A DNA stretch of 64,000 nucleotides from Shigella phage Sf13. Below are positions 1-64,000 of this stretch, piece after piece. The stretch lies in sequence record MF158040. One strand, 5' to 3'. The notes under the pieces were generated by a model. That model saw nothing but the letters and a program-made list of their open reading frames with translations, made no database searches and was not told the DNA's origin. The translations under genes were made by a program, and so were the position numbers. Each line of letters begins with the position of its first letter. Within the stretch, counting starts at the first letter, position 1.

Positions 1-246
1 TTCTTTATATGACTTCTGGATTTCTAAATATTGACGTAGAGATAATAAATCAACGAAGGTCATATCAAAAAGTTGGTTGAGTGTTTCTTTACACCCATCC
101 ATACCATAAATAGCAAGCACAAATTTCATCTCATCTGCTTCATCATAAGTTGCCTTTACAGCCCCGTCAGTCAGCGGGGTCTGCATAGAATAACTTAAGC
201 TTCCTGCTGAGAAGTTAGGCTTTTGAAAATGCTTGCCTCGAAAAAA
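1..246 (-). CDS. Partial ORF in -1 frame relative to 195..596; candidate frameshift extension of tail assembly chaperone (gpGT-like); 3' end lies beyond window start
   Basis: Minus-strand -1 frame is open with no stop from the slippery site (plus 240-246; mRNA T_TTT_TTC) to position 1; immediately downstream of the chaperone-like ORF. Confidence 0.4.
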
Positions 247-596
247 CTTCCGAAGTTTGCCTCCAAAGCAAAAGCTAAGAAGTCAATAAATTCACCGTAG
301 TTCGCTTGGAAGTAACTATCAATTTTCAGTGGGAAGTCATTAACTGTCGCCCCCTGAAATAGTGTCTCTGCCATTGCATCAATATCTAGTTCGTCAACCT
401 TTTCAAAGCAAGCTTCAACGAGTTCTTTAAATGGGATTTTAGCTTCACCATCTTTAGAGGTTAAACCAGAGAACATTTGTGCAAATGCTGGTACAACTGC
501 TTTACCAAGTTTCATAGAGATACGGATACCATCTCTTGCTCCAAGAAGAATAATAGTTACCTTCTTGCCGTTAATCATTTTAGTTTCAGTCTTCAT
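195..596 (-). CDS. tail assembly chaperone (gpG-like), 133 aa
   Basis: ORF track; ATG start with AAGGA RBS about 7 nt upstream; sits right after the tail tube gene; slippery heptamer near 3' end. Confidence 0.5.
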   Translation of the reverse strand: MKTETKMINGKKVTIILLGARDGIRISMKLGKAVVPAFAQMFSGLTSKDGEAKIPFKELVEACFEKVDELDIDAMAETLFQGATVNDFPLKIDSYFQANYGEFIDFLAFALEANFGSFFEASIFKSLTSQQEA

Positions 597-621
597 TGTG
601 ATTCCTTAAAAGTTATGCTAT

Positions 622-659
622 AAAAACACAAAAGGGGAAGACCTTTTACAGTCTCCCCC
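622..659 (-). terminator. rho-independent terminator (minus strand) after tail tube gene
   Basis: GC-rich hairpin (GGGGGAGAC...GTCTTCCCC on minus strand) followed by T-rich run. Confidence 0.45.
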
Positions 660-672
660 TTATTAGGATTTG

Positions 673-1119
673 TTAAACGCTTGACGCAGGGATTGTTGAA
701 GTGTAGTCTAACTTCTCACAACCGAAAATCCAAGTTTTCGAGTTCTGGTCACGACCTAATTCAATCTGTGGAAGCTCTTGCAACCAAGCATTAATACCTG
801 TTGCCAGAACTGAACCAGATGGGTCGTAAATTACAAAGTTAGATGAGATATCTTCTTCAAGTTCCATGTCATCTTGTTTAGCTTGAATTGCAGAAAGCAT
901 CTGGTTTGATAGAGAAGTCTGCATTAGCTCAATCTCAATCGTACCTGTCTTGTCTGCATTTCTTGTCAGAGCCACTTGACCACCTGCACCTACAACTTGC
1001 GTAACAAGTGGAGAGTTTCTCTGAAGACGCAAGAATGAGTCTGGTGCAAAACCTTCAATGGCAATGCCATTCCAGCTACAAACTACATCTTTAGGGGAAT
1101 ATTGCTGATACATAGCCAT
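673..1119 (-). CDS. tail tube protein (148 aa)
   Basis: ORF track; size and position directly downstream of sheath gene (myovirus sheath-tube order). Confidence 0.5.
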   Translation of the reverse strand: MAMYQQYSPKDVVCSWNGIAIEGFAPDSFLRLQRNSPLVTQVVGAGGQVALTRNADKTGTIEIELMQTSLSNQMLSAIQAKQDDMELEEDISSNFVIYDPSGSVLATGINAWLQELPQIELGRDQNSKTWIFGCEKLDYTSTIPASSV

Positions 1120-1133
1120 TCCTAATTACTCCT

Positions 1134-2486
1134 TTATTCGTAAGCCACTGTGCCTTTCAAGTCAACATCCAAGATAGCCCCTGCAAGAATACCGTGGAAG
1201 GTAATGTCTTTCAGGATACGTGCTTTCTTATCTGCCAATGCAACTTGTGAGGCTTTAGGAACAGTAACGGTGTAAGTTGACAAAAAGTTTCTGTTAACTG
1301 CTCGCTGAAGAGATGTTTCAATGACCTGACGAATACGGGTAATACCAGTATCATCATAAGTAATCTTACCACCCTTCTGATTAATTAGCAAGTCTCTCAG
1401 AGATGTTTTCAAATCAGATTCAAGCCAATCAACACCACGTACAATATCAATCCATTCACCACCAGAAGTGATACCTCTGCGCACTACAGGAACCCCACCA
1501 TCAAGGTCAATGAAGTTACAGCTACGGGTATCCAAAGCTGACTTCTGAATGCTTGTCAGTGGTCTCTGGTTAGCAGGTTGTAGGGATGCTGCAACACCAG
1601 TTAACTGAGCGTTACCCCAAGCAATTGAACCTGCATCGTATGGAGCACCATATGCAATGTAAGCCATTTCTGGGTAGTCAAACTCGGCTGTGTGATGCCA
1701 CAAGCAAACTGTACGAGTGTACTTGCTCTTAGCTAACTGTGCCGGAACATCTGTTGCAGAGGTCAAATCAGTGCCTTGCAGAGCCTTAACGTCAGCATTA
1801 GCTGTGAAGAAAATCTTCTTACGAGCCTGAATCTCTGAAGCCATTGCCAAGACAAACTGTTGAGTTCTGTCTTCTGCTGAGATGAAGTACCAATCTGTTG
1901 AATATGTTTCAATGGATGCCAGAGCAGCGGAAGCCGTGTCAGCAGTTGTTGCTGCAATAGACGTTGTAGGTGTAATAGATGTTACTTTTACGAAGTCATT
2001 ATCACCAGCTTTAGTAATAATCATCGTCGCAGAAGCACCAGTACCTGTTACACTAGCATTAACACCATCTTTAATTGTTGGGCTTGCTTCAATCTGTGAT
2101 TTAAACTCATTCAAGACAATAAGTGCTGTGTCGTTTTCTTTTGCAGTGTATTGGAATGGCTGAGAAACACCACCACCGATAGCAACTGTCAATGAATATT
2201 CACTTCCTTCAGCCACTGTGTCAGGAATAGAAACAGTATATTGCATAGTTCTTCTACCAATATACAGTTGAGTTACTTTTGGAGTTTGGCTCCATAGCTG
2301 TTTTGCAGCTTTATACGCAGCAGTACTTTCATCAAAGTCTTCAGCTACTTCTGTTAATGAAGTATAACCACGGATTCTTTCTTCAAAGTTATCTGTTGAA
2401 GCAAGGAATAATGGTAAACCAAAACCTTCTCTTGTAGTTCCTGCTGTGTTCAATGTAATATCTACATTAACAATTGGATTCCACAT
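1134..2486 (-). CDS. tail sheath protein (450 aa)
   Basis: ORF track; large structural ORF upstream of tube-like ORF; ATG start verified. Confidence 0.55.
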   Translation of the reverse strand: MWNPIVNVDITLNTAGTTREGFGLPLFLASTDNFEERIRGYTSLTEVAEDFDESTAAYKAAKQLWSQTPKVTQLYIGRRTMQYTVSIPDTVAEGSEYSLTVAIGGGVSQPFQYTAKENDTALIVLNEFKSQIEASPTIKDGVNASVTGTGASATMIITKAGDNDFVKVTSITPTTSIAATTADTASAALASIETYSTDWYFISAEDRTQQFVLAMASEIQARKKIFFTANADVKALQGTDLTSATDVPAQLAKSKYTRTVCLWHHTAEFDYPEMAYIAYGAPYDAGSIAWGNAQLTGVAASLQPANQRPLTSIQKSALDTRSCNFIDLDGGVPVVRRGITSGGEWIDIVRGVDWLESDLKTSLRDLLINQKGGKITYDDTGITRIRQVIETSLQRAVNRNFLSTYTVTVPKASQVALADKKARILKDITFHGILAGAILDVDLKGTVAYE

Positions 2487-3086
2487 TTATTTTACCCCTT
2501 TGGAGTCTACATCTAGATGGATAGTATATTCTGGTGGCTCCTGTCCTTCCTCATAAACCAATTCACCATCCACAATGATACGCTCGATAATACTTCCACG
2601 CTCATCTTTTAATACTGAATTTTTTACAAGGGTTACAACAAGAGGTGCAGAATTTTCAAAATCTGTGTTGAGATAAGTATAATCATTCGGGATAGCCCCT
2701 GTATCAAGTACTGAAGCACCTGTCATGTCAGCTAGATAATCTCTTGTAGTACTCATCTCTAATCTTTGTTTTAGCTCAAGCATAATACTGTGAGCACCTT
2801 TACCATTTACAGTAATCAGTACAGGAATCTGAAAAGCAATTCTATAACAAACTACATCATCTTCCACGAACTTATCAAGAACCCAACCATAAGGTGTGGT
2901 AGCATCTTGACAGTATACTGTAATAAAAGGCTGGTCTGGTTTCAGACCTTTATCATTGGAATTATCTGAAGGGTAAGCCCTAATAACATTTGGCCTGTTA
3001 TTCTTGTCTCTCGCTAAACGGTGACCAATAACATCAACCAAAACTCGGACAATACCTTTCTCAAGTTCTGCTGTTTCTAACTGCAT
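2487..3086 (-). CDS. virion structural protein (tail completion/neck candidate)
   Basis: ORF track; ATG start; in morphogenesis gene string between head and sheath genes. Confidence 0.4.
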   Translation of the reverse strand: MQLETAELEKGIVRVLVDVIGHRLARDKNNRPNVIRAYPSDNSNDKGLKPDQPFITVYCQDATTPYGWVLDKFVEDDVVCYRIAFQIPVLITVNGKGAHSIMLELKQRLEMSTTRDYLADMTGASVLDTGAIPNDYTYLNTDFENSAPLVVTLVKNSVLKDERGSIIERIIVDGELVYEEGQEPPEYTIHLDVDSKGVK

Positions 3087-3462
3087 TCATCTTATCCCTT
3101 CTAATAATGATATACTCATAATGGGATGTGTGAGCTAATTGTTCAGACCAATCCATTGTCATAAAGACTTCGTATTCGTGTCCCTTAATCATGACAATAT
3201 CAGCTTCAGTCCAATCAACATCATCAGACGTTCTTAACTCAGCTACAGTGAAAAGGATTCTTGTATCTGTCAGTCTGATACCTTCAGGTAAAACAATCTG
3301 TGTACCATTCTTTACAGAACCCTTAATATAAGGTTGAATATTACCTTTGCAGTTAATTGATACAATATCCTGTGAAGCTACCCAATCACCATCTTCATTG
3401 TAATGACCATCTTCAGATACCTTTCTTTTAACTACAAAGCTGTGTCTATTTAAGAGTCTCAT
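3061..3462 (-). CDS. virion structural protein (hypothetical)
   Basis: ORF track; ATGA start/stop overlap with upstream gene suggests translational coupling. Confidence 0.4.
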   Translation of the reverse strand: MRLLNRHSFVVKRKVSEDGHYNEDGDWVASQDIVSINCKGNIQPYIKGSVKNGTQIVLPEGIRLTDTRILFTVAELRTSDDVDWTEADIVMIKGHEYEVFMTMDWSEQLAHTSHYEYIIIRRDKMNAVRNSRT

Positions 3463-3941
3463 TTTTTAATACCTTTCTTAGTAGAAATTTTATAAGCAAG
3501 GTTATCTCGTAAATCTCCAGTTTCTACAAGAGGGGCATTGAAGCCTTTCTTTTTAACTGTAGATGGAGCGTTAGGAGGCAATATAGCCGTATTACCAAAA
3601 CCTCTTTTAATTGCTTTCTGAGCACTCTTTGCAAATGCTTCTAAAGTATCTGAGGGGTCAGTATTAAGACTGTTTAATTGCTTATAGAGATTCTTCTTAG
3701 TCTGCTCTAACAAGGTCTGTCTGTGTAACATCATAGTAATTTCAAACAACCTACGATATACTTTACCTGAAGCTGCTGGTACACCAATAACTTCATGCAA
3801 GTACATTAAAGCAGAGTAAGAAAAACCAGAGCTATGTTGACCTTGTTCCTGAAAATACCCAACTTGAGCATTAGCCGTATGCAAGTTCTTCATAGCCCCG
3901 ACTAATTTAGCTCTAGCGGGGTGAATAACCCTTTTAACCAT
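3459..3941 (-). CDS. virion structural protein (hypothetical)
   Basis: ORF track; start overlaps stop of upstream gene. Confidence 0.4.
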   Translation of the reverse strand: MVKRVIHPARAKLVGAMKNLHTANAQVGYFQEQGQHSSGFSYSALMYLHEVIGVPAASGKVYRRLFEITMMLHRQTLLEQTKKNLYKQLNSLNTDPSDTLEAFAKSAQKAIKRGFGNTAILPPNAPSTVKKKGFNAPLVETGDLRDNLAYKISTKKGIKK

Positions 3942-4390
3942 TATTCATCTCGCTCGATAATAAATACACCATTGACACGTTCACAGTAATCTCTACCGTA
4001 GTATCTAACAGCATCGCCATATTCAGTATATTTCTTGACAGAGCAAGGATTTTGACGACGCATGTCAATATCACACTGGTTAATACCACCCGCATAAGGG
4101 AGGCCACTAACAGAGCTTTTAACTAGGTCGTCATAGACAGCTTTCAGAGATTTGAATCTGGAAGAGTTTCGTAAATAAACACCACCAACTTTCTCATCTC
4201 CCATCTTGGCTACTTGAAAGAGTAAATATTTAAGAGCTTTGATGGCTGCTTTCTTTTCATCCTTTCCAGATTCTTGGTAGAACCACTCTAGCACCGATTG
4301 GTCAATGAGGATTTCATTGTTGTCAGTATCGGTGCAGAGGATTCGAACTCTATCAAGAGGGTTATTAGCGGGGTCGCCTGTATAACACAT
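3941..4390 (-). CDS. head completion/connector candidate (hypothetical)
   Basis: ORF track; immediately downstream of major capsid gene. Confidence 0.4.
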   Translation of the reverse strand: MCYTGDPANNPLDRVRILCTDTDNNEILIDQSVLEWFYQESGKDEKKAAIKALKYLLFQVAKMGDEKVGGVYLRNSSRFKSLKAVYDDLVKSSVSGLPYAGGINQCDIDMRRQNPCSVKKYTEYGDAVRYYGRDYCERVNGVFIIERDE

Positions 4391-4412
4391 TTATAACCCT
4401 CCTTTCAAGTTA

Positions 4413-5516
4413 TTACTCAGCGTCTGAACGAACGTCAACAAGCAGTTGAGGACGTGTGCAGTATGGCAGCATGTAAGAGTGGGCTTCGAAGTCAATACCT
4501 TCGTCACGGTCTTTCTCATATTCGAACACATACAGTTCCTGACCCAGAGTGTTTGCATAACCCATCTTAGGACATGGAGCGTAAGCAACTTCGAAGATGT
4601 TGTTAGCTTCACCCAACATTGCTACGTTAGGGAATGCGTGACCTACACCAACATTAGTATCAGATACACCATCAATGCTAACCAGAGTATGAGTCTTGCC
4701 ACGCTTGTCTTTGAACTTACCGTTGTACTGTACGAATACAACACCACCGTAGTAGAAACGGTTCATGTGAGCCTGAACACCGTCAGTACCACCAGTTCTC
4801 AGAGAACCAGTAATCTGTTGCCAAGCCAGCGGAGTCTGTTGTGCAAGGTATGCGTCACGAATCTTAGGATGCTTGATAAGCTTGCTGAAGAAAGTTCTGT
4901 CAACAACGATGTGAATTTCTTCACCGTTGATTACAGTACCCGTCTTAGCTTCATCTTCCATGTGCATACGCAGGTCTTCGATGTGTGCATCGATATCAGA
5001 GTTCGGGTTGTCCAAGTCGAAGTAGATAGTCTTCTTAGTTACATCAAACTGCTTGTACAGGTCTGCGTACAGAACACCGTTAGCGTCGATAACTTTACCC
5101 TTCAGAGCTTGCATAAACAAGAACTCACGAGTAATATCAAACTTGGTACGAATCTTCATCAGCTTCTTAGCACGTACAACTGCTTCAGTAGTCAGTTCAT
5201 TTGCAGTGCCTGGCTGACGAACACCCTGAATCTCATCAGGAGTGATGCTTTCAACTTCCTTGAAGTACATCATCGGGAAGCTAATCTGACGAACACGCTC
5301 AGGAGCGCTAGTCTCAGCTTTACGGCTGGTACGGTCTACCGCATCCAGTAAGCTGATATCCCAATCAGTCAAGTCCATCAGGAAAGTAGTCTGTGTTTGT
5401 GGAGCAGAACGGAACAGTCCCAGACCAGAGATATATCCGTAAGTATTTGGAATAGACTGGACTTCACCAGTTAAGTCAGCAAGGAAAAATCTGCTTTTTT
5501 CAGAATTAGTCAACAT
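4413..5516 (-). CDS. major capsid protein (367 aa)
   Basis: ORF track; size and position downstream of protease/scaffold and decoration-like gene; ATG start. Confidence 0.55.
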   Translation of the reverse strand: MLTNSEKSRFFLADLTGEVQSIPNTYGYISGLGLFRSAPQTQTTFLMDLTDWDISLLDAVDRTSRKAETSAPERVRQISFPMMYFKEVESITPDEIQGVRQPGTANELTTEAVVRAKKLMKIRTKFDITREFLFMQALKGKVIDANGVLYADLYKQFDVTKKTIYFDLDNPNSDIDAHIEDLRMHMEDEAKTGTVINGEEIHIVVDRTFFSKLIKHPKIRDAYLAQQTPLAWQQITGSLRTGGTDGVQAHMNRFYYGGVVFVQYNGKFKDKRGKTHTLVSIDGVSDTNVGVGHAFPNVAMLGEANNIFEVAYAPCPKMGYANTLGQELYVFEYEKDRDEGIDFEAHSYMLPYCTRPQLLVDVRSDAE

Positions 5517-5547
5517 TGTAAAATTCTCCAGAATGTCTTATTATTAA

Positions 5548-5925
5548 TTACAGGCCAGTTGGGACGAAATCAATACCTTTCGCCTTAAGAGCAGACTTGA
5601 CAGCAGCAGCATCAACACTATCTGCCAGAGTTAGCATGTCTTTCAGTTCAGCGTCACGGTAAATACCAACAACTTTTAACTGACCGTGGTAAGACAGTTG
5701 TAGGTCTGCGTAGAAGTTAACGATACATACAGAATCTGCCTGAGCTTCTTCACCTGCTGCGACTTTAGTACCATCAGCTTTCAGAACTTCACCTACACGA
5801 TACTCAGTGCTGGCTACTGGAGCGTACTCTTTACGAGAGTGACCAGTTGGTGTAATCTGTTCCCAAAGGATGATATCGTTCAGAGGTTCTCTGTTACCTA
5901 ATTTAGTAAAACCTTGATATGCCAT
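5548..5925 (-). CDS. head decoration protein candidate (125 aa)
   Basis: ORF track; small ORF between prohead protease and major capsid gene, typical position of lambda gpD-like decoration proteins. Confidence 0.35.
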   Translation of the reverse strand: MAYQGFTKLGNREPLNDIILWEQITPTGHSRKEYAPVASTEYRVGEVLKADGTKVAAGEEAQADSVCIVNFYADLQLSYHGQLKVVGIYRDAELKDMLTLADSVDAAAVKSALKAKGIDFVPTGL

Positions 5926-5937
5926 TATTTGTGTTCC

Positions 5938-7284
5938 TTATTTGATAAGAGTTTTCAAAGCATTCTGGAGAGCCAGTTTGCGTTGGTCAGCGTTAGCATT
6001 AGCATTTGCTTCTGGAGCGGTGTCTTTACCGTCATCCACTTCTGCTTCGCCGTCATTGCCAAGTTCTTCCATAGCGTTTGAGTGTTCCAGAACAGCACCA
6101 GCAGTTTCTTTCAGCTTAGTGATTTCAGAATCCTTCTCAGACATGGCAGAAGCGTGGGACGCGATAGTTTCATTAAGTTTCTGGTTAGCACCTTCCATAG
6201 CATTCATAAACAGAACACTCAGAGGGTTGTCAAGACCAGCACCTAAAATAGTTGTTGCAGCTTCTTTTGCATCAAACCCAAAAGCTTCAGCAGATGCAGA
6301 AATCTTACCAGTTAAATCTGTAAGAACTGTTTCCTGTTCCTTAGCTTTCATTTGAGCAACCTGAAGACGCAGAGCTTCTAGTTCTTGCTTTTCTTGTTCA
6401 GTCATTTCTTCACCTGAATTGTTTGTGTTTAAACTTACAGGAGCTTCTTCAGAACCTTGTAAGTAATTTAAGAAATCATCTTGAGACATGATAGAGTTAA
6501 TTAAACCAAGTTCAAGAGCTTCCTGAGCAGAATAAACATTCGCCTCAGTATTCTTTACAGCTTCTTCAGAGATATTACGCGAGTCTGCAACAAAACTAGT
6601 AAAAGTCTTGTAAGTGTCATCAATTCTCTTTTGAAGTCTATTCTTGCTTTCTTCTGATAATGCTTGGAATGGGGAACCCATACCTTTAAATTCACCAGCT
6701 TTAATAACGTTAATAGTTACGCCATTCTTTTCAAATGCTTTAGTTAATTCTTGGTGAACCATAATCACACCAATTGAACCAACATCTGCATCTGGTGATG
6801 CAATAATTTCTTCAGCGGAAGATGCAAGAGCGTATGCAGCAGAGCAAGCAAACTCATCTACATAAGCAATAATTTTCTTTTGGCCTCTTGAAGCCATGAT
6901 GTGACGTGCCAACTCAAAACAACCTGACGCTTCACCACCACCTGAATCAACGTGCAGCACGATAGTCTTAATAGACTCATCTGCTAGGGCTTCGTCAAAG
7001 CCTCTGCGTAAACCTTCATAAGAACTTAGTCCACCAGTACACATTGCATCCATGAAGGTCATACGATGTGTTAGGCCACCCATAATAGGGATGATAGCAA
7101 TGTCTTCTTTAACTTTTAAAAGACTTCTTGCTTCACCTTTTGGCTTATCGAAGTTTACTGCTGCTTGTACCTCACCTAACAAGCGGTTATTAACATAAGT
7201 CGCTGCTGAGTGGGCTAATGATTCTGTAGCTAGTAAAGGTTGGTTGAATAATCTGTCAGCAAGTCTGAAGATATTCGAACTCAT
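5938..7284 (-). CDS. prohead protease (S49/ClpP-like) fused to scaffold-like coiled-coil region
   Basis: N-terminal S49 peptidase-like motifs (VLHVDSGGGEASG, KKIIAYVDEFACSAAYALASSA); C-terminal Glu/Lys/Ala-rich coiled-coil. Confidence 0.6.
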   Translation of the reverse strand: MSSNIFRLADRLFNQPLLATESLAHSAATYVNNRLLGEVQAAVNFDKPKGEARSLLKVKEDIAIIPIMGGLTHRMTFMDAMCTGGLSSYEGLRRGFDEALADESIKTIVLHVDSGGGEASGCFELARHIMASRGQKKIIAYVDEFACSAAYALASSAEEIIASPDADVGSIGVIMVHQELTKAFEKNGVTINVIKAGEFKGMGSPFQALSEESKNRLQKRIDDTYKTFTSFVADSRNISEEAVKNTEANVYSAQEALELGLINSIMSQDDFLNYLQGSEEAPVSLNTNNSGEEMTEQEKQELEALRLQVAQMKAKEQETVLTDLTGKISASAEAFGFDAKEAATTILGAGLDNPLSVLFMNAMEGANQKLNETIASHASAMSEKDSEITKLKETAGAVLEHSNAMEELGNDGEAEVDDGKDTAPEANANANADQRKLALQNALKTLIK

Positions 7285-7295
7285 TTTTACTCACC

Positions 7296-7628
7296 CTATT
7301 TATTTAAGTCAATGGATACTGAAGAGATAACATAAATTCCTTCTTCAGCAAAGAACTGAGGGCTACTTAGAGCACCTGTTGCCACGCACTTAGAGTTGTC
7401 ATCCCATAAGCTAAAATGAGAAACTGTAGCAGAAGCCGGAACAGTAATATTAACTGTGTCTTCTGAAGCAATTAATCCATTATTAGGTTCTGAGAAGAAG
7501 ATAGCCACTGGCTGAGTAACCTTGTTTGCTGTAGGGTCTGCCGTTGGGTCTACATTGTGTAATACAATAGTTGTCGGGGTTAGTGTGGCTAGGATTTTAT
7601 TCTTACCATCAATCGTTAATGTTCCCAT
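7296..7628 (-). CDS. hypothetical head protein
   Basis: ORF track; ATG start; within head module. Confidence 0.4.
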   Translation of the reverse strand: MGTLTIDGKNKILATLTPTTIVLHNVDPTADPTANKVTQPVAIFFSEPNNGLIASEDTVNITVPASATVSHFSLWDDNSKCVATGALSSPQFFAEEGIYVISSVSIDLNK

Positions 7629-8128
7629 TAATTAAACCTTACTTTTTGTTTAAGGATTGTTGAATGGTTACCAGATTCATCTACCACATTTACAATCATA
7701 TCATAAACTTTACCTTTGACAAGTACTTTGTAATCATTTTGTGAAAAAATGTACTCAAGTCTGTTAGACTCTTTATTTACTGTCATTGGAGATTGGAATG
7801 CTGTATCAATGGTAATGAATGCAGCTTCAACACTATTAACGTTAACACGTTTATTCTCACAGTTATATAACTTTACACCCAAAAGGCATGAACTGTCAAA
7901 TGGAATTTTAACAATTTCGTTACAATTGTTTGAAATAAACTGTTTTCCGCTCATTGGAGCATCAAGTAACCTGCAAATAGTGAAAACGTCAGAGGTTCCA
8001 CCATCACTAATATACCCTGAAAGGCTGACCCTTGAGCCAGCCTCTACAGTTAATTCATCAGTGATAATTAAGACACCTCTATAAGAATGCACTCGCGTAG
8101 CATTGGAAATAGAGATAACTTCTGCCAT
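7628..8128 (-). CDS. hypothetical head protein
   Basis: ORF track; start abuts portal gene stop. Confidence 0.4.
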   Translation of the reverse strand: MAEVISISNATRVHSYRGVLIITDELTVEAGSRVSLSGYISDGGTSDVFTICRLLDAPMSGKQFISNNCNEIVKIPFDSSCLLGVKLYNCENKRVNVNSVEAAFITIDTAFQSPMTVNKESNRLEYIFSQNDYKVLVKGKVYDMIVNVVDESGNHSTILKQKVRFN

Positions 8129-9594
8129 TATTTGTTTGCCTTATTAGCTGTGCTTGGGTCTTTAGCTGAAGGAGTTTTAGCAGTCCCTTCTCCAGCAGTT
8201 TGATAACCATCACCAGAACGACTTTGAGTGTTTGGAGATAGTTTCTCAGATACTGGTTTAGACTCATCAGCAGGTTCAAGGTCAAGATATTCTCTAAGCT
8301 TGTCAGATAATGGTTTGTCAACTTCCAGAGCACCAACTGCAACTGTCTTCTGAATGAATGATGCAATAGCTTCAAGGTCTGGTGTCTCAATATCATCATA
8401 CACAATTTCTACGTGTTCTTCATCATCCCACATATTTAGTGCATAAGTCTGAGCAACCAAATCACGGTTAATTACATTCTTCACTTGCTTCAGAAGAATA
8501 TCAACTGACATTGCCAGTAAGCTTGTCTTAGAATCTGCCAGAGAGAATGAGCCATACTTTGACTGTCCCATAGCAAGAACATCAGACATAAACGCCATCA
8601 TAATTTGCTTAGAGTATCTATCAATGATAGAACCTGTATCATAAGCTTTAGCGCCCTGTCGAGAAACTAATGAGAACTCAAAGATATCTTCTTTAGTTTC
8701 TGGGTCGATAAATCTAGGCCAAATTAAACCTGCTCTGTCATTAGCAATTAAATCATTTACTACTTCTTGGCAGTATTTAACAAAAGCTTTCTTTTCAGGT
8801 TCTGCATCTTCACCTAAGTAATCAGGTGGAAGACCAATCTTTGGCATACCTACTAAGTCTCTGGAAACACCAACTGCTTCAAACTCTTCAATTTGAACTT
8901 TGTATTTCCAAGGAACATAAGCATTAAGCAATGGTGAACGTCCCTCTGGGTTACCGTATTCATCGTCATACTTGAACAATAAGAATTTACTTCTGGGAAG
9001 CTTTCTTGTCAATGGTTGTTCACCAAGATTAATTGCTCCTGCAATATGGGAAACATTACGCAGGTTCTGTCTAACACCAATAACTTTTCTATAGTCAGAG
9101 TCAAAGTACCATTTGTCTAATGTAGTCTGATTACGGATTGGTAATTTAGCCCAACCAATTAAACCATCATTATATTTTGAAGGGTACTTACCTTTCTTAC
9201 CTTGACGTTTCTTATAAACTTTCTCGTTTACACAGAAACCGTAAGTACAGAATGACATTACAGAGTTAATAAAGTCAGCCCAATCGTGCTCCATGTCATT
9301 CATTAGTGAGTTAAAGAAATTAGCCCTTTCAATCATCTTGGCATCTTTCTCTTTTCCCTTCGGTGGTACGAATCTCCAGTTAACCTTTCTGACAAACATC
9401 TTAATAATATTTACAGAGGCTGCTACTGAAGGGTCTCTCATCATAAGTTGGAAAGTCTTAATACTTTCTGGGAATCTTAAAGCCTGTCTAGGTTCTTCAT
9501 AGATTCTTCCTGAGCGAACTTTAAGGCCAAGACTCCCAACCTCACCCATTCTGAATGGAGGAAGGCTTTCTTGTGTTTCTGTGATATCTGCCAT
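8128..9594 (-). CDS. portal protein (488 aa)
   Basis: ORF track; size and position immediately downstream of large terminase. Confidence 0.55.
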   Translation of the reverse strand: MADITETQESLPPFRMGEVGSLGLKVRSGRIYEEPRQALRFPESIKTFQLMMRDPSVAASVNIIKMFVRKVNWRFVPPKGKEKDAKMIERANFFNSLMNDMEHDWADFINSVMSFCTYGFCVNEKVYKKRQGKKGKYPSKYNDGLIGWAKLPIRNQTTLDKWYFDSDYRKVIGVRQNLRNVSHIAGAINLGEQPLTRKLPRSKFLLFKYDDEYGNPEGRSPLLNAYVPWKYKVQIEEFEAVGVSRDLVGMPKIGLPPDYLGEDAEPEKKAFVKYCQEVVNDLIANDRAGLIWPRFIDPETKEDIFEFSLVSRQGAKAYDTGSIIDRYSKQIMMAFMSDVLAMGQSKYGSFSLADSKTSLLAMSVDILLKQVKNVINRDLVAQTYALNMWDDEEHVEIVYDDIETPDLEAIASFIQKTVAVGALEVDKPLSDKLREYLDLEPADESKPVSEKLSPNTQSRSGDGYQTAGEGTAKTPSAKDPSTANKANK

Positions 9595-9606
9595 TCTTTC
9601 TACCTA

Positions 9607-16347: not shown

Positions 16348-16512
16348 ATAATCTTTTTAACAACCTATGTAACAACTATAACACTATTTTTTAGTGTCTG
16401 TCAAGAGGTTTTTTAAAATAATTTGATTTATTTCAGAAAACTTCTTTTTCGTTTCTATGTAGAACATATTAAAGGGTATTAAACACTTTGTCAATACCCT
16501 TTTTAAAACTTT

Positions 16513-17928
16513 TTACCAATCGTAGCGTTCAACCATTACTGCTTTGAGCATTACGCTGATAGGGTCAAACTTCTCACCACCAAGCAAAGCTTTTAAAGTG
16601 GCTGGAGAGAAACCAGATACCATTGCTACACCGTTATCCTTTACAGACACTTCGCAAGTACCATTACGGTTTGCTAAGTACCAGAATACCAGTTGTGGCA
16701 TCTCATATCCAGCTTTCTTGTACTTTTCTTGAATTGCTTCAAAGTTAGTACGACCATCTGCTCCATCAACCTGATTAAACTGCATATCAGAGAAGATGAT
16801 AAGCTTACTAGGCATCTCTTTCTGAGTCAAGTTGTTTTTAACACCAATCTCAAGGATTCTTGCAAAAGCAGCTTGTAGGTCAGTTGAACCATACTCTACA
16901 TGACTCTTCACTTGACGTAAGCGAGTCTGTAAATCACCACTCAATGTGATGAAGTGAGGTCTGCTAGAGTAAACCATCAATTCATCTTTAAAGCAACCTG
17001 TATTACGTTCTGAAACGTACAGGGCTAAAGATACACCAATGTCTAGCGCTGTAACAGAACCATGTCGCTCCCAAGTCATAGATGAAGATACATCTGCCAT
17101 GCACAGAATGTTTTCACCATCTTTCATCCAGTTTGGTAAAGCTTTCCACTGCTCATTTGCAACGGTTGCATTACCATAGCCAACTGACTTTGTAATGTCG
17201 TAAGGGTAGACTGCACCAGCATTAATCTTTGTCTCACCTTTAGTCAGTGCTGCAATGTATGCTGCATAACGCTCACCATCTTTACGACTAAAGAGTTTTT
17301 GATAACGTGCAGCAGCCAGTGAAGGAAGCTTGCTGTAATCAATTTCTCCGAACTCATTTGCTGAAATCTTTTGTTCAACAGTATCAGACAGTGCTGACAG
17401 AAGAACTCGATACTGCTTCTCTGAAAGATTTGCAAACTTACAGAAACGACGAACAAAACGCATGTGTCGTGATTTTACTCGTGGTAACCATTTTGCTGCT
17501 AGAGCCGATGTTGCAGGGTCTAACAGTGCAGCTTCTAAATGCTTGAAAGCATCTGTTTCGTAACGTGTACCAACAAAGATTTTAAAGTCGTCATAACGAC
17601 CTAAATCAGAAACCTTGTCCATGATACGTAACACTTGGAACTCATCAAGAATCCCGTCAGAGATTGCTTTAGTAAGAGTATAACGGAACGCTTTACGCTC
17701 ACCCATACCTTCTCGTGCATCTCGCATATGTAACAGGATTCGAACTGCTACATCAATATCTTCTCGCATTGCCTTGTAAAACAAGTTTGGAAGAACTTCT
17801 ACGTTTGTTCTGCTTGAACCAGCAGCTTTGTAGAAATCTACCAGTGCAGACATTGAAGAGGTGTGGTTAACAGCACCGTTTTCAGTTAAACCTGCATGTA
17901 AATGCGAGTGTTTAAATAATTCGCTCAT
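16513..17928 (-). CDS. DUF2828-like protein with C-terminal von Willebrand factor A (vWA/MIDAS) domain, 471 aa
   Basis: N-terminal TENGAV...ALVDFY motif that I recall as DUF2828-like; C-terminal DVSSSM (DxSxS MIDAS) motif; ATG start verified. Confidence 0.55.
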   Translation of the reverse strand: MSELFKHSHLHAGLTENGAVNHTSSMSALVDFYKAAGSSRTNVEVLPNLFYKAMREDIDVAVRILLHMRDAREGMGERKAFRYTLTKAISDGILDEFQVLRIMDKVSDLGRYDDFKIFVGTRYETDAFKHLEAALLDPATSALAAKWLPRVKSRHMRFVRRFCKFANLSEKQYRVLLSALSDTVEQKISANEFGEIDYSKLPSLAAARYQKLFSRKDGERYAAYIAALTKGETKINAGAVYPYDITKSVGYGNATVANEQWKALPNWMKDGENILCMADVSSSMTWERHGSVTALDIGVSLALYVSERNTGCFKDELMVYSSRPHFITLSGDLQTRLRQVKSHVEYGSTDLQAAFARILEIGVKNNLTQKEMPSKLIIFSDMQFNQVDGADGRTNFEAIQEKYKKAGYEMPQLVFWYLANRNGTCEVSVKDNGVAMVSGFSPATLKALLGGEKFDPISVMLKAVMVERYDW

Positions 17929-18004
17929 ATTAATTCTCTCTCGTTAGAATGTTTTGGTGAGACAGACTCTAGCGTTTAATTTAGAACCTGTCAACACCTT
18001 TTTA

Positions 18005-18376
18005 TTATTTTTTCAGAGTTGCTACAGCAGAGAACGTTGGTTTGTTCTCCTGTGCTCCCTGCCCTCCATTCTCAGAAGGTTTTTTACTATCTGCTGCAAT
18101 TGCTTTCATCTCACCTGCTGAGTGAGTCATGATAGTTTTACCAGCTTCCATCATGGACTTTAAGTTTACATCTTCAGCCTTTAATCCGAACTCTGCAAGC
18201 TTGTCAGCATTACGTGTGACAATGGCCTCAAACAGCTTTGCAGCATACTCTGCTGAGTTATCAATAGTCAACTGTGCCTTGACCAGTGAACTCTTGTTAC
18301 GTGAGCCTTTGGGTCTACCTGATGGGTTACCAGATTGACCTTTCTTGAATTGGCCTTTGTTTGTTCGTTTCGTCAT
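18005..18376 (-). CDS. hypothetical basic protein with N-terminal GNPSGRPKG motif
   Basis: ORF track; ATG start; motif resembles N-termini of some phage small DNA-binding/small-terminase-like proteins. Confidence 0.45.
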   Translation of the reverse strand: MTKRTNKGQFKKGQSGNPSGRPKGSRNKSSLVKAQLTIDNSAEYAAKLFEAIVTRNADKLAEFGLKAEDVNLKSMMEAGKTIMTHSAGEMKAIAADSKKPSENGGQGAQENKPTFSAVATLKK

Positions 18377-18550
18377 TCTTCACCTCTTTTAAGACCTCTT
18401 AAAAGGCTTTTAAGATAAGAGATAGATATCCAGAAAGATATCTGTTTAAATAGCCTTTTTAGAAGAGTCTTTTAAGTAATCTTCTAAGTATTTATTAGGC
18501 TACACGTTGTCAAGAGGAATGTCAAGTAAATTTTTTAGTTGCAATACTTC

Positions 18551-18579
18551 TTGACTTGTTGTATGGATTACTGTACCAT
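18551..18579 (+). promoter_or_regulatory. candidate sigma70-like promoter for plus-strand block
   Basis: TTGACT, 17-bp spacer, TACCAT upstream of first plus-strand ORF. Confidence 0.3.
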
Positions 18580-18623
18580 CTTACTAAAGCTGTAGGTCTG
18601 CCTTTATCTACAAAGGAGACTTA

Positions 18624-18785
18624 ATGAGAAACAATTCAAAATTGAAGACAGGTAATAATACCAATCACTGTAAGGAATCAAAGCGGGTAGAATTACTCTA
18701 TTACAAATCCTCTGAAATTGGTTTGTACCTATACTTTCAAAATTATAGACGACAAGAGGATTATTTATGTGTAGCTCCCAACTAG
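18624..18785 (+). CDS. hypothetical small protein (53 aa), not in ORF track
   Basis: ATG preceded by AAGGAG RBS 6 nt upstream; first gene of plus-strand block. Confidence 0.35.
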   Translation: MRNNSKLKTGNNTNHCKESKRVELLYYKSSEIGLYLYFQNYRRQEDYLCVAPN

Positions 18786-19000
18786 AAATCACAGATATTA
18801 TTGATTTATACCAAACTGCAAAGAGTCATGGGTATATCACTTCAATTGGAAAGAATAAGCACTATGATGCACTAACTGGTATGTATTTCAGAGCAATAGC
18901 TCAATCTAGTGAACAGGTTCTAATGGTTTCTTCCAGTGAATTTGCTTCATTTCTCTATTGCAGCAAGATTATCAATCGTAGGAGAACTGATAAATGTTAA
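18767..19000 (+). CDS. hypothetical protein (77 aa)
   Basis: ORF track; ATG with AGAGGA RBS. Confidence 0.4.
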   Translation: MCSSQLEITDIIDLYQTAKSHGYITSIGKNKHYDALTGMYFRAIAQSSEQVLMVSSSEFASFLYCSKIINRRRTDKC

Positions 19001-19584
19001 ACGTAAGTTTTAATTATAATGGTGATGGGTCTGTATCAATCACTTCACCATATTCTGATGACCTTCTTAAAGAGTTGGTTAATCAATGTGAAAGAGGTAT
19101 GCACTACGTACCTGATTCATTTAAACAGAAAACAATTGCAAATAACTTGATGCGTGTTACTGTTCAGGCAATGAACCCAGATTATAATATTAATGGTGAA
19201 AGCCCATATTCACTCATGGCTCTAGGTGCTAATAGTGAATTTAAACTGGTATGCCATGATTCAGAAACATTCTTCAAAGTATTCTCAAATCTTATCCACA
19301 ACGCTAAATACAGTTATGTAGCTGGGTCAACATCGTTCTCTCCAGCAAACTACACATGTGTTGTGATTGATAACCTCAGAGAGTCTGAAGATACTTCCAC
19401 AGAGATTTCTTTCGATGTGAACACCTCTCCAGAGTCCACTCCAAGTAATGACTTCGACATGAACTATGCGTTATCTCTGAGTAAGAAATCTGATTTCATT
19501 GAGTACGTCAATGGATTTGGATTTAAGTTGGATGAGACAATGAATCTCAAAAAACTTAAAAACATGCTTAAGACTATGGCTTAA
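18994..19584 (+). CDS. hypothetical protein (196 aa)
   Basis: ORF track; ATG with GGAGAA RBS 7 nt upstream; followed by terminator. Confidence 0.5.
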   Translation: MLNVSFNYNGDGSVSITSPYSDDLLKELVNQCERGMHYVPDSFKQKTIANNLMRVTVQAMNPDYNINGESPYSLMALGANSEFKLVCHDSETFFKVFSNLIHNAKYSYVAGSTSFSPANYTCVVIDNLRESEDTSTEISFDVNTSPESTPSNDFDMNYALSLSKKSDFIEYVNGFGFKLDETMNLKKLKNMLKTMA

Positions 19585-19591
19585 GTTTTAT

Positions 19592-19613
19592 GGGGCGAAA
19601 GCCCCTTTTATTT
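19592..19613 (+). terminator. rho-independent terminator (plus strand)
   Basis: GGGGCGAAAGCCCC hairpin followed by TTTTATTT. Confidence 0.55.
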
Positions 19614-19627
19614 GTTAAGGATAGATA

Positions 19628-19996
19628 ATGAAGGCAAAGAGTGGAAAAGACTTTTATTGCTTCCTACAATCTTATGTCCAAAGTGTTCAAGAAGGTGACA
19701 GGTATAATCTTGATGATGTACTTCCGACACCCTTAACATGGCGTGATAGCAAATGGCCTGAGAAGGATATCAACCCTACCGAAACATATTTCGAATACAC
19801 ACCTAAAATTCCTCTACCAGATACTGAAGAACTTCTTTACCCAATGTTTCATATCGTTGGTCTTGGTACATTTTTGATGGATATTCAATATGTGATGGGT
19901 AAAGGCTATAAGATTGACGGAGTTGTTGTAGGTGATGTTTCACCGCAGCACAAAGGTTATTTTAGACTAAATGCAAGATTAGAGGCTAAGAAATGA
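19628..19996 (+). CDS. hypothetical protein (122 aa); paralog of N-terminal domain of next gene
   Basis: ORF track; alignable to first ~120 aa of 19993..20877 (shared pattern FxxxVxxVxxGxRY ... W). Confidence 0.5.
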   Translation: MKAKSGKDFYCFLQSYVQSVQEGDRYNLDDVLPTPLTWRDSKWPEKDINPTETYFEYTPKIPLPDTEELLYPMFHIVGLGTFLMDIQYVMGKGYKIDGVVVGDVSPQHKGYFRLNARLEAKK

Positions 19997-20877
19997 TTAA
20001 AGCAAAGACATATCCAGATTTTAAAGAGTTCGTTAAAGACTTTGTAGCGAATGTTAAAGCTGGCAAAAGATACGACTTCAGAAAGTATCAAGAGGCCGTT
20101 CTGCCTCTGACATATAGCTCACCGTGGCCTGAGTCTGATATTCCAGAAGTTACTGACTTCAATTACACACCAGACTACACAGTTCCATTTAGTGAAGAAC
20201 TTTTATATTCAGTTGGTGCTCAGATGAGGACTGCTGACTTCTTCATGGACTTGCAGTATGCAATCATCAATGGGAAGGATGTTGACACAGTTTATTGTGA
20301 ATGGTTGGCAAGGGTTAAACCTTTCTCCATGCTTAATGCAAAGTTGAAGGATGCAATCACACCTCCAGTTATTACACAGCAGCCAACTGACCAAACTGTT
20401 AACGAGGGTGGAACACTTACACTTTCAGTTGTTGCTACTGGTGCAACTGGTTATCAGTGGAAGAAAGGTGCATCAAACATCTCTGGAGCAACCTCTGCAA
20501 CATATACTAAGAATGGCGTAGTCCCTACTGATGCTGGCGCATACACCTGTGTAGTTTCTGGTGAAGGTGGCTCAAGTGTTAATTCCAACGCTGCCACAGT
20601 AACTGTGAATGCACTGCCTGTGATTACACAGCAACCTACTAACCAAGAGATTACAGAGGGAGATACACTCACCCTTAGCATCGTAGCTACTGGTGCAACT
20701 GGTTATCAGTGGAAGAAAGATGATGTAGATATCCCTTCAGCAACATCTGCAACATATGAAAAGACACCGACTTCTAAAGCTGATGATGAAGGTACTTACT
20801 CTTGTGTTGTAACTGGTGTAGGTGGCTCAATCACATCCCAATCTGCCAAGGTGGTTATTAACGCAGTAGGAGGTTGA
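19993..20877 (+). CDS. protein with two tandem Ig-like repeats (294 aa)
   Basis: Two ~90-aa repeats (ITQQPT..EG.TLTLS.VATGATGYQWKK...Y.CVV.G.GGS) typical of Ig-like domains on phage virion surface proteins. Confidence 0.55.
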   Translation: MIKAKTYPDFKEFVKDFVANVKAGKRYDFRKYQEAVLPLTYSSPWPESDIPEVTDFNYTPDYTVPFSEELLYSVGAQMRTADFFMDLQYAIINGKDVDTVYCEWLARVKPFSMLNAKLKDAITPPVITQQPTDQTVNEGGTLTLSVVATGATGYQWKKGASNISGATSATYTKNGVVPTDAGAYTCVVSGEGGSSVNSNAATVTVNALPVITQQPTNQEITEGDTLTLSIVATGATGYQWKKDDVDIPSATSATYEKTPTSKADDEGTYSCVVTGVGGSITSQSAKVVINAVGG

Positions 20878-20879
20878 TA

Positions 20880-21344
20880 ATGCAACTCTCAAGTAAAGGC
20901 TTAGAAGCCATTAAGTTCTTTGAAGGGCTTCGTTTAGAAGCCTATAAAGACTCTGCTGGAATCCCTACAATTGGTTATGGTACAATTCGTATCAACGGAA
21001 GACCTGTTACGATGGGGATGAAGATTACTGCCGAGCAAGCTGAACAATATCTCCTTGCAGATGTTGAGAACTATGTAGGTGCAGTAAACAGAGCAATTAA
21101 GGTTCCAACTACGCAGAACGAATTTGACGCACTTGTTGTAGAGACTTACAACATTGGCATCGGTGCTATGCAGGATTCAACTTTTATCAAGCGTCACAAT
21201 GCTGGTAACAAAGCTGGTTGTGCAGAAGCTATGCAGTGGTGGAACAAGATTACAGTGAATGGTCAAAAAGTAACTTCCAAGGGTCTACAAAATAGACGTA
21301 GTTTGGAAGCCAAGATTTACCTTGACGCTGTTTATCCAAAATAG
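20880..21344 (+). CDS. lysozyme/endolysin (GH24 T4-lysozyme-like)
   Basis: Catalytic motif FEGLRLEAYKDSAGIPTIGYG (E...D...T); ATG with AGGAGG RBS; track start is TTG 2 codons upstream. Confidence 0.7.
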   Translation: MQLSSKGLEAIKFFEGLRLEAYKDSAGIPTIGYGTIRINGRPVTMGMKITAEQAEQYLLADVENYVGAVNRAIKVPTTQNEFDALVVETYNIGIGAMQDSTFIKRHNAGNKAGCAEAMQWWNKITVNGQKVTSKGLQNRRSLEAKIYLDAVYPK

Positions 21345-21354
21345 TAGATTAAGA

Positions 21355-21380
21355 GGCTCCTTCGGGAGCCTTTTTTATTT
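21355..21380 (+). terminator. rho-independent terminator (plus strand)
   Basis: GGCTCCTTCGGGAGCC hairpin followed by TTTTTTATTT. Confidence 0.6.
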
Positions 21381-21394
21381 CTATGGAGAAAACT

Positions 21395-21793
21395 ATGAAG
21401 CTTTGGGCGAATGATAATGGTACTTTCAAGTACACAAGAAGTGGTATGAAGGTTCGTATTGCAGGAACCAAGTTGATTACTATGGGTGACAAGGTGTTCA
21501 CAAAGTTTGTTGTTGAGGTCATTGAACGCTCACCTATCACAATGGCTAACAAAGGCTTCTTTGCTGGTGAACTGTACAACGTGGATGACAATGGTATGTT
21601 CTCACCTTTAGGTGAAAGTTCTCTTGATATTATTTCAGAACACCCCTTGACAAGAGAGCAGTTATCAGGTTACTATAAATTTCTACTTGAGCAGAAGAAG
21701 AAGTTACACCAGAGTGAGGCTACATACCATAACAATGAGTGTATCGAACTTCTGGATAAAATTGAGAAAGCTGAGAGAGGTTATTATGAATAA
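21395..21793 (+). CDS. hypothetical protein
   Basis: ORF track ORF; start moved to second ATG which has GGAGAA RBS. Confidence 0.45.
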   Translation: MKLWANDNGTFKYTRSGMKVRIAGTKLITMGDKVFTKFVVEVIERSPITMANKGFFAGELYNVDDNGMFSPLGESSLDIISEHPLTREQLSGYYKFLLEQKKKLHQSEATYHNNECIELLDKIEKAERGYYE

Positions 21794-22166
21794 GATTGAT
21801 GTATTGGTTGACACATCCGGTCACGATTTAGATGAGTCTGGTGATTTTGCAAAAGCAATTATTTTCCAAGACAATGGAAGACTGAAATTGCAGTTTGAGT
21901 CAGGTAGCATACTATCATACCGTGGTGATGATGCAGATGGTTGTCCAATTTTTGGATGGTTTGACCTGAATTTTCACAAATATGCTTACCACTACCCAGA
22001 CGGTCAGGAAGATTGGACTACACAGGCTATCTTTGATGAACTGAATGGTGTACCTTTGGAAGATGAGGTTTCAGAACCAACCCTTCTAACTTTCACCTTC
22101 ATCAAAGAAGAAAAAGTCGGTGATATCTCCGTAACAGAAGCGTTGCAAGTTACACAGGTAGTTTGA
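21786..22166 (+). CDS. hypothetical protein
   Basis: ORF track ORF trimmed to internal ATG (M34) overlapping upstream stop; GAGAGG RBS. Confidence 0.45.
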   Translation: MNKIDVLVDTSGHDLDESGDFAKAIIFQDNGRLKLQFESGSILSYRGDDADGCPIFGWFDLNFHKYAYHYPDGQEDWTTQAIFDELNGVPLEDEVSEPTLLTFTFIKEEKVGDISVTEALQVTQVV

Positions 22167-22167
22167 T

Positions 22168-22461
22168 ATGAGTAAAGTACAGGTTATCTTTCCAATTAAT
22201 GACTTCAGCTATGAAGCTGAGTTTGACCTGTACGAAGAACTCACTGATGATGTTATCTGGAGTGTGGTGACAAAGGCCATTAAGAAACTTTATGGTGGCC
22301 TTTTAAACCCTAATAACCCAAAAGTGTCAACAAAGCAAGTTTCCGAGCCATACACAAGCTATGATGCTGAAAAGAGTAAGTTCGAAATTACTTGCTATGA
22401 CCTTCTGGTATCTGATAACAAAATCAACTACTTCTTCGTCAGAGAATATGCAGATGCTTAA
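22168..22461 (+). CDS. hypothetical protein (97 aa)
   Basis: ORF track; ATG start. Confidence 0.45.
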   Translation: MSKVQVIFPINDFSYEAEFDLYEELTDDVIWSVVTKAIKKLYGGLLNPNNPKVSTKQVSEPYTSYDAEKSKFEITCYDLLVSDNKINYFFVREYADA

Positions 22462-22798
22462 GCTCCACATCGTTGTTTATAAGAATTTTGCAGATATACA
22501 AGAAGCCCTGTCAACAAGGCTGGACAAATGTCAGCAAAGACTATTTCTGATGTTTGATATGCTTGACTATAAACAACCTGATAAGCTTGTGTATAAAGAT
22601 GGTACAGTAATCTTTAAAAGTGAAGAGTCAGTGACCATCTTTGTTAAGCATGATATGCCAGCTAAAAATATAGGGATGCTTGAGTTCTACATCTACCAAT
22701 CCACAGGTATGCGTGGTGAGGGCATCAAAATAGATTCTATTGAGGTCTTTGAAAAACCAAAGACACCACTTAAAAAGTATTTAGTGAGGAAGTTATAG
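22448..22798 (+). CDS. hypothetical protein
   Basis: ORF track ORF trimmed to ATG at M30. Confidence 0.4.
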   Translation: MQMLKLHIVVYKNFADIQEALSTRLDKCQQRLFLMFDMLDYKQPDKLVYKDGTVIFKSEESVTIFVKHDMPAKNIGMLEFYIYQSTGMRGEGIKIDSIEVFEKPKTPLKKYLVRKL

Positions 22799-22799
22799 T

Positions 22800-23393
22800 A
22801 TGAGTGTACACATTAAAGAAAAGGGTGGAGTTGATTCTCCACAAGTTGCATTAGTCCAACACTACGGTAATGTTCAGGGTGTGCTTGCTGCGTTCCAGCC
22901 AAACATTAACTCACCAGCAAAAGTTGTCAAATTGACTATGGATGTGAACAACATCTCTGCATGTATCATTGAAGATGTACAGTACTTTAAGTTCTCATCT
23001 AAAGAAGTTGATGAAGCACTTCTGAAGTACCGTTTAGACCTTGAGAAAGACATTAACCACCAAGAGGTTGTGAAACTGTTTGGTGACCTACATGATATGC
23101 TTGATAAAGTCCACAAGCGTACATATTACATGAATGGTGGTTCAGTTATCACCACGTACACCTCCCCATTCACTAAAGAGGTCATCTTAACCGATGATGA
23201 GCAGTTCTTTGTTATGACTGCCTCAAGCTCAGATTGGTGGATGAAGAACACAGGTATGAAGACGATTATTGAAGCTATTCGCCAACATATCCCAAACTTC
23301 AGCCCTTGGAAGGGTGCTTCTGATGACTTCATAGCTATCCTTGAAGATGTTCGAAGCAGAAAAAGTAAATTACTGCCTAGAAAATATACTTGA
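22800..23393 (+). CDS. hypothetical protein (197 aa)
   Basis: ORF track; ATG with GAGGAAG RBS. Confidence 0.5.
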   Translation: MSVHIKEKGGVDSPQVALVQHYGNVQGVLAAFQPNINSPAKVVKLTMDVNNISACIIEDVQYFKFSSKEVDEALLKYRLDLEKDINHQEVVKLFGDLHDMLDKVHKRTYYMNGGSVITTYTSPFTKEVILTDDEQFFVMTASSSDWWMKNTGMKTIIEAIRQHIPNFSPWKGASDDFIAILEDVRSRKSKLLPRKYT

Positions 23394-23419
23394 CAGTAAT
23401 ATCTAGAATTTTGTATGAT
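23390..23419 (+). promoter_or_regulatory. candidate sigma70-like promoter
   Basis: TTGACA, 18-bp spacer, TATGAT, about 45 nt upstream of ORF 23464. Confidence 0.4.
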
Positions 23420-23463
23420 GGGAGCTATCGAAAGGTGGTTCCCTTTTTTATTGGAGAGATAAA

Positions 23464-24204
23464 ATGGTTAAAGTTAAAGAGACAGACACAATTTACATTT
23501 ATGTAAAGGCTTCACCAGCCCAAAGAACTAAGGCATTTGTTACGTATGTGTCTGATAGCGGGGTTGTGTACTTCCGACCTATGAAGACATTACATTTCAA
23601 GATTTATCCAGCAACATCACTTGGTCCAGAAGCACACTTATGGGCTGGTAAAGTCTATTCGACCACTGATATTGAAAACTTAACCTTCACAGGAAGCTTC
23701 AGAAAGATTCTGGGTATTTCTTTACAAGATACTGTGGTAGGGGATGAAGAAGAAACTGAAAAGGCAACTTTTGAGGCAACTCCGACTCTGAAGAAAGAGG
23801 CAACTCCAAAGGTTAGAACGATTGATGTTACTATAGAGGCTCCTACACACAGACTTGCAGATGTACCTGAGCAAGAGTCTCGATACCAAACTAAAGAAGA
23901 TGGTCATCAAACTCTGGTTGTAGATAACGTCAGAGATTACTTCAAGTATTTCTGTGATGCAAATCCACATAGTCATGCTTGGACTACACCACAAAAGAAA
24001 TTTAACTCCATGTTGACCAGCGCTTGTGAAGATGCTAAAAAGAATGTGGAAGAGTTAAAAGAAGCAATCAGTGTCACAGACCATGTGGTTAATAAGAATG
24101 ACATTGAGTACACAGTAAGAATGATGTTAAAAGCTGGTTTCACACCTTATCAGATTGCTGAAGAGATTCAAAGGCAATTCTACAACGCAATGGTGAAAGA
24201 ATGA
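23464..24204 (+). CDS. hypothetical protein (246 aa)
   Basis: ORF track; ATG with GGAGAG RBS. Confidence 0.5.
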   Translation: MVKVKETDTIYIYVKASPAQRTKAFVTYVSDSGVVYFRPMKTLHFKIYPATSLGPEAHLWAGKVYSTTDIENLTFTGSFRKILGISLQDTVVGDEEETEKATFEATPTLKKEATPKVRTIDVTIEAPTHRLADVPEQESRYQTKEDGHQTLVVDNVRDYFKYFCDANPHSHAWTTPQKKFNSMLTSACEDAKKNVEELKEAISVTDHVVNKNDIEYTVRMMLKAGFTPYQIAEEIQRQFYNAMVKE

Positions 24205-24419
24205 AAAAGTTTACAACTTTAGGTGAATACTGGAAGCTCTCTGTTTCTGAGCAGTACAGACGAGCTAAGAAGACTAAACAGTGTTATGGCAAAATTGCCA
24301 GAGGTGATATCTTAGTATGTACTGAAGAATCACTTAAGAACGTTACTCCCAGAGGTAAGACATTCCAGAGAATGATTGACAGAGAGTGGAATGCACGATT
24401 AAAGAGGATTGAACAATGA
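24201..24419 (+). CDS. hypothetical protein (72 aa)
   Basis: ORF track; ATGA overlap with upstream gene. Confidence 0.45.
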   Translation: MKKFTTLGEYWKLSVSEQYRRAKKTKQCYGKIARGDILVCTEESLKNVTPRGKTFQRMIDREWNARLKRIEQ

Positions 24420-24922
24420 TTTACGAAGATTCAAGAGACCAGATTTCTTATGAGCAATCTAAGCACCATGTATCTTTCAAGATTGTGAAAGCAAACGGTG
24501 ATAAAGGGACTATTTCACACTTCGGAGGTGAAAATTGGTTTGGTACAGGATGCTTTGAAGGTTACAGCAGAGAGTATTTGAAAGCTTTCTACAGAGACTT
24601 CTCAGCCGACTATAACGAACTTATCAATCTGGAAAATAAGCGTAGAAATGCTGAGTATAACACCAGAGGATGGGCAGGGATAGCAATTATGTTATCTGTA
24701 GTTCTTGCTATGATTTGTATCATCTCTTTTGGAAGTGTGTACATGCAAGATTTGACGTTTAACCAAGCTGAGAAGAAAATTTCTGAGATTTGGTTCTTGT
24801 ATGTGATTCCAATAGTTGGTATCATCCTCTCATGTTGGAGAATGACGACTTACAAGAAGAGAATTGTAGAGTCTGAGAAGAATTTTGAAGAGGTAAGTAA
24901 AGAATGCAACCTAAAATTTTAG
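24416..24922 (+). CDS. hypothetical membrane protein (two predicted TM helices)
   Basis: ORF track; hydrophobic segments GIAIMLSVVLAMICIISFG and FLYVIPIVGIILSCW. Confidence 0.5.
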   Translation: MIYEDSRDQISYEQSKHHVSFKIVKANGDKGTISHFGGENWFGTGCFEGYSREYLKAFYRDFSADYNELINLENKRRNAEYNTRGWAGIAIMLSVVLAMICIISFGSVYMQDLTFNQAEKKISEIWFLYVIPIVGIILSCWRMTTYKKRIVESEKNFEEVSKECNLKF

Positions 24923-24992
24923 TAATTTGTATCCGCTATGCTATTGCGGAAATGATTAACCAGAAAATACTAAAAGATATCTCGGAGGGTAA

Positions 24993-25202
24993 ATGATTAG
25001 AACACCTGTCAAGCCTTTTGGCTTTAACACTCTGGAAGAGTTCAAAGAGTACCTTGAGAAAGGTTTCTACAATGAACAACCAGTAACAGTGATTAAATCT
25101 GACTTAGCACAGCTTGTTGACATTGCTATTGCAGCAACTGAGACTAAGAAGAAAGATAAAAAGACTTCTTCAAAGAAAGATAAAGAATCTGCTGAAGAGT
25201 AA
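24993..25202 (+). CDS. hypothetical protein (69 aa)
   Basis: ORF track; ATG with GGAGGG RBS. Confidence 0.45.
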   Translation: MIRTPVKPFGFNTLEEFKEYLEKGFYNEQPVTVIKSDLAQLVDIAIAATETKKKDKKTSSKKDKESAEE

Positions 25203-25243
25203 TCTGTCAAGGGGTGTAAAAGCCCCTGTTTAGAGGAAAAACT

Positions 25244-25540
25244 ATGACTCCACAATCCAGAGGCGTTAAAGGTATTCATCCTCCAAAGGGTGGTTGGAAA
25301 GATAACACTTTCTATATCGTTGAAGTTGCTTACAAGCCACTTAACATGATTCATAAAGCGATGTTCTACACAGGGTTCTGCGATGATAATGGTGTACCTG
25401 CTGGTTACAACTGGCTTATGAATGGTGGTTATGAAGAACTTTGCAACATTCAAGAAGCTTATTACTTGAAAGCTATTGCAGAGTTACCTGATGAGTTTCA
25501 AATTGAGAGAGATGAGGATTGGAAAGATGAAGAATGTTAA
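25244..25540 (+). CDS. hypothetical protein (98 aa)
   Basis: ORF track. Confidence 0.45.
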   Translation: MTPQSRGVKGIHPPKGGWKDNTFYIVEVAYKPLNMIHKAMFYTGFCDDNGVPAGYNWLMNGGYEELCNIQEAYYLKAIAELPDEFQIERDEDWKDEEC

Positions 25541-25961
25541 AGAGGTAGTGCGTAAAGCTTTGCTTAACAACGGGACTAAAGATGATATGTACAAAGATAT
25601 CGTTGCAGAATTTGGTTGTTCAAGACATACTGCAAAGGTTCTTCTTCATAGCTTTATCTGGGAGTGTTCAGAAGCTTACATGCAATCTGTAATAACTGAA
25701 GGGCTTGATATGTCTCTACCTGAACGCTTCAAAGAAGAGACTAAGGCTAGTTCCATAAAGCTAAACACACTCTATATTGTAGAAACCGTTGATACAGGTG
25801 AACCAGTAGGCACAATACATATTGAAAGTATGTGTGATGGTAAGTTCCTTGGTTATGGTGAAGCAAACGCATATAGTGCATTCTCAACCGCACACTGGAT
25901 AGTTGAAAATGATGGGTATATTCAGGTCAATGGTAAAAATACTTTCAAACTTAAGATGTGA
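25527..25961 (+). CDS. hypothetical protein
   Basis: ORF track ORF trimmed to ATG at M18. Confidence 0.4.
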   Translation: MKNVKEVVRKALLNNGTKDDMYKDIVAEFGCSRHTAKVLLHSFIWECSEAYMQSVITEGLDMSLPERFKEETKASSIKLNTLYIVETVDTGEPVGTIHIESMCDGKFLGYGEANAYSAFSTAHWIVENDGYIQVNGKNTFKLKM

Positions 25962-26629
25962 TTATGGGACACCTACTGAAGAAGAGTTGGAAGAACTTAG
26001 CAGATATGGTTCCCCATCTGAAGAGGAAGAGAAAGAACTCCGAAGAATGGGAAGCAATTACTAAGAAATGTTTTAAGGATTTGATAGAGATGAAAAAGTT
26101 TGAACTTGAGAGTAATTATATCACATTTAGTGTTAAAGATGTAGACAGACACTTTACCAAAGATGAGAAAAGTGACCTGTATCGTCTTATTCATCGGATG
26201 AATTATCGTAGAAATCTAACAGGTAAAGAGCCACTTGAAGGTATCTTTGTCAAGAAGTCTTACCCGTTCTATGAAGATACTTTGAAGAAACTCGAGATGT
26301 ATGTTAAGCAGCAGAACCGTAAAGAGTTCTCTATGATTTCTCTTGGTGGACAACAAATGCTGGTTATGGAAGATATAAACCCTAAAAGAACTAACAAGGG
26401 TGTTTGTATCAAGGTCACAGGTAAAGAAGAATTTGTTGATTATGACATACTCAGACACATTATAGATGGTTTGGGTGCTGCACTGAACATGAATGAATAC
26501 CATATTAGTTCACACCCGATTAAGGGTGACCAGATAATGATTCAGGTAAGAGAACGCCATAATGGGTTCACACACTTCTTCCAAACTTCTAAAACTTCAT
26601 TGCAAACTATGCTTAGTGAAGTGATGTAA
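25958..26629 (+). CDS. hypothetical protein (223 aa)
   Basis: ORF track; GTG at 25958 or ATG at 25964; followed by terminator. Confidence 0.45.
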   Translation: MIMGHLLKKSWKNLADMVPHLKRKRKNSEEWEAITKKCFKDLIEMKKFELESNYITFSVKDVDRHFTKDEKSDLYRLIHRMNYRRNLTGKEPLEGIFVKKSYPFYEDTLKKLEMYVKQQNRKEFSMISLGGQQMLVMEDINPKRTNKGVCIKVTGKEEFVDYDILRHIIDGLGAALNMNEYHISSHPIKGDQIMIQVRERHNGFTHFFQTSKTSLQTMLSEVM

Positions 26630-26637
26630 AACTATAC

Positions 26638-26662
26638 AGCCCCTTAATTGGGGCTTTTTATT
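26638..26662 (+). terminator. rho-independent terminator (plus strand) ending plus-strand block
   Basis: AGCCCC-ttaatt-GGGGCT hairpin followed by TTTTTATT. Confidence 0.55.
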
Positions 26663-26671
26663 GAGTAAAAT

Positions 26672-28170
26672 TTACTAAATTTATAATTTTTATAAAATTT
26701 GGGATTCACTCCGTTCATCTTGGGTCACCATGATATGTGATAAAATATCTATACCCTTCTAAACACCCTCTCTAAGCATCATCTCTATATAGTATTATAT
26801 AGTATCTATATAGCCTCTTAGCCCCTAAATAGTGCTCTCTATATAGCCCTCTATAAAGCCTTCTAAGCCTACCATTAATCAACCCTATACAATCACCTTC
26901 CTAACCTCTTCATAGCCCCTTAGAAGCCCCTATACTCATCTTAATCTCTAGGTAAACGATAGTACACTATATAGCAGAATCACTAGGTATTACTAAGCCT
27001 CTATATAGACTGTTATATAACACTAAACAGGTATTCCCTTCTAAGGCTTATCCTACAAGGTCTAACACGGTACTAACAAGGTCTCTTATAAGCCTGTTAA
27101 TTCCTGTTTTATATAAGATAGTGTATAGATAGTTATTCAGTTCTATAAAATTTTTATAAAATAGACTAGGTAGTGTTTGTTTAGGAGTCTTTGGAGAATC
27201 TGAAAAATATCTACTTAGGGTGTATATCTGCTTGGTAGCCCTTAACAGCCCTGTAACATCCCCTTTGCAGTTTATTAAAATATCATTAACAATTTCTTAA
27301 CAACTCTCTCAAGCTCTTAACATCTCTTCAGAGTTCTTAACAATCCCTTAACAGAACTAACAAGAGCTTAACAAGTCTGTAACGTTGCTTACAAGAGTCT
27401 AACAAGTTGCTTATAAGTTGCTAAATAGTTAAATCTTAAGAGTTATTTTGTTAAGATAATTAACAAGGTGCTAACAAGTTCTAAACCTTTTTAACAGTCT
27501 CTTAACATGGTCACTATCTCTTGGTCTATAGTTCCCTATGTTTCTTAGTGATTCTCTATAAAGCCCTCTTAAAAGCTCTCTATAGCTCTGTATAGCCTCT
27601 TCTAAGCTTCTCCCTAGTAACTACACCCCAACTACCTGTATAGCTCTTTATAGGGCTTTCTAGGGGCTTATACAGGTACTTCAAAGAGTCTAACAAGCTT
27701 TTAACATACCTCTAACAAGGATTTAACAAGGGGCTAACAAGTCTCTAATAAGCATAACTATGTAGCATTTGTTAAGATTTTGTTAAGAGAATGTAAAGGG
27801 GGCTAACTTTTACGTTACTTTTAAGGTTCTTTTACGTTACTTTGAAGACTCCATAACATACTTTAAAGCTATTATCAAGCCCCTTTGTAACCATTCACAA
27901 GATTCTATCCAGCTTATAAGCTTATACCCTTATAAGATTCTTTTAAGGCTCTAGAAAGCTCTATAAAGGGCTTTTAAGAGTAGGTTAATATGATTGCTTA
28001 AGATGAGATGATAAGCCCGTATAGAGCGTTATAGAGCGTTTTAGGGATTGCCCTTCCCTTTCGGGTTATGGGCTTATATTTAAGTTGATTTGATAAGAGG
28101 ATATAGAGTAAGCTATAGAGTTATTATTCTAAATGTATGGGATAGATTCTAGGAAGGTTTCTTTATAGAC
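26672..28170. repeat. ORF-free region dense in short direct repeats (TAACAAG/CTTAACA family; CTATA(A/T)AG family)
   Basis: No ORF of 60 aa or more on either strand over ~1.5 kb; many copies of (C)TAACA(A/G)G and CTCTATA(A/T)AG; bounded by convergent terminators. Confidence 0.6.
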
Positions 28171-28194
28171 GTAAAAAGCCCCATCTAAGGGGCT
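28171..28194 (-). terminator. rho-independent terminator (minus strand) ending small-gene block
   Basis: AGCCCC-ttagat-GGGGCT hairpin followed by TTTTT on minus strand. Confidence 0.5.
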
Positions 28195-28235
28195 GTAAAG
28201 GTGTCTGGGGCTATTTGCCCCGTTGCGGCGACTTG

Positions 28236-28493
28236 TTAGTTATTGAAGCCGTCAACTTCATAGTAAAGCGTGATAAGAGAATCACCCCAATAGTAAGAGG
28301 ATTTGCCATCCTTTAAGACTTCTTGTTTTACTTCTTTCCAGAACCACTCAGATTGATTGTAGTCCTGAATAGTTGCTTTTAGACACATATCAACCATGCC
28401 AAAAACATCGCCAGTTCCAACCATATCAAATTTAACATCTAATACATGGAAGCCAAAATTGTTAACAGTTGCGTGGATAGTAGCCATTTTCAT
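28236..28493 (-). CDS. hypothetical protein (85 aa)
   Basis: ORF track; ATG preceded by conserved GGAGAAT leader. Confidence 0.5.
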   Translation of the reverse strand: MKMATIHATVNNFGFHVLDVKFDMVGTGDVFGMVDMCLKATIQDYNQSEWFWKEVKQEVLKDGKSSYYWGDSLITLYYEVDGFNN

Positions 28494-28553
28494 ATTCTCC
28501 AGTTTAGGAATTTTGTTTTAGTGGGGAAGTCTCCCTCCCCGTTGAAAGTAATA
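28494..28553 (-). promoter_or_regulatory. intergenic cassette, short form (GC hairpin + conserved RBS leader)
   Basis: Minus-strand hairpin GGGGA...TCCCC followed by CCTAAACTGGAGAAT and ATG. Confidence 0.5.
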
Positions 28554-28817
28554 TTAATTCATTGCTGCATAAGTTGCAAGTCTTTTTTCATTGTATTTTG
28601 TAAGAATCTCACAAGATAAAACGTCATACTTTGCAACGGCTTCAGATTTAGTTAAACCGAAATGGCTTACAATTTCACCATTCATGAATCCGACTACTTC
28701 ATAAGATTCTGCGATGATTTCACCGTTGAACCAATCACTTTCAATACGTTTGCAAAGTTGGATATCTTCTTTGTCAGTACCGATTTGTAACAGGATAGTG
28801 ATTTCTTGATTATTCAT
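28554..28817 (-). CDS. hypothetical protein (87 aa)
   Basis: ORF track; ATG after conserved leader. Confidence 0.5.
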   Translation of the reverse strand: MNNQEITILLQIGTDKEDIQLCKRIESDWFNGEIIAESYEVVGFMNGEIVSHFGLTKSEAVAKYDVLSCEILTKYNEKRLATYAAMN

Positions 28818-28877
28818 TTTCTAGTCTCCAGTTTAGGATTGTTGGGGAAGGTCATTCCCTCCCCGTTGATAAGTACT
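28818..28877 (-). promoter_or_regulatory. intergenic cassette, short form
   Basis: Hairpin GGGGAAGG...CCCTCCCC variant plus CCTAAACTGGAGACTAGAAA leader. Confidence 0.5.
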
Positions 28878-29405
28878 TTATAGATTTGTGATGATTTCGT
28901 CAAGGGAATTTTCTAAGTTTTTTAAAGATTGTTCGTAAAGTCTAATTCCCCTATTTAATGCTTCCCCTAACGTAATTTTAAAACTAGTTGTTGGGTAGTC
29001 ACTTGTAAAGATGTTTTCCACTTCATAGAGTGGGTATTGTTGGTTACCCGTTCCCATAGCATACATGCCTGTATAGTGGATTGCAATAAAAAGATTATGG
29101 GACTTAATAGAGCGCTCATAAGCCATTTTAAAGCGGTTTAACTCGTTTTTAGTTGCCTTAATAGCCATTTCGTGAATTTCTGCGACTATAGCCATATAAT
29201 CATTCAGAATGAGAGAAATAGCCCCCATAAAGTTGTTGGCTGTTACCGCTTTTACATTTGGTCGGTGTACATAAAACTTCTTATCTTCCCCTTTTGTGAT
29301 AACTGCAAAAACTTTACTCTTTAAGGTAAATTCCCAAGTGTCTTTACAAGGCTTGCTCATCACTTCACGGCTACGGATTGCATTAACAGCATTAAACTTA
29401 TTCAT
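28878..29405 (-). CDS. hypothetical protein (175 aa)
   Basis: ORF track; ATG after conserved leader. Confidence 0.5.
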   Translation of the reverse strand: MNKFNAVNAIRSREVMSKPCKDTWEFTLKSKVFAVITKGEDKKFYVHRPNVKAVTANNFMGAISLILNDYMAIVAEIHEMAIKATKNELNRFKMAYERSIKSHNLFIAIHYTGMYAMGTGNQQYPLYEVENIFTSDYPTTSFKITLGEALNRGIRLYEQSLKNLENSLDEIITNL

Positions 29406-29470
29406 TCTAGATTCTCCAGTTTAGGAATTTTGTTTTAGTGGGGAAGTCTCCCTCCCCGTTGATGAATACT
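29406..29470 (-). promoter_or_regulatory. intergenic cassette, short form (identical core to 28494-28553)
   Basis: Same 50-mer as cassette at 28494; flank duplicated again at 32911-32950. Confidence 0.5.
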
Positions 29471-29611
29471 TTACTTGTTTTGATTCTGCATTGCAAGTAG
29501 TTTTTTATCAAAAACTTTATCTGAGATTTCACCAATGATGAGTACTGCTAATGGCAACACAACAGAAACAATCATACCACAAAGGATAGGGTTTTTAATG
29601 ATATCTAACAT
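29471..29611 (-). CDS. hypothetical small membrane protein (46 aa), not in ORF track
   Basis: ATG preceded by conserved GGAG leader; hydrophobic core ILCGMIVSVVLPLAVLIIG; C-terminus and 3' flank shared with ORF 32922..33269. Confidence 0.4.
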   Translation of the reverse strand: MLDIIKNPILCGMIVSVVLPLAVLIIGEISDKVFDKKLLAMQNQNK

Positions 29612-29807
29612 TTAGTGATTCTCCAGTTTAGGAAGTTGCCTTTTGAAGATACTATATAGATATGATTAAACCTTTGCAAGTACTTTTTACGCTTATCTAT
29701 AAAGAATCTATTAAGTTAATCCCTTTTAGATAAACCCCCTCGAACAAAGTTACACTTGTCAAGGGGCATTGTCAATAGTTTTTCAAAAGATTTTTATAAG
29801 TTGTTGA
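29612..29807 (-). promoter_or_regulatory. unique upstream region with partial cassette and candidate promoter
   Basis: Partial leader (CCTAAACTGGAGAATCACTAA) then unique sequence with two TTGACA hexamers; TTGACA-N17-TAACTT possible. Confidence 0.3.
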
Positions 29808-30149
29808 TTAGCTTATAAAGATTTTTTCTGGCTTAACATAGGTTAATGACTGTTTTTTAAGCAAATCAGACCAAATGAGCGCGGCAATGTGACTATATCC
29901 CTTTTCTCTTAACTCCTGCATAGCTGATTTGCGAGTTTCGAAACGTGTAGCGTAGTATTCAGTGTTAAGGGTAGTTTTATTCCCTTCATTGTCAACATGT
30001 ACAATCTGCATCACTTGAAAGGGGCTTACATCTTCTCCCCTGTTCCATTGCTCAAAGTACTTGAGACACTGCATAGGTTTCATTTTGTCGTTAACTTGGG
30101 TAGACCATGACGAATTTTCTTTATCGGTGATAATTGTTACATAGGCCAT
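29808..30149 (-). CDS. hypothetical protein (113 aa)
   Basis: ORF track; ATG after conserved leader. Confidence 0.5.
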   Translation of the reverse strand: MAYVTIITDKENSSWSTQVNDKMKPMQCLKYFEQWNRGEDVSPFQVMQIVHVDNEGNKTTLNTEYYATRFETRKSAMQELREKGYSHIAALIWSDLLKKQSLTYVKPEKIFIS

Positions 30150-30234
30150 TTTCAGATTCTCCAGTTTAGGATTGTTGGTAAAGCTCTTTATCTGGGGCTT
30201 AAGATACTAGCTTTTAAACCCCATGTAAAGCACT
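30150..30234 (-). promoter_or_regulatory. intergenic cassette, long form (sigma70-like promoter flanked by GGGG/CCCC inverted repeat, then conserved leader)
   Basis: Minus strand: TTTACA, 17-bp spacer, TATCTT; GGGG after -35 and CCCC after -10; leader ACAATCCTAAACTGGAGAAT. Confidence 0.55.
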
Positions 30235-30432
30235 TTAATAAATTCTATCCATCAGATTATTCACGGCCATAATTGCATTATCTTTGAAGTGTGGATGACT
30301 GCTATTCTGTGAGAATAGTATTTCTCCATTGTATACTATTTTTAGGTCTATCTTTGAACCTTCCATGTTAAGGTTACACTCTACACCTTTTAAACACCAC
30401 AAGGTAGAAAGTTTTTGCATCAGTGATAACAT
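30235..30432 (-). CDS. hypothetical protein (65 aa)
   Basis: ORF track; ATG after conserved leader. Confidence 0.5.
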   Translation of the reverse strand: MLSLMQKLSTLWCLKGVECNLNMEGSKIDLKIVYNGEILFSQNSSHPHFKDNAIMAVNNLMDRIY

Positions 30433-30523
30433 TTTAGATTCTCCAGTTTAGGATTGTTGGTAAAGCTCTTTATCTGGGGCTTATCTTATCTAACTATAAA
30501 CCCCATGTAAAGTACTTTATTAG
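30433..30523 (-). promoter_or_regulatory. intergenic cassette, long form
   Basis: TTTACA, 17 bp, TAAGAT with flanking GGGG/CCCC and conserved leader. Confidence 0.55.
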
Positions 30524-30745
30524 TTATTTGTAGTAATAATATGTAAACTCATTTATCAGGCTTCCATCCTCATCATTATACTGCTTATGACTAGCCAGAT
30601 AACCGCCATTAGCTAGAATTTCATCAATCAACTTTTTAGCGTCATCGTTGGGAATCCTAACAGGTTTACTAAACGGCTGTAAATAGGTACGACGAACATT
30701 TGAGAATTTAAAATCAATGGTTTTTACGTTAAGAACTTGCAACAT
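30524..30745 (-). CDS. hypothetical protein (73 aa)
   Basis: ORF track ORF (TTG start inside cassette) trimmed to ATG at M27 directly after conserved leader. Confidence 0.45.
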   Translation of the reverse strand: MLQVLNVKTIDFKFSNVRRTYLQPFSKPVRIPNDDAKKLIDEILANGGYLASHKQYNDEDGSLINEFTYYYYK

Positions 30746-30823
30746 TTTTTGAATCTCCAGTTTAGGATTGTTGGGATGTTTCCCGTTGATGAATACTTTA
30801 CTTTCTTGCGTTTTCAGTGTCAA
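30746..30823 (-). promoter_or_regulatory. intergenic cassette, short form
   Basis: Hairpin GGGA-aaca-TCCC plus conserved leader. Confidence 0.5.
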
Positions 30824-31054
30824 CTACTTTTCTATAAGAATCTCATATTCACCATTCACACTATCAAAGTAAATACCTTCATCATCTTCTGATTTATAGT
30901 AGCACTGTATATCATCCGATGCTGGGTAGTCTTGCCTTGCTATCTGACAGGCAACAATAGCATTATTTTCGCTACCTGTAAACTCTTCTAAACCTTTAAA
31001 GTTGCATTGTGAACCATTGCAGATAGATAGAATAAGATAGATTGTTGTAAGCAT
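30824..31054 (-). CDS. hypothetical secreted/membrane-anchored protein (76 aa, N-terminal hydrophobic signal-like segment)
   Basis: ORF track; N-terminus MLTTIYLILSICNGSQC; AGAGG RBS; lacks the conserved cassette. Confidence 0.45.
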   Translation of the reverse strand: MLTTIYLILSICNGSQCNFKGLEEFTGSENNAIVACQIARQDYPASDDIQCYYKSEDDEGIYFDSVNGEYEILIEK

Positions 31055-31117
31055 CTTTTAAGCCTCTTGTAAGCCCCTGTGCGGGGCTTTTCTAGTGAAC
31101 TGGTGTGATTCTATGGT

Positions 31118-31675
31118 TTATGCTGTTAAGTCGTTTATAACCGTTTCTGTTACGTTGCATTGCATGGTGTCAAAGATATCACAATATACATTGCTCATCC
31201 CATCACTACGTTGGACTATTTCTGCAATGTTGCGTAGTTCGTCTGGTACATATCCTAAATTTCTATTGTTTAGGTTAGGGACAAAGAAAGGCGCATACAT
31301 AGCATTAAATTCAGTTGTGTAAACCTTTTTAATCCATTCTTTATCGAAATATTCTGTAAAGCTTGCTACGTCGCTCATGTTCTCACAGCTCCAGTCATCT
31401 TGTAAATCATCTTCTGGAATATCCAGTTCCAAGATAACAAGCTTTTGTGACTTCATTTGATAGGCTGCTGTAATGCTTGCGCTATCAAGCGCGTTTCTAA
31501 TACCTTCATCTGTGATTTGTTCGTCATCCAGATTCTCTACATCATAGAACTTGTTAACAGGGTAGACGTAAAAACATCCATCCATATCAGAGCAATTCCA
31601 AGCTCCTGATGGTTTATCACCGCCATTGATAAGGTTTACAAAGTTTTCTTGTGTAGTACCATGAAAGCATTTCAT
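31118..31675 (-). CDS. hypothetical protein (185 aa)
   Basis: ORF track; ATG after conserved leader. Confidence 0.5.
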   Translation of the reverse strand: MKCFHGTTQENFVNLINGGDKPSGAWNCSDMDGCFYVYPVNKFYDVENLDDEQITDEGIRNALDSASITAAYQMKSQKLVILELDIPEDDLQDDWSCENMSDVASFTEYFDKEWIKKVYTTEFNAMYAPFFVPNLNNRNLGYVPDELRNIAEIVQRSDGMSNVYCDIFDTMQCNVTETVINDLTA

Positions 31676-31759
31676 TTTAGATTCTCCAGTTTAGGATTGT
31701 TGGTAAAGCTCTTTATCTGGGGCTTATCTTATCTAACTATAAACCCCATGTAAAGCACT
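31676..31759 (-). promoter_or_regulatory. intergenic cassette, long form
   Basis: TTTACA, 17 bp, TAAGAT; GGGG/CCCC flanks; conserved leader. Confidence 0.55.
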
Positions 31760-32008
31760 TTATTTAGTTTTCTTTGTAAAGATTAGTTTAACGGCAACAG
31801 TTGGTAACTCTTCAATACTTGTGAACAAAGTCACTTTTTGAGTCTTGACATTATAGCCATACTTTGAACCATAAGCCGTAAAACGGTTTACAATGTAACT
31901 GTAAGTTTTTGCAGTGTTATCTGGCATATGATATAAAAACGGCTTGCCAAGGTTATCAAGTTGTGTTAAGAGTCGGCATGTATCAGGGATATTCAACATA
32001 TTAAACAT
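31760..32008 (-). CDS. hypothetical protein (82 aa)
   Basis: ORF track; ATG after conserved leader. Confidence 0.5.
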   Translation of the reverse strand: MFNMLNIPDTCRLLTQLDNLGKPFLYHMPDNTAKTYSYIVNRFTAYGSKYGYNVKTQKVTLFTSIEELPTVAVKLIFTKKTK

Positions 32009-32093
32009 TTTCAGATTCTCCAGTTTAGGATTGTTGGGGCTTCTAACTTGCCCCGTTGATGAGTACTCTACTACTATGCTTTTGCAATGTCAA
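32009..32093 (-). promoter_or_regulatory. intergenic cassette, short form
   Basis: Hairpin GGGGC-aagttagaa-GCCCC plus conserved leader. Confidence 0.5.
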
Positions 32094-32501
32094 TCAAATC
32101 TCTGAATAAATTGCATCGCAGATTTCACGGAAAACTTCAACCGGTAAGTTACGCTGTAACCATGTTGCAAAGAAATCAGCAATTGCAAAGTTTGCATCAA
32201 AATCAACACATAGCCACACTTTAACAGCAAATCTAAACATTTTCAAGTCAAGTTCTTTATTCATTACTTTTGACTTTGACAGCATTTCTTTCATCTCATA
32301 CTGAGCACCGTCAATTATAGCTCCTGCTGCTACATCTTGCAAGGATTCTTTAAGCTGTTTTGTGTCTACTACTGCGCCCTGAATTTTACCGATGATATTA
32401 TGTAGTGTTTCGTCTGGTGCTGCTGATGTTACAATGTTGATGCGGTTAATGGTCAAACGTGCTTTCAAAATTGCAACTTCTTTGTGATTAACATTAGTCA
32501 T
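32094..32501 (-). CDS. hypothetical protein (135 aa)
   Basis: ORF track; ATG after leader. Confidence 0.5.
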   Translation of the reverse strand: MTNVNHKEVAILKARLTINRINIVTSAAPDETLHNIIGKIQGAVVDTKQLKESLQDVAAGAIIDGAQYEMKEMLSKSKVMNKELDLKMFRFAVKVWLCVDFDANFAIADFFATWLQRNLPVEVFREICDAIYSEI

Positions 32502-32590
32502 TTTCTAGTCTCCAGTTTAGGTTAGTTTTAGATAAATCTCTTTATCTGGGGCTATCTTAGCAACTTGATAACCCCATGTAAAGCAATTTA
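32502..32590 (-). promoter_or_regulatory. intergenic cassette, long form
   Basis: TTTACA, 17 bp, TAAGAT; leader variant CTAAACTGGAGACTAGAAA. Confidence 0.55.
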
Positions 32591-32863
32591 TTAGACTAAA
32601 TACAATTTTTTACCACTAACAATAATGTAACTTACACCGCTATTACTGTAAACATCTTGATAAATTCTGCGTAACTTTCCAAGGTATCGAACTTTCCAAG
32701 ATGTAGGAATTTTCTTTCCATATCCTGTGGCGGTTTTTTGTAGACCTGCTACCTGCCAATCTAATAGGTGCTGTTCTGCTCTTAACTCTTCAAAGTTTAA
32801 TACACCGTCTACATAGTGTTTTAAAGTTACGTTCAAAGTTCGACCGTCATTAGTAGTATACAT
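32591..32863 (-). CDS. hypothetical protein (90 aa)
   Basis: ORF track; ATG after leader. Confidence 0.5.
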   Translation of the reverse strand: MYTTNDGRTLNVTLKHYVDGVLNFEELRAEQHLLDWQVAGLQKTATGYGKKIPTSWKVRYLGKLRRIYQDVYSNSGVSYIIVSGKKLYLV

Positions 32864-32921
32864 TTTAGATTCTCCAGTTTAGGATTGTTGGGACTTCTAT
32901 CTTGCCCCGTTGATGAATACT
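32864..32921 (-). promoter_or_regulatory. intergenic cassette, short form
   Basis: Imperfect hairpin GGGGCAAGATAGAAGTCCC plus conserved leader; upstream flank duplicated at 29461-29500. Confidence 0.5.
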
Positions 32922-33269
32922 TTACTTGTTTTGATTCTGCATTGCAAGCTCTTTTTTATTAATTTCTTGCGCTATCACAATATAATAATCTTTCAGGTTT
33001 ATATCTTGAATTGACTCTAGAAGTATGTCATAATCACTGATTAATTTAAAATCACCGTCTAGAATGTTATCAATCCGGTATGTCTCTGCTTTAAATCGAA
33101 AGCTCATCTCTAAACGTTTCAATTGTTCTAAGTTCAAACGCTCTAAAAAGCCCCGTACAAGGTTTATTTTTAAATCCCTTGTAAGTGCCTTATTAGCTAT
33201 ACTGTGCGCTTGTAAGGCTTTATAGAGCGCCACAATAGAGATAAAAATTGCAACGTATGTGATTAACAT
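32922..33269 (-). CDS. hypothetical membrane protein (115 aa, N-terminal TM)
   Basis: ORF track; ATG overlaps stop of upstream gene; C-terminus KKELAMQNQNK shared with small ORF 29471..29611. Confidence 0.5.
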   Translation of the reverse strand: MLITYVAIFISIVALYKALQAHSIANKALTRDLKINLVRGFLERLNLEQLKRLEMSFRFKAETYRIDNILDGDFKLISDYDILLESIQDINLKDYYIVIAQEINKKELAMQNQNK

Positions 33270-33559
33270 TTGTTTTTACCTTTGTGGAATAGTTTACCAG
33301 TGTGACTAATTTCATATGAATCAACCATATCTCTAGTGGTCTTAATCGATGACTTATTAGTGTTATCATAGATATCAACCTGAAGCAATGGTTTTTTGTA
33401 TTCTTTACAAAAGTTCCATACACAAATTATTACTTCCTTTTTGTTAATCTTTCCATGATACCACTCTACGGCTTCAGATGTACGGCGCATGGATTCAATG
33501 AATTGGATATTACTTAATAGCTGGCTTAATTTAGTTCTAACGTTTGCGGCAATAAACAT
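33263..33559 (-). CDS. hypothetical protein (98 aa)
   Basis: ORF track; ATG after leader. Confidence 0.5.
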   Translation of the reverse strand: MFIAANVRTKLSQLLSNIQFIESMRRTSEAVEWYHGKINKKEVIICVWNFCKEYKKPLLQVDIYDNTNKSSIKTTRDMVDSYEISHTGKLFHKGKNKC

Positions 33560-33643
33560 TTTAGATTCTCCAGTTTAGGATTGTTTGTAAAGCTCTTTAT
33601 CTGGGGCTATCTTATCAACTTGATAACCCCATGTAAAGCACTT
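33560..33643 (-). promoter_or_regulatory. intergenic cassette, long form
   Basis: TTTACA, 17 bp, TAnnnT; GGGG/CCCC flanks; leader. Confidence 0.55.
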
Positions 33644-34156
33644 TTAGATATTAAAGATATTCATAACAGAATCTTTCAAGGCTTCTAAACGTTCCATTAC
33701 TTCAGATTCTCCATCGGAGTTCGACACTTCCTCTTCTAATCGTGAATCTAAATCTTCACCGTCAAGATAGCACCAATCGAAGCCATAAGCAAGAGAAAAG
33801 CTATTTAATACTGTATTACCTTCTTTATCTTCTACCTTTGCAAATAGCACGTAGCTGTTAGCCTCTAAATCTCTTTGTAATTCATCTTGTAAGCTCTTGT
33901 AAGCCTCTATAGATGGATTTTCGCGGCCTTGTTTAGCATAATCACTCATCAATTGTGAAAGGCTGTAATGCTGTGGAATTGCATATTTGTACCCGTTACG
34001 CTCTGGATTTTTAAGTTTGATTGTAACCCCGCCTTTGTGCTCATCGGTAAACTTCCAATTTTCCACACAATGGGATGCTTCACAAATATTAACAGCTTCA
34101 TAGATGATAGTGAATTTTTCTTTTTGAACTTCAAAGGTAGCTTCAACGTATGACAT
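33644..34156 (-). CDS. hypothetical protein (170 aa)
   Basis: ORF track; ATG after leader. Confidence 0.5.
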   Translation of the reverse strand: MSYVEATFEVQKEKFTIIYEAVNICEASHCVENWKFTDEHKGGVTIKLKNPERNGYKYAIPQHYSLSQLMSDYAKQGRENPSIEAYKSLQDELQRDLEANSYVLFAKVEDKEGNTVLNSFSLAYGFDWCYLDGEDLDSRLEEEVSNSDGESEVMERLEALKDSVMNIFNI

Positions 34157-34248
34157 ATTAAGATTCTCCAGTTTAGGACTATTGGTTAGTAAAGCTCTTT
34201 ATCTGGGGCTTATACTAGCAACTTATAAACCCCATGTAAAGCACTTTA
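34157..34248 (-). promoter_or_regulatory. intergenic cassette, long form
   Basis: TTTACA, 17 bp, TAGTAT; GGGG/CCCC flanks; leader variant. Confidence 0.55.
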
Positions 34249-34506
34249 TCAGATTAAATTGTCAGTTAATGATAAGTGCATTTTATAACCTTTCTTCGTG
34301 TAGACGTTAGTTCTACCGATTGCTTTTACACCTTTGAAAAGGTCATAGGAACTACGTTTTAAAGTAATTTCCTTATCACATTTCACGCCCCATCTTACAG
34401 CAGATTCTTTTCCGTTGTCAACCACTTTACCATTTAATTTTTTAGCAGTTGCGCGAGCGTCATCACGAGATTTTGCAGATACAATGATGTTTTTGATAGT
34501 AGCCAT
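34249..34506 (-). CDS. hypothetical protein (85 aa)
   Basis: ORF track; ATG after leader. Confidence 0.5.
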   Translation of the reverse strand: MATIKNIIVSAKSRDDARATAKKLNGKVVDNGKESAVRWGVKCDKEITLKRSSYDLFKGVKAIGRTNVYTKKGYKMHLSLTDNLI

Positions 34507-34597
34507 TTTTGATACTCCAGTTTAGGTTATTGTTTGGTAAAGCTCTTTATCTGGGGCTTATCTTATCTAACTATAAACCCCATGTAAAGGACTTTAT
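34507..34597 (-). promoter_or_regulatory. intergenic cassette, long form
   Basis: TTTACA, 17 bp, TAAGAT; leader variant CCTAAACTGGAGTATCAAAA. Confidence 0.55.
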
Positions 34598-34978
34598 TTA
34601 GTTAATTTTGAAAACTGTAACGTAGCCATCACTACCAATAGTTTGAGATACTCCAGCTTTCTCTATATCATACCCCATTTTATCAAGATGGTACATTGCA
34701 TCTTCATACCCATATTTACCGCCTTGATAGCGTCTTTTTTCGCATCGTATCACAGTTTTACCACGTCCTGCAATAGCATTTATGATAGCTTTTTCACCGG
34801 ATAATGTACCGTCAAGCATAGTAGCTTTGTAGTGGTTAATACGGTTACCATTAACATCATACTTAAAATTGTAAGCGTGAACAACAATTATTTTTCCTTT
34901 GAAGTTTTCTTTCATAGTTTCCTCTAAGATACTACGAAAGTTTTCTTTGTTGATAAATTTAGGCGCACGATATTTCAT
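34598..34978 (-). CDS. hypothetical protein (126 aa)
   Basis: ORF track; ATG after leader. Confidence 0.5.
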   Translation of the reverse strand: MKYRAPKFINKENFRSILEETMKENFKGKIIVVHAYNFKYDVNGNRINHYKATMLDGTLSGEKAIINAIAGRGKTVIRCEKRRYQGGKYGYEDAMYHLDKMGYDIEKAGVSQTIGSDGYVTVFKIN

Positions 34979-35062
34979 TTTAGATTCTCCAGTTTAGGAT
35001 TGTTGGTAAAGCTCTTTATCTGGGGCTTAAGATACTAGATTTTAAACCCCATGTAAAGCACT
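34979..35062 (-). promoter_or_regulatory. intergenic cassette, long form
   Basis: TTTACA, 17 bp, TATCTT; GGGG/CCCC flanks; leader. Confidence 0.55.
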
Positions 35063-35224
35063 TTATGCAATAATTTTTATAAAATATTTCATGGTTATTT
35101 TGTCGCCATTGGTAAGGGCTATACAATCATTACCCATAGCAGACTTATAGAGATAGAAGACTTTACCAATTTTTGGGTATCCGTCTAAATCTTTGTATTG
35201 TATTACATCGCTTTCTTTAATCAT
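35063..35224 (-). CDS. hypothetical protein (53 aa)
   Basis: ORF track ORF (TTG start) trimmed to ATG at M27 with AAAGG RBS; candidate TTTACA-N17-TTATTA promoter upstream. Confidence 0.4.
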   Translation of the reverse strand: MIKESDVIQYKDLDGYPKIGKVFYLYKSAMGNDCIALTNGDKITMKYFIKIIA

Positions 35225-35235
35225 TGTCAAGCCTT

Positions 35236-35442
35236 TTAAACGTTGTAATAATAAATTGCTGTATGCCTTGTAAACTGTCTTGTATGAGTTGTCAAGTAAC
35301 AATCTGAACTGATTGACGTATCAACATATTCATCAAAATCCTTTTCTGAGATACGTTGCCAAACATCACAAATTAGCATATAGAAACGACGTTTATTTGT
35401 TTTGTTGTTGTCAACAATCATTAACTCACGTTGATATAACAT
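35236..35442 (-). CDS. hypothetical protein (68 aa)
   Basis: ORF track; ATG after leader. Confidence 0.5.
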   Translation of the reverse strand: MLYQRELMIVDNNKTNKRRFYMLICDVWQRISEKDFDEYVDTSISSDCYLTTHTRQFTRHTAIYYYNV

Positions 35443-35500
35443 TTTAGATTCTCCAGTTTAGGATTGTTGGGATGTTTCCCGTTGATGCAAATACTATAAG
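35443..35500 (-). promoter_or_regulatory. intergenic cassette, short form
   Basis: Hairpin GGGA-aaca-TCCC plus conserved leader; same variant as 30746-30823. Confidence 0.5.
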
Positions 35501-35693
35501 ACTGGATTTATGAAGTCAACAAAATTTTTAAAAATATTTTCGATGCTTCGTGAATAGAACGCACGTATGCGGATACACTAAAACAGGAATTTAGTCAAGA
35601 ATTATTTTTGAGTTCTCTACAAATTTTTCTCTTGACTTTTGGGAGGAAGGGGATTAAGAGGGGATGGTGGGGCTGGTTTCCTACAGCTACCTA

Positions 35694-35885
35694 CCTGCAC
35701 AATTTGAAAATGAATTTTCCCTTTGGAGTCCAACTGCATCTGCACAGATTGAAAATGAAAAAGCTCTTTGGAGTCTAAACCTGCACAAATTTGAAATGAA
35801 TTTTCCCTTTGGAGTTCAGCTAAAGAAATCTGTCCAGAGTTCTATGCAACTATACCTGCACAAATTTAAAATGAAAAAGCCCTCC
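35694..35885. repeat. four imperfect ~40-bp direct repeats (CCTGCACAAATTTGAAAATGAA...TTTGGAGT)
   Basis: Units start near 35694, 35740, 35780, 35855; indels between units shift the frame of the overlapping plus ORF. Confidence 0.55.
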
Positions 35886-35946
35886 TTACCTGAGATTTTT
35901 AAACTCAAACTTTGGAGGGCTTGTCTATGTCTAGCTAGGTGACTTA

Positions 35947-36741
35947 TTAGTTACGTGCTTCAACATAGCTTACGTTTTCATGTGTGATATAATCTTCTGC
36001 AAACTCTTCTGTAGTAGCATTGATATATACACTTGCATCATCGCCAAACGTTACCGCTCTGTGGTGGTGGCCTTGTAACGGGTGGGTAACTTGAGCGTTA
36101 CTTCGATTGTACTTATCAACCGGAGGGTAACTGGTGTGTACCTTGCCATTACGCTTCACCTTGAGGGTAACTTTATCCTTGCCTACCACAGCAACACCAT
36201 CAAAGTATTGAGGCTCACTGAAGTTCTCCCAACCAGTAACAGGACTAGTCAACTGACTGTACATCTTATCTTCATAGACATACATATATACGTCAACATC
36301 TTTCATGGTCTGATTAATAATGGACAGCACAGCCATACTATCAAGACCACCAATCCCTGCACCAATCATAGGGAGTCCAACCTTCTTAAGCTGGTTTACT
36401 TTACAGTAGTTGTTAAGACGCTGTAAAGCTGCTTCTAAGGCATTGTATCGTGCATTTTTTCCAGTGATAACCTGAGTATAAAGGTTAGCAATTCGACCCT
36501 GCTTCAAACGTGCTACAGAGATGTTACCAAGCATTAGATTCTTAGGGTTATGGTTTTCACCACCTACTGTAGCATAAACTTCAGCGTCAGTTTCATAAGC
36601 TTTTGGGTAGCGTTTAGCAATTGTTGCTGCGATACCTGCACCCATCAAGTTCATGCAGTTACAACCGTGACCAATGATATCAAACTTCTTACCATCAAAG
36701 TCTTTAAAGATATCACCTTTAATAATTTTTACGATACCCAT
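35947..36741 (-). CDS. macro domain (ADP-ribose binding/processing) protein with C-terminal domain of unknown function
   Basis: Macro-like motifs IIKGDIF...GHGCNCMNLMGAGIAATIAKRYP ... KKVGLPMIGAGIGGLD; start set to ATG at M20 one nt after the zinc-ribbon gene stop. Confidence 0.55.
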   Translation of the reverse strand: MGIVKIIKGDIFKDFDGKKFDIIGHGCNCMNLMGAGIAATIAKRYPKAYETDAEVYATVGGENHNPKNLMLGNISVARLKQGRIANLYTQVITGKNARYNALEAALQRLNNYCKVNQLKKVGLPMIGAGIGGLDSMAVLSIINQTMKDVDVYMYVYEDKMYSQLTSPVTGWENFSEPQYFDGVAVVGKDKVTLKVKRNGKVHTSYPPVDKYNRSNAQVTHPLQGHHHRAVTFGDDASVYINATTEEFAEDYITHENVSYVEARN

Positions 36742-36742
36742 A

Positions 36743-36943
36743 TTAGTAATGCTCCCAACGTTCGTTATCTTCAGATGGTTTAACTCGGTTACCTTCATGG
36801 TCTACCCATAAAGCACCGCAACCTTCACAGATTACTGGCATTGCTGAACCAGCTTCAAACTCTGCCTTTGTAAAGAGACCTTTTAAGTCTCCTGTATCTT
36901 TTCCAAACATCTCAACAGAACACTTAGTGCAGAAATCAGCCAT
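36743..36943 (-). CDS. zinc-ribbon protein (66 aa; CxxC...CxxC)
   Basis: ORF track; Cys pairs FCTKC and CEGC; coupled to macro-domain gene. Confidence 0.5.
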   Translation of the reverse strand: MADFCTKCSVEMFGKDTGDLKGLFTKAEFEAGSAMPVICEGCGALWVDHEGNRVKPSEDNERWEHY

Positions 36944-37172
36944 TTGATATTACCTCTTGGAAGTATGTATCACCTTCATAAGAGTAATTACACTTAAACT
37001 CTTCTAAGCTTAATCTTGTAAGCAGAGGATTCAGGTAGTGTTTAAAATCCCCTATCTTGAAGTTGTAGTGAATCAAGGGGTTCATGAATGGTATTACCTC
37101 ATCCCGTCCAACAAATATAGCCCCTACTAACACTTGACGTGTAACTTTACTTCTTACCAGAATTGCTTTCAT
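36936..37172 (-). CDS. hypothetical protein (78 aa)
   Basis: ORF track. Confidence 0.45.
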   Translation of the reverse strand: MKAILVRSKVTRQVLVGAIFVGRDEVIPFMNPLIHYNFKIGDFKHYLNPLLTRLSLEEFKCNYSYEGDTYFQEVISNG

Positions 37173-37473
37173 ACATCACCTTTTCAGTTAGCTCAAACAG
37201 GTCAACATGTTCGATGCTTTCAATATGGATACCAACTTTTGCATAGCGTTCTTTAACATTCTCTGCATTAAGCCATATCAGACACCAATGATTCTCTATG
37301 GATTCTTCAAGCTTGTCAACACAATCTTTAAAAGATTTCATATCTCCACGAGTACCAATGAATGCAACAACCCCATAGAGAAACTCTTTACCACTGTGAC
37401 AGACTTGTGCTGTACCAATTTCCTTTTCACCGTCTGAGAAGACGGCTACATAATTCTTACCATCTAGTTGCAT
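37147..37473 (-). CDS. hypothetical protein (108 aa)
   Basis: ORF track ORF (GTG) trimmed to adjacent ATG with GAGGG RBS. Confidence 0.45.
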   Translation of the reverse strand: MQLDGKNYVAVFSDGEKEIGTAQVCHSGKEFLYGVVAFIGTRGDMKSFKDCVDKLEESIENHWCLIWLNAENVKERYAKVGIHIESIEHVDLFELTEKVMYESNSGKK

Positions 37474-37482
37474 CACTAACCC

Positions 37483-37752
37483 TCACTTCCTCGTTTTAAG
37501 GACTGCATAGATTTCTTTAGAATCTTCTCCGAACCATGTGTAGTGATTCTCGTTGATTTCAGGATGGTTGTCAACACGTATTTTGCAATCTCTTCCAACA
37601 TGCTTAAGTTGTGCAGAAACACCCTGCATAAAGATGTGACAAGTTACATCATCCATAACCGTTGGCATAATGTCAAATCTCATGTAAGTATTACTTGGTC
37701 TTGGTAACAGAAGATAACCTTCCACAAAAAATGTTTCATTCTTCTCTGTCAT
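37483..37752 (-). CDS. hypothetical protein (89 aa)
   Basis: ORF track; ATGA overlap with upstream gene. Confidence 0.45.
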   Translation of the reverse strand: MTEKNETFFVEGYLLLPRPSNTYMRFDIMPTVMDDVTCHIFMQGVSAQLKHVGRDCKIRVDNHPEINENHYTWFGEDSKEIYAVLKTRK

Positions 37753-38018
37753 TGCTGCTTATTCCCTAACAAAATCATATCAATCAAATTGTTTGCCTTG
37801 ATAGTACATTCATAGTAACCATCACGATAAAACTCAAGAGCACTTGCAAGGTCTGCACCTTTAGTACCTTTAACCTCATACCGTGCTTCTTCTTGAGTGT
37901 ACTTGTCACTCTCACTTACTTGGGAGTTTTTGAAGGTACTGTTCACTTTGTTCGTTGAACACCCTGACATAAGGCTCAGTAGCACAATCATTAATAAAGA
38001 CTGTCTTAGTTTTTTCAT
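37749..38018 (-). CDS. outer-membrane lipoprotein, o-spanin-like (Rz1-like)
   Basis: Signal peptide with lipobox LMSGC; start lies inside 3' end of the upstream TM protein gene in another frame. Confidence 0.45.
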   Translation of the reverse strand: MKKLRQSLLMIVLLSLMSGCSTNKVNSTFKNSQVSESDKYTQEEARYEVKGTKGADLASALEFYRDGYYECTIKANNLIDMILLGNKQQ

Positions 38019-38259
38019 AGTTCAATACCTCTTTGGTGTGTTTGTTTTTAGCAAGCACATCTTTCAAATCATTTTTGTAATTGGAGCTAAGATTTGATAA
38101 ACCCTCTTGATAAGCATCTTTAGCAACACTCACAAGTCTCTGGTTAGTTAACTCCTTTTCATTAACTTGGCTGGTCTTGTAAGTGTAACCTCCCCAAGCA
38201 CCAACACCTGTTAAGAAAATGATTACAAAAGCTGCTTGACAAAATTCTTTAAACGTCAT
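37912..38259 (-). CDS. inner-membrane protein, i-spanin-like (Rz-like)
   Basis: N-terminal TM segment FVIIFLTGVGAWGGYTY then charged helical region; AGGAG RBS; overlaps lipoprotein gene. Confidence 0.45.
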   Translation of the reverse strand: MTFKEFCQAAFVIIFLTGVGAWGGYTYKTSQVNEKELTNQRLVSVAKDAYQEGLSNLSSNYKNDLKDVLAKNKHTKEVLNYEKTKTVFINDCATEPYVRVFNEQSEQYLQKLPSK

Positions 38260-38276
38260 TTAACTTCTCCTAGAAA

Positions 38277-38299
38277 TGAAAAAGGCTCCCGAAGGAGCC
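38277..38299 (-). terminator. rho-independent terminator (minus strand)
   Basis: GGCTCCTTCGGGAGCC hairpin followed by TTTTTC on minus strand. Confidence 0.55.
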
Positions 38300-38311
38300 T
38301 CTATAATAACT

Positions 38312-38776
38312 TTAACCAAGAACTTTCGCAAGGACATTTGCTGCCATTGTTGAGGCTTTTGAAGCAGCAGCTACGCCAGCCTTAATGGTATTGTCCTTAA
38401 TCGCAGAAACCGTTGCAGTATCTGTGAAGAGGTAAGTGGTAGTTTGAGAACCACTTGTAAAGGAAAGCATAAGAGCAGTTTCCAGATTGAAAGAACGGTA
38501 AGGAGCACCGGATTGTACAATCCCTTTTGCACCTAACTCTGAAGCCATACCCATATCATAGATAGTCATCAGATTTTCTTTATGAGCAGTAGTTGAACCA
38601 ACACCCTTAACGTGTTTTGTGACATTCAACATTGCACGATACTCACGAATGTTACCATCAGCTTTCACGTTTACTGCACGAAAGATTTTACCATCGAAAT
38701 TACTTTTGATAATCTCACGAACTACCTGTGATTTGTTACCGGAAGCATCGATAGCTACTGTAATAATGTTTTGCAT
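38312..38776 (-). CDS. hypothetical protein (154 aa)
   Basis: ORF track; ATG start. Confidence 0.45.
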   Translation of the reverse strand: MQNIITVAIDASGNKSQVVREIIKSNFDGKIFRAVNVKADGNIREYRAMLNVTKHVKGVGSTTAHKENLMTIYDMGMASELGAKGIVQSGAPYRSFNLETALMLSFTSGSQTTTYLFTDTATVSAIKDNTIKAGVAAASKASTMAANVLAKVLG

Positions 38777-38787
38777 GGTTTACTCTC

Positions 38788-39483
38788 TCAGTTTTTAACA
38801 AGCATTGTTTTGATGTGTGGTAAGATTCTTTCAACCTTTGCCACGTTCTTCACTGTATCTTCTATAAAGCATACTACATCATAGTAGGGTAGAATGCAAG
38901 ACTGAAGCATACGAACTTTCAAACTTTCTGCACTAATCTCATTGTCACCAAATCCACGCATAAACAGTAGGAAATCACTGTCTACATTCTCATTCAGGAA
39001 AAGATGTGTGACAACTCTTTGTGATTCACCACGAGCAGTTAGGAATCCTATATCAGCATTTCTTGATATACCACACAGGATGTTAAAAACATATGTTGGT
39101 TTAGCTCTGCGAGAGTCTACCAAGTTAGTATATTGTGAGTAAGAACCATCATCTAACAGAGTTGCATTAAGTTTCTTGTCAAAGCTTGTAAGAACACCAT
39201 CAATGTCTGCTAAGACCATTTTACGTTTTTCTTCCAAGTTCTTTGCAACCAAGATAAGGCTGTTACGACCAACATATACAGTTTTACCTGTTAGCAAATC
39301 CTGACAAGGAATCTGTGTCTTTGTTGAGTGGAAGTCTTCAAAGCTACACACAACATTTCTTGCTGTATCTGCAAAGTCAGCTTTAGCAATATCTGACCAA
39401 CTTGCAGAACTGATATCTAAATCAAGTGGTTTAATATCATAAGCATGACACAGAACCATATCAAATTGTTTTGATTCGCTCAT
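38788..39483 (-). CDS. HAD-superfamily hydrolase candidate (nucleotidase/phosphatase-like)
   Basis: Motif VLADIDGVLT resembling HAD motif I (DxDGxT); otherwise unassigned. Confidence 0.35.
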   Translation of the reverse strand: MSESKQFDMVLCHAYDIKPLDLDISSASWSDIAKADFADTARNVVCSFEDFHSTKTQIPCQDLLTGKTVYVGRNSLILVAKNLEEKRKMVLADIDGVLTSFDKKLNATLLDDGSYSQYTNLVDSRRAKPTYVFNILCGISRNADIGFLTARGESQRVVTHLFLNENVDSDFLLFMRGFGDNEISAESLKVRMLQSCILPYYDVVCFIEDTVKNVAKVERILPHIKTMLVKN

Positions 39484-40009
39484 ATTTTACCTTTTTAATG
39501 TTTGTTGCAAACTCACATTGAGCCAGCAGTTTCATGTTATTGTACACATCTTGAGAGTATTGTCTAGCCTTTGGAATCTTGTATTTGTAACCAGCATTAT
39601 AAGAAGCTAGGACACGCTTCATAGAGTACTTTCCATCTGGGTTACCATGAACCTTAGTCCAGAATAATAGCTCCTTATGAGCCTCTTTCGCTGAGTAATG
39701 GAAGTCACTTACTAGCTTCTTCTTAGCAACCTTTGGAGATACCTTGTTACGCTTTACAACAGTCTTCAAGTGATTCTGGAAAACACCATAATCATGAGTC
39801 TTTTTATTTTCTAACATGACACCTAATTGTGACTCTTGTAAGGCTATAGCTGCTAAAGGGATTCCCCAACCTTTTCCCATCTGCCCTTCGCCATAGTTAT
39901 ATGCTTTTAACATATTAACTTTCTGGCTGATTGTAAGCTCTGGACAGTCAGATGCTGTAGCTAAATGTGCTGTAAAGAATAAGCACAAACCTAAAACAAA
40001 TTTCTTCAT
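39461..40009 (-). CDS. secreted lytic transglycosylase (SLT-domain) protein
   Basis: Signal peptide MKKFVLGLCLFFTAHLATAS; SLT-like motif AAIALQESQLG...YGVFQ; start set to M9 with AGGAG RBS. Confidence 0.45.
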   Translation of the reverse strand: MKKFVLGLCLFFTAHLATASDCPELTISQKVNMLKAYNYGEGQMGKGWGIPLAAIALQESQLGVMLENKKTHDYGVFQNHLKTVVKRNKVSPKVAKKKLVSDFHYSAKEAHKELLFWTKVHGNPDGKYSMKRVLASYNAGYKYKIPKARQYSQDVYNNMKLLAQCEFATNIKKVKYERIKTI

Positions 40010-40110
40010 TTGCACTCCTATTTTGTTAAACATGCAGACAATTATACACTAACCTGCACATTTTTCAAATAAAAAAGGCTGCCGAAGCAGCCCCTTTAGG
40101 AATTTACTTA

Positions 40111-41232
40111 TTAAACTTCACGTTTACGCTGAGAAATCAGTTCACCAGCAGTACCTACAACTACGTGGAGTGCTTCTGAACCATCCCACTCTTTGATGAC
40201 TTCACGGCGACTATTTACAATCGCTGCAACTTCATAGCGGGAAGCTCGCATTTTCATGTCGTTGTAGTCAGTTGGTACTGAAACAACATCACGAGGATGA
40301 ACACGAACTTTCAGGATAGTGTCACCAGAGAAGCTAGTTACATAATCCCAAGCACCAACGTGCAGACCCTGAGAGCAGGTTACATGACGGTTATTATCAA
40401 CCATCCAACGTGGCATCTCTACAATGTTACCCAAATCATTTGGAACTTTGCAGGTACGAGAGTCAAACAGTTTACCACCACGAGTTGTGACTTTCTTCCA
40501 GCCGATGATATAACCTTCTTCATCAATTTCAACATCAAGGTGTGATACAAAGCCCCAAAGTTGTTCTACAGAATCTTTTGATGGGTTTTCCATCAGTTTT
40601 TCGAAGAATGCAATCAGTCGAACAAAACCATTATCACCTTTCTTCATCATATCCAGAATACGGTCTACCAGAGTTGAGCGCATCTGAACAGCACCGTAAT
40701 ACAGGTTGTCACCTTTGATGGTTACAGCACCTTGAGTGAAGTTCTCAATAGACTTGCGAATGTTCATCAGTTCAAAAGCTTTCTTGTACTCACCTGAAAC
40801 AACAGCCATTACAATATCAGTGTAGTTAGGATGAGTTGACTCAACAATCTCAGACTCTGCACCGAAAGTCATGATAACAGAATCACCAGTAATCATGTAC
40901 TCAATCTGGCTGTTATTCTGCATTGCTTCATGCAGAGCATTTACAGGTTCTGCTTTGACTGCTTCTTTAACAGCTTTTGCAACAGGTTTCTGCTTAGATA
41001 CCTTCTTAGTCGCTTTAGCTTTCTTAGCACTCTTTGCAATATCTTTCAGAGTCTTTGCAGGTTTTGCTTTGGTTTTCCCTGACAGCAGTGTTGCTTCATG
41101 ACGCTCTACAGCACGACCTACCGAACGGGTTGAAGTGTTATACTTCAGAGCAATTGCAGTTTTGGTAAGTTTACCTTCTTTAACCAGTGCATAGATTTCT
41201 GCGTCGATTTGTGCTTTAGTCTTAGTAGTCAT
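40111..41232 (-). CDS. rIIB: rIIB-like protein
   Basis: Recalled similarity to T4 rIIB (LVDRILD, ENPS, GWKKV motifs); directly downstream of rIIA-like gene. Confidence 0.6.
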   Translation of the reverse strand: MTTKTKAQIDAEIYALVKEGKLTKTAIALKYNTSTRSVGRAVERHEATLLSGKTKAKPAKTLKDIAKSAKKAKATKKVSKQKPVAKAVKEAVKAEPVNALHEAMQNNSQIEYMITGDSVIMTFGAESEIVESTHPNYTDIVMAVVSGEYKKAFELMNIRKSIENFTQGAVTIKGDNLYYGAVQMRSTLVDRILDMMKKGDNGFVRLIAFFEKLMENPSKDSVEQLWGFVSHLDVEIDEEGYIIGWKKVTTRGGKLFDSRTCKVPNDLGNIVEMPRWMVDNNRHVTCSQGLHVGAWDYVTSFSGDTILKVRVHPRDVVSVPTDYNDMKMRASRYEVAAIVNSRREVIKEWDGSEALHVVVGTAGELISQRKREV

Positions 41233-41311
41233 TTCAATATCTCTCTTTGTTGTTTAAAATTACTTAGTGGTTCGTATTCTAAGGGGCTTTTCAGCCCCTG
41301 TCAAACTATTT

Positions 41312-43684
41312 TTAATCCCAGCATACAGTGTCTTCTGGAATGCTCTTAGTATCAAAACCTAAGAACTTACCAACTTCGACGGGTGATACTTTATTCCAAT
41401 CCAGATTAGAAAGCAAGAAGTTTTCTTTACGGCGTTTCTCAAAGTAATCTTTGAACTTACTTTCAAGACGCTTCTTAGCGTTATCCAGAACCTTTCTTGG
41501 CTTACAAGAACCTCTCATATTCCTACGAATGGTATCAAGAGTGCTGGTAATATCTTTGTAAGCAACTGGTGCAGCAGTATATGCCAAGCGTCCAAACATT
41601 GCTTCTATAGCCTCTTCATTCCCCTCTAAGAAAATAGTCTTCTTAAAATCTTTACTGTAAATGTGGCCTCTGGACTTACGCTTATCAGCAAACATAAAGT
41701 TTCGAGAAATCACATTACAATCAGTGATATCATGATTATTAGTCATATATTGGTGAGTCAAGTAACGGTGATACTCAATCCAATGAGTATTATCAATAAA
41801 ATCTTTCATCACTTGTTCATTGACTTCTGTCCAGTCTTCAGGAATCTTTTTCCAGTTGGCTTTACGGAAGACATAAACTGACTGTCCAGTTAACTCTGTC
41901 ATCAACGTTGCAGCACGTTCTGGTGAACATGAGAAGATTCCACCAATCACTTCATCACTCTGTGCTTTGATATACAGTTGTGGTTCTTCAATCTCATCAA
42001 AGTTCTCTTTAACCTCTGTATAGCGAATCATGTCAGTATTTGGACATATAAATGCTTTATACAGTTTTACAACACCACGTACAATAGTACGTTTTTCATA
42101 GTGGTGCTCTTTAGATGACATTGTATGCACACTTAACAGACTCTTGTCAAGCATATGCAAATCTACAAACTCATCAAATTGCTGCTGACTGCTGAACAAG
42201 AAAGCGATACCATTGTAGCGACGGAAGTTAGAGTCTTCCTGTTCACGGTCACGGCAAGCTCCACGGATAATCTGGTTTTTACCAGTTGTCTTCTCAGACC
42301 CGTTCTTGTTTCGACGGTCATTAATAAGGAACAAATAGTTGCTCAACTTATCTTTACTCATTGCACCAAAGATACTAAACATTGCTGCATCTTGTGAATA
42401 AGTTGCTGAAGTTGCTCGAATACGATTCTCCAGACTGCTGTACTTGTAGTATGCTACAGGTTCATACAGATTACCAATATTAGGAACTGGATTACCATCT
42501 TTGTCAAGCCGCAAGTTACCTGCATCATCTTTCAAGAATGACGGAGAACCATCTGCTTCAGTTAACTGACCACGACGGATACCTAACAGTTTTTGTTCAA
42601 GTTTTTTCAAGTTCTGGCCTTGCCATTCCAGAGAATCTTGGACGTGAATAAAGATTTCACGAGCCTCCTTCCTCATGGTATCATAGGCTTGAGCAGCATC
42701 AATCAGAGTTGGCTTGTTAGCAATCTCTTTTACCACATCTTCTACGATTGTCTTAGTGATTTTCTTCACAGCTTCAACAATCTTGGTCTTAGTGGTCTCA
42801 TTCATCTGCAATGCTTCACGAGATGCAGCAATAGCCACTGAACCAATTGGCATGTAGATGTTAACAAGGTCTACAGCACTACGGAAGAACTGAGGCAGAA
42901 TGCTTGTAAACTCTGAACCAAGCAACTCACCCATTTCAACAGGATAAGCAATATTACCCATGATTACATTGAAATGGACACTGTTACTATTTGAACGCCA
43001 GTTCTCTTTGTACTTCATTGCATCATAGACACCATCTTCACGAGAAATGGAAGTCATTGCTTCAAGAATGTCATAGTACTCAACATTACACTCTGGCTTA
43101 ACTTTAAAGTACGAGTATACATTGCTCGCTTCTTCATGAAACTTGTTGATACGGTTATCGGATACCGCTACTCGAACAGCTAAACCATTTGGCTCTGTAG
43201 TTGGGTTAGTAGTCAACTTAGTTACTTGAGGGATACCATTCTCAAGGTAAACTGAGTATTTGTTAACTACACCATCAACATAGCTTGATACAGTGAATGA
43301 CTGAGCAATTGCAAATGGTGACTTTGAACCGATACCCATAGCACCAATGTAGTCATTTGAATCGTTTTTTGTAGATTCTCCATAGGTCATGTAAAGTTTC
43401 ATAACTTTATCATGAGTCAGCCCTGTACCAAAGTCACGAACTTCAAAGAATGGCTCGAAACGAGTTGGTAAGTGAACCAAGAAAGGTTTATCAACGTTAC
43501 CAGAATCAATGTGAGCATCTACTGCGTTACATGACAATTCACGAATTACAGCACGTTCTTTATATGTGTAAACACCTGAGCTTAGAAGACTGAACATTTC
43601 AGGTGTCATCTTAATCTGAGCCTGAGAGGTTTCCAGTGTACTTGAGCTTTTAATTACCGTTGCGTGGTCATTTACCATGCGCAT
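41312..43684 (-). CDS. rIIA: rIIA-like protein (N-terminal GHKL-type ATPase fold)
   Basis: N-terminal motifs AVIRELSCNAVDAH, RDFGTGLT, GAMGIGSKSPF as in T4 rIIA; 790 aa. Confidence 0.65.
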   Translation of the reverse strand: MRMVNDHATVIKSSSTLETSQAQIKMTPEMFSLLSSGVYTYKERAVIRELSCNAVDAHIDSGNVDKPFLVHLPTRFEPFFEVRDFGTGLTHDKVMKLYMTYGESTKNDSNDYIGAMGIGSKSPFAIAQSFTVSSYVDGVVNKYSVYLENGIPQVTKLTTNPTTEPNGLAVRVAVSDNRINKFHEEASNVYSYFKVKPECNVEYYDILEAMTSISREDGVYDAMKYKENWRSNSNSVHFNVIMGNIAYPVEMGELLGSEFTSILPQFFRSAVDLVNIYMPIGSVAIAASREALQMNETTKTKIVEAVKKITKTIVEDVVKEIANKPTLIDAAQAYDTMRKEAREIFIHVQDSLEWQGQNLKKLEQKLLGIRRGQLTEADGSPSFLKDDAGNLRLDKDGNPVPNIGNLYEPVAYYKYSSLENRIRATSATYSQDAAMFSIFGAMSKDKLSNYLFLINDRRNKNGSEKTTGKNQIIRGACRDREQEDSNFRRYNGIAFLFSSQQQFDEFVDLHMLDKSLLSVHTMSSKEHHYEKRTIVRGVVKLYKAFICPNTDMIRYTEVKENFDEIEEPQLYIKAQSDEVIGGIFSCSPERAATLMTELTGQSVYVFRKANWKKIPEDWTEVNEQVMKDFIDNTHWIEYHRYLTHQYMTNNHDITDCNVISRNFMFADKRKSRGHIYSKDFKKTIFLEGNEEAIEAMFGRLAYTAAPVAYKDITSTLDTIRRNMRGSCKPRKVLDNAKKRLESKFKDYFEKRRKENFLLSNLDWNKVSPVEVGKFLGFDTKSIPEDTVCWD

Positions 43685-43746
43685 AAGAATATCTCCTTAG
43701 TTGTCGATGTGGCAAACTATATAATTTTATAGATGCCACTGTCAAG

Positions 43747-43926
43747 TTACTTTTTAAATTTCTTTCCAGTTCCATTACAGTAAGGGCAACAATGACCTAT
43801 ACCAACTACCCCAGAACCTTCACACTCATCACAAGGTTCGGTCTCTGAGAAGTACTTGCATAGTAACACTGCAAAAGCAACTATACAACCGAGTGAAAGA
43901 ACAATTTCTAACCAATAACCTTGCAT
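43747..43926 (-). CDS. small membrane-anchored protein with two CxxCxGxG (DnaJ-type) zinc-finger motifs (59 aa), not in ORF track
   Basis: ATG with AGGAG RBS 9 nt upstream; N-terminal TM segment; CDECEGSG and CPYCNGTG motifs. Confidence 0.4.
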   Translation of the reverse strand: MQGYWLEIVLSLGCIVAFAVLLCKYFSETEPCDECEGSGVVGIGHCCPYCNGTGKKFKK

Positions 43927-44243
43927 ACCTTATCTCCTATAGTTCTGAATAGGACAAAACTCCTGTCATGGACAATACTCGAAGATACTGCAAAACTATT
44001 CTCAAGTATCTTTTTGTTTGGATTGTAAAATTCTTCTTGAAACAAATCAAGAGCTTCTTGATGGTTCTGTGGAAGACCTTTGATATAAACCTTCAAAGTA
44101 ACCGTTGTATAAATCTCAGAAGCTAACTCTGATTGTGCTGCTTGAAACAGTTCATTGATAAACTTATGACCATCTTCATGGCGCTTGATGTTTTCCCAAC
44201 GCTCTTCAATGATTAAATTAACATTCATCTGTTTAATTTTCAT
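43908..44243 (-). CDS. hypothetical protein (111 aa)
   Basis: ORF track ORF (GTG) trimmed to ATG at M5 with GGAGA RBS; preceded by terminator. Confidence 0.45.
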   Translation of the reverse strand: MKIKQMNVNLIIEERWENIKRHEDGHKFINELFQAAQSELASEIYTTVTLKVYIKGLPQNHQEALDLFQEEFYNPNKKILENSFAVSSSIVHDRSFVLFRTIGDKVCKVIG

Positions 44244-44260
44244 AGTAATCTCCACAAATT

Positions 44261-44281
44261 AAAAAGGCTCCCGTAGGAGCC
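44261..44281 (-). terminator. rho-independent terminator (minus strand)
   Basis: GGCTCCTACGGGAGCC hairpin followed by TTTTT on minus strand. Confidence 0.55.
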
Positions 44282-44296
44282 TCTTATCATACTGTT

Positions 44297-46114
44297 TTAA
44301 AGTTGCTTGTCAATAGTATTTCGAACATCACGCAGGTTAATGTAACCATAAGGTTGCGAGTTGCTAAATACCAGTTTCAAAGCACTATGACAATTGTCAA
44401 TTGCACCTTCAAACTCTGCAAAGCCAAAACCATCTACAGCTACCAGCTTGTCACCATCCCACATAGGGACAACTCCACCAAAAGCAGACTTCTTAAGACC
44501 GCTGTCAGTTTTAGGGTCTTTAGCCAGCATAATTTCTTGACCATCCATCTGTGCAAGAGTTGCTTTAACAGCAAATGCAAAGGTGTCACGAGTCAGGTAC
44601 TGATAGGTGTATGAGCCTACACCAAACACTACGTTAGAACTTGCAAAACCTTTATCAGCAAGACGTGACAGAATCTCATTAGCCCTTTCCAGAGTGATAG
44701 AATCACCGTAGATTAGTCCAATGTGCTCATCCAGTACTTTGTACCCTTTGGAGTTAATAGTGCCACCAAAGATGTTATACAGCGTGTGGATAGCTCCGTC
44801 AATTTCTGCTGTCAGCATACGCTTCACAGTAAACTGTCCAGTTTTCTGAGCGGTAATCAGGTTGATTGTATCAGCAGATTCAAAATCTTCTTTATCAACA
44901 ACCATCTCATAACCTTCAGAGATTAGCCAAGCAGAGAACCCAAAGCCAATATCAGACATTTCACAATTCAAGATTGTGTCATGCAGATGTGTATTGTTCG
45001 GTGCAAGCTCTTTCATGTGCTTATAGAACATTGACTTAGCAGTTTCCCATTCAATGGCTTTGTAACCTGTGACAATGTGAACAGGGTCTCCAGAGTCTGG
45101 ACGGATTACCAACTTACCATCACGATTCAGGATTACATTACGTAGCTCTGGCAGAATCTGTGTAACAGTACGCCAGAAGTTGTAAGTATCTGATACGGCA
45201 CTTGCAATACCAGTTGGGTAAACTTCTGTCAGAAGGCGATGGAAAGTTTCTACCTCACCACGCCAACGCATTGCATCAAGTAAGTTGTCAGAATGCGATA
45301 GATGCCAATCACTTACCTCTTTGTTAAGACTGTTCCATGAGATGTTTGCACACATCACAGAGTGCTCAGTAGCTGGGACAGAGTTACCAATCTCACCTAC
45401 ATTCATAAACTGACCATATGCACGTTTAGCTGTATATACAGCAGGGAAGCTGTCAGTACCTTTAAAACTTGTCAGGTGACCTACTGCGTTAAACGCATCA
45501 TCTGTGAAGCCAGACATACCACGCATTGCAAAGTCATGACACTGCCAAGGTAAATGGAAGTCGTTGTCACAGGTCTTGTCAGCCCATTGCTTACAAATAC
45601 GTTTGTAGTGCAGTGCAATTGTTGCAATCGTACAAGCTTTCCAGATTTCAGCAGAGAAAGCATCTTCAAGGTAACCAGCTACCCAATGGAATCCCTCTAC
45701 AGTGTTTTTGAATACAATCATCGGGACACGCATAGGGACAATTGTACCTTCCTCTACAGAGTAGACTTCAACAGGTAGGTAGCCCAAGTCATGAAGTTCT
45801 TCCCAATGTTGACGACCAATAGCATCTGCACCGAGAACACCATTCATGATTTCCAAGATTTCGTCAATGGCTTCTTTCTTATCACGTTCAAAGAACGTTG
45901 CATTCCAGTGGTCTACCAGATAGTCTTTTACAAAACGCTGAATACCAAAGGCTACAACACCATCAATCTCTAACGGAGAGTTAAACCATTTGTCTCCACG
46001 AGGTGTTAAGTTCAGCATAAGATACTGTGTAGCATCTGGATACTGGTAGAAATGGCCAGATTTGTAGGCATCTGCATTAAGTGCTGCTGGTACTGCATAA
46101 AGTGATTTAGTCAT
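44297..46114 (-). CDS. nicotinamide phosphoribosyltransferase-like protein (NadV/NAMPT family; Namat-like)
   Basis: 605 aa; NAMPT-family size and recalled sequence character; adjacent to Prs-like gene. Confidence 0.55.
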   Translation of the reverse strand: MTKSLYAVPAALNADAYKSGHFYQYPDATQYLMLNLTPRGDKWFNSPLEIDGVVAFGIQRFVKDYLVDHWNATFFERDKKEAIDEILEIMNGVLGADAIGRQHWEELHDLGYLPVEVYSVEEGTIVPMRVPMIVFKNTVEGFHWVAGYLEDAFSAEIWKACTIATIALHYKRICKQWADKTCDNDFHLPWQCHDFAMRGMSGFTDDAFNAVGHLTSFKGTDSFPAVYTAKRAYGQFMNVGEIGNSVPATEHSVMCANISWNSLNKEVSDWHLSHSDNLLDAMRWRGEVETFHRLLTEVYPTGIASAVSDTYNFWRTVTQILPELRNVILNRDGKLVIRPDSGDPVHIVTGYKAIEWETAKSMFYKHMKELAPNNTHLHDTILNCEMSDIGFGFSAWLISEGYEMVVDKEDFESADTINLITAQKTGQFTVKRMLTAEIDGAIHTLYNIFGGTINSKGYKVLDEHIGLIYGDSITLERANEILSRLADKGFASSNVVFGVGSYTYQYLTRDTFAFAVKATLAQMDGQEIMLAKDPKTDSGLKKSAFGGVVPMWDGDKLVAVDGFGFAEFEGAIDNCHSALKLVFSNSQPYGYINLRDVRNTIDKQL

Positions 46115-46158
46115 CTTTTTATCTCTCTCAAAGTGGGGCTTTTCAGCCCCTAAAGTTG

Positions 46159-47040
46159 TTATTCAATATTTGCTACTGTCACTTGTGAGAAGTGGGAAAG
46201 ACCACGGTCTTTTTCATCCCCTAGTGAGTCTGTAGTGTAGATATGGTCGATGCCATTGTCAAGAAGATTTTCAACACCTTTAGAGAAAATCCCATGAGTA
46301 ACATAAAGCTCTACACGTTCTGCTCCAGCTTCACGAAGATACTTTGCAGCCTCGATAAAGGTTCGACCACCATCACAGATATCATCCAGAATCATAACAG
46401 TCTTACCTGTTAAGTCTACATCATCAAGGATTCGCATACCAGTGATTTCACCAGTTTTCAGGTTTCGTACCTTTGCCATTGTGATATAAGGTTTCTCAAC
46501 CTCTTTAGCAGCCTCTTCAGTCTTCTTAGCTGCACCTGCATCTGGAGCCACTAAGTAATCAATGCGTGGGTCACTTGCAAAGTGGACTGCTGCCTCTTTT
46601 TGAGGGATGTTGTAGAAGCACTTAAACAAGTTCTCTGCTACATTACTGTGAGTATCCAGAGCACATACTGCATCAAACCCCATAGCATTTACAAGATTTG
46701 CAAAGACTTTAAGTGCTGCTGAATCGCCTTTAAACATGTGACGGTCATAGCGAGCATTTGGTAAGAATCCAAAAAGAACAGTTTTCATGGTTGCTTTCTG
46801 AGGAATCAAACGGTCAATAGCCTCTTTAGCCATAGCCAATGCAAAGAGTGTGTCTTTGTCATAACCTTGTACAGTGAATATTACGTTTTCAATCTTACCA
46901 GCAGCATGTTCAGCAAAGTCTACTAAGTCTTCTGAGAAGTTACCACCAATCTCCCCAGAAGGGAACTGGATAATGTTGAAGGTCTCTTGATGAGAACCTT
47001 TGGAATTTGAATTAAGTAGAACTCGAATAGTAGTTTTCAT
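46159..47040 (-). CDS. ribose-phosphate pyrophosphokinase-like protein (Prs family; Adps-like)
   Basis: PRPP-synthetase-like motifs (LVAPDAGAAKK; MILDDICDGGRTF); track TTG start trimmed to ATG at M7 with GAGAGAG RBS. Confidence 0.55.
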   Translation of the reverse strand: MKTTIRVLLNSNSKGSHQETFNIIQFPSGEIGGNFSEDLVDFAEHAAGKIENVIFTVQGYDKDTLFALAMAKEAIDRLIPQKATMKTVLFGFLPNARYDRHMFKGDSAALKVFANLVNAMGFDAVCALDTHSNVAENLFKCFYNIPQKEAAVHFASDPRIDYLVAPDAGAAKKTEEAAKEVEKPYITMAKVRNLKTGEITGMRILDDVDLTGKTVMILDDICDGGRTFIEAAKYLREAGAERVELYVTHGIFSKGVENLLDNGIDHIYTTDSLGDEKDRGLSHFSQVTVANIE

Positions 47041-47050
47041 AATATCTCTC

Positions 47051-47356
47051 TCAGTCAAAAGTTACAAATGTTACAGCCATAGCTGATTTACATTTCTTTG
47101 GGTCTACAATGTGGTAGATAACTGAACAGTTTCCTGTTCCGTCTGGTACTGGTTTTGTCCAAGTACGTTCAATATTTGGCTCTCCAAACTCTTTATAGAA
47201 TCCGTTGGAGTAGTGGTCTATCATCTCAATAGCAAGTGCATCTGGGACGTGACCACGTATCATATACATCTCACTACCATTTCCAGCTTCGCTAATAAGC
47301 TCTTTGATATCCCATTGTTCTCTAGCCATGATAAGTTGCCTCATAAACTGTCTCAA
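47051..47356 (-). CDS. hypothetical protein (101 aa)
   Basis: ORF track. Confidence 0.45.
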   Translation of the reverse strand: MRQFMRQLIMAREQWDIKELISEAGNGSEMYMIRGHVPDALAIEMIDHYSNGFYKEFGEPNIERTWTKPVPDGTGNCSVIYHIVDPKKCKSAMAVTFVTFD

Positions 47357-47837
47357 GCTTCAACAAGAGAGATATTGCCAGAAATGCGTATTCCCTGTCA
47401 AGCATTGGTGGCATATTATTTATAAGATATGCTTCCTGTTCTTCCCAAGTCATCTTAGGAGCTTCTGGAAGCTTCTCTCCTTGCTTCTGGTTATCTTCTT
47501 GAGTCTGGATAAACCAGTTCGAGCAATGGTGCTCTCCACCTTTTGTCACGGGCTTATGGTGGCCTAACGTGAAAGCTTTCTTTCCAGAATATCTACAAAG
47601 CTTATTAAGGGTTGCAATAGTATTCTTGACAACACAGTATTCATAGAGGTTGTCAATAGTGTAATGAGGGTAGTACTGGAACAAGGCACTATCACGGAAC
47701 TTACCACGGTTCCAAAGCACCATGTGATTAGAATTTGAAGGGTCATACTGATGTGACTCGATGAACTCTTGACGCTCATCAAAATCAAGACGAAGAACAG
47801 ACATTGCAGCAGCACGTTTCAGATTTGAATGGTACAT
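47322..47837 (-). CDS. HNH endonuclease (free-standing homing endonuclease candidate)
   Basis: HNH-like motif LGHHKPVTKGGEHHCSNW; own RBS after terminator. Confidence 0.5.
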   Translation of the reverse strand: MYHSNLKRAAAMSVLRLDFDERQEFIESHQYDPSNSNHMVLWNRGKFRDSALFQYYPHYTIDNLYEYCVVKNTIATLNKLCRYSGKKAFTLGHHKPVTKGGEHHCSNWFIQTQEDNQKQGEKLPEAPKMTWEEQEAYLINNMPPMLDREYAFLAISLLLKLETVYEATYHG

Positions 47838-47846
47838 GATTTCTCC

Positions 47847-47875
47847 AAAATAAAAAGGGAACCTTTTACAGTTCC
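47847..47875 (-). terminator. rho-independent terminator (minus strand)
   Basis: GGGAAC-loop-GTTCCC hairpin followed by TTTTTATTTT on minus strand. Confidence 0.55.
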
Positions 47876-47889
47876 CTAATCATATACGC

Positions 47890-48201
47890 TTACTGAGCTA
47901 TTTTCAAGACTTTTAAGAAACCTTCCTCGCCAATTGCATCATAAACGTTTTCAGTTGGCTTGATAAGGTTGTTCAAGCATACAATCTTCTTACGCTTCTT
48001 GTCATAAGTAAGCTTCAGTTGTTTCAACTCTTTGTTATCTTCAGGGTGCTCATTGTACATCTTCACAGCTTCTTTGAAGCTAATGTAGCCACCACCTAAA
48101 GTAAGGAAACCTGTACCACAATAGTGGGAGTTGTGTTTATCAGCCATAAACTGGCACAGGATAGAAATCTGAATTTTACGAGTGTTATAAATCTTTTCCA
48201 T
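47890..48201 (-). CDS. hypothetical protein (103 aa)
   Basis: ORF track. Confidence 0.45.
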   Translation of the reverse strand: MEKIYNTRKIQISILCQFMADKHNSHYCGTGFLTLGGGYISFKEAVKMYNEHPEDNKELKQLKLTYDKKRKKIVCLNNLIKPTENVYDAIGEEGFLKVLKIAQ

Positions 48202-48212
48202 TTTAATAATCC

Positions 48213-48470
48213 TTACTTACTACGTTTACGGTTGCGAGCTTTTTTAGCTGCACGTTTAATTGCTGCTGCACCAGTTTGGCGATGAGCTTGCTTCTTACCA
48301 CCTTTACCACGTCCAACATGGATGTAAGGTTGCTGTTCAATCTGGCTTGCAAGAACCTGTGCAACTGCTGAAGCGTCTACTCCAACCTGCTTACCAGTCA
48401 TTGAAACGATAGCTGCTGCTTTTGCTAGAGCTGCTAAGAAACCTGCTTTCATGTTTGAAAAAATTCCCAT
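48213..48470 (-). CDS. hypothetical protein with basic C-terminal tail (85 aa)
   Basis: ORF track. Confidence 0.45.
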   Translation of the reverse strand: MGIFSNMKAGFLAALAKAAAIVSMTGKQVGVDASAVAQVLASQIEQQPYIHVGRGKGGKKQAHRQTGAAAIKRAAKKARNRKRSK

Positions 48471-48485
48471 TTTAATATCTCTCTT

Positions 48486-48806
48486 TTAAAGTTTAATACA
48501 GAACTGTTTTAGTTCTTCTTCTGTTACGGAAATTACTTTGTCATCTTCAACAATATTTGTTGCGTAGAAGTTTGACATGTGTGACTTATATTTTACTCTG
48601 AAAACTTCAACTTCTGCAAGCTTTTTTAAAGCGTCTAGTCCGGTTGTATCAAAAAGACTCTTTGTGTACTTCTGCCAATCTTCAAGAGTGTTAGGGTTAA
48701 CCTTATACTCTCCAAACAGTGAGCTATTGCAATAGATGGTCATAATCTCACCTCTTTGAAAACCCGCTCTATTCTGCTCTCCATTGACAGTCGCCTTGCC
48801 AGCCAT
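48486..48806 (-). CDS. hypothetical protein
   Basis: ORF track ORF trimmed to ATG at M27 to limit overlap with nrdG. Confidence 0.4.
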   Translation of the reverse strand: MAGKATVNGEQNRAGFQRGEIMTIYCNSSLFGEYKVNPNTLEDWQKYTKSLFDTTGLDALKKLAEVEVFRVKYKSHMSNFYATNIVEDDKVISVTEEELKQFCIKL

Positions 48807-49254
48807 ATTCTTTTCTCCAAAGTATTTGATTGTCAGACCCACGATACGGTTTGTGTGTCGGTTTAGAAGCATCATACTTACCATCTATTACCACGTCAAC
48901 ATATTTCATCACTTCTAAGTTAATTTTTTCATGTAGTTGGTAACCTGTCCATAACCAGATAGACTTGTCTGGGTATACGGTTTTAATCCGCTTACAGATA
49001 TTTGTTACTGTCTGAACATTCCTATCATCAAGTGGTTCTCCACCAAGGATAGATAGACCACTGATTCCATCATCATTCATTATCTGCATAATGCCATAAA
49101 GGTTTGCATAAGTAAACTCTTTACCAGCATTAAACTTCCAAGATTCCTTGTTAAAACAACCTTCACAGTGATGTTTGCAGCCAGCTACAAAAAGACTGAC
49201 ACGAGCACCTTCACCGTTCGCTGTATCGAATTTTCGTATTTCCATGTAGTTCAT
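48769..49254 (-). CDS. nrdG: anaerobic ribonucleotide reductase activating protein (radical SAM)
   Basis: N-terminal MNY...GEGARVSLFVAGCKHHCEGC (CxxxCxxC) typical of NrdG; start set to M3. Confidence 0.7.
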   Translation of the reverse strand: MNYMEIRKFDTANGEGARVSLFVAGCKHHCEGCFNKESWKFNAGKEFTYANLYGIMQIMNDDGISGLSILGGEPLDDRNVQTVTNICKRIKTVYPDKSIWLWTGYQLHEKINLEVMKYVDVVIDGKYDASKPTHKPYRGSDNQILWRKEYGWQGDCQWRAE

Positions 49255-49646
49255 TAGCACACCTCAACTTCAAAACTTACATGTTTTGTGACGTACTCTT
49301 CACAATGCTCTTTAATAAATTCCTGAAGCAGTTCATCTTCCTGAGCACGAGTCATCAAAGCAACATACTTTGGATTCATTGTTTGCTGAATACTGTAGAA
49401 AGACATGTCACCAATTTCTGTACCATATGAATCTGACCATGTTCCAGTTACTACTAAGACTTTATCACTCAACTCCGTAGGGAGTTCAATGTCATCATCC
49501 TTTGCGTCATCAATAACAGAGTCAGTTATTAAAAGAGTACATGCTATGTAAAACTCTGAGTATTTTCTGTGAGTTTTCTCACAAGAGCCACACTCTAAAG
49601 CATAGTCTTTAAGCCAGTTCATTTGATTTTTATTTAATTTAGTCAT
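49254..49646 (-). CDS. hypothetical protein (130 aa)
   Basis: ORF track. Confidence 0.45.
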   Translation of the reverse strand: MTKLNKNQMNWLKDYALECGSCEKTHRKYSEFYIACTLLITDSVIDDAKDDDIELPTELSDKVLVVTGTWSDSYGTEIGDMSFYSIQQTMNPKYVALMTRAQEDELLQEFIKEHCEEYVTKHVSFEVEVC

Positions 49647-49742
49647 TTCTCTTTCCTTTCAATGTGTTGTATAAAAGCCCTAACAAGAAACCTAGTAAGA
49701 CAGAGCCTACTAAGGTGACTAACAAGAATGTCTTAATCATCA

Positions 49743-50000
49743 TCAATACCACCATATTGTTTGGTTGTTATCACAAACATACAGGTACTCTGTCCCGATT
49801 TGTGGGACGATGATTGTAGTGTTGCCTGATATGACTGTCATATAGTATAGGTAATTTCTACTCTGTGACGTTTGCTGACAATGGTTTGCAGTCATCCAAA
49901 GCTTAGTGTGGTAACTGTCATACACAGCAAAACCTACCAGAATTACTAATGCAATCCCAAGAAACCATAACCAAAATTTAGGCCAAAAATCATAGCTCAT
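49743..50000 (-). CDS. hypothetical membrane protein (85 aa)
   Basis: ORF track; hydrophobic N-terminus FWLWFLGIALVILVGFAVY. Confidence 0.45.
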   Translation of the reverse strand: MSYDFWPKFWLWFLGIALVILVGFAVYDSYHTKLWMTANHCQQTSQSRNYLYYMTVISGNTTIIVPQIGTEYLYVCDNNQTIWWY

Positions 50001-50069
50001 ACGTTAATTCCATACTCAATAAAAAAGGTGATGTAAGCCTATCAAGACCTACACCACCTTGTCAACTAC

Positions 50070-52214
50070 TTACATAGATTTTCTATCCTGAATTTCAGCA
50101 ATTTTTGCATCGTTCATTCTGGAAGTACCTTTAATCTTAGTCCAGCCAAGATAACCACAAACACGGTTAATCACAGAGATATCGTGTGAGTTGCACTTAG
50201 GACACAATTCAACATCTGCACTTGGACGGTGACCACAATTCTCACAGATTGCCAAGTCAAAGTTAACACCTTGATAGAAACCTTTACCCATACCTCTTGT
50301 CACACAAGCCCTAATAGCTTTATGATTCTCTGGATTAGCAATACGAACGTACTGGATATGACCACCATTACAAGCATGGAAGAAAGGTTCTTCTAAGTCT
50401 TGCTTTTCAAATGGTGTAATATCTGCACCAACATTCATGTGGAAGCTGTTTGTAAAGTATTCTTTATCAGATACACCTTTAACAACTCCAAACATGTTTC
50501 TAAACTGCTTCAATTGCGTACCACAAAGGCTCTCAGCAGGTGTACCATAGAGGGCATACAAGAAACCATCTTCCTGTTTAAACTGCTCCAGTTTGCCATT
50601 CAGGTAGTTTAAAACCTTACTTGCAATATCACCGTCTGACTCATGTAATCTCTTACCTTGTGCAAGGACTGTCAACTCATCCAATGCAGTGACACCGAAA
50701 GAGGCTGTAAAAGACTTCACAGTATCCCAACCAATCTTGTCAGTTGGCTTCTTATGACCTTTATACAAACCACCTTGTGTGAATGCCAGAGGGTTAGAAC
50801 TTGCTGGCATATTAGCAATCATCTCATAACGCTTTTTATGGAAGCTTCTAATCATCTCAAGATACTTGTCAAGTTCTGTCCAGAAGTCTAAACCATTCTC
50901 TTCAGAATACTTGTAAATCATTGGCAGATTAAGAGATACTGCACCGATATTTGCTCGCCCTGTGTAGAACTCTTTACCATCTTCATCATGATATGGAGAT
51001 AAGAAAGCTCTGCAACCCATTGGAGAGATGACTGCACCTGAACGCTCAAAAGCTTCTGCAACAGAACCATGACCAGAAACACTTAAGAAGTCTGGGTACA
51101 TAGCTTTAGAACAGCACTCAATAGCTTTGTCATAAAGAGTTCCCTGCCAAGGGTCTAACATGTGTCTTGTTTCATCATAGATGTAAACCAGTTTAGGGAA
51201 TACCACAGGTTTCTTAGATTTACCTTGACCATTCATTCTCACATCAAGAATAGTCTTCGCAATCATAAATTGCAAGCGGTTATCTTCACTAGCCATATCC
51301 GGTTCGAGTAAACCAAATGTTAAGGTTGTGAATGCAAAGTCACCACGGCTGCAAGGAACTGTATTCAGTTTCATTTCCAGAGATTGGAATCCTTGAGTTA
51401 ACTCAATCTGAAGTTGTTCTTTAGCATAGTGGTATGCACCACCTCTTCCTGTGATATTATACTGCTTTGCTTTCTCCAGATGATACTCAAAAGACTTCTT
51501 AGCATATGGCACAAGAACCTTGTCAATCTCTGGGATAGTAAACCCACCAAATTGCTGTGCAGTTGCTGAGAGTACAACGTCACCAATGACCTGTAAAGCT
51601 GAAAGTACAGACTTTGGTTCACAGTATTCGATGCCTGACATTTCAAAACCACCTTTCAAGACGCTTCCAATGTCAAACAAGCAACAGTTAATACCACCGA
51701 AGATTAAATCTCTCAGGTCATGGATATAAATGAATCCATCTTCAATAGCACTTGCTTCTTCTGGTGTCAAGTGATACTGCTTAAAGATTTCTTTTGTCAA
51801 ATATCCACGGATGATTGAGCCTTTTGTAGAGATTAAGCTACTATCAAAGTTAGCATTCTCACGGTCACCTAAGAAGAGTGTGTCTTTAGTTTTCTGGTAA
51901 AGTTCATCCCAATTCTGTGCAACCTCTTTACGATAGTTTCTGTATGTTGAGTATGACTCATAGATTTCATGGTTTACCTCTGCCAGAGTTCCTTCCACAA
52001 TACTGTGAACATCATCTACAGAGATGAGCATAGCATTCTGATTAGTTGCTCTGACAAGCAATCTCATAAAGGCTGATTCAAGAGCGTGAATAACTTCTAG
52101 TGGTAACTCTTTGTAGCCAACTCTATTAGCTGACTTGGTAACTGCTTCGACGATTTTATTTACATTTGGTTTTTCCAGTGAACCGTCTTTCTTAATAATT
52201 TGTACTTTAACCAT
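50070..52214 (-). CDS. nrdD: anaerobic ribonucleoside-triphosphate reductase (class III)
   Basis: About 714 aa; C-terminal Cys cluster and glycyl-radical-like region; adjacent to nrdG; start set to ATG at M24 with AGGAG RBS. Confidence 0.7.
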   Translation of the reverse strand: MVKVQIIKKDGSLEKPNVNKIVEAVTKSANRVGYKELPLEVIHALESAFMRLLVRATNQNAMLISVDDVHSIVEGTLAEVNHEIYESYSTYRNYRKEVAQNWDELYQKTKDTLFLGDRENANFDSSLISTKGSIIRGYLTKEIFKQYHLTPEEASAIEDGFIYIHDLRDLIFGGINCCLFDIGSVLKGGFEMSGIEYCEPKSVLSALQVIGDVVLSATAQQFGGFTIPEIDKVLVPYAKKSFEYHLEKAKQYNITGRGGAYHYAKEQLQIELTQGFQSLEMKLNTVPCSRGDFAFTTLTFGLLEPDMASEDNRLQFMIAKTILDVRMNGQGKSKKPVVFPKLVYIYDETRHMLDPWQGTLYDKAIECCSKAMYPDFLSVSGHGSVAEAFERSGAVISPMGCRAFLSPYHDEDGKEFYTGRANIGAVSLNLPMIYKYSEENGLDFWTELDKYLEMIRSFHKKRYEMIANMPASSNPLAFTQGGLYKGHKKPTDKIGWDTVKSFTASFGVTALDELTVLAQGKRLHESDGDIASKVLNYLNGKLEQFKQEDGFLYALYGTPAESLCGTQLKQFRNMFGVVKGVSDKEYFTNSFHMNVGADITPFEKQDLEEPFFHACNGGHIQYVRIANPENHKAIRACVTRGMGKGFYQGVNFDLAICENCGHRPSADVELCPKCNSHDISVINRVCGYLGWTKIKGTSRMNDAKIAEIQDRKSM

Positions 52215-52229
52215 TCTGACTCCTAATGC

Positions 52230-52252
52230 AAAAAAGGTCTCCGAAGAGACCC
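52230..52252 (-). terminator. rho-independent terminator (minus strand)
   Basis: GGTCTCCGAAGAGACC-type hairpin followed by TTTTTT on minus strand. Confidence 0.55.
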
Positions 52253-52263
52253 TTATATTAATT

Positions 52264-52464
52264 CTACTTAGAAAACTTTTCAATAAGCTTTTTAAGCTTT
52301 CCGCTCAAATCATGTTTGATATCTAATATCTCAAAGATAACCCATACTAACATAGCTCCAAACAGAGCACCTTGTTTTAAATCAGTAAATAGGCTAGTAA
52401 CCATGAATGCCAGAGCAATCATCGGAGCATCTTCAACAAAACCATCCCATAAACGTTTAAGCAT
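52264..52464 (-). CDS. hypothetical small membrane protein (66 aa)
   Basis: ORF track; hydrophobic segments. Confidence 0.45.
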   Translation of the reverse strand: MLKRLWDGFVEDAPMIALAFMVTSLFTDLKQGALFGAMLVWVIFEILDIKHDLSGKLKKLIEKFSK

Positions 52465-52699
52465 TATTCACCTCTGCCATAAAGTTCTGTAGTGTTCCAA
52501 CAGGTTTCATTTCATTGTCTTCAACCTTCATAATGAAAGGCATCTGACGAACAGGTATCTTTGCAATATCCATCAGGTCACTTAGCTCATAATCTTTCCC
52601 TAGCATTCTTACAACATGGTCTAAGCCACGAGCCTGAGCAAAGTTCTTAGCAGTAACACACTGTGGGCATCCATCTTTTGAGTAAATTACATAAGTCAT
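52457..52699 (-). CDS. nrdH: glutaredoxin-like protein (NrdH-type redoxin)
   Basis: CPQC active-site motif near N-terminus; 80 aa; adjacent to nrdB. Confidence 0.6.
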   Translation of the reverse strand: MTYVIYSKDGCPQCVTAKNFAQARGLDHVVRMLGKDYELSDLMDIAKIPVRQMPFIMKVEDNEMKPVGTLQNFMAEVNNA

Positions 52700-53772
52700 T
52701 AAGGAACCTCTAAAAATCCTGAATTTAAATCATCAACAACAGTATTCAAAAGGTACGCACCATTTTGTTGTTCTTGGTTAGCGTTTTGCTCTTTATCAAT
52801 TTCCATCTTCTTAATCATATATTTCAAAGGTGGTTCTTTAGGAGCTACAAAGTCTCTTGGAATACCAAACATATCATACAATGGAGCAGCGTTGTAGTAA
52901 ACCCATTCGTGAAGAAGTTTTGTATTCAAACCTACAACAGCACGTCCTTCAGAGAAGATATAATAAGACCATTTCTCTTCACTTTCAACTACTTCATCCA
53001 GAATTACTTTAATTTCTGGGAGTACTTGACGGAAAGCTTCTTGCCACTCTTCATCTTTCAAAGTTTCTTTTAATGCTTCGATATCAATCTTTGTGTGAAT
53101 GATTTCGTCAAGCATAATTTTCTGTACTGCTTGTGCAATCCCTTGGAATTTATCTTGTGCATCAAGTGCAAAGGTACATGCAAAGGATGCCATGAAGGAA
53201 ATACCCTCAAGTGCTGTTACTGCAAAGAGACCTTTCAAGATTACTTTGTGGAAGTGTAAAGGGTCTTTCTCCATTAACTCTTGACGAACATAGCTTAAAC
53301 GATAGTTAATACCTTCGTCAAGTAATTCTGCCAGTGCTCTGTTCACAGTCTTCAATCTGTCCTGAACAGCAGCATTCTGGTTAATCTCATCAAGGATTGT
53401 TTCAGGGTTCTTGATACACTGACGAACAATCTCTGAATAAGTTAGTGCATGAAGGTTCTCAATTTCTGATTGCTTCATGATAGCAGTTGCATAGATATCA
53501 TCAGAGATGAATGGTGCAAAGGCAAAAGCTAAACTCTTAGCAACCTGTGTATCTGCTTCCCATTGCCATTTCAGAATCTCAAGCATTACACCAGACATTG
53601 ACTGAGGGACACTCTCAAAGTCTAAACGTGACTGTTCAAATGGGAACTCATCTTCAGACCAGTCTTGTGCTTTCTGCTGCTTATACAGTTCAAAGATTTT
53701 TGGATAGTGTTTATTCAGTGAATCGAAAGTTTTTCGTTCACCGCCTAAGAAAATTGGATGTGGGTTAATCAT
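52699..53772 (-). CDS. nrdB: ribonucleotide reductase small (beta) subunit
   Basis: 357 aa; di-iron ligand-like E/H spacing in central helices; adjacent to nrdA. Confidence 0.65.
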   Translation of the reverse strand: MINPHPIFLGGERKTFDSLNKHYPKIFELYKQQKAQDWSEDEFPFEQSRLDFESVPQSMSGVMLEILKWQWEADTQVAKSLAFAFAPFISDDIYATAIMKQSEIENLHALTYSEIVRQCIKNPETILDEINQNAAVQDRLKTVNRALAELLDEGINYRLSYVRQELMEKDPLHFHKVILKGLFAVTALEGISFMASFACTFALDAQDKFQGIAQAVQKIMLDEIIHTKIDIEALKETLKDEEWQEAFRQVLPEIKVILDEVVESEEKWSYYIFSEGRAVVGLNTKLLHEWVYYNAAPLYDMFGIPRDFVAPKEPPLKYMIKKMEIDKEQNANQEQQNGAYLLNTVVDDLNSGFLEVP

Positions 53773-54152
53773 TCTGGTAAGATTCCTGTATCTAGAAAGT
53801 TTCTGGCTTCAGTTGTTGTCATAACAACCCATTTGTCCTTGTTGAACATATCAAGTGGTCTTGCATATGTTTGCTTTGGATTAAAACAATCAATATATCG
53901 TATATGTTCTTTCCAAGAACCATCTGGCATCTTAACTTTTAAGTCTAAGTCTGCAATATAATACAAAGACCGTCTTGGAATATAAAATAAATATAGTGAG
54001 TTATCTTTGCTACGTATTCTCGCATTGCGAATTAAATCTAGCATACCTTTCTCCAAGTTAATTTTAGAGGGTCTTTTACGACCCTCATAGTTATTCAAAC
54101 TAAACTCCACAACCTTCACAGTAGGCATCTTGTAGTGCTGATTTACCAACAC
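53769..54152 (-). CDS. hypothetical protein between nrdA and nrdB (possible homing endonuclease remnant)
   Basis: ORF track; position matches that of mobile endonuclease genes in T4-like phages; no clear catalytic motif; overlaps nrdA 3' end. Confidence 0.35.
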   Translation of the reverse strand: MLVNQHYKMPTVKVVEFSLNNYEGRKRPSKINLEKGMLDLIRNARIRSKDNSLYLFYIPRRSLYYIADLDLKVKMPDGSWKEHIRYIDCFNPKQTYARPLDMFNKDKWVVMTTTEARNFLDTGILPE

Positions 54153-56334
54153 CGATACGACTGTTAAGATAGTACATAGTCTTCAAACCAACAAGGTTTG
54201 CATAAATCATGTACTTCAAAGCTTGCTCTAATGATACCTTCTTAGACTTCGAGTAGTCAACATAGAAATCTGAAGAGATAGCTTGACCAGTGAATTTTTG
54301 AACAATTGCATAGCAATCAATCATATCAAATGTGTCAATATCCCAAGCAATTTCATATACATACTTCAACTCTTCATAATCAGGTACAATAAACAGAACG
54401 TTACCAGTTGCAGACTTCTTAGTTAAGATGAAGTCACGAATAGGGTACAGTCCGTTTGTCGTGTTAGTTGCCAGAGAAGAACTCTCATTAGGCATGTAAG
54501 CCTCTAACACAGAGTTACGAATACCTCCATTTTCTTTAATTCGATGTGACAGGTCATCCCAATCATAACGAAGTTTTGCATCGTGCTTTTCATCAATTTT
54601 CTTGTTAGCAGTCTTTGGTGGAACCCAACCATCAGGGTACTTAGTGAACTGCATGTACTCTGGTACACCACGCTCTTTTGCAAGTCTTAGAGAGGCTTCA
54701 TGCAAGAAGTAAGAGTGCATCTCAGCCAACTCATGAAGTTTAGTTTTACCAGCCCTTGATGAGTAGTTCACATAGTTCTTCGCAAGGTAATGAGCCACAT
54801 TAGTAAGGCCAATACCAACAGAACGACGCTTCTGAACATGGTTACGCATTGACGGATACGGATAATCCATAAGGTCAATAACGGAGTCAACCATTGCAAG
54901 AGCATAATAAGCAACGTCAGCGTATTCATCTTCTGTGATTCTCCCTGCAACCAAACTAGCTAGGAAGCAAAGAGCAACTTCACCGTCTTCTTTCTTGGCT
55001 GTGTAGCTATACAGGTCTCTTTCATCCTCAAAACCGTGAACTGGTAAGACAATCTCCATACACAGGTTTGACATTTTCAAAGGCTCTTTGAAAGGTGTAT
55101 GATAGTTTGCGTTGTTAGTAAAGAACGGGTAAACACGTCCTGTAGCATAACGTTGTTGAATAAACAACTTGGCAACTTCACGAGCCTTTACACGTTTATG
55201 TTTAACACCTGTATGAACTGCGTGACCTACTGCCATAGCAAATTCATCAGCACTTGCTGTGTAGAACATGTCATACAGTCTTGGTGCATCTTTGTAAGAG
55301 AATAGCAACCAATCTGTATCGTACTGTACACATTGCCAGAAGTAATCATTTGCACCAAATGAGTAATCCATTTCATTAATACGCTTTGCAGGAACCGTTG
55401 TAGGGTGCTTCAAGCGTAGCAAATCCTCAATCTGTGGGTCTAATGCAGTGAAGAAGTTATTAGCTGAACCACCACGACTCTTCTGCTTATTAGCCTCTAC
55501 AGCAGCACGTACAAGCTTATAATAAGGGAGTTTTCCCATATGCTCAATAGTATTTTGTCGGATTCCATCACCAATTGTTCTGGTCTCCATCAGCATACCA
55601 ATACCTGCTTGCTTAGTTGTCATGTCATAAGCTACTTTTGTAGCAATGCCAAGAGATTCAGCAGTATCGTTTGCTTTAATTAGGCAGCATGAAGCATAGC
55701 CAGATTTTGTAGCTCTCAGACCATTCAGATACGGTGTAGGAGCATTAATCTTCAGGTCAGATAGATATGTGTAGAGCTTAATAACATCATCTAAACGACG
55801 CTGTTTAGGCTGTCTTTCAAAGGCTTTCATAGCCATACCCATGAACATAAACTGTGGAGACTCAAACAGCTTACCACTTTTAATGTCACGGATTCCATAC
55901 TTATCACGGAACTGCTTCAGTACTGCATACCCATAAGAGATATCTTTTGAATGTACGATGTGACCTTGTAAGTAGTCAATCTCTTCAGGTGTGTAATCCA
56001 TATGCTCCCAAAGCCCCATCTGCTCCATCTTCATCACAAATGGAAGTAATTGAGGAACCTTTGTAAATCCACCAAAAGCTTCTTTGTAGATAATGCCAAG
56101 AAGTAGTCTCCCAGCCATATCAGAGTACTCTTGAGTTTGCTTATCAATACAAACGTCAATCATAGCTTGGTGCATTTCTTTTGTTGTGCAACCTTCATAG
56201 ACACGCTTCATAGCTTCCATGACAACTTCTGACCAGATAATTCCTCTCTTGTCAGCCCATGAAGCCCATTTATTTAAACGTTCTGGTTCGAATGGTACGA
56301 TTGTACCGTCTGATTTGCGAATAGTAGTAATCAT
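54100..56334 (-). CDS. nrdA: ribonucleotide reductase large (alpha) subunit
   Basis: 744 aa; N-terminal ATP-cone-like region; RNR large-subunit character. Confidence 0.7.
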   Translation of the reverse strand: MITTIRKSDGTIVPFEPERLNKWASWADKRGIIWSEVVMEAMKRVYEGCTTKEMHQAMIDVCIDKQTQEYSDMAGRLLLGIIYKEAFGGFTKVPQLLPFVMKMEQMGLWEHMDYTPEEIDYLQGHIVHSKDISYGYAVLKQFRDKYGIRDIKSGKLFESPQFMFMGMAMKAFERQPKQRRLDDVIKLYTYLSDLKINAPTPYLNGLRATKSGYASCCLIKANDTAESLGIATKVAYDMTTKQAGIGMLMETRTIGDGIRQNTIEHMGKLPYYKLVRAAVEANKQKSRGGSANNFFTALDPQIEDLLRLKHPTTVPAKRINEMDYSFGANDYFWQCVQYDTDWLLFSYKDAPRLYDMFYTASADEFAMAVGHAVHTGVKHKRVKAREVAKLFIQQRYATGRVYPFFTNNANYHTPFKEPLKMSNLCMEIVLPVHGFEDERDLYSYTAKKEDGEVALCFLASLVAGRITEDEYADVAYYALAMVDSVIDLMDYPYPSMRNHVQKRRSVGIGLTNVAHYLAKNYVNYSSRAGKTKLHELAEMHSYFLHEASLRLAKERGVPEYMQFTKYPDGWVPPKTANKKIDEKHDAKLRYDWDDLSHRIKENGGIRNSVLEAYMPNESSSLATNTTNGLYPIRDFILTKKSATGNVLFIVPDYEELKYVYEIAWDIDTFDMIDCYAIVQKFTGQAISSDFYVDYSKSKKVSLEQALKYMIYANLVGLKTMYYLNSRIGVGKSALQDAYCEGCGV

Positions 56335-56353
56335 TATATTAAATCCTACAGGT

Positions 56354-56377
56354 GAAAAAGGGTCTCCGAAGAGACCC
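56354..56377 (-). terminator. rho-independent terminator (minus strand)
   Basis: GGGTCTCTTCGGAGACCC hairpin followed by TTTTT on minus strand. Confidence 0.55.
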
Positions 56378-56385
56378 CTTAGAGA

Positions 56386-56721
56386 TTAAATGCTAAAAAT
56401 CTTTTTACTTTCCCAGAGTTCAATGAACTTCTGTGACACTTTTGTTAGTGAACCTTTAGACATTGTATTCATGTACCAGTAACGTTTACCTTCATCGAAT
56501 GCCATGTCAAGTTTCTCACTAATATCTTCTTCAAGTCTTGCAATTGAAAAGTTACCACGTACTTTGCAGACAACTCGTCCAAATTTGATATCGCTGCGAC
56601 CTTTGCAATCTTCAGTGTACATTACAAAGTCACCATGATGTAATGTCTCACCAAACTTATCATTGCCTAGTTCTTCACCAGCTTTGATTTCTTCTTTAGT
56701 TAACTTTTTAATTTTAGACAT
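56386..56721 (-). CDS. hypothetical protein (111 aa)
   Basis: ORF track. Confidence 0.45.
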   Translation of the reverse strand: MSKIKKLTKEEIKAGEELGNDKFGETLHHGDFVMYTEDCKGRSDIKFGRVVCKVRGNFSIARLEEDISEKLDMAFDEGKRYWYMNTMSKGSLTKVSQKFIELWESKKIFSI

Positions 56722-57040
56722 GATATCTATCCAAGTTTCGTTTCAAGTAAATCCACTGGTCATCTGTGCGCTCTACACCCATGAACAGGGGGGCTACAAC
56801 AACTTTACCAAAAGTATTTCTGTGCTGGCAAATCTCGTAAGAGTACGGTTTATCAATATTTAAGCCATACTTATACAACACTGCTGCTAATACTTGTTCA
56901 TTATCCAGAATCGTTTCTGGCTTCTCTCCGTACTTGTCTAACAGTGAATCATTCATAAACACTGTCATAGAGAGGTTGTAGTTGGAGAAGTGGCTTTTTG
57001 CCACCACTTCTTCACCTTTATTAATGTTCTGTGAATCCAT
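56714..57040 (-). CDS. hypothetical protein (108 aa)
   Basis: ORF track. Confidence 0.45.
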   Translation of the reverse strand: MDSQNINKGEEVVAKSHFSNYNLSMTVFMNDSLLDKYGEKPETILDNEQVLAAVLYKYGLNIDKPYSYEICQHRNTFGKVVVAPLFMGVERTDDQWIYLKRNLDRYHV

Positions 57041-57776
57041 TATAACCGACTCCTTTCAACCACTGCTTGAGGTTGATTGCATCATAATTCAATTTCGGAT
57101 ATGAGGTTACATGGAACTTCTCACCATCATAGTACACAATATCCGCAAGCCATAATCCATTCTCACGGCAGAAATCTTTATCTGCTTTTGAAGAGATTGG
57201 TTCAACTTTAGAAAAGTTTTTAATGCCAAGACTACCAAGACTTCCAATCAGTCCTTGGCAGATAACGCATGTGTCAGATGTTACCACAAATAATTCTTTT
57301 GCGTCAACTTCTGCAATAAAACTTTCAAGTTGAACTTTTGGAAGATTAGACTGTTTCATAATCTTACCATCAGACTTGCGAATAATCGCAAACCACTCTT
57401 TACCTTCAATGATTGATTGACGCAGGTAACATTCATCACCAGTACGTTTCTCAATATCAAACATTCGCTGTAGAGCTTCTTGATAGTCGTCTGTGTATTT
57501 GAGGTTGTTGTTTTCACAAACAGCCTTGATAGCACCATCATGGTCATGTTGTGTCAGGAAAATTAAACCATCAAGTACATACTGCAAATCAGCTTGAGCA
57601 TCAAGGGTCTCAACAGGGTCTTTGGCTTCTACTGCTGCGACTAACTCTCTAGCTTCTTCAAGCATACACAGAGATTGGCTTTTCAGTGATTCCCAATACT
57701 CTGTGCTGTATGGTTCTTTTGGATTATTGCCACAACGTAGATTCCAATTTCTTACGGATTCTCTGGAATTAAACAT
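57021..57776 (-). CDS. hypothetical protein (251 aa)
   Basis: ORF track; no confident motif. Confidence 0.45.
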   Translation of the reverse strand: MFNSRESVRNWNLRCGNNPKEPYSTEYWESLKSQSLCMLEEARELVAAVEAKDPVETLDAQADLQYVLDGLIFLTQHDHDGAIKAVCENNNLKYTDDYQEALQRMFDIEKRTGDECYLRQSIIEGKEWFAIIRKSDGKIMKQSNLPKVQLESFIAEVDAKELFVVTSDTCVICQGLIGSLGSLGIKNFSKVEPISSKADKDFCRENGLWLADIVYYDGEKFHVTSYPKLNYDAINLKQWLKGVGYNGFTEH

Positions 57777-58006
57777 TAAGCCTCCTTATCTTCAAACAAC
57801 TTTTGTTGAGACTCAATATAGTCCATTCGTTCTTTGAGTTCAACACGTTTGCTTAACAGATGTTGAATTTGTGATTCCAGAGCATCCATCTCAGCTTCTG
57901 TAGCTGACTTAGCTTTATTGATAGTCTCCTTCAGTGCTGCTACGCCACTCTGGATTTTAGAAACATGGTCATTTTTGATTTTATTAAACATTTTAAACTC
58001 TCTCAT
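57776..58006 (-). CDS. hypothetical coiled-coil protein (76 aa)
   Basis: ORF track; heptad-like charged sequence. Confidence 0.4.
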   Translation of the reverse strand: MREFKMFNKIKNDHVSKIQSGVAALKETINKAKSATEAEMDALESQIQHLLSKRVELKERMDYIESQQKLFEDKEA

Positions 58007-58493
58007 TAAGTTTCATGATTTTAGTGATTCTCTTCTCAGCTTCATCATAAGTCTCTTTTGTAAGAAACTTGATTGCTGCAATGTTTGCATTGTAGAAGAG
58101 TCGAAGCTTAGAGTCAATCCTTTTTGTCATGACGTCAAACTTATGTTGTAGGTTAGCTTCGCCATAAACTAAGCCACCTCGCGTATAGTAAGTCTGGATG
58201 ATGTAGAAGTCAAACTCTTTTTCACCAAAAGATTCAATATCCTTCTTAATGTATTCAGAAGATGTTTGATAAGTCATCCAATCACTTTCTTTTGTCACGA
58301 CTTTACGTCTGGTCTTTCCAGCAACCTTCCTCTTAGTGACATTATTAAATTGTTTCTTTCCAATATAATATTGTCCAGTTTTCTTACAGTATACTAAATA
58401 GACAAAACCAAAATAGTTAGCGGGGTCAATTTCCCCGCACAGTGAAATCCAATGTCCATAAACAGGGCAATTTCCAAATCCTTTAATCTTCAT
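57993..58493 (-). CDS. GIY-YIG homing endonuclease candidate
   Basis: N-terminal GIY-YIG-like motif FGFVYLVYCKKTGQYYIGKK. Confidence 0.5.
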   Translation of the reverse strand: MKIKGFGNCPVYGHWISLCGEIDPANYFGFVYLVYCKKTGQYYIGKKQFNNVTKRKVAGKTRRKVVTKESDWMTYQTSSEYIKKDIESFGEKEFDFYIIQTYYTRGGLVYGEANLQHKFDVMTKRIDSKLRLFYNANIAAIKFLTKETYDEAEKRITKIMKLNERV

Positions 58494-59523
58494 TCATAAC
58501 TGGCTCCCAATTGTATTTTTTAAACGTAAAATCATCTTTAGGATTTCGTTCTTGATAAGCAATCCAGAAGTGCTGCTCCATTAGTTCTAGTGGAGTTCTT
58601 GTCACAATCTGACCATCCCACGATTCATAAGTATATGACTCTTTCTTAGCATAAAGTTCATAGATTGCGTCTAAGCACTCTTTGTAGGTAGTTTTACCTT
58701 CCAGTGCATTCATCACTGCAACCTTACCAGCACCTTTTAAACCAAAGTAGTTGTCTGCATTATCACCTGCTACAGCTTGATAGCAGAGGAATTTAAAACC
58801 TACTCCGACTGTCTTCTTAGCTTTAGGTTTAGATTTGATAGGACAATCCCAAATCTCACCAACGTTATTATCTGCAATGAAAATTAATGGAGCTTTCTCA
58901 TAAGTCATATCAATACAGTAAGTTCCTTCAGCTTGACGAAGGTCTTTATCAATACTCATCAGAGCAGCTTTTTTACCCATCTTCTCAGCTTTTGCAATAA
59001 CGATAGAGTCTGCTTCGAAGCCCCCTTTTAGGAGCTTAAACTCTGGTCGTGACAGAAGATACTCACGACAAGCAACTAGGTGTGTAGGTGTTACAGCTTC
59101 TTTTCTGTTACCTTGGTATTGGTGTTCAAGACCTTTGATATCCTTGTGTTTGTGAACACCTTTCTCAGTAAGGTAACCCATCCATTTTCGCTCTTTACCA
59201 ACGACTTTCAACCACTCCTGAAGAACTTGCTGTGTAGCCATAATTGCTTCAGCTTCACTCTTAGCCTCCTTCCAAGTCTGTCTTTCCCATTCATCTTCAT
59301 CAAAGTCAAGTCCTAACTCTTCAGTTAAAACTCTTTGGTCAGACAGCCATTGTGCTGCCAGTTTTGCACTATCAAAAGCGTCGGATTCTTCAGCAGTGAT
59401 TTTATTCACATACTTGTACTTTGCTTTTTCAACTACACAAGCACCTTTGTAAGCAATGCTATCAGAGTCAATAAAGACGTGTGTAACGCTCTCTGGGAGC
59501 TTTGTTAAGGTGTATTGTTCCAT
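58483..59523 (-). CDS. 5'-3' exonuclease / flap endonuclease (RNase H-like)
   Basis: PIN-like N-terminus (VFIDSDSIAYKGA) and H3TH-like motif GDNADNYFGLKGAGKVAV; start set to M10 with GGAGAG RBS. Confidence 0.55.
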   Translation of the reverse strand: MEQYTLTKLPESVTHVFIDSDSIAYKGACVVEKAKYKYVNKITAEESDAFDSAKLAAQWLSDQRVLTEELGLDFDEDEWERQTWKEAKSEAEAIMATQQVLQEWLKVVGKERKWMGYLTEKGVHKHKDIKGLEHQYQGNRKEAVTPTHLVACREYLLSRPEFKLLKGGFEADSIVIAKAEKMGKKAALMSIDKDLRQAEGTYCIDMTYEKAPLIFIADNNVGEIWDCPIKSKPKAKKTVGVGFKFLCYQAVAGDNADNYFGLKGAGKVAVMNALEGKTTYKECLDAIYELYAKKESYTYESWDGQIVTRTPLELMEQHFWIAYQERNPKDDFTFKKYNWEPVMNED

Positions 59524-59536
59524 TGTACTCTCCATA

Positions 59537-59574
59537 CGAAAAAGCCCCATACGTCTGTACAGGGCTTTGTAGTA
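59537..59574 (-). terminator. candidate terminator (minus strand) after SSB-like gene
   Basis: Hairpin AGCCC...GGGGCT followed by TTTTTCG on minus strand. Confidence 0.35.
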
Positions 59575-59585
59575 GTTACTGACTA

Positions 59586-60446
59586 TTACTCGTCGTCAGT
59601 TTCGAAATCATCTTCGTCGTCATCATCTGGGTTTGGCAGGTCGTCGTCATCGTCATCACCACCTTTACCTTCATCACCAGAATCTTTTGCATCTTCTTCA
59701 GTGATTTCACCGTTGTCTTCAACACCTGCAAGGCCAAGCATTGCCAGTTCATCTTCATCCAGTTCAGTCTCAGTAGCACCACCAGTACCACCAGTGTAAG
59801 GAACCAGAGTATCAATGATAAATTGTTCCTGAATTGGCTTAGTCAGAACGTTACCTTCAAATGTGTAGAAGTGAGTCGCCAGAATCACACTACCAAATGA
59901 ACCGTTACCAACTGCAATATCTGGATGAATTACATCGTAAGTCTTATCATCATCGTGCTTATCAGATTTTGCTGCCTTGATTTTCTTCATAGGCTGCTTA
60001 ACTGCAACACGCTTACCGTTGATTTCTTCAACCAGCATTACAGGGAAACTCTGTTTTGCTGACCACACAGCACCGTCTTTATATGCTGCTGAACGGCTAA
60101 CCTTCAGGATGTGATAGGTGTCAGCTTCAAACGGAGGCTCACAACCAAACTTCTCTTCGAAGTCGTCTGCATCAACAGCCTCTGTAGTAACTTTATCCCA
60201 ACCTTCAGGACTCTTTTTAGACTTGGTGAACTCTTTAAAGAGCTTGTTACCATCTTTTGCCAGAATTGAAACGCTGTAGTTACAATCTTTGCCCGGAAAA
60301 TGCTTATCCACAGATTTACCCTTTTGAGGACGTGGAATAGTGTTCAGGTAATAGAACCAAACATCTTTCAGCAGGTAACGCAGAGTCTCACGTTCTTGAC
60401 CATTGTACTTCTCTACCGGAGCTTTCATTTTAACAACTTTAGACAT
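59586..60446 (-). CDS. single-stranded DNA-binding protein candidate with acidic C-terminal tail
   Basis: 286 aa ending in a long Asp/Glu tail (DDDDDDLPNPDDDDEDDFETDDE); AGAGG RBS. Confidence 0.45.
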   Translation of the reverse strand: MSKVVKMKAPVEKYNGQERETLRYLLKDVWFYYLNTIPRPQKGKSVDKHFPGKDCNYSVSILAKDGNKLFKEFTKSKKSPEGWDKVTTEAVDADDFEEKFGCEPPFEADTYHILKVSRSAAYKDGAVWSAKQSFPVMLVEEINGKRVAVKQPMKKIKAAKSDKHDDDKTYDVIHPDIAVGNGSFGSVILATHFYTFEGNVLTKPIQEQFIIDTLVPYTGGTGGATETELDEDELAMLGLAGVEDNGEITEEDAKDSGDEGKGGDDDDDDLPNPDDDDEDDFETDDE

Positions 60447-60531
60447 TTTAATACCTCTTTCTCAAATTAACTTTCAACTCAACTATCAAGGAGTACAATC
60501 TTACAGACTTCGTACTCCCTTGTCAAACACT

Positions 60532-60669
60532 TTAAGCAGATTTCTTAGCTGCTTTACGAGCCGTCTTACCCATGCGAACTCGCTTCTGTACATAGTATTC
60601 AGCAGGTTTACCAGCAGTTGCTTTCATAGAATCGCCAAATACTTTCTCGAATGCTTTAGAATGTTTCAT
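60532..60669 (-). CDS. hypothetical small basic protein (45 aa), not in ORF track
   Basis: ATG overlaps stop of upstream gene (ATGA); GGAGAG RBS 5 nt upstream. Confidence 0.35.
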   Translation of the reverse strand: MKHSKAFEKVFGDSMKATAGKPAEYYVQKRVRMGKTARKAAKKSA

Positions 60670-60947
60670 GAATCTCTCCGATATATTTCATATTCAAAAT
60701 GTTTATTAGTCAAGGTAAAGATGTAAACTGTAGATAAACCATCAATCGCTAATGCAAACTGCTCAACATTATCTTTTGATAAGTGCTCAAACTTTACTTC
60801 ATGTCCCTTGTTGATGAGTACTTTACCGAACTGCTCTACCTTAGTCAAGCACTCTTTTACAAAATTTTTTCTACTTTCTTCTGAATAGAAGGGTTCAAAA
60901 CCCTCCTTCAGATAACTATCAATCAGTTTCGAACGGACAGTCATCAT
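60666..60947 (-). CDS. hypothetical protein (93 aa)
   Basis: ORF track. Confidence 0.45.
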   Translation of the reverse strand: MMTVRSKLIDSYLKEGFEPFYSEESRKNFVKECLTKVEQFGKVLINKGHEVKFEHLSKDNVEQFALAIDGLSTVYIFTLTNKHFEYEIYRRDS

Positions 60948-62910
60948 TATCCTCGTTAATCACAGGTGGAATGGTGGAGCTTTCACGTTGTTCTTGTGTG
61001 TAAATCTCTCCAGATTCACGGTCAAAATCAACATCTTCATAGTGTGGCATAGAGTCATCATAATGGTCTTCAGCCTCACCAATACCGAACTGCTGACGAA
61101 TATTCTCTGCTGCACCATCAATATCAACACCACATCCAGCAGCCTTTACAAGACGACCTGTATCTGGATTGTACCAAGTGTGACCAGCAATACCAGTTGA
61201 TTTACCATGACGACGACATTTCGTTAACTTGATTTTTGTCAAGTTCTTTTTAACAGGGTCTGGGTCAACCTTGTTACGCATAAGTAAAATGTTGTTCATG
61301 GAAATCTGGAAGTATGCACCAGAACCCTTGATATCTTCTTCAGAAATATCACCACCTTCCGAGTTGGCCTTTTGACCACCTGCACTCTTACGAACGTGAC
61401 ACACGTTTACCTGAGCATACTGATAACGCTTACAGCGACGAAGTAACTCAGACAGAACTTCTTCTTCATCTGTATCAGAGCGTGACAGCGCCAATGTAAT
61501 AGGGTCAAGAATGATAATCTTACAATCAAGGCTGTTAACCAGATAGTCAACAAACTCCAGCAGGTTATCTTGGTCAATTGCCCCTTGGTGGTCTACGATG
61601 TGAATACGACGACCTTTTGATAACTCAGCATGTGCAACCTTAATCTCATCCCAATTACGCTCATCGTAAGGAATCTCTGAAATCTGCTTACTAAGATGGA
61701 TTGCACAGAGCATTTCCATAAGTTCTTCGTAAGTATCCTCTACAGGAATCACACCAATGTTGTACTCAGTATCTTTCCATGCTTTGTAAATCATTTCACG
61801 AGTATACGCAGACTTACCTACAGATGAAGGTGCAGCAAGGGTTGTAATCTCACCTAAACCATACCCGCCATAAGTCAGCTTATTCAAATCCCCGAAAGAA
61901 TCTGGGAAAGGAATTAAAGGAATCTGACCACGGTTCTTCATAGCATCGAAACCGTCTGCAAAGTTCTTGATACCAGCAGGGCAGTAACGAGGTGCATTGT
62001 AGATTCGTTGTTTAAATCCTTCTAAGACTGTATCTTTGTCTTTGAAGAACTTAGTCCACCACTCACTAAGGTCTTTAATACCTTCAGGATACTGGAACAG
62101 TCTTACTTTTTCAATAGGTAAGATACCAGCAGCTTCCTTAGTTGCTTTAGCCCCTGCTTCATCATTATCAAAGCATAGGTAAATCTCATCAAAGGAAGTA
62201 ATATACTGATAGTTCTCTTTGATAGACTTAACATTAGCACCGGATGGTACAGAAACGTGGCAGTAATTCTTACGTCTAGACTTATCTTTAATTGCTAAAG
62301 AAGTCATGTAGATTGCTGTGGCACACTCCATCTCACCTTCCCAGATGAAAAGACGGTTACCACCTTCTGGAGCAATCCATGAACCGAACATAGCCAGTTC
62401 ACCTTTAATATCTCCGACACCACCAGAAAAATCTTTCAACTTCCCACGTAAGTGCTCTTTGTGATAGTCATCTGGATATTTGTGACGAACACGATAACCT
62501 ACATGTTGCAACTTACCATCTTCATCTTTTTTGTATGTTGGATAGAAGTGCGCATCAATGTCACCGTTATCATCAATATCAACTTTAATACCAAGGCGCT
62601 CAAGGACTTTTGCAGGAATCTTCCTGTCTTTTAAATCCATTGCTTCTAAGTTTTCTTTCACATCATCCAAATCCATACCACGAAATGTACGGTTTTTATT
62701 CTCTGAACCTGAAGTATGAGTACTCACAATCTGCCCTTTATCAAAATCCCACTCTGGAAAACCTTTTCCACAACTGAAACATGTCATTGAATATGAACCG
62801 TCATCATGACGATATATAGAACCTGCATCTGAAGATAAACATTGAGGGCGTGGACATGCACAGTGACCTACAAATGTTCCAGCATCTTTCAGTTTTCTCT
62901 GTTTAGCCAT
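60919..62910 (-). CDS. DNA primase-helicase (zinc finger + primase + DnaB-like helicase)
   Basis: N-terminal Cys4 zinc finger (CACPRPQC ... CFSCGKG); C-terminal Walker A LAAPSSVGKSAYT; 663 aa. Confidence 0.65.
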   Translation of the reverse strand: MAKQRKLKDAGTFVGHCACPRPQCLSSDAGSIYRHDDGSYSMTCFSCGKGFPEWDFDKGQIVSTHTSGSENKNRTFRGMDLDDVKENLEAMDLKDRKIPAKVLERLGIKVDIDDNGDIDAHFYPTYKKDEDGKLQHVGYRVRHKYPDDYHKEHLRGKLKDFSGGVGDIKGELAMFGSWIAPEGGNRLFIWEGEMECATAIYMTSLAIKDKSRRKNYCHVSVPSGANVKSIKENYQYITSFDEIYLCFDNDEAGAKATKEAAGILPIEKVRLFQYPEGIKDLSEWWTKFFKDKDTVLEGFKQRIYNAPRYCPAGIKNFADGFDAMKNRGQIPLIPFPDSFGDLNKLTYGGYGLGEITTLAAPSSVGKSAYTREMIYKAWKDTEYNIGVIPVEDTYEELMEMLCAIHLSKQISEIPYDERNWDEIKVAHAELSKGRRIHIVDHQGAIDQDNLLEFVDYLVNSLDCKIIILDPITLALSRSDTDEEEVLSELLRRCKRYQYAQVNVCHVRKSAGGQKANSEGGDISEEDIKGSGAYFQISMNNILLMRNKVDPDPVKKNLTKIKLTKCRRHGKSTGIAGHTWYNPDTGRLVKAAGCGVDIDGAAENIRQQFGIGEAEDHYDDSMPHYEDVDFDRESGEIYTQEQRESSTIPPVINEDNDDCPFETD

Positions 62911-63103
62911 TCACACCTCTTCGTTGTAGTTCTGCCTTAAGACCGTTTTCAATCTTGTCAAGCTCATGGATTTCTTCTGCAATCTCTTTCCTTCTTGAAG
63001 CGACCCTTTCAAGTCGCTCCATCATAACTTCTTTGGAAAGAGATGAGAGTTCCACTGTACGGTGGTCAATTACTTTAAAGTTATTCTCTCTCATCTTCAA
63101 CAC
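62903..63103 (-). CDS. hypothetical protein (66 aa)
   Basis: ORF track. Confidence 0.4.
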   Translation of the reverse strand: MLKMRENNFKVIDHRTVELSSLSKEVMMERLERVASRRKEIAEEIHELDKIENGLKAELQRRGVNG

Positions 63104-63106
63104 CTT

Positions 63107-63847
63107 TTACAGATTGATAATGGTTTTAAGTTTGCTCTCTAATTCTTCCATCGTTCCATTATTCTGGATAATATCACGAGAGAAGTTAGTGGAGATACCA
63201 CGTTCAGAACTATGGGAAGCAACCTGAATAGCATCTTTTCTTGTAATCTCAATTATCTGGCTATCATAGCTTTGAAGGAACTCAGCTTCAATATCAAACC
63301 TTAAATCACATATCAGTGCAATACCTATGTGACTTTTCTTAACGCAATCTCCATAGAATTTTTCAATACGTTCTGCCAAATCTGTAATCCAGAAACGCTC
63401 TCCAAGAATTTTACGGATAACCTCACTACCCCATACTTGCTGTATTTGTCTTGAGGAAATCATATATTCATTTTTCAAACCAAGCTTTGTACGCAATGTA
63501 GGTTTACCAACTTTCTTTAGCTCTTTGATAAGCCTGTCTGTGATTTCCCCACAAAGTTTTGCATCATCTTGTATGCCTTTGCTTTTCATGTTTATATTGA
63601 AAGCCCATGCCACACGGGAGTTAAGATTGTCAAAATCTAAGCTAAACTTTTTAGGTGTTTCTTTCGTATCACCATATAGGTCTTGCCAGTTCAAGTCAAA
63701 GATAAATCCGGCAGTTGCTTTTAAGTTATCGGCAAACGCAAACACTTTAACAGTGTATCCAGCCTCATCCAATAGATTTTTTACAATACTGCAAGACGTA
63801 TCCTTTCCAGAACGAGCTTTTCCAGTAAATGCAATAACACTTTTCAT
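63107..63847 (-). CDS. deoxynucleoside monophosphate kinase-like protein
   Basis: P-loop VIAFTGKARSGKDT close to T4 gp1 N-terminus as I recall it; start set to M11 with GGAGTGA RBS. Confidence 0.5.
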   Translation of the reverse strand: MKSVIAFTGKARSGKDTSCSIVKNLLDEAGYTVKVFAFADNLKATAGFIFDLNWQDLYGDTKETPKKFSLDFDNLNSRVAWAFNINMKSKGIQDDAKLCGEITDRLIKELKKVGKPTLRTKLGLKNEYMISSRQIQQVWGSEVIRKILGERFWITDLAERIEKFYGDCVKKSHIGIALICDLRFDIEAEFLQSYDSQIIEITRKDAIQVASHSSERGISTNFSRDIIQNNGTMEELESKLKTIINL

Positions 63848-63865
63848 ATCAGTCACTCCATAATA

Positions 63866-63888
63866 AAAAGCCCCCAATTAAGGAGGCT
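63866..63888 (-). terminator. candidate terminator (minus strand)
   Basis: Hairpin AGCCTCC-ttaatt-GGGGGCT followed by TTTTTATT on minus strand. Confidence 0.35.
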
Positions 63889-63904
63889 TAAGGGTATGCC
63901 ACAA

Positions 63905-64000
63905 TTATTGTAGTTTAGAACCAGTGAGTTCACGCTCAGACATTGCTTCTAACTGCTGAACAAACTCTTCACCGAAGTTGATTGCAATCTTGGTGCTAAG
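63905..64000 (-). CDS. partial ORF (3' end only; 5' part beyond window end)
   Basis: Open minus-strand frame entering from the window edge and ending at a TAA near 63905. Confidence 0.35.
   Translation of the reverse strand, partial: LSTKIAINFGEEFVQQLEAMSERELTGSKLQ

What the first reader, a model, noticed from the sequence alone, without database searches (positions are those of the whole stretch)
28494..35500. Family of 15 conserved intergenic cassettes, one per small gene, resembling mobile promoter/stem-loop modules
Nearly every small minus-strand gene in this block is preceded by a 60-90 bp cassette ending in a near-invariant leader (ACAATCCTAAACTGGAGAATCTAAA then ATG). Nine long-form cassettes carry, on the minus strand, TTTACA, a 17-bp spacer and a TAnnnT -10 (TAAGAT, TAGTAT or TATCTT), with GGGG right after the -35 and CCCC right after the -10. 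The spacer sequence differs between copies while the hexamers and GGGG/CCCC flanks are kept, which argues for selection on promoter function. This is the architecture described for promoter-early stem-loop modules that mediate gene shuffling in hyperplastic regions of T4-type phages; the genes they drive are all unknown small proteins, the usual place for host-takeover or anti-defence functions.
Basis: partly seen in the sequence, partly recalled or inferred. Interest (0 to 1): 0.7.

Follow-up and report, generated by a model that had tools for sequence, protein, structure and literature searches.

The report
Promoter–hairpin gene cassettes in Felix O1-like phage
A Felix O1-type phage drives about 19 small genes of unknown function with 16 copies of a reusable promoter–hairpin–ribosome-site cassette, and related phages gain, lose and duplicate these genes by recombining between cassettes, as reported before only for T4-type phages.

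Summary
The core CCTAAACTGGAG occurs 16 times, all on the minus strand at 28497-35462 (0.3 expected), ahead of 16 of 19 ORFan genes in an Ounavirinae (Mooglevirus) early block. There are two architectures. Type A (8 copies, not 9) has TTTACA-N17-TAnnnT embedded in a G-run/C-run hairpin. Type B (7 copies) has TTGACA-like-N17-TAnAGT upstream of a 5'-terminal hairpin. One copy has no hairpin. Across 85 unique type A copies from four genera, the -35 and positions T1/A2/T6 of the -10 never change, while 21 stems and 41 loops do. Not noted in any paper I found: the two flanks of type A pair into a lower stem, giving a 21-bp two-part hairpin (dG about -23, z -4 to -6, covariation supported). It can form only in read-through RNA and has the geometry of T7 RNase III sites. 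Relatives differ by whole cassette+gene units with chimeric cassette junctions, so PeSL-like modular shuffling is supported. This is partly published: Felix O1's 57/39-bp repeats (2010) and Mordin's 26-bp "SAS-like" leader (2015), neither interpreted. I found no paper giving the PeSL reading for this subfamily. No transcript data exist. Verdict: a new member of a known kind, of moderate interest.

The parts
35443..35519 (-). Type B cassette 1 (first of block, drives w1): -35 TTGACT 35519..35514, -10 TAGTAT 35496..35491, 5' hairpin GGGA-aaca-UCCC 35480..35469, leader core 35462..35451, ATG 35442. Very AT-rich (0.88) 25 nt upstream.
34979..35065 (-). Type A cassette (drives w3): lower-stem 5' strand with stop codon 35065..35054, -35 TTTACA 35057..35052, upper hairpin 35050..35022, -10 TATCTT 35034..35029, lower-stem 3' strand 35018..35007, leader core 34998..34987
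34507..34596 (-). Type A cassette (drives w4): -35 TTTACA 34588..34583, upper hairpin 34581..34553, -10 TAAGAT 34565..34560, leader core 34526..34515
34157..34248 (-). Type A cassette (drives w5): -35 TTTACA 34240..34235, upper hairpin 34233..34205 (10-bp stem), -10 TAGTAT 34217..34212, leader core 34177..34166
33560..33645 (-). Type A cassette (drives w6): 28-nt hairpin class GGGGUUAUC/GAUAGCCCC 33630..33603, -35 TTTACA 33637..33632, -10 TAAGAT 33614..33609, leader core 33579..33568
32864..32947 (-). Type B cassette (drives w8): -35 TTGCAA 32947..32942 and spacer lie inside the 3' end of gene w7 (…LAMQNQNK*), -10 TAAAGT 32924..32919 (contains the stop codon), hairpin 32908..32890, leader core 32883..32872
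32502..32590 (-). Type A cassette (drives w9): carries the covarying lower-stem pair U5-A55 (TAAATTGC…GAGATTTA); -35 32582..32577, hairpin 32575..32548, -10 TAAGAT 32559..32554, leader core 32521..32510
32009..32093 (-). Type B cassette (drives w10): -35 TTGACA 32093..32088, -10 TAGAGT 32070..32065, hairpin GGGGC…GCCCC 32054..32036, leader core 32029..32018
31676..31762 (-). Type A cassette (drives w11): -35 31754..31749, hairpin 31747..31719, -10 TAAGAT 31731..31726, lower-stem 3' strand 31715..31704, leader core 31695..31684
30746..30823 (-). Type B cassette (drives w13): -35 TTGACA 30823..30818, -10 TAAAGT 30800..30795, hairpin GGGA-aaca-UCCC 30784..30773, leader core 30766..30755
30433..30519 (-). 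Type A cassette (drives w14): -35 30511..30506, hairpin 30504..30476, -10 TAAGAT 30488..30483, leader core 30452..30441
30150..30237 (-). Type A cassette (drives w15): -35 30229..30224, hairpin 30222..30194, -10 TATCTT 30206..30201, leader core 30170..30159
29612..29679 (-). Hairpin-less cassette (drives w16): -35 TTGCAA 29679..29674, -10 TATAGT 29656..29651, leader core 29632..29621
29406..29496 (-). Type B cassette (drives w17): -35 TTGCAA 29496..29491 inside the 3' end of w16 (…LAMQNQNK*), -10 TAAAGT 29473..29468, hairpin GGGGAGG…CUUCCCC 29457..29440, leader core 29425..29414
28818..28903 (-). Type B cassette (drives w18): -35 TTGACG 28903..28898, -10 TAAAGT 28880..28875, hairpin GGGGAGGG…CCUUCCCC 28864..28844 (dG -17.9), leader core 28837..28826
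28488..28579 (-). Type B cassette (drives w19, last gene): -35 TTGCAA 28579..28574, -10 TAATAT 28556..28551, hairpin 28540..28523, leader core 28508..28497
28236..35442 (-). The 19 ORFan genes w1-w19 (46-185 aa) that the cassettes separate. Equivalent to Felix O1 genes 14-23.
28177..28194 (-). Canonical intrinsic terminator closing the block (AGCCCCTTAGATGGGGCT + TTTTT). Counterpart of Felix O1 t23.

Best explanation
The block is the early, hyperplastic ORFan region of a Felix O1-like (Ounavirinae, Mooglevirus) phage. It is built from 16 copies of a composite expression cassette. Each cassette supplies four things in about 70-90 bp. (1) The stop codon of the gene before it. (2) A host sigma70 promoter with a strict 17-bp spacer. 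(3) A G-run/C-run RNA hairpin. (4) A nearly invariant translation-initiation leader (AACAAUCCUAAACUGGAG, then 8-9 nt, then AUG). In type B the promoter comes first, so the hairpin sits about 2-4 nt from the mRNA 5' end. This is the arrangement known to protect E. coli mRNAs from 5'-end-dependent decay (inference). In type A the promoter is embedded in the hairpin: the -35 sits at its foot and the -10 in its loop and 3' arm. The two flanks (UAAAGUGCUUUA and UAAAGAGCUUUA) pair to extend the hairpin to a 21-bp two-part helix with a 2x2 internal loop. That structure can form only in RNA read through from the upstream gene. Type A therefore acts twice: as DNA it starts a transcript, and as RNA it marks the boundary between cistrons. 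The RNA role is most likely a processing, 3'-stabilising or attenuating signal of the T7 RNase III-site or PeSL-terminator kind, which is inferred and not shown. Because the cassettes are long near-identical repeats, homologous recombination between them deletes, inserts, duplicates and swaps whole cassette+gene units, and every product keeps a working promoter, stop codon and ribosome site. The repeat family, the conserved promoter geometry, the covarying hairpins and the chimeric junctions in relatives are shown here. Promoter activity, the fate of the hairpin RNA and the role of the leader are inferred.
For: Repeat family: 16 copies against 0.3 expected, on one strand, in one block. The single cassette is found in 286 phage records at 1478 places, essentially all of them Felix O1-like phages of enterobacteria and Erwinia. 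Promoters: all 8 type A and 5 type B were found by a neutral scan. All 76 unique non-A copies have a 17-bp spacer. In 85 unique type A copies from Mooglevirus, Suspvirus, Felixounavirus and Kolesnikvirus, CTTTACA and T1/A2/T6 of the -10 are invariant, although T1/A2 lie in the hairpin loop and there are 21 stems and 41 loops. Spacing stays at 17 when hairpin length changes from 29 to 28 nt. Felix O1 genes downstream of these repeats (16, 20, 21, 22) peak at 5 min in RT-PCR (PMC3185647). Hairpin: RNAalifold predicts both stems unprompted. 94.9% of cells pair, against 33-60% when the partner is slid. The covariation score is 0.115 against 0.047, with 0 of 500 shuffles reaching it. Compensatory pairs are GC/UA/AU/GU at columns 9-61 and GC/UA at 22-48, and there is a conserved U.G wobble. 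Seven window copies fold identically, dG -22.8 to -24.7, z -4.3 to -6.1. Shuffling: gene content varies from 7 cassette-anchored genes in Felix O1 to 20 in Michonne, in cassette+gene units. After a deletion the downstream gene inherits the upstream cassette type. The Sf14 junction is an exact chimera with the crossover in CCCCAGATAAAGAGCTTTAC. Michonne and Mordin carry cassette-to-cassette fusions. About 11 of 13 distinct indels have both ends in or at cassettes, which make up 20.5% of the block.
Against: There are no 5'-end, 3'-end or expression data for this phage, and I found no transcriptome paper for the group. The type A hexamers are only moderate matches (TTTACA 5/6; -10 4/6). Over the whole region, promoter-like sites are not strongly enriched (44 against 30.9 +/- 5.7). 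The hairpins lack a T-run and are not called terminators. If type A RNA is efficiently cut or terminated, its own promoter may matter little, and the reverse also holds. Many copies are orthologous or gene-converted, so the number of independent compensatory events is small. Indel ends would also fall in intergenic DNA simply because gene-disrupting indels are lost (caveat). An AT-rich UP element is only weakly evident for type A (0.765 against 0.648 +/- 0.083).
Confidence: 0.68

Rival explanations
1. RNA-only reading of type A. The block is transcribed as long polycistronic RNAs from the type B promoters. Type A is purely an intercistronic RNA hairpin (RNase III site, 3' stabiliser or attenuator), and TTTACA/TAnnnT is not a working promoter.
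For: The lower stem can form only in read-through RNA, and it is supported by covariation and a wobble pair. TTTA of the '-35' is itself part of the lower stem. The geometry matches T7 intercistronic RNase III regions. The hexamers are moderate matches.
Against: T1 and A2 of the hexamer lie in the hairpin loop, where 41 loop sequences otherwise vary, yet they are invariant in 85 unique copies. The distance to TTTACA stays at 17 (18 in five copies with an extra loop base) even when hairpin length changes. An RNA loop has no known reason to conserve this pattern.
Confidence: 0.2
2. DNA-operator reading. The two 12-bp palindromes TAAAGnnCTTTA that flank the type A promoter (over the -35 and at about +4 to +15) are binding sites for a dimeric phage or host protein that shuts early promoters off. 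The hairpin potential is a by-product.
For: Each flank is a palindrome with 5-bp half-sites. The flanks bracket the promoter and are conserved from enteric to Erwinia phages.
Against: The observed changes break the symmetry within each palindrome (G5 to U without C8 changing; C55 to A without G52 changing) but keep pairing between the two palindromes (pair 9-61: GC 66, UA 15, AU 1, GU 1). The U.G wobbles pair only in sense-strand RNA. Type B promoters have no such sites.
Confidence: 0.08
3. Translation-signal-only reading (the published one for phage Mordin). The conserved leader is a 'start-associated sequence' acting in translation initiation, and the upstream parts carry no separate function.
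For: The leader contains the SD, sits 8-9 nt from ATG, and is the most uniform part within a genome. SAS in cluster K mycobacteriophages have the same placement.
Against: This does not explain the invariant -35/-10 geometry, the covarying hairpins or the chimeric junctions. The leader itself diverges in Erwinia phages (CCTTAyAAAGGAA) while the promoter and hairpin parts persist.
Confidence: 0.07
4. Neutral relic. The cassettes are recent tandem duplications carried along with duplicated genes, kept similar by gene conversion and not by selection.
For: Lineage-specific majority variants of the leader suggest some homogenisation within genomes: window AATCTA 7/16, SUSP2 ATTCAA 9/13.
Against: The 19 flanked genes belong to 19 different PHROGs, so the genes were not duplicated with the cassettes. 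The pattern of invariant and variable positions matches promoter and helix rules across four genera.
Confidence: 0.03

Closest known systems
PeSL (promoter-early stem-loop) cassettes of T4-type phages RB49/phi1, T4/PST, KVP40/nt-1 (Arbiol et al. 2010 PMC2839356; Comeau et al. 2014 PMC4122927)
   Same: Both are composites of a sigma70-type early promoter, a Gn-loop-Cn stem-loop placed between the -35 and -10 or overlapping the -10, and an SD and start codon at the 3' end. Both are about 70-100 bp, are repeated many times in a hyperplastic region, flank ORFans, and form the boundaries of indels between close relatives with chimeric junctions.
   Different: This is a different phage subfamily (Ounavirinae), with no sequence similarity to T4-type phages. 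All copies sit in one block on one strand. A second architecture has the hairpin after the start site. A lower stem formed from the two flanks gives a 21-bp helix. The leader is much more uniform. Promoter and terminator activity and mini-circles were shown for PeSLs and are untested here.
Start-associated sequences (SAS/ESAS) of cluster K mycobacteriophages (Pope et al. 2011 PMC3203893). This comparison was already made for phage Mordin (Guan et al. 2015 PMC4611695).
   Same: Both are a short asymmetric repeat containing the SD, a few nt before ATG, in one orientation, upstream of many non-structural genes of different families. About half are accompanied by an upstream inverted repeat.
   Different: ESAS inverted repeats do not covary as an RNA hairpin would, whereas these do. 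SAS are not described as carrying promoters or as recombination junctions. The host and sequence are unrelated.
Intercistronic RNase III processing sites of the phage T7 early region
   Same: Both lie in short gaps between early genes. The stop codon is in the lower stem, followed by an internal loop and a 9-10 bp GC-rich upper stem, about 20 bp in all, dG about -20 to -26. Minor E. coli promoters and T7 promoters lie in the same gaps.
   Different: The T7 internal loops are larger and asymmetric, and the lower stems are shorter (5 bp against 11). RNase III cleavage is established for T7 (my own knowledge). Here it is only a geometric resemblance, and there is no sequence similarity.
Direct repeats listed in the Felix O1 genome paper (Whichard et al. 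2010 PMC3185647)
   Same: The 57-bp repeat CTTTACATGGGGCTTAAAAGTCTGTAAAGTAAGCCCCAGATAAAGAGCTTTACCACT is a type A cassette. The 39-bp repeat TTGACACTGG…ACATCAAC is a type B promoter.
   Different: They were reported only as two-copy direct repeats, with no promoter, hairpin or recombination interpretation. That paper states that internal promoters were not identified.

Membership tests
PeSL (composite promoter-early stem-loop cassette) | sigma70-like early promoter (-35, about 17 bp, -10) | tested here: met
   All 16 window cassettes have one. A neutral scan finds 13. All 76 non-A copies have a 17-bp spacer, and 80 of 85 type A copies have 17, the other 5 having 18. The -35 and T1/A2/T6 of the -10 are invariant in 85 unique type A copies.
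PeSL (composite promoter-early stem-loop cassette) | Stable stem-loop with a G tract then a C tract, between the -35 and -10 or overlapping the -10 | tested here: met
   Met for the 8 type A copies: GGGG starts 1 nt after the -35, and the 3' arm overlaps the -10; z -4.3 to -6.1. Not met for the 7 type B copies, where the Gn-loop-Cn hairpin follows the start site, nor for the one hairpin-less copy.
PeSL (composite promoter-early stem-loop cassette) | [quoted passage not shown] | tested here: inconclusive
   The 25 nt upstream of the type A -35 are 76.5% AT, against a block mean of 64.8 +/- 8.3%. Only the first cassette (35519) is strikingly AT-rich at 88%.
PeSL (composite promoter-early stem-loop cassette) | SD and start codon at the 3' end; located in a hyperplastic region flanking ORFans | tested here: met
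   GGAG lies 8-9 nt before ATG in all 16. All 19 genes lack a Pfam domain and are of unknown function in PHROGs. Gene content varies from 7 to 20 cassette-anchored genes among relatives.
PeSL (composite promoter-early stem-loop cassette) | Indels and replacements between close relatives are bounded by cassettes, with recombinant (chimeric) cassettes | tested here: met
   The Sf14 junction is an exact chimera. KPS64, Henu11, Moogle and Silverhawkium carry hybrid cassettes. Maleficent has an insertion of x1 plus a cassette. Michonne has a tandem duplication and Mordin a fusion. Caveat: selection also favours intergenic breakpoints.
PeSL (composite promoter-early stem-loop cassette) | Demonstrated promoter and terminator activity; encapsidated mini-circles | not testable with these tools
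   These are experimental features (lacZ fusions, inverse PCR in PMC2839356). No canonical T-run follows the hairpins.
PeSL (composite promoter-early stem-loop cassette) | Occurs in T4-type myoviruses; sequence related to known PeSLs | tested here: not met
   The host genome is Ounavirinae. A blastn search with the cassette finds essentially only Felix O1-like phages of enterobacteria and Erwinia. So it is an analogue in another lineage and not a homologue.
SAS/ESAS (cluster K mycobacteriophages) | Short asymmetric repeat containing the SD, 3-7 nt before the start codon of many non-structural genes, in one orientation | tested here: met
   16 of 16 are on one strand, with an 8-9 nt spacer. Definition. 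The sequence and hosts are unrelated, so the resemblance is one of form only.
SAS/ESAS (cluster K mycobacteriophages) | Upstream 17-bp inverted repeats that do not behave as an RNA hairpin | tested here: not met
   Here the inverted repeats covary and keep G.U wobbles, unlike ESAS.
RNase III processing site (T7 early type) | About 20 bp of helix in two coaxial stems separated by an internal loop, in an intercistronic gap | tested here: met
   Type A has 6+5 bp lower, a 2x2 loop and 10 bp upper. T7 gaps fold as 5 bp, a loop and 9-10 bp.
RNase III processing site (T7 early type) | Cleavage by host RNase III in vivo or in vitro | not testable with these tools
   This needs end mapping in rnc+ and rnc- hosts or an in vitro cleavage assay.
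Intrinsic (rho-independent) terminator | GC-rich hairpin followed directly by a U-run | tested here: not met
   No cassette hairpin was called. The tail after CCCC is AGAUAAAG, and after the lower stem it is CCAAC. The only minus-strand call is the block-end terminator 28194..28177.
Rfam RNA families | Match to any curated covariance model | tested here: not met
   There were only two chance miRNA hits at E 0.33 and 0.91, far below their gathering scores.

The most novel reading that the evidence does not exclude
Type A is a dual-use element in which the same 60 nt work as a promoter in DNA and as an RNase III-type processing hairpin in read-through RNA. Its geometry would make an initiated transcript (start just after CCCC) and a processed transcript (cut in the 3' side of the internal loop) carry almost the same unstructured 5'UTR. 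Any ORF dropped between two cassettes would then be expressed as an autonomous, position-independent unit. The invariant leader would be the handle by which a phage-encoded factor switches the whole early set off together, in the manner of T4 RegA or RegB.
Probability: 0.15. Interest if true: 0.7.

Novelty: new member of a known kind. Interest (0 to 1): 0.45.

Why it matters
PeSL-type cassettes have been described only in T4-type phages. Finding the same solution, built from unrelated sequence, across a second large group of therapeutic and typing phages (286 records in the phage collection) suggests two things. Promoter–hairpin–RBS repeats may be a general, convergent device for keeping accessory early genes expressible while shuffling them. 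They may also explain where Felix O1-like genomes differ. In practice the cassettes give ready-made boundaries for deleting or swapping the ORFan genes, a set of graded natural early promoters and 5' hairpins, and a clear set of sites for TSS and processing mapping. The covarying lower stem is a concrete, testable claim about read-through and RNA processing in these phages.

Tried and rejected
(1) Canonical terminators: the scan calls none of the cassette hairpins, because there is no T-run.
(2) Known RNA family: Rfam returned nothing.
(3) Cassettes elsewhere in the genome: there are none in the other 45 kb of the window or in the 28 kb outside it.
(4) Homology with T4-type PeSLs: a blastn search with the cassette finds essentially only Felix O1-like phages of enterobacteria and Erwinia.
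(5) Integron-like attC array (small promoterless ORFs separated by imperfect palindromes): considered and rejected. Each unit has its own promoter. Crossover points are scattered along the cassette (hairpin-leader segment in Sf14, leader/TAAAGTG in Michonne, GCTTTAC in Mordin) and not at one core site. The wobble pairs point to sense-strand RNA. A search for an integrase was not made.
(6) Function of the genes: Pfam found nothing except a sub-threshold Transposase_1 hit for w15 (16.2 bits against a cut-off of 24, taken as chance). PHROGs labels all of them 'unknown function'.
(7) A fixed-register identity comparison of leaders, meant to quantify concerted evolution, was uninformative because of 1-2 nt indels. 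Only the simple variant counts are used, and only as a hint.
(8) The first pairwise global alignment timed out and was repeated with a faster mode. The Sf14 events after 29755 in that output are artefacts of the record ending inside the block, and the split Moogle gaps were merged by hand.
(9) MAFFT placed the 1-nt gap of the 28-nt hairpin class inside the stem, which breaks pairs 26-28. This was corrected with an outside-in register.
(10) Literature: no transcriptome or TSS study of Felixounavirus or Mooglevirus was found.

Full report
**What the window is.** The 8.2-kb region matches Escherichia phage vB_EcoM_3HA14 at 97.7% identity. It also matches Shigella and Citrobacter phages of the genus Mooglevirus, subfamily Ounavirinae, which are Felix O1-like. 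The block lies between a long-loop terminator-like hairpin at about 35900, which matches Felix O1 t13, and a canonical terminator at 28194..28177, which matches t23. It corresponds to Felix O1 genes 14-23. It holds 19 minus-strand genes of 46-185 aa. None has a Pfam domain, and each falls in its own PHROG of unknown function. The gene just upstream (35947..36798) is the Macro-domain protein.

**Checking the observation.** CCTAAACTGGAG occurs 16 times, always on the minus strand, between 28497 and 35462; 0.30 copies are expected by chance. Looser matches elsewhere in the window lie inside unrelated coding sequence. The 28 kb of genome outside the window has none. I count 16 cassettes, not 15, and 8 long-form cassettes, not 9. 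Three genes have no cassette: w2, w7 (which overlaps w6) and w12.

**Two architectures.**
- **Type A (8 copies).** The layout is stop codon within UAAAGUGCUUUA, then TTTACA, one base, GGGG…loop…CCCC, AGAUAAAGAGCUUUACC, AACAAUCCUAAACUGGAG, 8-9 nt, ATG. A TAnnnT hexamer lies exactly 17 bp after TTTACA. Its first bases are in the hairpin loop and its last bases are in the 3' arm.
- **Type B (7 copies).** The layout is TTGACA/TTGCAA/TTGACT/TTGACG, 17 bp, TAnAGT/TAGTAT/TAATAT, about 6 nt, CAAC, GGG(G)…CCC(C), then the same leader. The hairpin sits about 2-4 nt from the predicted 5' end.
- **Hairpin-less copy.** One copy (29679..29612) has the promoter and leader but no G/C hairpin.
- **Overlap with coding sequence.** In two type B cassettes the -35 and spacer lie inside the preceding gene. 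As a result the unrelated genes w7 and w16 end with the same peptide, LAMQNQNK.

**Promoter evidence.** A neutral consensus scan finds all 8 type A promoters and 5 of the others. The region as a whole is only mildly enriched in promoter-like sites (44 against 30.9 +/- 5.7), and none of the cassette hairpins scores as a terminator. I collected 119 type A copies, 87 of them unique, from 18 loci in four genera: Mooglevirus, Suspvirus, Felixounavirus and the Erwinia-infecting Kolesnikvirus. In the alignment of 85 unique copies, CTTTACA and hexamer positions T1, A2 and T6 are invariant, while positions 3-5 and the spacer vary. There are 21 different stems and 41 different loops. T1 and A2 lie in the loop in essentially all copies. 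The spacing is 17 bp in 80 copies and 18 bp in the five copies that carry an extra loop base. The 29-nt and 28-nt hairpin classes both keep 17. This is the signature of a sigma70 -10 element and is hard to explain for an RNA loop. All 76 unique non-A cassettes have a 17-bp spacer. Published RT-PCR for Felix O1 puts genes 16, 20, 21 and 22, which follow these repeats, among those maximal at 5 min.

**Hairpin evidence and a longer structure.** The two type A flanks, UAAAGUGCUUUA and UAAAGAGCUUUA, are complementary to each other. RNAalifold, given only the alignment, predicts this lower stem together with the upper G/C stem. For the full structure, 94.9% of cells pair, against 33-60% when the partner is slid by 1-3 columns. 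The covariation score is 0.115 against a shuffled mean of 0.047, and 0 of 500 shuffles reach it. Informative pairs are:
- Lower-stem columns 9-61: GC 66, UA 15, AU 1, GU 1.
- Upper-stem columns 22-48: GC 77, UA 8. The UA pairs are the Erwinia phages, with GGUG/CACC.
- Columns 24-45: UG 65, CG 19.

The wobble pairs would be A.C mismatches on the other strand, which points to sense-strand RNA. Seven window copies all fold as 6 bp, a 1x1 mismatch, 5 bp, a 2x2 internal loop and 10 bp, with dG -22.8 to -24.7 kcal/mol and z -4.3 to -6.1. The 5' strand of the lower stem contains the upstream stop codon and the -35. It therefore lies upstream of the cassette's own start site, and the long hairpin can exist only in RNA read through from the previous gene. 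The 5'UTR that would start at the embedded promoter is unstructured (z +0.1).

Caveats: many copies are orthologous or gene-converted, so independent compensatory events are few. MAFFT also misplaces one gap, which I corrected separately.

**What the RNA hairpin does.** This is inferred. It is not a canonical intrinsic terminator, because it has no U-run, and it matches no Rfam family. Its geometry resembles that of the T7 early intercistronic regions, which by my own knowledge hold the RNase III sites. Those regions fold as a 5-bp lower stem containing the stop codon, an internal loop and a 9-10 bp GC-rich upper stem, with dG -20 to -26. T7 also has minor E. coli promoters and T7 promoters in the same gaps. 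The PeSL authors found that a comparable stem-loop reduced downstream lacZ as strongly as the rrnB T1 terminator. I cannot choose between processing, attenuation and 3' stabilisation. For type B, a hairpin within a few nt of the 5' end is the arrangement known to stabilise E. coli mRNAs (established knowledge, not tested here).

**Recombination evidence.** I clustered the genes across 13 genomes. The block has 19 genes here and in 3HA14, 20 in Michonne, 13 in Moogle and 7 recognised in Felix O1, and the differences are whole cassette+gene units. After a deletion, the downstream gene carries the cassette type of the upstream partner: Henu11 and Moogle have B:w15, Moogle has B:w11, and Silverhawkium has B:w3. 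Where Maleficent has an extra gene x1, w13 changes from a type B to a type A cassette.
- **Sf14.** Sf14 lacks w3-w5. Its junction cassette has the w3 hairpin variant joined to the w6-specific SNP, so the crossover lies within the shared CCCCAGATAAAGAGCTTTAC.
- **Sf18.** In Sf18, w10 is replaced by an unrelated gene. The replacement is bounded by the type B promoter on one side and AAGTGCTTTACA on the other.
- **Michonne and Mordin.** Michonne has a tandem duplication of A:w4 with the junction …AATCTAAAATG|CTTTACATGGGG. Mordin has a cassette-to-cassette fusion GAGCTTTACCAA|CTTTACATGGGG.
- **All indels.** Of about 13 distinct indels of 40 bp or more inside the block, about 11 have both ends in or at the edge of cassettes, which occupy 20.5% of the block.

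Selection against gene-disrupting indels would also place ends in intergenic DNA. The exact chimeras and fusions are therefore the stronger evidence. Crossover points are scattered along the cassette, which fits general homologous or microhomology recombination better than a site-specific system.

**Distribution and prior literature.** A single 93-nt cassette finds 286 phage records and 1478 places, essentially all of them Felix O1-like phages of enterobacteria and Erwinia. In Erwinia phiEa104 the promoter, the hairpin and GAUAAAGAGCUUU persist, while the leader has drifted to CCTTAyAAAGGAA.

Parts of this are already published. Whichard et al. 2010 listed a 57-bp and a 39-bp direct repeat in Felix O1. 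These are a type A cassette and a type B promoter. The authors did not interpret them and stated that they did not know how transcription proceeds past the terminators. Guan et al. 2015 reported the 26-bp consensus CCAACAATCCTAAACTGGAGAATCTA upstream of 8 Mordin genes, likened it to mycobacteriophage start-associated sequences, and gave its role as unknown. The Mordin record annotates 14-bp repeat_regions.

In the searchable library, 'PeSL' appears only in the two T4-type papers and two passing mentions. I found no paper applying it to Ounavirinae.

**Comparison with known systems.** The cassettes work like PeSLs and meet every PeSL feature testable from sequence. Two exceptions apply: the AT-rich upstream element is weak, and the phage lineage and sequence are different. 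They are best filed as an independent, analogous member of that kind. They share placement and orientation with SAS/ESAS, but unlike ESAS they covary as RNA.

**Verdict.** I add three things: the split into two architectures, the covarying lower stem that implies read-through RNA, and nucleotide-level recombination junctions. Experimental proof of promoter activity and RNA fate is missing. Novelty is moderate because two components were already noted in print.

Noticed in passing
window 35693-35896: Four direct repeats of about 43 nt (spacing 45, 41, 75 nt; 63-88% identity) lie between the upstream t13-like terminator and the first cassette. On the sense (minus) strand each reads roughly …CTCCAAAGGG(A)AAATTCATTTyAAATTTGTGCAGGT. 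A plus-strand ORF (35664..35942, 92 aa) overlaps them and is annotated as a hypothetical protein in some relatives (3HA14, Moogle, Silverhawkium, KPS64, Sf14). It is unclear whether this is a gene, degenerate terminator copies or protein-binding iterons.
   Followed up: partly
window 29612-29807: An unusually long (about 160 nt) non-coding gap lies between w15 and w16. It has two TTGACA motifs 7 nt apart and a CCCCUUGA…UUCGAGGGG inverted repeat, with polarity opposite to the cassettes. Several GenBank records of close relatives begin or end near here: Sf14 ends with a second copy of w15, Sf19 ends at about window 28818, and ESh20 starts at about 29331. The physical genome ends or a terminal repeat may lie in or near this block.
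   Followed up: no
window 32922-32950 and 29471-29499: Two unrelated genes (w7, 115 aa; w16, 46 aa) end with the same peptide …LAMQNQNK*. The -35 and spacer of the following type B promoter (TTGCAA-N17-TAAAGT) lie inside their coding sequence. The cassette therefore writes the C-terminus and stop codon of whatever gene precedes it.
   Followed up: partly
window 31055-31117: The w11-w12 gap has no cassette. It has a different hairpin, AAGCCCC-gcaca-GGGGCUU (C-run first), followed by AGAGG and ATG. This gene pair is never separated in any relative examined.
   Followed up: no
leader, e.g. window 31698-31684; L015 (phiEa104) about 4060-4090: In every fold, UCC just upstream pairs with GGA of the Shine-Dalgarno sequence (3 bp, 6-nt loop, about -2.7 kcal/mol). 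In Erwinia phages, where the SD is AAGGA, the upstream bases are CCUU, which keeps a 4-bp pairing. This may be why CCUAAACU is conserved, or it may be coincidence.
   Followed up: partly
L005 (Michonne) 8045-8131; L014 (Mordin) type A copy starting AGCTTTACCAACTTTACATGGGG: These are natural cassette-to-cassette fusions with no gene between them. Michonne's goes with a tandem duplication of the 85-aa gene w4 and leaves a 9-codon pseudo-ORF. They show that the leader end (TAAAATG) and the cassette start (TAAAGTG), and the two GCTTTAC repeats within a cassette, can recombine.
   Followed up: partly
L010 (Sf18) about 7370-7395, equivalent to window 32856-32906: Sf18 has a 51-bp deletion that removes most of the type B cassette ahead of w8. 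Its annotators call a longer w8 (101 aa) overlapping w7. This is a natural cassette-less variant that could show what the cassette contributes.
   Followed up: no
window 29811-30149 (w15): There is a weak, sub-threshold Pfam hit to Transposase_1 (partial DDE domain; E 0.0095, 16.2 bits against a cut-off of 24). I treated it as chance.
   Followed up: no
window about 15040-15090: The sequence GGTTCGAATCCC… was seen next to a loose motif hit. It looks like a tRNA T-arm, consistent with the tRNA cluster known in Felix O1-like phages. I did not scan it.
   Followed up: no

What the first reader, a model, noticed from the sequence alone, without database searches (positions are those of the whole stretch)
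28494..35500. Short-form cassettes keep a hairpin of variable sequence but no recognisable promoter
Six cassettes (starting 28494, 28818, 29406, 30746, 32009, 32864, 35443) lack the TTTACA/-10 pair but keep a GC-clamped hairpin directly upstream of the conserved leader. The stem sequence changes between copies (GGGGA/TCCCC, GGGGC/GCCCC, GGGA/TCCC) while pairing is preserved, a compensatory pattern that suggests the structure itself is selected. These may be RNA processing or stability elements, or translational operators, inside polycistronic early transcripts.
Basis: partly seen in the sequence, partly recalled or inferred. Interest (0 to 1): 0.55.

Follow-up and report, generated by a model that had tools for sequence, protein, structure and literature searches.

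The report
Phage early promoters with 5' hairpins
The "promoter-less" hairpin cassettes are complete host-type early promoters of a Felix O1-like phage, each followed by a short G/C-clamped hairpin at the predicted start of its transcript, and they closely resemble the promoter/stem-loop (PeSL) cassettes already described in T4-like phages.

Summary
The window is an Ounavirinae (Felix O1/Mooglevirus-like) phage, and the genes at 28.2-35.5 kb lie on the minus strand. Seven (not six) short-form cassettes sit at the stated coordinates. Each has a G/C-clamped hairpin next to the conserved leader, and it folds in the transcribed orientation. The claim of "no recognisable promoter" is wrong. All seven carry TTGACA/TTGCAA-N17-TAaAGT exactly 10 nt upstream of the stem, partly inside the 3' end of the upstream ORF. 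So do all 73 unique copies collected from the window and relatives. The hairpin should therefore start 2-3 nt after the predicted transcription start. Stems fall into three families (GGGA/TCCC, GGGGAGG/CCTTCCCC, GGGGC/GCCCC) with variable loops. Formal covariation is modest, resting on two pair positions and few independent events. Stems are 4-8 bp with no U-tract, so they are neither RNase III sites nor canonical terminators. Variable loops argue against an operator. The architecture matches PeSLs of T4-type phages, including cassette-bounded gene indels. My best reading is a portable early-promoter cassette whose transcribed hairpin protects or insulates the mRNA 5' end. That function is inferred, not shown. 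This is a new member of a known kind and of low-to-moderate interest.

The parts
35440..35519 (-). Short-form cassette 1, the first promoter of the ORFan cluster: -35 TTGACT 35514-35519, -10 TAGTAT 35491-35496, hairpin GGGAAACATCCC 35469-35480, SD GGAG 35451-35454, ATG 35440-35442
   Evidence: hairpin pair probability 0.74-0.94 from the predicted start; lies downstream of a canonical terminator
32861..32947 (-). Short-form cassette: -35 TTGCAA 32942-32947, -10 TAAAGT 32919-32924 (its TAA is the stop codon of the upstream ORF), hairpin GGGGCAAGATAGAAGTCCC 32890-32908 (contains a G.U pair), SD 32872-32875, ATG 32861-32863
32006..32093 (-). Short-form cassette: -35 TTGACA 32088-32093, -10 TAGAGT 32065-32070, hairpin GGGGCAAGTTAGAAGCCCC 32036-32054, SD 32018-32021, ATG 32006-32008
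   Evidence: (10/12 promoter match)
30743..30823 (-). Short-form cassette: -35 TTGACA 30818-30823, -10 TAAAGT 30795-30800, hairpin GGGAAACATCCC 30773-30784, SD 30755-30758, ATG 30743-30745
   Evidence: (10/12 promoter match)
29403..29496 (-). Short-form cassette: -35 TTGCAA 29491-29496, -10 TAAAGT 29468-29473, hairpin GGGGAGGGAGACTTCCCC 29440-29457, longer linker ACTAAAACAAAATTC, SD 29414-29417, ATG 29403-29405
28815..28903 (-). Short-form cassette: -35 TTGACG 28898-28903, -10 TAAAGT 28875-28880, hairpin GGGGAGGGAATGACCTTCCCC 28844-28864 (8 bp, -17.9 kcal/mol for the whole leader), SD 28826-28829, ATG 28815-28817
28485..28579 (-). Short-form cassette: -35 TTGCAA 28574-28579, -10 TAATAT 28551-28556, hairpin GGGGAGGGAGACTTCCCC 28523-28540, SD 28497-28500, probable ATG 28485-28487 (an in-frame ATG at 28491-28493 lies only 3 nt after the SD)
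29612..29679 (-). Hairpin-less variant: TTGCAA-N17-TATAGT followed directly by the leader and SD, with no G/C stem
30150..35057 (-). Eight interspersed long-form cassettes: 30150-30229, 30433-30511, 31676-31754, 32502-32582, 33560-33637, 34157-34240, 34507-34588, 34979-35057. Each has TTTACA-N17-TAAGAT/TATCTT/TAGTAT, with a 9-11 bp G/C-clamped hairpin spanning the spacer and -10, then AGATAAAGAGCTTTACC and the same leader
35866..35922 (-). Canonical intrinsic terminator (AAGCCCUCC...GGAGGGCUU + UUUUUCAUUUU) upstream of the first cassette
   Evidence: corresponds in position and 3' sequence to Felix O1 t13
28177..28194 (-). Canonical intrinsic terminator after the last gene of the cluster (AGCCCCTTAGATGGGGCT + TTTTACGTCT)

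Best explanation
Each short-form cassette is a complete, portable early-expression unit of a Felix O1-like phage. Read on the minus strand it has these parts in order: an A/T-rich stretch; a sigma-70 promoter (TTGACA-like -35, 17-nt spacer, TAaAGT -10, often embedded in the last codons and stop codon of the upstream ORF); a conserved ATCAAC segment that should hold the transcription start (an A 2-3 nt before the stem); a 4-8 bp G/C-clamped stem-loop; an unstructured A-rich leader; a GGAG Shine-Dalgarno sequence; and the ATG. The anatomy and its conservation are shown. The start site is inferred from promoter geometry. The hairpin is most likely an RNA-level element of the sense strand. As a 5'-terminal stem-loop it would hinder RppH and 5'-end-dependent RNase E attack on the cassette's own transcript. 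In read-through RNA from upstream cassettes it would sit between cistrons as a small protective or insulating hairpin that keeps the standard leader unpaired. These functions are inferred. The repeated cassettes also serve as recombination points at which small genes are gained, lost and swapped. Breakpoints are shown; the mechanism is inferred. The system is the Ounavirinae counterpart of the PeSL (promoter-early stem-loop) cassettes of T4-type phages.
For: Promoter:
- 7/7 window copies and 73/73 unique copies from the window and relatives carry TTG (100/92/100%) and TA...T (100%) at a fixed offset, while the spacer is variable.
- The region upstream of -35 is 68-88% A+T.

Geometry:
- An invariant 10 nt separates the -10 from the stem, ending in ATCAAC (95-100% conserved).

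Hairpin:
- It is in the MFE in all 7.
- Pair probability is 0.74-1.0 from the predicted start, and >=0.83 in read-through context in 6/7.
- All 32 unique variants fold at the same place.
- Within one orthologous promoter series (TTGACT...TAGTAT-TTGCATCAAC) the stem is GGGA/TCCC, GGGC/GCCC, GGGGT/GCCCC, GGGGC/GCCCC or GGGGAGG/CCTTCCCC in different phages.
- Stems contain 16 G.U pairs and no A.C mismatch. This fits pairing of the sense strand.

Context:
- The first cassette lies behind a canonical terminator yet keeps its hairpin in all relatives.
- The stabilising effect of 5' structure against RppH and RNase E is established (review PMC3997798).

PeSL parallels:
- PeSLs have the same parts, G(n)-loop-C(n) stems, and subclasses with the stem over the -10 or just downstream of it (PMC2839356; PMC4122927).
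- 31 of 39 internal homology breakpoints against relatives fall in cassettes, which cover 26% of the region.
- ORF 30235-30432 plus one cassette is an exact insertion relative to Mordin, Maleficent and the IMG/VR contig L004.
Against: - No transcript 5' ends or half-lives are available. I found no TSS-resolved transcriptome of an Ounavirinae phage.
- The eight long-form cassettes carry an even stronger hairpin whose 5' arm lies upstream of their own predicted start. A 5'-end role therefore cannot be the common function of both classes.
- One cassette (29612-29679) works with no hairpin.
- The 4-5 bp stems are weak (-5 to -10 kcal/mol; z -0.35 to -1.15).
- Covariation statistics are modest and rest on a few hairpin alleles that may spread by recombination rather than by repeated compensatory mutation.
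- Two to three unpaired 5' nucleotides may still allow some RppH action (data for B. subtilis RppH).
Confidence: 0.55

Rival explanations
1. The hairpin is a transcription attenuator or terminator acting on RNA polymerase arriving from upstream cassettes. It would limit the build-up of read-through along the 16-promoter array. This is the role proposed for PeSL stem-loops.
For: It explains why both long and short forms keep a hairpin between the upstream stop codon and the downstream SD. A PeSL stem-loop from RB49/phi1 reduced lacZ expression about as much as the rrnB T1 terminator (PMC2839356). There is no canonical terminator inside the 7-kb array.
Against: No U-tract follows any short-form stem (AACAAUCC or ACUAAAU), and the terminator scan did not call them. 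The phage uses canonical stem-plus-U-run terminators at both ends of the array. In the short form the hairpin lies downstream of its own start, so an efficient terminator would abort the cassette's own transcript. Some stems are only 4-5 bp.
Confidence: 0.2
2. The hairpin has little or no RNA function. It is kept because the cassettes are paralogous repeats homogenised by recombination, or because a DNA-level hairpin or G/C clamp favours cassette-to-cassette recombination (module shuffling, mini-circles).
For: There are few independent stem alleles and the formal covariation is modest, with a -1 register slide scoring nearly as well. The same promoter is joined to different stems and different downstream genes in relatives, which indicates crossovers inside cassettes. 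Breakpoints are concentrated in cassettes. RB49 mini-circle crossovers mapped to the stem-loop (PMC2839356). One cassette lacks a hairpin.
Against: Loops diverge in length and sequence while a stem is kept at the same place in all 32 unique variants. There are G.U pairs but no A.C mismatches. True double changes occur: A-U/C-G at the fifth stem pair and G-C/A-U at the fourth. Three unrelated inner-stem sequences all pair.
Confidence: 0.15
3. The hairpin is a specific recognition site: an RNase III processing site, a translational operator, or a boxB-like antitermination hairpin bound by a phage protein.
For: Fixed position in a conserved leader. The flanking ATCAAC is 95-100% conserved.
Against: Stems of 4-8 bp are far below the roughly two helical turns RNase III needs (established knowledge). 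Loop sequence and length vary freely (AACA, AGCAA, GAATGA, AAGCAA, AAGTTAGAA...), as does the inner stem. The SD is not included in the stem. No Rfam family matches. The ORF annotated 'RegB-like' in phage Mordin gives only a sub-threshold SLT hit.
Confidence: 0.05

Closest known systems
PeSL (promoter-early stem-loop) cassettes of T4-type phages RB49/phi1, PST/T4 and nt-1/KVP40 (Arbiol et al. 2010, PMC2839356; Comeau et al. 2014, PMC4122927)
   Same: Repeated ~70-100 bp intergenic cassettes in a region of small genes of unknown function. They share an A/T-rich stretch, a sigma-70-like promoter with a 17-nt spacer, a G(n)-loop-C(n) stem-loop with G.T pairs, and an SD and ATG at the 3' end. Subclasses are defined by stem position: over the -10 (the long form here) or just downstream of the -10 (the short form here). 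Both are associated with gene indels and replacements.
   Different: The host lineage is Ounavirinae (Felix O1-like, ~88 kb), not T4-like, and the cassette sequences are unrelated. [quoted passage not shown] Terminator activity and mini-circles are not tested here.
5'-terminal stabilising stem-loops of E. coli mRNAs (ompA and papA 5' UTRs; appended 5' hairpins; Emory, Bouvet & Belasco 1992, as reviewed in PMC3997798)
   Same: A stable hairpin within a few nucleotides of the mRNA 5' end, followed by an unstructured leader and a strong SD.
   Different: The 5' end is predicted here, not mapped. Some stems are much weaker than ompA hp1. No half-life data exist.
The '57-bp' and '39-bp' direct repeats reported in the Felix O1 genome (Whichard et al. 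2010, PMC3185647) and the 14-nt 'repeat_region' features in Citrobacter phage Mordin (KT363872)
   Same: They are the same elements. The 39-bp repeat TTGACACTGGTTTTTAGATAGATTAAATTACACATCAAC is the short-form promoter, and the 57-bp repeat is the long form. Mordin's repeat_region is the leader.
   Different: They were reported only as repeats, with no promoter, hairpin or function assigned. The Felix O1 paper listed five other putative promoters and said the temporal control of transcription was unknown.
Rho-independent terminators
   Same: A G/C-rich stem-loop in an intergenic position.
   Different: No 3' U-tract, short stems, and a position downstream of the cassette's own promoter.

Membership tests
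PeSL-type promoter/stem-loop cassette | Repeated intergenic motif concentrated in a region of small ORFs of unknown function | tested here: met
   16 cassettes in 7 kb, each upstream of a 46-185 aa ORF. The homologous genes in relatives are annotated 'hypothetical protein'.
PeSL-type promoter/stem-loop cassette | Sigma-70-like -35/-10 with a ~17-nt spacer and an A/T-rich upstream region | tested here: met
   By sequence only: 7/7 in the window and 73/73 unique copies. Upstream A+T is 68-88%. Promoter activity was not measured.
PeSL-type promoter/stem-loop cassette | Stem-loop of G-run/loop/C-run type within or next to the promoter | tested here: met
PeSL-type promoter/stem-loop cassette | Shine-Dalgarno sequence and start codon at the 3' end of the motif | tested here: met
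   GGAG followed by 8-9 nt and ATG in all seven
PeSL-type promoter/stem-loop cassette | Gene insertions, deletions and replacements between close relatives bounded by the cassettes | tested here: met
   31/39 internal breakpoints lie in cassettes, against 26% coverage. There is a one-ORF-plus-cassette insertion at 30238-30431. Caveat: the cassettes are essentially the whole intergenic space.
PeSL-type promoter/stem-loop cassette | Stem-loop terminates or attenuates transcription; cassette pairs excise as mini-circles | not testable with these tools
   Needs reporter assays and inverse PCR on infected cells.
PeSL-type promoter/stem-loop cassette | Described so far in T4-like myoviruses; sequence homology to those cassettes | tested here: not met
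   The window is Ounavirinae. The cassette consensus differs from the PeSL consensus sequences quoted. Membership is therefore by architecture, not by descent.
Rho-independent terminator | G/C-rich stem immediately followed by a U-tract | tested here: not met
   The stems are followed by AACAAUCC or ACUAAAA. None was called by the scan, whereas true terminators at 28177-28194 and 35866-35922 were found.
RNase III processing site | Roughly 20 bp or more of (near) continuous double-stranded RNA | tested here: not met
   Stems are 4-8 bp. The length requirement is from established knowledge.
5'-terminal stabilising stem-loop | Hairpin within a few unpaired nucleotides of the primary 5' end | tested here: inconclusive
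   The start is predicted at an A 7-9 nt after the -10, which is 2-3 nt before the stem. No 5'-end data were found.
5'-terminal stabilising stem-loop | The hairpin lengthens mRNA half-life in an RppH- or RNase E-dependent way | not testable with these tools
   Needs rifampicin-chase experiments.
boxB/nut-like or operator hairpin | Conserved loop or stem sequence recognised by a protein | tested here: not met
   Loop length ranges from 4 to 9 nt with unrelated sequences, and there are three unrelated inner stems.

The most novel reading that the evidence does not exclude
Felix O1-like phages and T4-like phages, which share no cassette sequence, have converged on the same design. That design is a strong host-type promoter, a G/C-clamped hairpin and a standard leader, used as a plug-in unit for small accessory genes. 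In the short form the hairpin is deliberately placed at the first nucleotides of the mRNA as a portable 5' stabiliser or insulator. Crossovers within the cassettes, possibly at the hairpin, shuffle genes and hairpin alleles between phages.
Probability: 0.35. Interest if true: 0.45.

Novelty: new member of a known kind. Interest (0 to 1): 0.28.

Why it matters
The result gives Felix O1-like phages, which are widely used for Salmonella, E. coli and Shigella typing and biocontrol, a concrete map of early promoters. The original genome paper left that map open. It also shows that the PeSL design is not confined to T4-like phages. The cassettes are compact, natural "promoter + 5' hairpin + RBS" parts. 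They come in a ready-made allelic series of stems (4-8 bp), which could be used to test how 5' structure sets mRNA lifetime during infection. None of this overturns current understanding.

Tried and rejected
- **T4-like PeSLs proper.** I first suspected these from the leader. The genome turned out to be Ounavirinae.
- **MAFFT alignment of whole hairpin regions (A1).** It split the 3' arm and was unusable for pair counts. I replaced it with a gap-free alignment of the first and last 8 nt of each hairpin segment (A2).
- **RegB-type cleavage of the GGAG leader.** The ORF annotated 'similar to RegB' in phage Mordin (window 39464-40009, minus strand) gives only a sub-threshold SLT transglycosylase hit. 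No RegB evidence, so I dropped it.
- **Rfam scan of 27500-36500 at E<=1.** Only two chance miRNA hits.
- **Literature searches for PeSL in Felix O1-like phages and for TSS-level transcriptomes of Ounavirinae.** Nothing relevant found.
- **An alternative promoter for the long form using its conserved TAAAGT as -10.** Rejected because no -35 is conserved 17 nt upstream. That TAA is mostly the upstream stop codon.
- **Three IMG/VR pattern hits (L009, L023, L024).** These are chance matches without promoter hexamers and were excluded.


Full report
**Identity and orientation.** The 8 kb around the finding is 97.7% identical to Escherichia phage vB_EcoM_3HA14. It matches many Shigella, Citrobacter and Salmonella phages of the subfamily Ounavirinae (Felix O1-like, Mooglevirus-like). 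All genes in 28.2-35.5 kb are on the minus strand, so the cassettes must be read as the reverse complement.

**What is there.**
- The leader core CTAAACTGGAG occurs 16 times on the minus strand between 28497 and 35461, against 1.35 expected by chance.
- Read in the transcribed direction, eight copies are the long form: TAAAGTGC-TTTACA-T-[GGGGTTTA...TAAGCCCC]-AGATAAAGAGCTTTACC-AACAATCCTAAACTGGAG-N8-ATG.
- The finding says "six" but lists seven coordinates. All seven are real.

- Each short form carries a sigma-70-type promoter directly upstream of the stem. It consists of TTGACA/TTGCAA/TTGACG/TTGACT, exactly 17 nt, then TAAAGT/TAATAT/TAGAGT/TAGTAT, then exactly 10 nt ending in TCAAC, then the first G of the stem.
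- The consensus scan lists four of the seven at 9-10 of 12 matches. The three TTGCAA promoters score 8 of 12 and fall below its cut-off, but they lie in exactly the same register.
- A pattern of this kind occurs at only 62 of 127,940 positions in the window.
- The promoter was easy to miss because it lies in non-repeated sequence. In four of seven cassettes the TAA of the -10 hexamer is the stop codon of the upstream ORF, so the -35 and spacer are coding.
- I collected relatives with an IMG/VR scan anchored only on the flanks (CATCAAC...CCTAAACTGGAG), plus Felix O1, Mordin and Maleficent. This gave 73 unique short-form cassettes.
- In these, TTG of the -35 is 100/92/100% conserved and T, A and the final T of the -10 are 100% conserved. 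The spacer is only 33-79% conserved, and ATCAAC is 95-100% conserved. This is the signature of a promoter under selection.
- Three chance hits of the search pattern (L009, L023, L024) lack the hexamers and act as negative controls.
- The Felix O1 genome paper lists the short-form promoter as a 39-bp "direct repeat" and the long form as a 57-bp repeat. It does not call either a promoter (sequences checked).

**The hairpin.**
- In sense orientation the stem-loop is part of the minimum-free-energy fold in all seven leaders.
- Closing-pair probabilities are 0.74-1.0 when the RNA starts at the predicted start. They are >=0.83 in six of seven when 120 nt of upstream RNA is included.
- The exception in read-through context is the first cassette, which lies behind a canonical terminator at 35866-35922.
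- Energy z-scores are good for the GGGGAGG-type stems (-2.3 to -3.2) but weak for the 4-5 bp stems (-0.35 to -1.15).
- Across the window and relatives there are 32 unique hairpin segments. All fold at the same place.
- They fall into three stem families: GGGA/TCCC, GGGGAGG(G)/(C)CCTTCCCC with derivatives GGGAGG/CCTCCC and GGGGGG/CCTCCCC, and GGGGC/GCCCC with GGGGT/GCCCC and GGGC/GCCC. Loops are 4-9 nt of unrelated sequence.
- One orthologous promoter (TTGACT...TAGTAT-TTGCATCAAC, the first of the array) is followed by members of all three families in different phages.
- Stems contain 16 G.U pairs and no A.C mismatch. The sense strand is the more stable one in 20 of 32 variants. This modestly favours pairing of the transcribed strand.

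**How strong is the covariation?**
- On a gap-free alignment of the outer 8 nt of each arm (25 distinct rows), 73.9% of cells pair, against 68.6% after shuffling (1/500). The covariation score is 0.160 against 0.119 (11/500).
- Only two pair positions show changes on both sides: G-C/A-U at the fourth stem pair and A-U/C-G at the fifth. A -1 register slide scores nearly as well (65% paired, score 0.152).
- The three outermost G-C pairs are almost invariant and so say nothing either way.
- The cassettes are paralogues that recombine, so the number of independent events is small.
- The compensatory pattern is therefore real but limited. The better argument for a maintained structure is that loops and inner stems turn over while a stem always remains at the same place.

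**What the hairpin is not.**
- It is not a canonical terminator. No U-tract follows it (AACAAUCC or ACUAAAA), and the scan does not call it. The array is bounded by two textbook terminators, at 35866-35922 and 28177-28194. In the short form it lies downstream of its own start.
- It is not an RNase III site, because the stems are 4-8 bp.
- It is not an operator or boxB-like site, because loops and inner stems vary freely and the SD is outside the stem.
- No Rfam family matches.
- A RegB-type mechanism acting on the GGAG leader has no support. The ORF annotated RegB-like in Mordin (window 39464-40009) shows only a sub-threshold SLT hit.

**Most likely mechanism.**
- From promoter geometry, the start should be an A 7-9 nt after the -10. 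That is 2-3 nt before the stem. This is inferred and has not been mapped.
- A stem-loop this close to a triphosphate 5' end is the arrangement known to slow RppH and 5'-end-dependent RNase E decay (review PMC3997798).
- There is no terminator inside the array, so each hairpin also lies between cistrons in read-through RNA. There it could protect processed ends or keep the standard leader unpaired.
- The main weakness is the long form. Its 9-11 bp hairpin (-12 to -17 kcal/mol, with clear covariation TTTA/TAAG versus TTAT/ATAG) spans the spacer and -10, so its 5' arm is not in its own transcript. A 5'-end role therefore cannot be the only function of such hairpins.
- For that reason the attenuator and DNA-level recombination readings stay as rivals.

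**Comparison with known systems.**
- The architecture matches PeSLs of T4-type phages. These have an A/T-rich region, a sigma-70 promoter with a 17-nt spacer, a G(n)-loop-C(n) stem-loop with G.T pairs, and an SD and ATG. They have five subclasses by stem position, including "overlapping the -10" and "downstream of the -10" (PMC2839356; PMC4122927).
- As with PeSLs, differences in gene content between relatives are bounded by cassettes. Of 39 internal homology breakpoints, 31 fall in cassettes, which cover 26% of the region.
- The window has one ORF (30235-30432) plus one cassette inserted where Mordin, Maleficent and the IMG/VR contig L004 have a single cassette. One caveat is that the cassettes are nearly the whole intergenic space.
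- Membership is by design, not by descent. The phage lineage and the cassette sequences are different, and terminator or mini-circle activity is untested.
- I found no paper describing PeSL-like cassettes in Felix O1-like phages.
- Felix O1 RT-PCR data place ORFs 16, 20, 21 and 22, which lie behind such cassettes, at 5 min. ORFs 17, 19 and 23 are placed at 25 min. This is broadly consistent with early expression.

**Verdict.** The element is a new member of a known kind and of low-to-moderate interest.

Noticed in passing
window 35693-35896: Four direct repeats of ~43 nt (ACCTGCACAAATTTGAAAATGAA...CTTTGGAGT; 63-88% identical to the reference copy; spacing 45, 41 and 75 nt). They lie in the non-coding gap upstream of the first cassette, and the fourth copy overlaps the terminator at 35866-35922. 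They look iteron-like, so an origin or a regulatory binding array is possible.
   Followed up: partly
window 30150-35057 (eight long-form cassettes): The long-form hairpin is 9-11 bp and includes the 3' half of the -10 hexamer. Its G/C-rich 3' arm (AAGCCCC) forms the discriminator. It shows clear compensatory variants (GGGGTTTA/TAAGCCCC, GGGGTTAT/ATAGCCCC, GGGGCTTA/TAAGCCCC) across relatives. Promoter activity could be coupled to the structure or to supercoiling.
   Followed up: partly
window 28551-28556, 28875-28880, 29468-29473, 32919-32924: The TAA of the -10 hexamer (TAAAGT/TAATAT) is also the stop codon of the upstream ORF, so the -35 and spacer are coding sequence of the preceding gene.
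   Followed up: yes
window 29612-29679: One cassette has a good promoter (TTGCAA-N17-TATAGT) and the standard leader but no G/C hairpin. It is a natural hairpin-less control, upstream of a 46-aa ORF annotated as a membrane protein in phage Maleficent.
   Followed up: partly
window 30238-30431: ORF 30235-30432 (65 aa) plus one long-form cassette is present here but absent at the same place in phages Mordin and Maleficent and the IMG/VR contig L004, which have a single cassette there. This is a cassette-bounded indel of the PeSL type.
   Followed up: yes
window 39464-40009 (minus strand): This 182-aa ORF with a signal-peptide-like N-terminus is 98% identical to Mordin_137. That protein is annotated 'similar to T4 endoribonuclease RegB', but Pfam gives only a sub-threshold SLT transglycosylase match. 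The RegB label looks like an annotation artefact.
   Followed up: yes
window 28485-28493: There are two in-frame ATGs (ATGAAAATG). The first is only 3 nt after the GGAG, while the second has the 9-nt spacing seen in other cassettes. The start is therefore probably 28487, not 28493.
   Followed up: partly
all 16 leaders, e.g. window 32018-32031: A 3-bp pairing between UCC of the leader and GGA of the Shine-Dalgarno sequence (UCC-UAAACU-GGA) is predicted in most leader folds. It is too weak to assess but is invariant.
   Followed up: no

What the first reader, a model, noticed from the sequence alone, without database searches (positions are those of the whole stretch)
35694..35885. Four imperfect ~40-bp direct repeats downstream of the macro-domain gene
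Units beginning CCTGCACA(A)ATTTGAAAATGAA... recur at about 35694, 35740, 35780 and 35855 with small indels. The region lies between two minus-strand genes and ends in a long-loop hairpin (AGCCCTCC...GGAGGGCT) followed by a T-run on the minus strand. Repeated sites of this kind are typical of protein-binding arrays such as iterons or regulator operators.
Basis: seen in the sequence. Interest (0 to 1): 0.5.

Follow-up and report, generated by a model that had tools for sequence, protein, structure and literature searches.

The report
Conserved protein-binding-type DNA repeats in Felix O1-like phages
The four repeats are real and are copies of a two-box DNA motif kept almost unchanged across all Felix O1-like phages, with a fifth copy sitting on a promoter 4.2 kb away, so they most likely mark where an unidentified regulatory protein binds the phage DNA.

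Summary
The window is a Mooglevirus (Felix O1-like myovirus). Four same-orientation units follow the terminator of the macro-domain gene.

Each unit is a 24-bp bipartite motif, read on the minus (gene-sense) strand: A/T run, YATTT, 7 nt, GTGCA, K, R.

- **Constraint:** in 26 distinct genomes the two boxes are nearly invariant (pi 0.007 and 0.004). The fixed-length 7-nt gap (0.222), the inter-unit spacers (0.221) and four-fold sites of the adjacent gene (0.266) drift freely.
- **Distribution:** the array occurs in every Ounavirinae lineage examined, including Erwinia phages, always just 3' of the macro gene.
- **Excluded:** it is not coding (indels break every frame), not a folded RNA (no conserved structure, no Rfam hit), and not the genome end (the DTR homologue lies 7.9 kb away). 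It carries no DnaA, IHF, Fis or CRP boxes.
- **New finding:** a conserved fifth "orphan" unit at 40053-40076 is fused to the rIIB terminator and overlaps the -35/spacer of a strong sigma-70 promoter.

Best reading: binding sites on double-stranded DNA for an unidentified sequence-specific regulator. This is closer to operators than to classical iterons. Binding itself is inferred, not shown. The motif is undescribed in the literature searched.

The parts
35878..35921 (-). Intrinsic terminator of the macro-domain gene. It is a two-helix hairpin (AGCCCTCC AAAG TTGAG ... CTCAG GTAA GGAGGGCT), and its T-run is the start of unit 1.
   Evidence: Sequence. Conserved structure on the minus strand only (alifold z = -3.4 versus -0.8 antisense). 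Annotated as a rho-independent terminator in wV8, ASO1B, XTG1 and KhF1.
35855..35878 (-). Unit 1 core: TTTTT CATTT TAAATTT GTGCA GG
35780..35803 (-). Unit 2 core: AAATT CATTT CAAATTT GTGCA GG
35739..35762 (-). Unit 3 core: TTTTT CATTT TCAATCT GTGCA GA
35694..35717 (-). Unit 4 core: AAATT CATTT TCAAATT GTGCA GG
40053..40076 (-). Orphan fifth unit: TTTTT TATTT GAAAAAT GTGCA GG. It is fused to the rIIB terminator T-run and overlaps the promoter below.
   Evidence: Conserved in 17 Felix O1-like loci at -4.2 to -6.6 kb from the array, with ATTT, GTGCAG and GTATAAT fixed and the sequences between them variable.
40077..40092 (-). Terminator hairpin of rIIB: GGCTGC TTCG GCAGCC
   Evidence: The upstream 373-aa ORF is rIIB (phrog_609, E = 6e-85).
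40041..40068 (-). Sigma-70-type promoter TTGAAA-N16-TATAAT (11 of 12 matches). GTGCA falls at about -25 to -21 and ATTT at about -36 to -33.
   Evidence: Promoter scan; sequence. TATAAT starts 13 nt after the G of GTGCA in every lineage variant.
35641..35676 (+). G-rich tract (C-rich on the gene-sense strand) next to unit 4. It fits the canonical G-quadruplex pattern, and its strand polarity is reversed in the dune/VpaE1 lineage.
35593..35637 (.). Second strongly conserved non-coding block: two back-to-back TTGACT hexamers (one per strand) flanking an A/T-rich core. The plus-strand candidate promoter is TTGACT-N17-TAAGAG (35632-35660).
   Evidence: pi = 0.054 in 26 genomes. Invariant columns. 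The Erwinia phage equivalent is TTGACC-N18-TATACT, read from the sequence.
35491..35519 (-). Promoter-like site TTGACT-N17-TAGTAT for the downstream small-ORF block.
35440..35471 (-). Conserved leader/RBS (CCCAACAATCCTAAACTGGAGAATCTAAAATG), the first of 13 copies heading the small early ORFs.
   Evidence: the repeat finder family D1.

Best explanation
The repeats are binding sites on double-stranded DNA for one sequence-specific protein. That protein is unidentified and is most likely phage-encoded. Each site is an asymmetric 24-bp motif read on the minus (gene-sense) strand: A/T run, YATTT, any 7 nt, GTGCA, K, R. The two boxes are about 12 bp apart centre to centre, so both face the same side of the helix. 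Four sites sit in the untranscribed gap between the macro-gene terminator and the next early promoters. A fifth sits between the rIIB terminator and the transcription start of the next operon, covering the -35/spacer of its promoter.

Inferred mechanism: when the protein is present it occupies the orphan site and controls that promoter. Repression by occlusion is the simplest reading. An activator that replaces the -35 contact is possible, because the -35 is weak in the Felix group. The four-site cluster lies 4.2 kb downstream, at the end of the same operon (rIIB terminator to macro gene). It would act as an auxiliary high-occupancy cluster serving one or more of three roles: a roadblock reinforcing termination and blocking antisense transcription from the plus-strand promoter, a local reservoir, or a looping partner.

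Shown: the motif, its anatomy, its selective constraint, its distribution, its positions relative to terminators and promoters, and the absence of coding or RNA-fold signal. Inferred: that a protein binds it, which protein, and the direction of regulation.
For: 1. Constraint pattern in 26 distinct genomes. YATTT has pi 0.007 and GTGCA 0.004. The fixed-length 7-nt gap has 0.222, the inter-unit spacers 0.221, and four-fold sites of the adjacent gene 0.266.
2. ATTT-N7-GTGCA has a fixed internal length in every unit of every lineage, while unit-to-unit spacing varies (37/37/39, 73/39/45, 75/41/45, 148/38).
3. The A/T run is T5 in some units and A4-5 in others. The two forms are similar on duplex DNA but not on RNA.
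4. There is no conserved RNA structure on either strand (z between -1.1 and -1.9), while the terminator control gives z = -3.4. Rfam gives no hit.
5. Indels of 2, 4, 2, 2, 10 and 33 nt lie inside the array, and ORF annotations disagree between records.
6. The motif is unique in the genome of about 90 kb: the four array sites plus the orphan, against about 0.4 expected per strand in the window and about 0.15 in the remainder.
7. The orphan is conserved in 17 loci with the same box-versus-gap pattern and a constant 13-nt offset to a perfect TATAAT. The promoter scores 11 of 12.
8. The 3' box differs by lineage: GTGCAGG in enteric phages and GTGCATAG in Erwinia phages and L043. This suggests co-evolution with a phage protein rather than a shared host factor.
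9. No DnaA, IHF, Fis or CRP boxes are present.
Against: No binding experiment exists and no candidate binder was found. Pfam and PHROGs show no DNA-binding domain in the flanking genes or in any protein of the rIIB-to-macro operon. The sites are asymmetric direct repeats, unlike the palindromic operators of most helix-turn-helix repressors. The array units do not overlap a promoter and have no -10 at the orphan's offset. The Erwinia lineage has the array but no orphan within the 4-6 kb upstream that was available. Unit spacing is not in helical phase, which argues against a rigid cooperative complex. A plus-strand promoter candidate could transcribe the array, so an RNA-level reading is not excluded.
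Confidence: 0.5

Rival explanations
1. Replication-origin iterons. The four direct repeats bind a phage initiator, the neighbouring conserved A/T-rich block between back-to-back promoters is the unwinding element activated by transcription, and the orphan copy is an auxiliary or regulatory site.
For: The units are asymmetric, same-orientation repeats with two boxes one helical turn apart, as Rep-type initiators read iterons (established knowledge of RepE, pi and RepA). The locus is single in the genome. A conserved A/T-rich block flanked by promoters lies adjacent (pi 0.054). No origin has been mapped for these phages. An operator-plus-iteron layout is known from iteron plasmids.
Against: Spacing of 37-75 bp is irregular and out of helical phase, unlike the roughly 22-bp iteron register. 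No Rep-like or DNA-binding gene is adjacent. There are no DnaA or IHF boxes. There is no GC-skew extremum at the locus, although skew follows gene orientation here. The replication genes lie elsewhere in the genome.
Confidence: 0.15
2. An RNA-level linear motif. The array is transcribed, either from the plus-strand promoter candidate or by read-through of the terminator, and the repeated boxes recruit an RNA-binding protein or nuclease in the manner of a sponge or processing array.
For: The invariant plus-strand TTGACT hexamer and the -10-like TAAGAG (TATACT in Erwinia phages) point into the array. Repeated short motifs with variable spacing are typical of protein-sponge RNAs (established knowledge of CsrB/RsmZ).
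Against: The A/T run switches between U5 and A5. The 7-nt gap is strictly fixed in length. There is no conserved fold and no Rfam hit. On the gene-sense strand all five sites lie between a terminator and the next start site. The orphan has no plus-strand promoter candidate. The window's -10 (TAAGAG) lacks the key final T.
Confidence: 0.1
3. A boundary element for staged genome entry, like the injection stop signal of phage T5, or another packaging or entry-related cis site. The array marks the inner edge of the terminal 5-8 kb block of tiny early genes.
For: The order macro gene, array, variable small-ORF block, DTR is constant. The array lies 5.1-7.9 kb (6-9% of the genome) from the DTR homologue, and the DTR itself was mapped experimentally in UAB_Phi87 (PMC4837284). 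The T5 iss is a conserved non-coding repeat region 7.9% in from the end, next to a hypervariable coding block, with a related repeat region a variable 1.9-4.3 kb away (10.1101/866236).
Against: The T5 iss carries paired DnaA boxes and lies inside a 10-kb terminal repeat. Here there are no DnaA boxes and the DTR is about 0.6 kb and 7.9 kb away. Two-step entry has never been reported for Felix O1-like phages. Which end enters first is unknown. The orphan's exact register with a promoter is not explained by this reading.
Confidence: 0.07
4. A small protein-coding gene on the plus strand, as annotated in several relatives (Mordin_126, Sf15_gp10, Moogle115, Silverhawkium_gp124).
For: A 92-aa plus-strand ORF (35664-35942) exists and matches phrog_15689 at E = 1e-52. 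Plus-strand ORFs recur in most relatives.
Against: ORF length and frame differ even among close relatives: 92, 61, 62 and 74 aa, none in SUSP1, and other frames in the Felix group. Indels are not multiples of three. The single window ORF reads units 1-2 and 3-4 in different frames. The unit simply lacks stop codons in two frames. Variation does not fall on third codon positions but in the N7 block. The PHROG family only reflects annotated ORFs on conserved DNA.
Confidence: 0.03
5. Functionless relics of tandem duplication of a terminator-promoter cassette.
For: Box 1 looks like the usual terminator T-tract of this phage; the terminators at 21371, 38283 and 47856 have TTTTTYATTT. Units 1 and the orphan are fused to real terminators. 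Unit 3 resembles unit 1 with the hairpin deleted. The surrounding early region is full of duplicated cassettes.
Against: Near-invariance of YATTT and GTGCA across at least 26 distinct genomes and four lineages, while adjacent bases drift at the neutral rate. The internal length is preserved. The array is retained in Erwinia phages.
Confidence: 0.05

Closest known systems
Auxiliary or distant operator clusters of phage and bacterial repressors (lambda OL/OR, coliphage 186 flanking sites, lac O2/O3)
   Same: One site lies over a core promoter and a cluster of related sites lies kilobases away, at the other end of the same transcription unit. The sites sit in non-transcribed gaps. The constraint is confined to short boxes.
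   Different: The sites here are asymmetric direct repeats without dyad symmetry. The binder is unknown. No looping or repression has been shown. The Erwinia lineage has the cluster without a detectable promoter-proximal site.
Iterons of Rep-dependent plasmid and phage origins (F RepE, R6K pi, P1 RepA)
   Same: Three to five same-orientation repeats of about 20-24 bp, with two conserved sub-sites in successive major grooves, next to an A/T-rich block. A related site at a promoter is known from Rep autoregulation.
   Different: Spacing is 37-75 bp and irregular rather than about 22 bp. No Rep gene is adjacent. There are no DnaA or IHF boxes. Origin activity is untested.
Phage T5 injection stop signal region (Repeat Region 3 of the left terminal repeat)
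   Same: A highly conserved non-coding repeat region 6-9% of the genome in from the terminus. It borders a hypervariable block of small early genes and is more conserved than neighbouring ORFs, with a second related repeat site a few kb away.
   Different: T5 has a 1.2-1.7 kb maze of direct and inverted repeats, palindromes and eight DnaA boxes inside a 10-kb terminal repeat. Here there are four simple direct repeats, no DnaA boxes and a short DTR 7.9 kb away. Two-step transfer is unknown in this family.
T4 middle promoters (MotA box replacing the -35 element)
   Same: In the orphan site a phage-specific conserved motif occupies the -35/spacer region upstream of an excellent -10, with a weak -35 in the Felix group.
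   Different: Only one such promoter was found. The four array units lack a -10 at the corresponding distance. No MotA or AsiA homologues are known in Felix O1 (PMC3185647).

Membership tests
Rep-type origin iterons | Several direct repeats of about 17-24 bp in one orientation | tested here: met
   Four units (three to five in relatives), all on the minus strand, each with a 24-bp core.
Rep-type origin iterons | Regular spacing of about two helical turns (in phase) | tested here: not met
   Spacings are 75/41/45, 73/39/45 and 37/37/39 bp, which correspond to 3.5-7.1 turns and are not in phase.
Rep-type origin iterons | Adjacent gene for the initiator that binds them | tested here: not met
   The neighbours are the macro-domain protein and small unknowns. 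No DNA-binding or Rep domain was found by Pfam or PHROGs.
Rep-type origin iterons | Adjacent A/T-rich unwinding element with host-factor boxes (DnaA, IHF) | tested here: inconclusive
   A conserved A/T-rich block is present at 35593-35637 (pi 0.054). No DnaA or IHF box was found at up to 1 mismatch.
Rep-type origin iterons | Origin activity | not testable with these tools
   This needs marker-frequency analysis or a replication assay. No origin is mapped in the literature held.
Operators of a transcription regulator | Site overlaps core promoter elements | tested here: met
   The orphan covers about -37 to -20 of TTGAAA-N16-TATAAT, with a constant register in all variants. The four array units do not overlap a promoter.
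Operators of a transcription regulator | Selective constraint limited to contact bases at fixed geometry | tested here: met
   The boxes have pi 0.004-0.007, while the fixed 7-nt gap has pi 0.222.
Operators of a transcription regulator | Identified cognate regulator and demonstrated binding | not testable with these tools
   No candidate was found. A Cro/CI-type HTH gene exists elsewhere in the genome (Sf15 gp66) but nothing links it to the motif.
T5-type injection stop signal | Conserved non-coding repeat region at the inner edge of a terminal early-gene segment (about 8% of the genome) | tested here: met
   The array lies 5.1-7.9 kb from the DTR homologue in seven loci, with the variable small-ORF block between them.
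T5-type injection stop signal | Paired DnaA boxes, inverted repeats and palindromes, located within a long terminal repeat | tested here: not met
   No DnaA boxes are present. The units are simple direct repeats. The DTR is about 0.6 kb and lies 7.9 kb away.
T5-type injection stop signal | Two-step DNA transfer | not testable with these tools
   No report exists for Felix O1-like phages in the library searched.
Structured non-coding RNA | Conserved secondary structure or match to a known family | tested here: not met
   Rfam gathering and E-value scans gave nothing. Alifold z scores were -1.1 to -1.9 on both strands, against -3.4 for the terminator control.
Protein-coding gene (phrog_15689) | Reading frame conserved among relatives | tested here: not met
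   Indels of 2, 4, 2, 2 and 10 nt break the frame, and ORFs differ in frame, length and strand (and the annotation calls).
Genome terminus / packaging site | Coincides with the physical end or the DTR | tested here: not met
   The experimentally mapped UAB_Phi87 DTR aligns to window 27232-27794, 7.9 kb away. Record breaks at this locus are assembly artefacts.
Intrinsic terminator (the hairpin only) | G+C-rich hairpin followed by a U-tract, functional on one strand | tested here: met
   The hairpin lies at 35878-35921 with a T5 run on the minus strand. Its structure is conserved with G-U pairs only on that strand.

The most novel reading that the evidence does not exclude
The array, with the orphan as partner, is the cis-acting boundary of a staged genome entry. 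The terminal 5-8 kb block of tiny, individually promoted early genes next to the short DTR would enter and be expressed first. A protein bound at the GTGCA-box array would then halt or gate further transfer, or gate transcription across the boundary. This would be a T5-like two-step strategy in an unrelated myovirus family, using a different DNA signal without DnaA boxes.
Probability: 0.07. Interest if true: 0.85.

Novelty: new member of a known kind. Interest (0 to 1): 0.55.

Why it matters
Felix O1 is a classic Salmonella typing phage, and its relatives are widely used in biocontrol and therapy. The Felix O1 genome paper states that how its transcription is temporally regulated is not known. 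The phage has no RNA polymerase of its own and no known factors that modify promoter specificity.

A short, precisely defined DNA motif is under selection as strong as anything in these genomes. It occurs once on a strong promoter and four times at the end of the same operon. This gives a concrete handle on the problem. The motif can be used as bait to identify the binding protein. It can be mutated to test control of the operon that runs from just after rIIB, through the polynucleotide kinase and spanin genes, to the macro gene. It can also be used to correct annotation, because spurious small ORFs are called over it in many GenBank records. If it proves to be an origin or an entry-control site, it would be the first such cis element defined for the subfamily.

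Tried and rejected
1. **Genome terminus or pac site.** Several database records begin or end near the locus (Andreotti, LMP34, KhF1, TH10, FSL SP-010). The break points differ, Andreotti has chimeric palindromic ends, LMP34 is a partial genome, and KhF1's duplicate is an N-rich low-quality overlap. The experimentally mapped DTR of UAB_Phi87 aligns 7.9 kb away.
2. **Known RNA family or structured ncRNA.** No hit and no conserved fold.
3. **Small protein.** Rejected on frame-breaking indels and inconsistent ORFs, despite a PHROG match.
4. **Host-factor boxes.** DnaA, IHF, Fis and CRP gave none. By eye, the Erwinia-phage units resemble a DnaA box (TGTGCATAG), but the enteric units do not, so a shared host factor is unlikely.
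5. **Each unit as a sigma-70 promoter.** Only unit 1 gives a weak match (TTTTCA-N17-TATAGT). By-eye comparison with sigma-54, sigma-E and sigma-32 consensus sequences found nothing consistent across lineages.
6. **Binder encoded next door.** No DNA-binding domain was found in the neighbours or the operon. The C-terminal extension of the macro protein is absent in L043, which still has the array.
7. **GC skew for an origin.** Uninformative, because skew follows gene orientation.
8. **PhageMaP knockout data for the Felixounavirus Bas63.** Only genes are scored, not intergenic sites. The macro gene and its neighbours are dispensable. I could not find the Bas63 record to see whether gene 94 or 96 lies in the array.
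9. **L043 post-array TTAACA-rich tract as a DTR.** No significant alignment, so this stays unresolved.
10. **First IMG/VR pattern.** It used fixed spacing and was too strict.

Full report
**1. What the window is.** The region 35200-36900 is 96-98% identical to Shigella phages Sf15, Henu11 and Sf14 and to Escherichia phage 3HA14. It is 90-93% identical to Citrobacter phages Mordin, Michonne and Moogle. These are Mooglevirus members of the Ounavirinae, the Felix O1-like myoviruses. The finding lies in a 504-bp non-coding stretch (35443-35946) between two minus-strand genes. One is a macro-domain protein (35947-36798; Pfam Macro E = 4e-8, phrog_335 "phosphatase"). The other is a 68-aa ORF (35236-35442).

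**2.
- TRF finds an array at 35693-35815 with period 41-45.
- The gapless finder gives four copies at 35693, 35738, 35779 and 35854.
- A degenerate 20-mer core hits these four sites and one other in 64 kb, against 0.26 expected.
- The hairpin and minus-strand T-run are present. The hairpin is a two-helix terminator rather than a plain long-loop hairpin.
- Across 14 relatives its structure is significant only on the minus strand (z = -3.4 versus -0.8).
- The T-run is also the first five bases of unit 1.

**3. Conservation.** The non-coding stretch is conserved at about 70% identity in 254 phage records covering Felixounavirus, Mooglevirus and Suspvirus. The repeat part also matches 16 Erwinia phages. 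A 12-genome alignment shows near-invariant cores in all four units.

Erwinia phage Fifi318 (Kolesnikvirus) has the same layout: macro gene, terminator, four to five units of TTTTTCATTTT-N-GTGCATAG, then a C-rich tract. A pattern scan of IMG/VR found true arrays only in Felix O1-like contigs. The other hits were two-copy coding repeats. One divergent contig (L043) has five units, again just 3' of a macro-domain gene. That gene is 148 aa and lacks the C-terminal extension. The downstream neighbour differs between lineages. The array is therefore linked to the macro gene's 3' end.

**4. Anatomy.** On the minus (gene-sense) strand each unit reads: W5, YATTT, N7, GTGCA, K, R.
- ATTT-N7-GTGCA has a fixed length in every unit of every lineage.
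- Unit-to-unit spacing varies: 75/41/45 in the Moogle and Susp groups, 73/39/45 in the Felix group, 75/45 where one unit is lost, 37/37/39 in the Erwinia group, and 148/38 in L043.
- The A/T run is T5 in units 1 and 3 and A-rich in units 2 and 4.
- The 3' box is GG(TA) in enteric phages and TAG in the Erwinia phages and L043.

**5. Selection.** Nucleotide diversity in 26 distinct genomes:

| Site class | pi |
|---|---|
| Four-fold degenerate sites of the macro gene | 0.266 |
| Codon positions 1 and 2 of the macro gene | 0.177 |
| Inter-unit spacers | 0.221 |
| N7 gap | 0.222 |
| A/T run | 0.065 |
| K, R | 0.030 |
| YATTT | 0.007 |
| GTGCA | 0.004 |

Two invariant boxes sit about 12 bp apart across a neutral gap of fixed length. 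This is the signature of a rigid reader of double-stranded DNA contacting one face of the helix. Gene conversion cannot explain it, because that would also homogenise the gap.

**6. Alternatives tested.**
- **Coding.** Plus-strand ORFs recur, but they differ in frame, length and even strand between records. Indels of 2, 4, 2, 2, 10 and 33 nt lie inside the array. The unit simply lacks stop codons in two frames. The phrog_15689 match reflects annotated ORFs on conserved DNA.
- **RNA.** No Rfam family matches and neither strand has a conserved fold.
- **Host factors.** No DnaA, IHF, Fis or CRP box is present.
- **Terminus.** Records that break near the locus do so at different points and show assembly artefacts. 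The 608-bp DTR mapped experimentally in UAB_Phi87 (PMC4837284) aligns to window 27232-27794, 7.9 kb away.

**7. The orphan unit.** The one extra motif hit is not chance. At 40053-40076 on the minus strand a full-consensus unit (TTTTT TATTT GAAAAAT GTGCA GG) is fused to the T-run of the rIIB terminator (GGCTGC-TTCG-GCAGCC). It overlaps TTGAAA-N16-TATAAT, one of the two best promoter matches in 7 kb.

It is conserved in 17 loci of the Moogle, Felix and L062 lineages, 4.2-6.6 kb from the array. It shows the same pattern: ATTT, GTGCAG and GTATAAT are fixed, and the sequences between them vary. TATAAT always starts 13 nt after the G of GTGCA. This places GTGCA at about -25 to -21 and ATTT at about -36 to -33.

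The rest of the genome (Sf15 31000-57000) has no copy. The Erwinia loci show no orphan within the 4-6 kb upstream that was available.

Box 1 resembles the ordinary terminator T-tract of this phage, since other terminators end in TTTTTYATTT without GTGCA. The distinguishing feature of the unit is therefore GTGCA at the fixed distance.

**8. Layout.** In the gene sense the order is:
1. rIIA and rIIB, ending in the rIIB terminator.
2. The orphan unit and its promoter.
3. An operon of a secreted-looking 190-aa protein, polynucleotide kinase, spanins, small unknowns and the macro-domain protein.
4. The macro-gene terminator and the four-unit array.
5. A C-rich tract.
6. A conserved block of back-to-back TTGACT hexamers (pi 0.054).
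7. A promoter and leader.
8. About 7.2 kb of small ORFs, each with a repeated promoter/leader cassette.
9. A 1.6-kb non-coding region holding the DTR homologue.

All five units lie in gaps between a terminator and the next start site. On the gene-sense strand these gaps are essentially untranscribed.

**9. Interpretation.** The best-supported reading is a set of binding sites on double-stranded DNA for one sequence-specific protein. The protein is probably phage-encoded, given the lineage-specific 3' box. At the orphan it would control a strong promoter by occupying the -35/spacer. The four-site cluster at the far end of the same operon would act as a roadblock, reservoir or looping partner. 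This is inference. No binder was found by Pfam or PHROGs in the neighbourhood and no experiment exists.

Classical iterons fit in orientation and bipartite form. They fail on spacing, on an adjacent initiator gene and on host-factor boxes. A T5-like injection-stop or boundary role fits the geometry (10.1101/866236) but not the sequence features, and it has no experimental basis in this family.

**10. Novelty.** The Felix O1 genome paper lists only exact repeats of 24 bp or more and does not mention these. It also states that temporal regulation is unknown (PMC3185647). wV8's annotated direct repeats do not include them. Text searches for the motif strings return only unrelated primers. The element appears undescribed, but it belongs to a familiar kind: clustered cis-acting protein-binding sites.

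Noticed in passing
window 26630-28235, especially 27232-27794: [quoted passage not shown] It is packed with TGTTAA / CTTGTTAG motifs: 11-12 per 500 nt against a window mean of 0.7. This is probably the physical genome end, and both flanking gene blocks are transcribed towards it.
   Followed up: partly
window 28236-35471: A 7.2-kb block of small minus-strand ORFs. Each is preceded by a repeated cassette: 13 copies of the leader CATTTTAGATTCTCCAGTTTAGGATTGTTGG on the plus strand, plus repeated stem-loop and promoter modules of 80-117 nt. It is hypervariable between lineages and recalls the mobile promoter/stem-loop cassettes of T4-type phages.
   Followed up: partly
window 35641-35676 (+): The G-rich tract GGGAGGAAGGGGATTAAGAGGGGATGGTGGGG fits the canonical G-quadruplex pattern. 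It overlaps the spacer, -10 and start of the plus-strand promoter candidate. In the dune/VpaE1 lineage the G-rich strand is the other one. Two incomplete GenBank assemblies (Andreotti, LMP34) break exactly here.
   Followed up: partly
window 35593-35637: Back-to-back TTGACT hexamers, one on each strand, flank an A/T-rich core. The block is as conserved as the repeat boxes (pi 0.054). It is a probable divergent promoter pair whose plus-strand member would transcribe antisense to the macro gene.
   Followed up: partly
window 21371 (+), 38283 (-), 40092 (-), 47856 (-): The intrinsic terminators share a stereotyped form: GGCTCC/GGCTGC-TTCG-GGAGCC/GCAGCC (a UUCG tetraloop) followed by TTTTT(C/T)ATTT.
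   Followed up: no
window 36077-36184: Three imperfect 27-nt direct repeats (67-74% identity, spacing 41 and 40) lie inside the 3' part of the macro-domain gene. That part encodes a C-terminal extension missing from the 148-aa homologue in L043.
   Followed up: no
window 11656-16347 (-): A cluster of 25 tRNA genes (ARAGORN; Rfam finds 23), including two Met, two Gln, two Lys, two Arg, two Ser and three Leu.
   Followed up: no
GenBank GU169904.1 (Staphylococcus phage SA1) 128672-129012: A record labelled as a Staphylococcus phage carries this Felix O1-type locus at 98.5% identity, and one Campylobacter-labelled record also matches. These are likely chimeric or contaminated records.
   Followed up: no
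L043 (IMGVR_UViG_3300045988_063805), about 600-760, minus strand: In this divergent lineage the array is followed directly by about 200 nt with eight TTAACA motifs. The style matches the 5' end of the UAB_Phi87 DTR, but there is no significant alignment. If this is its DTR, the small-ORF block is absent there and the array abuts the genome end.
   Followed up: partly
window 39461-40033 (-): The 190-aa ORF probably starts at the second ATG (about 40008), after a GGAG Shine-Dalgarno sequence. That start gives a signal-peptide-like N-terminus (MKKFVLGLCLFFTAHL). The first ATG lies at the predicted transcription start. There is a weak SLT transglycosylase hit (E = 0.002).
   Followed up: no
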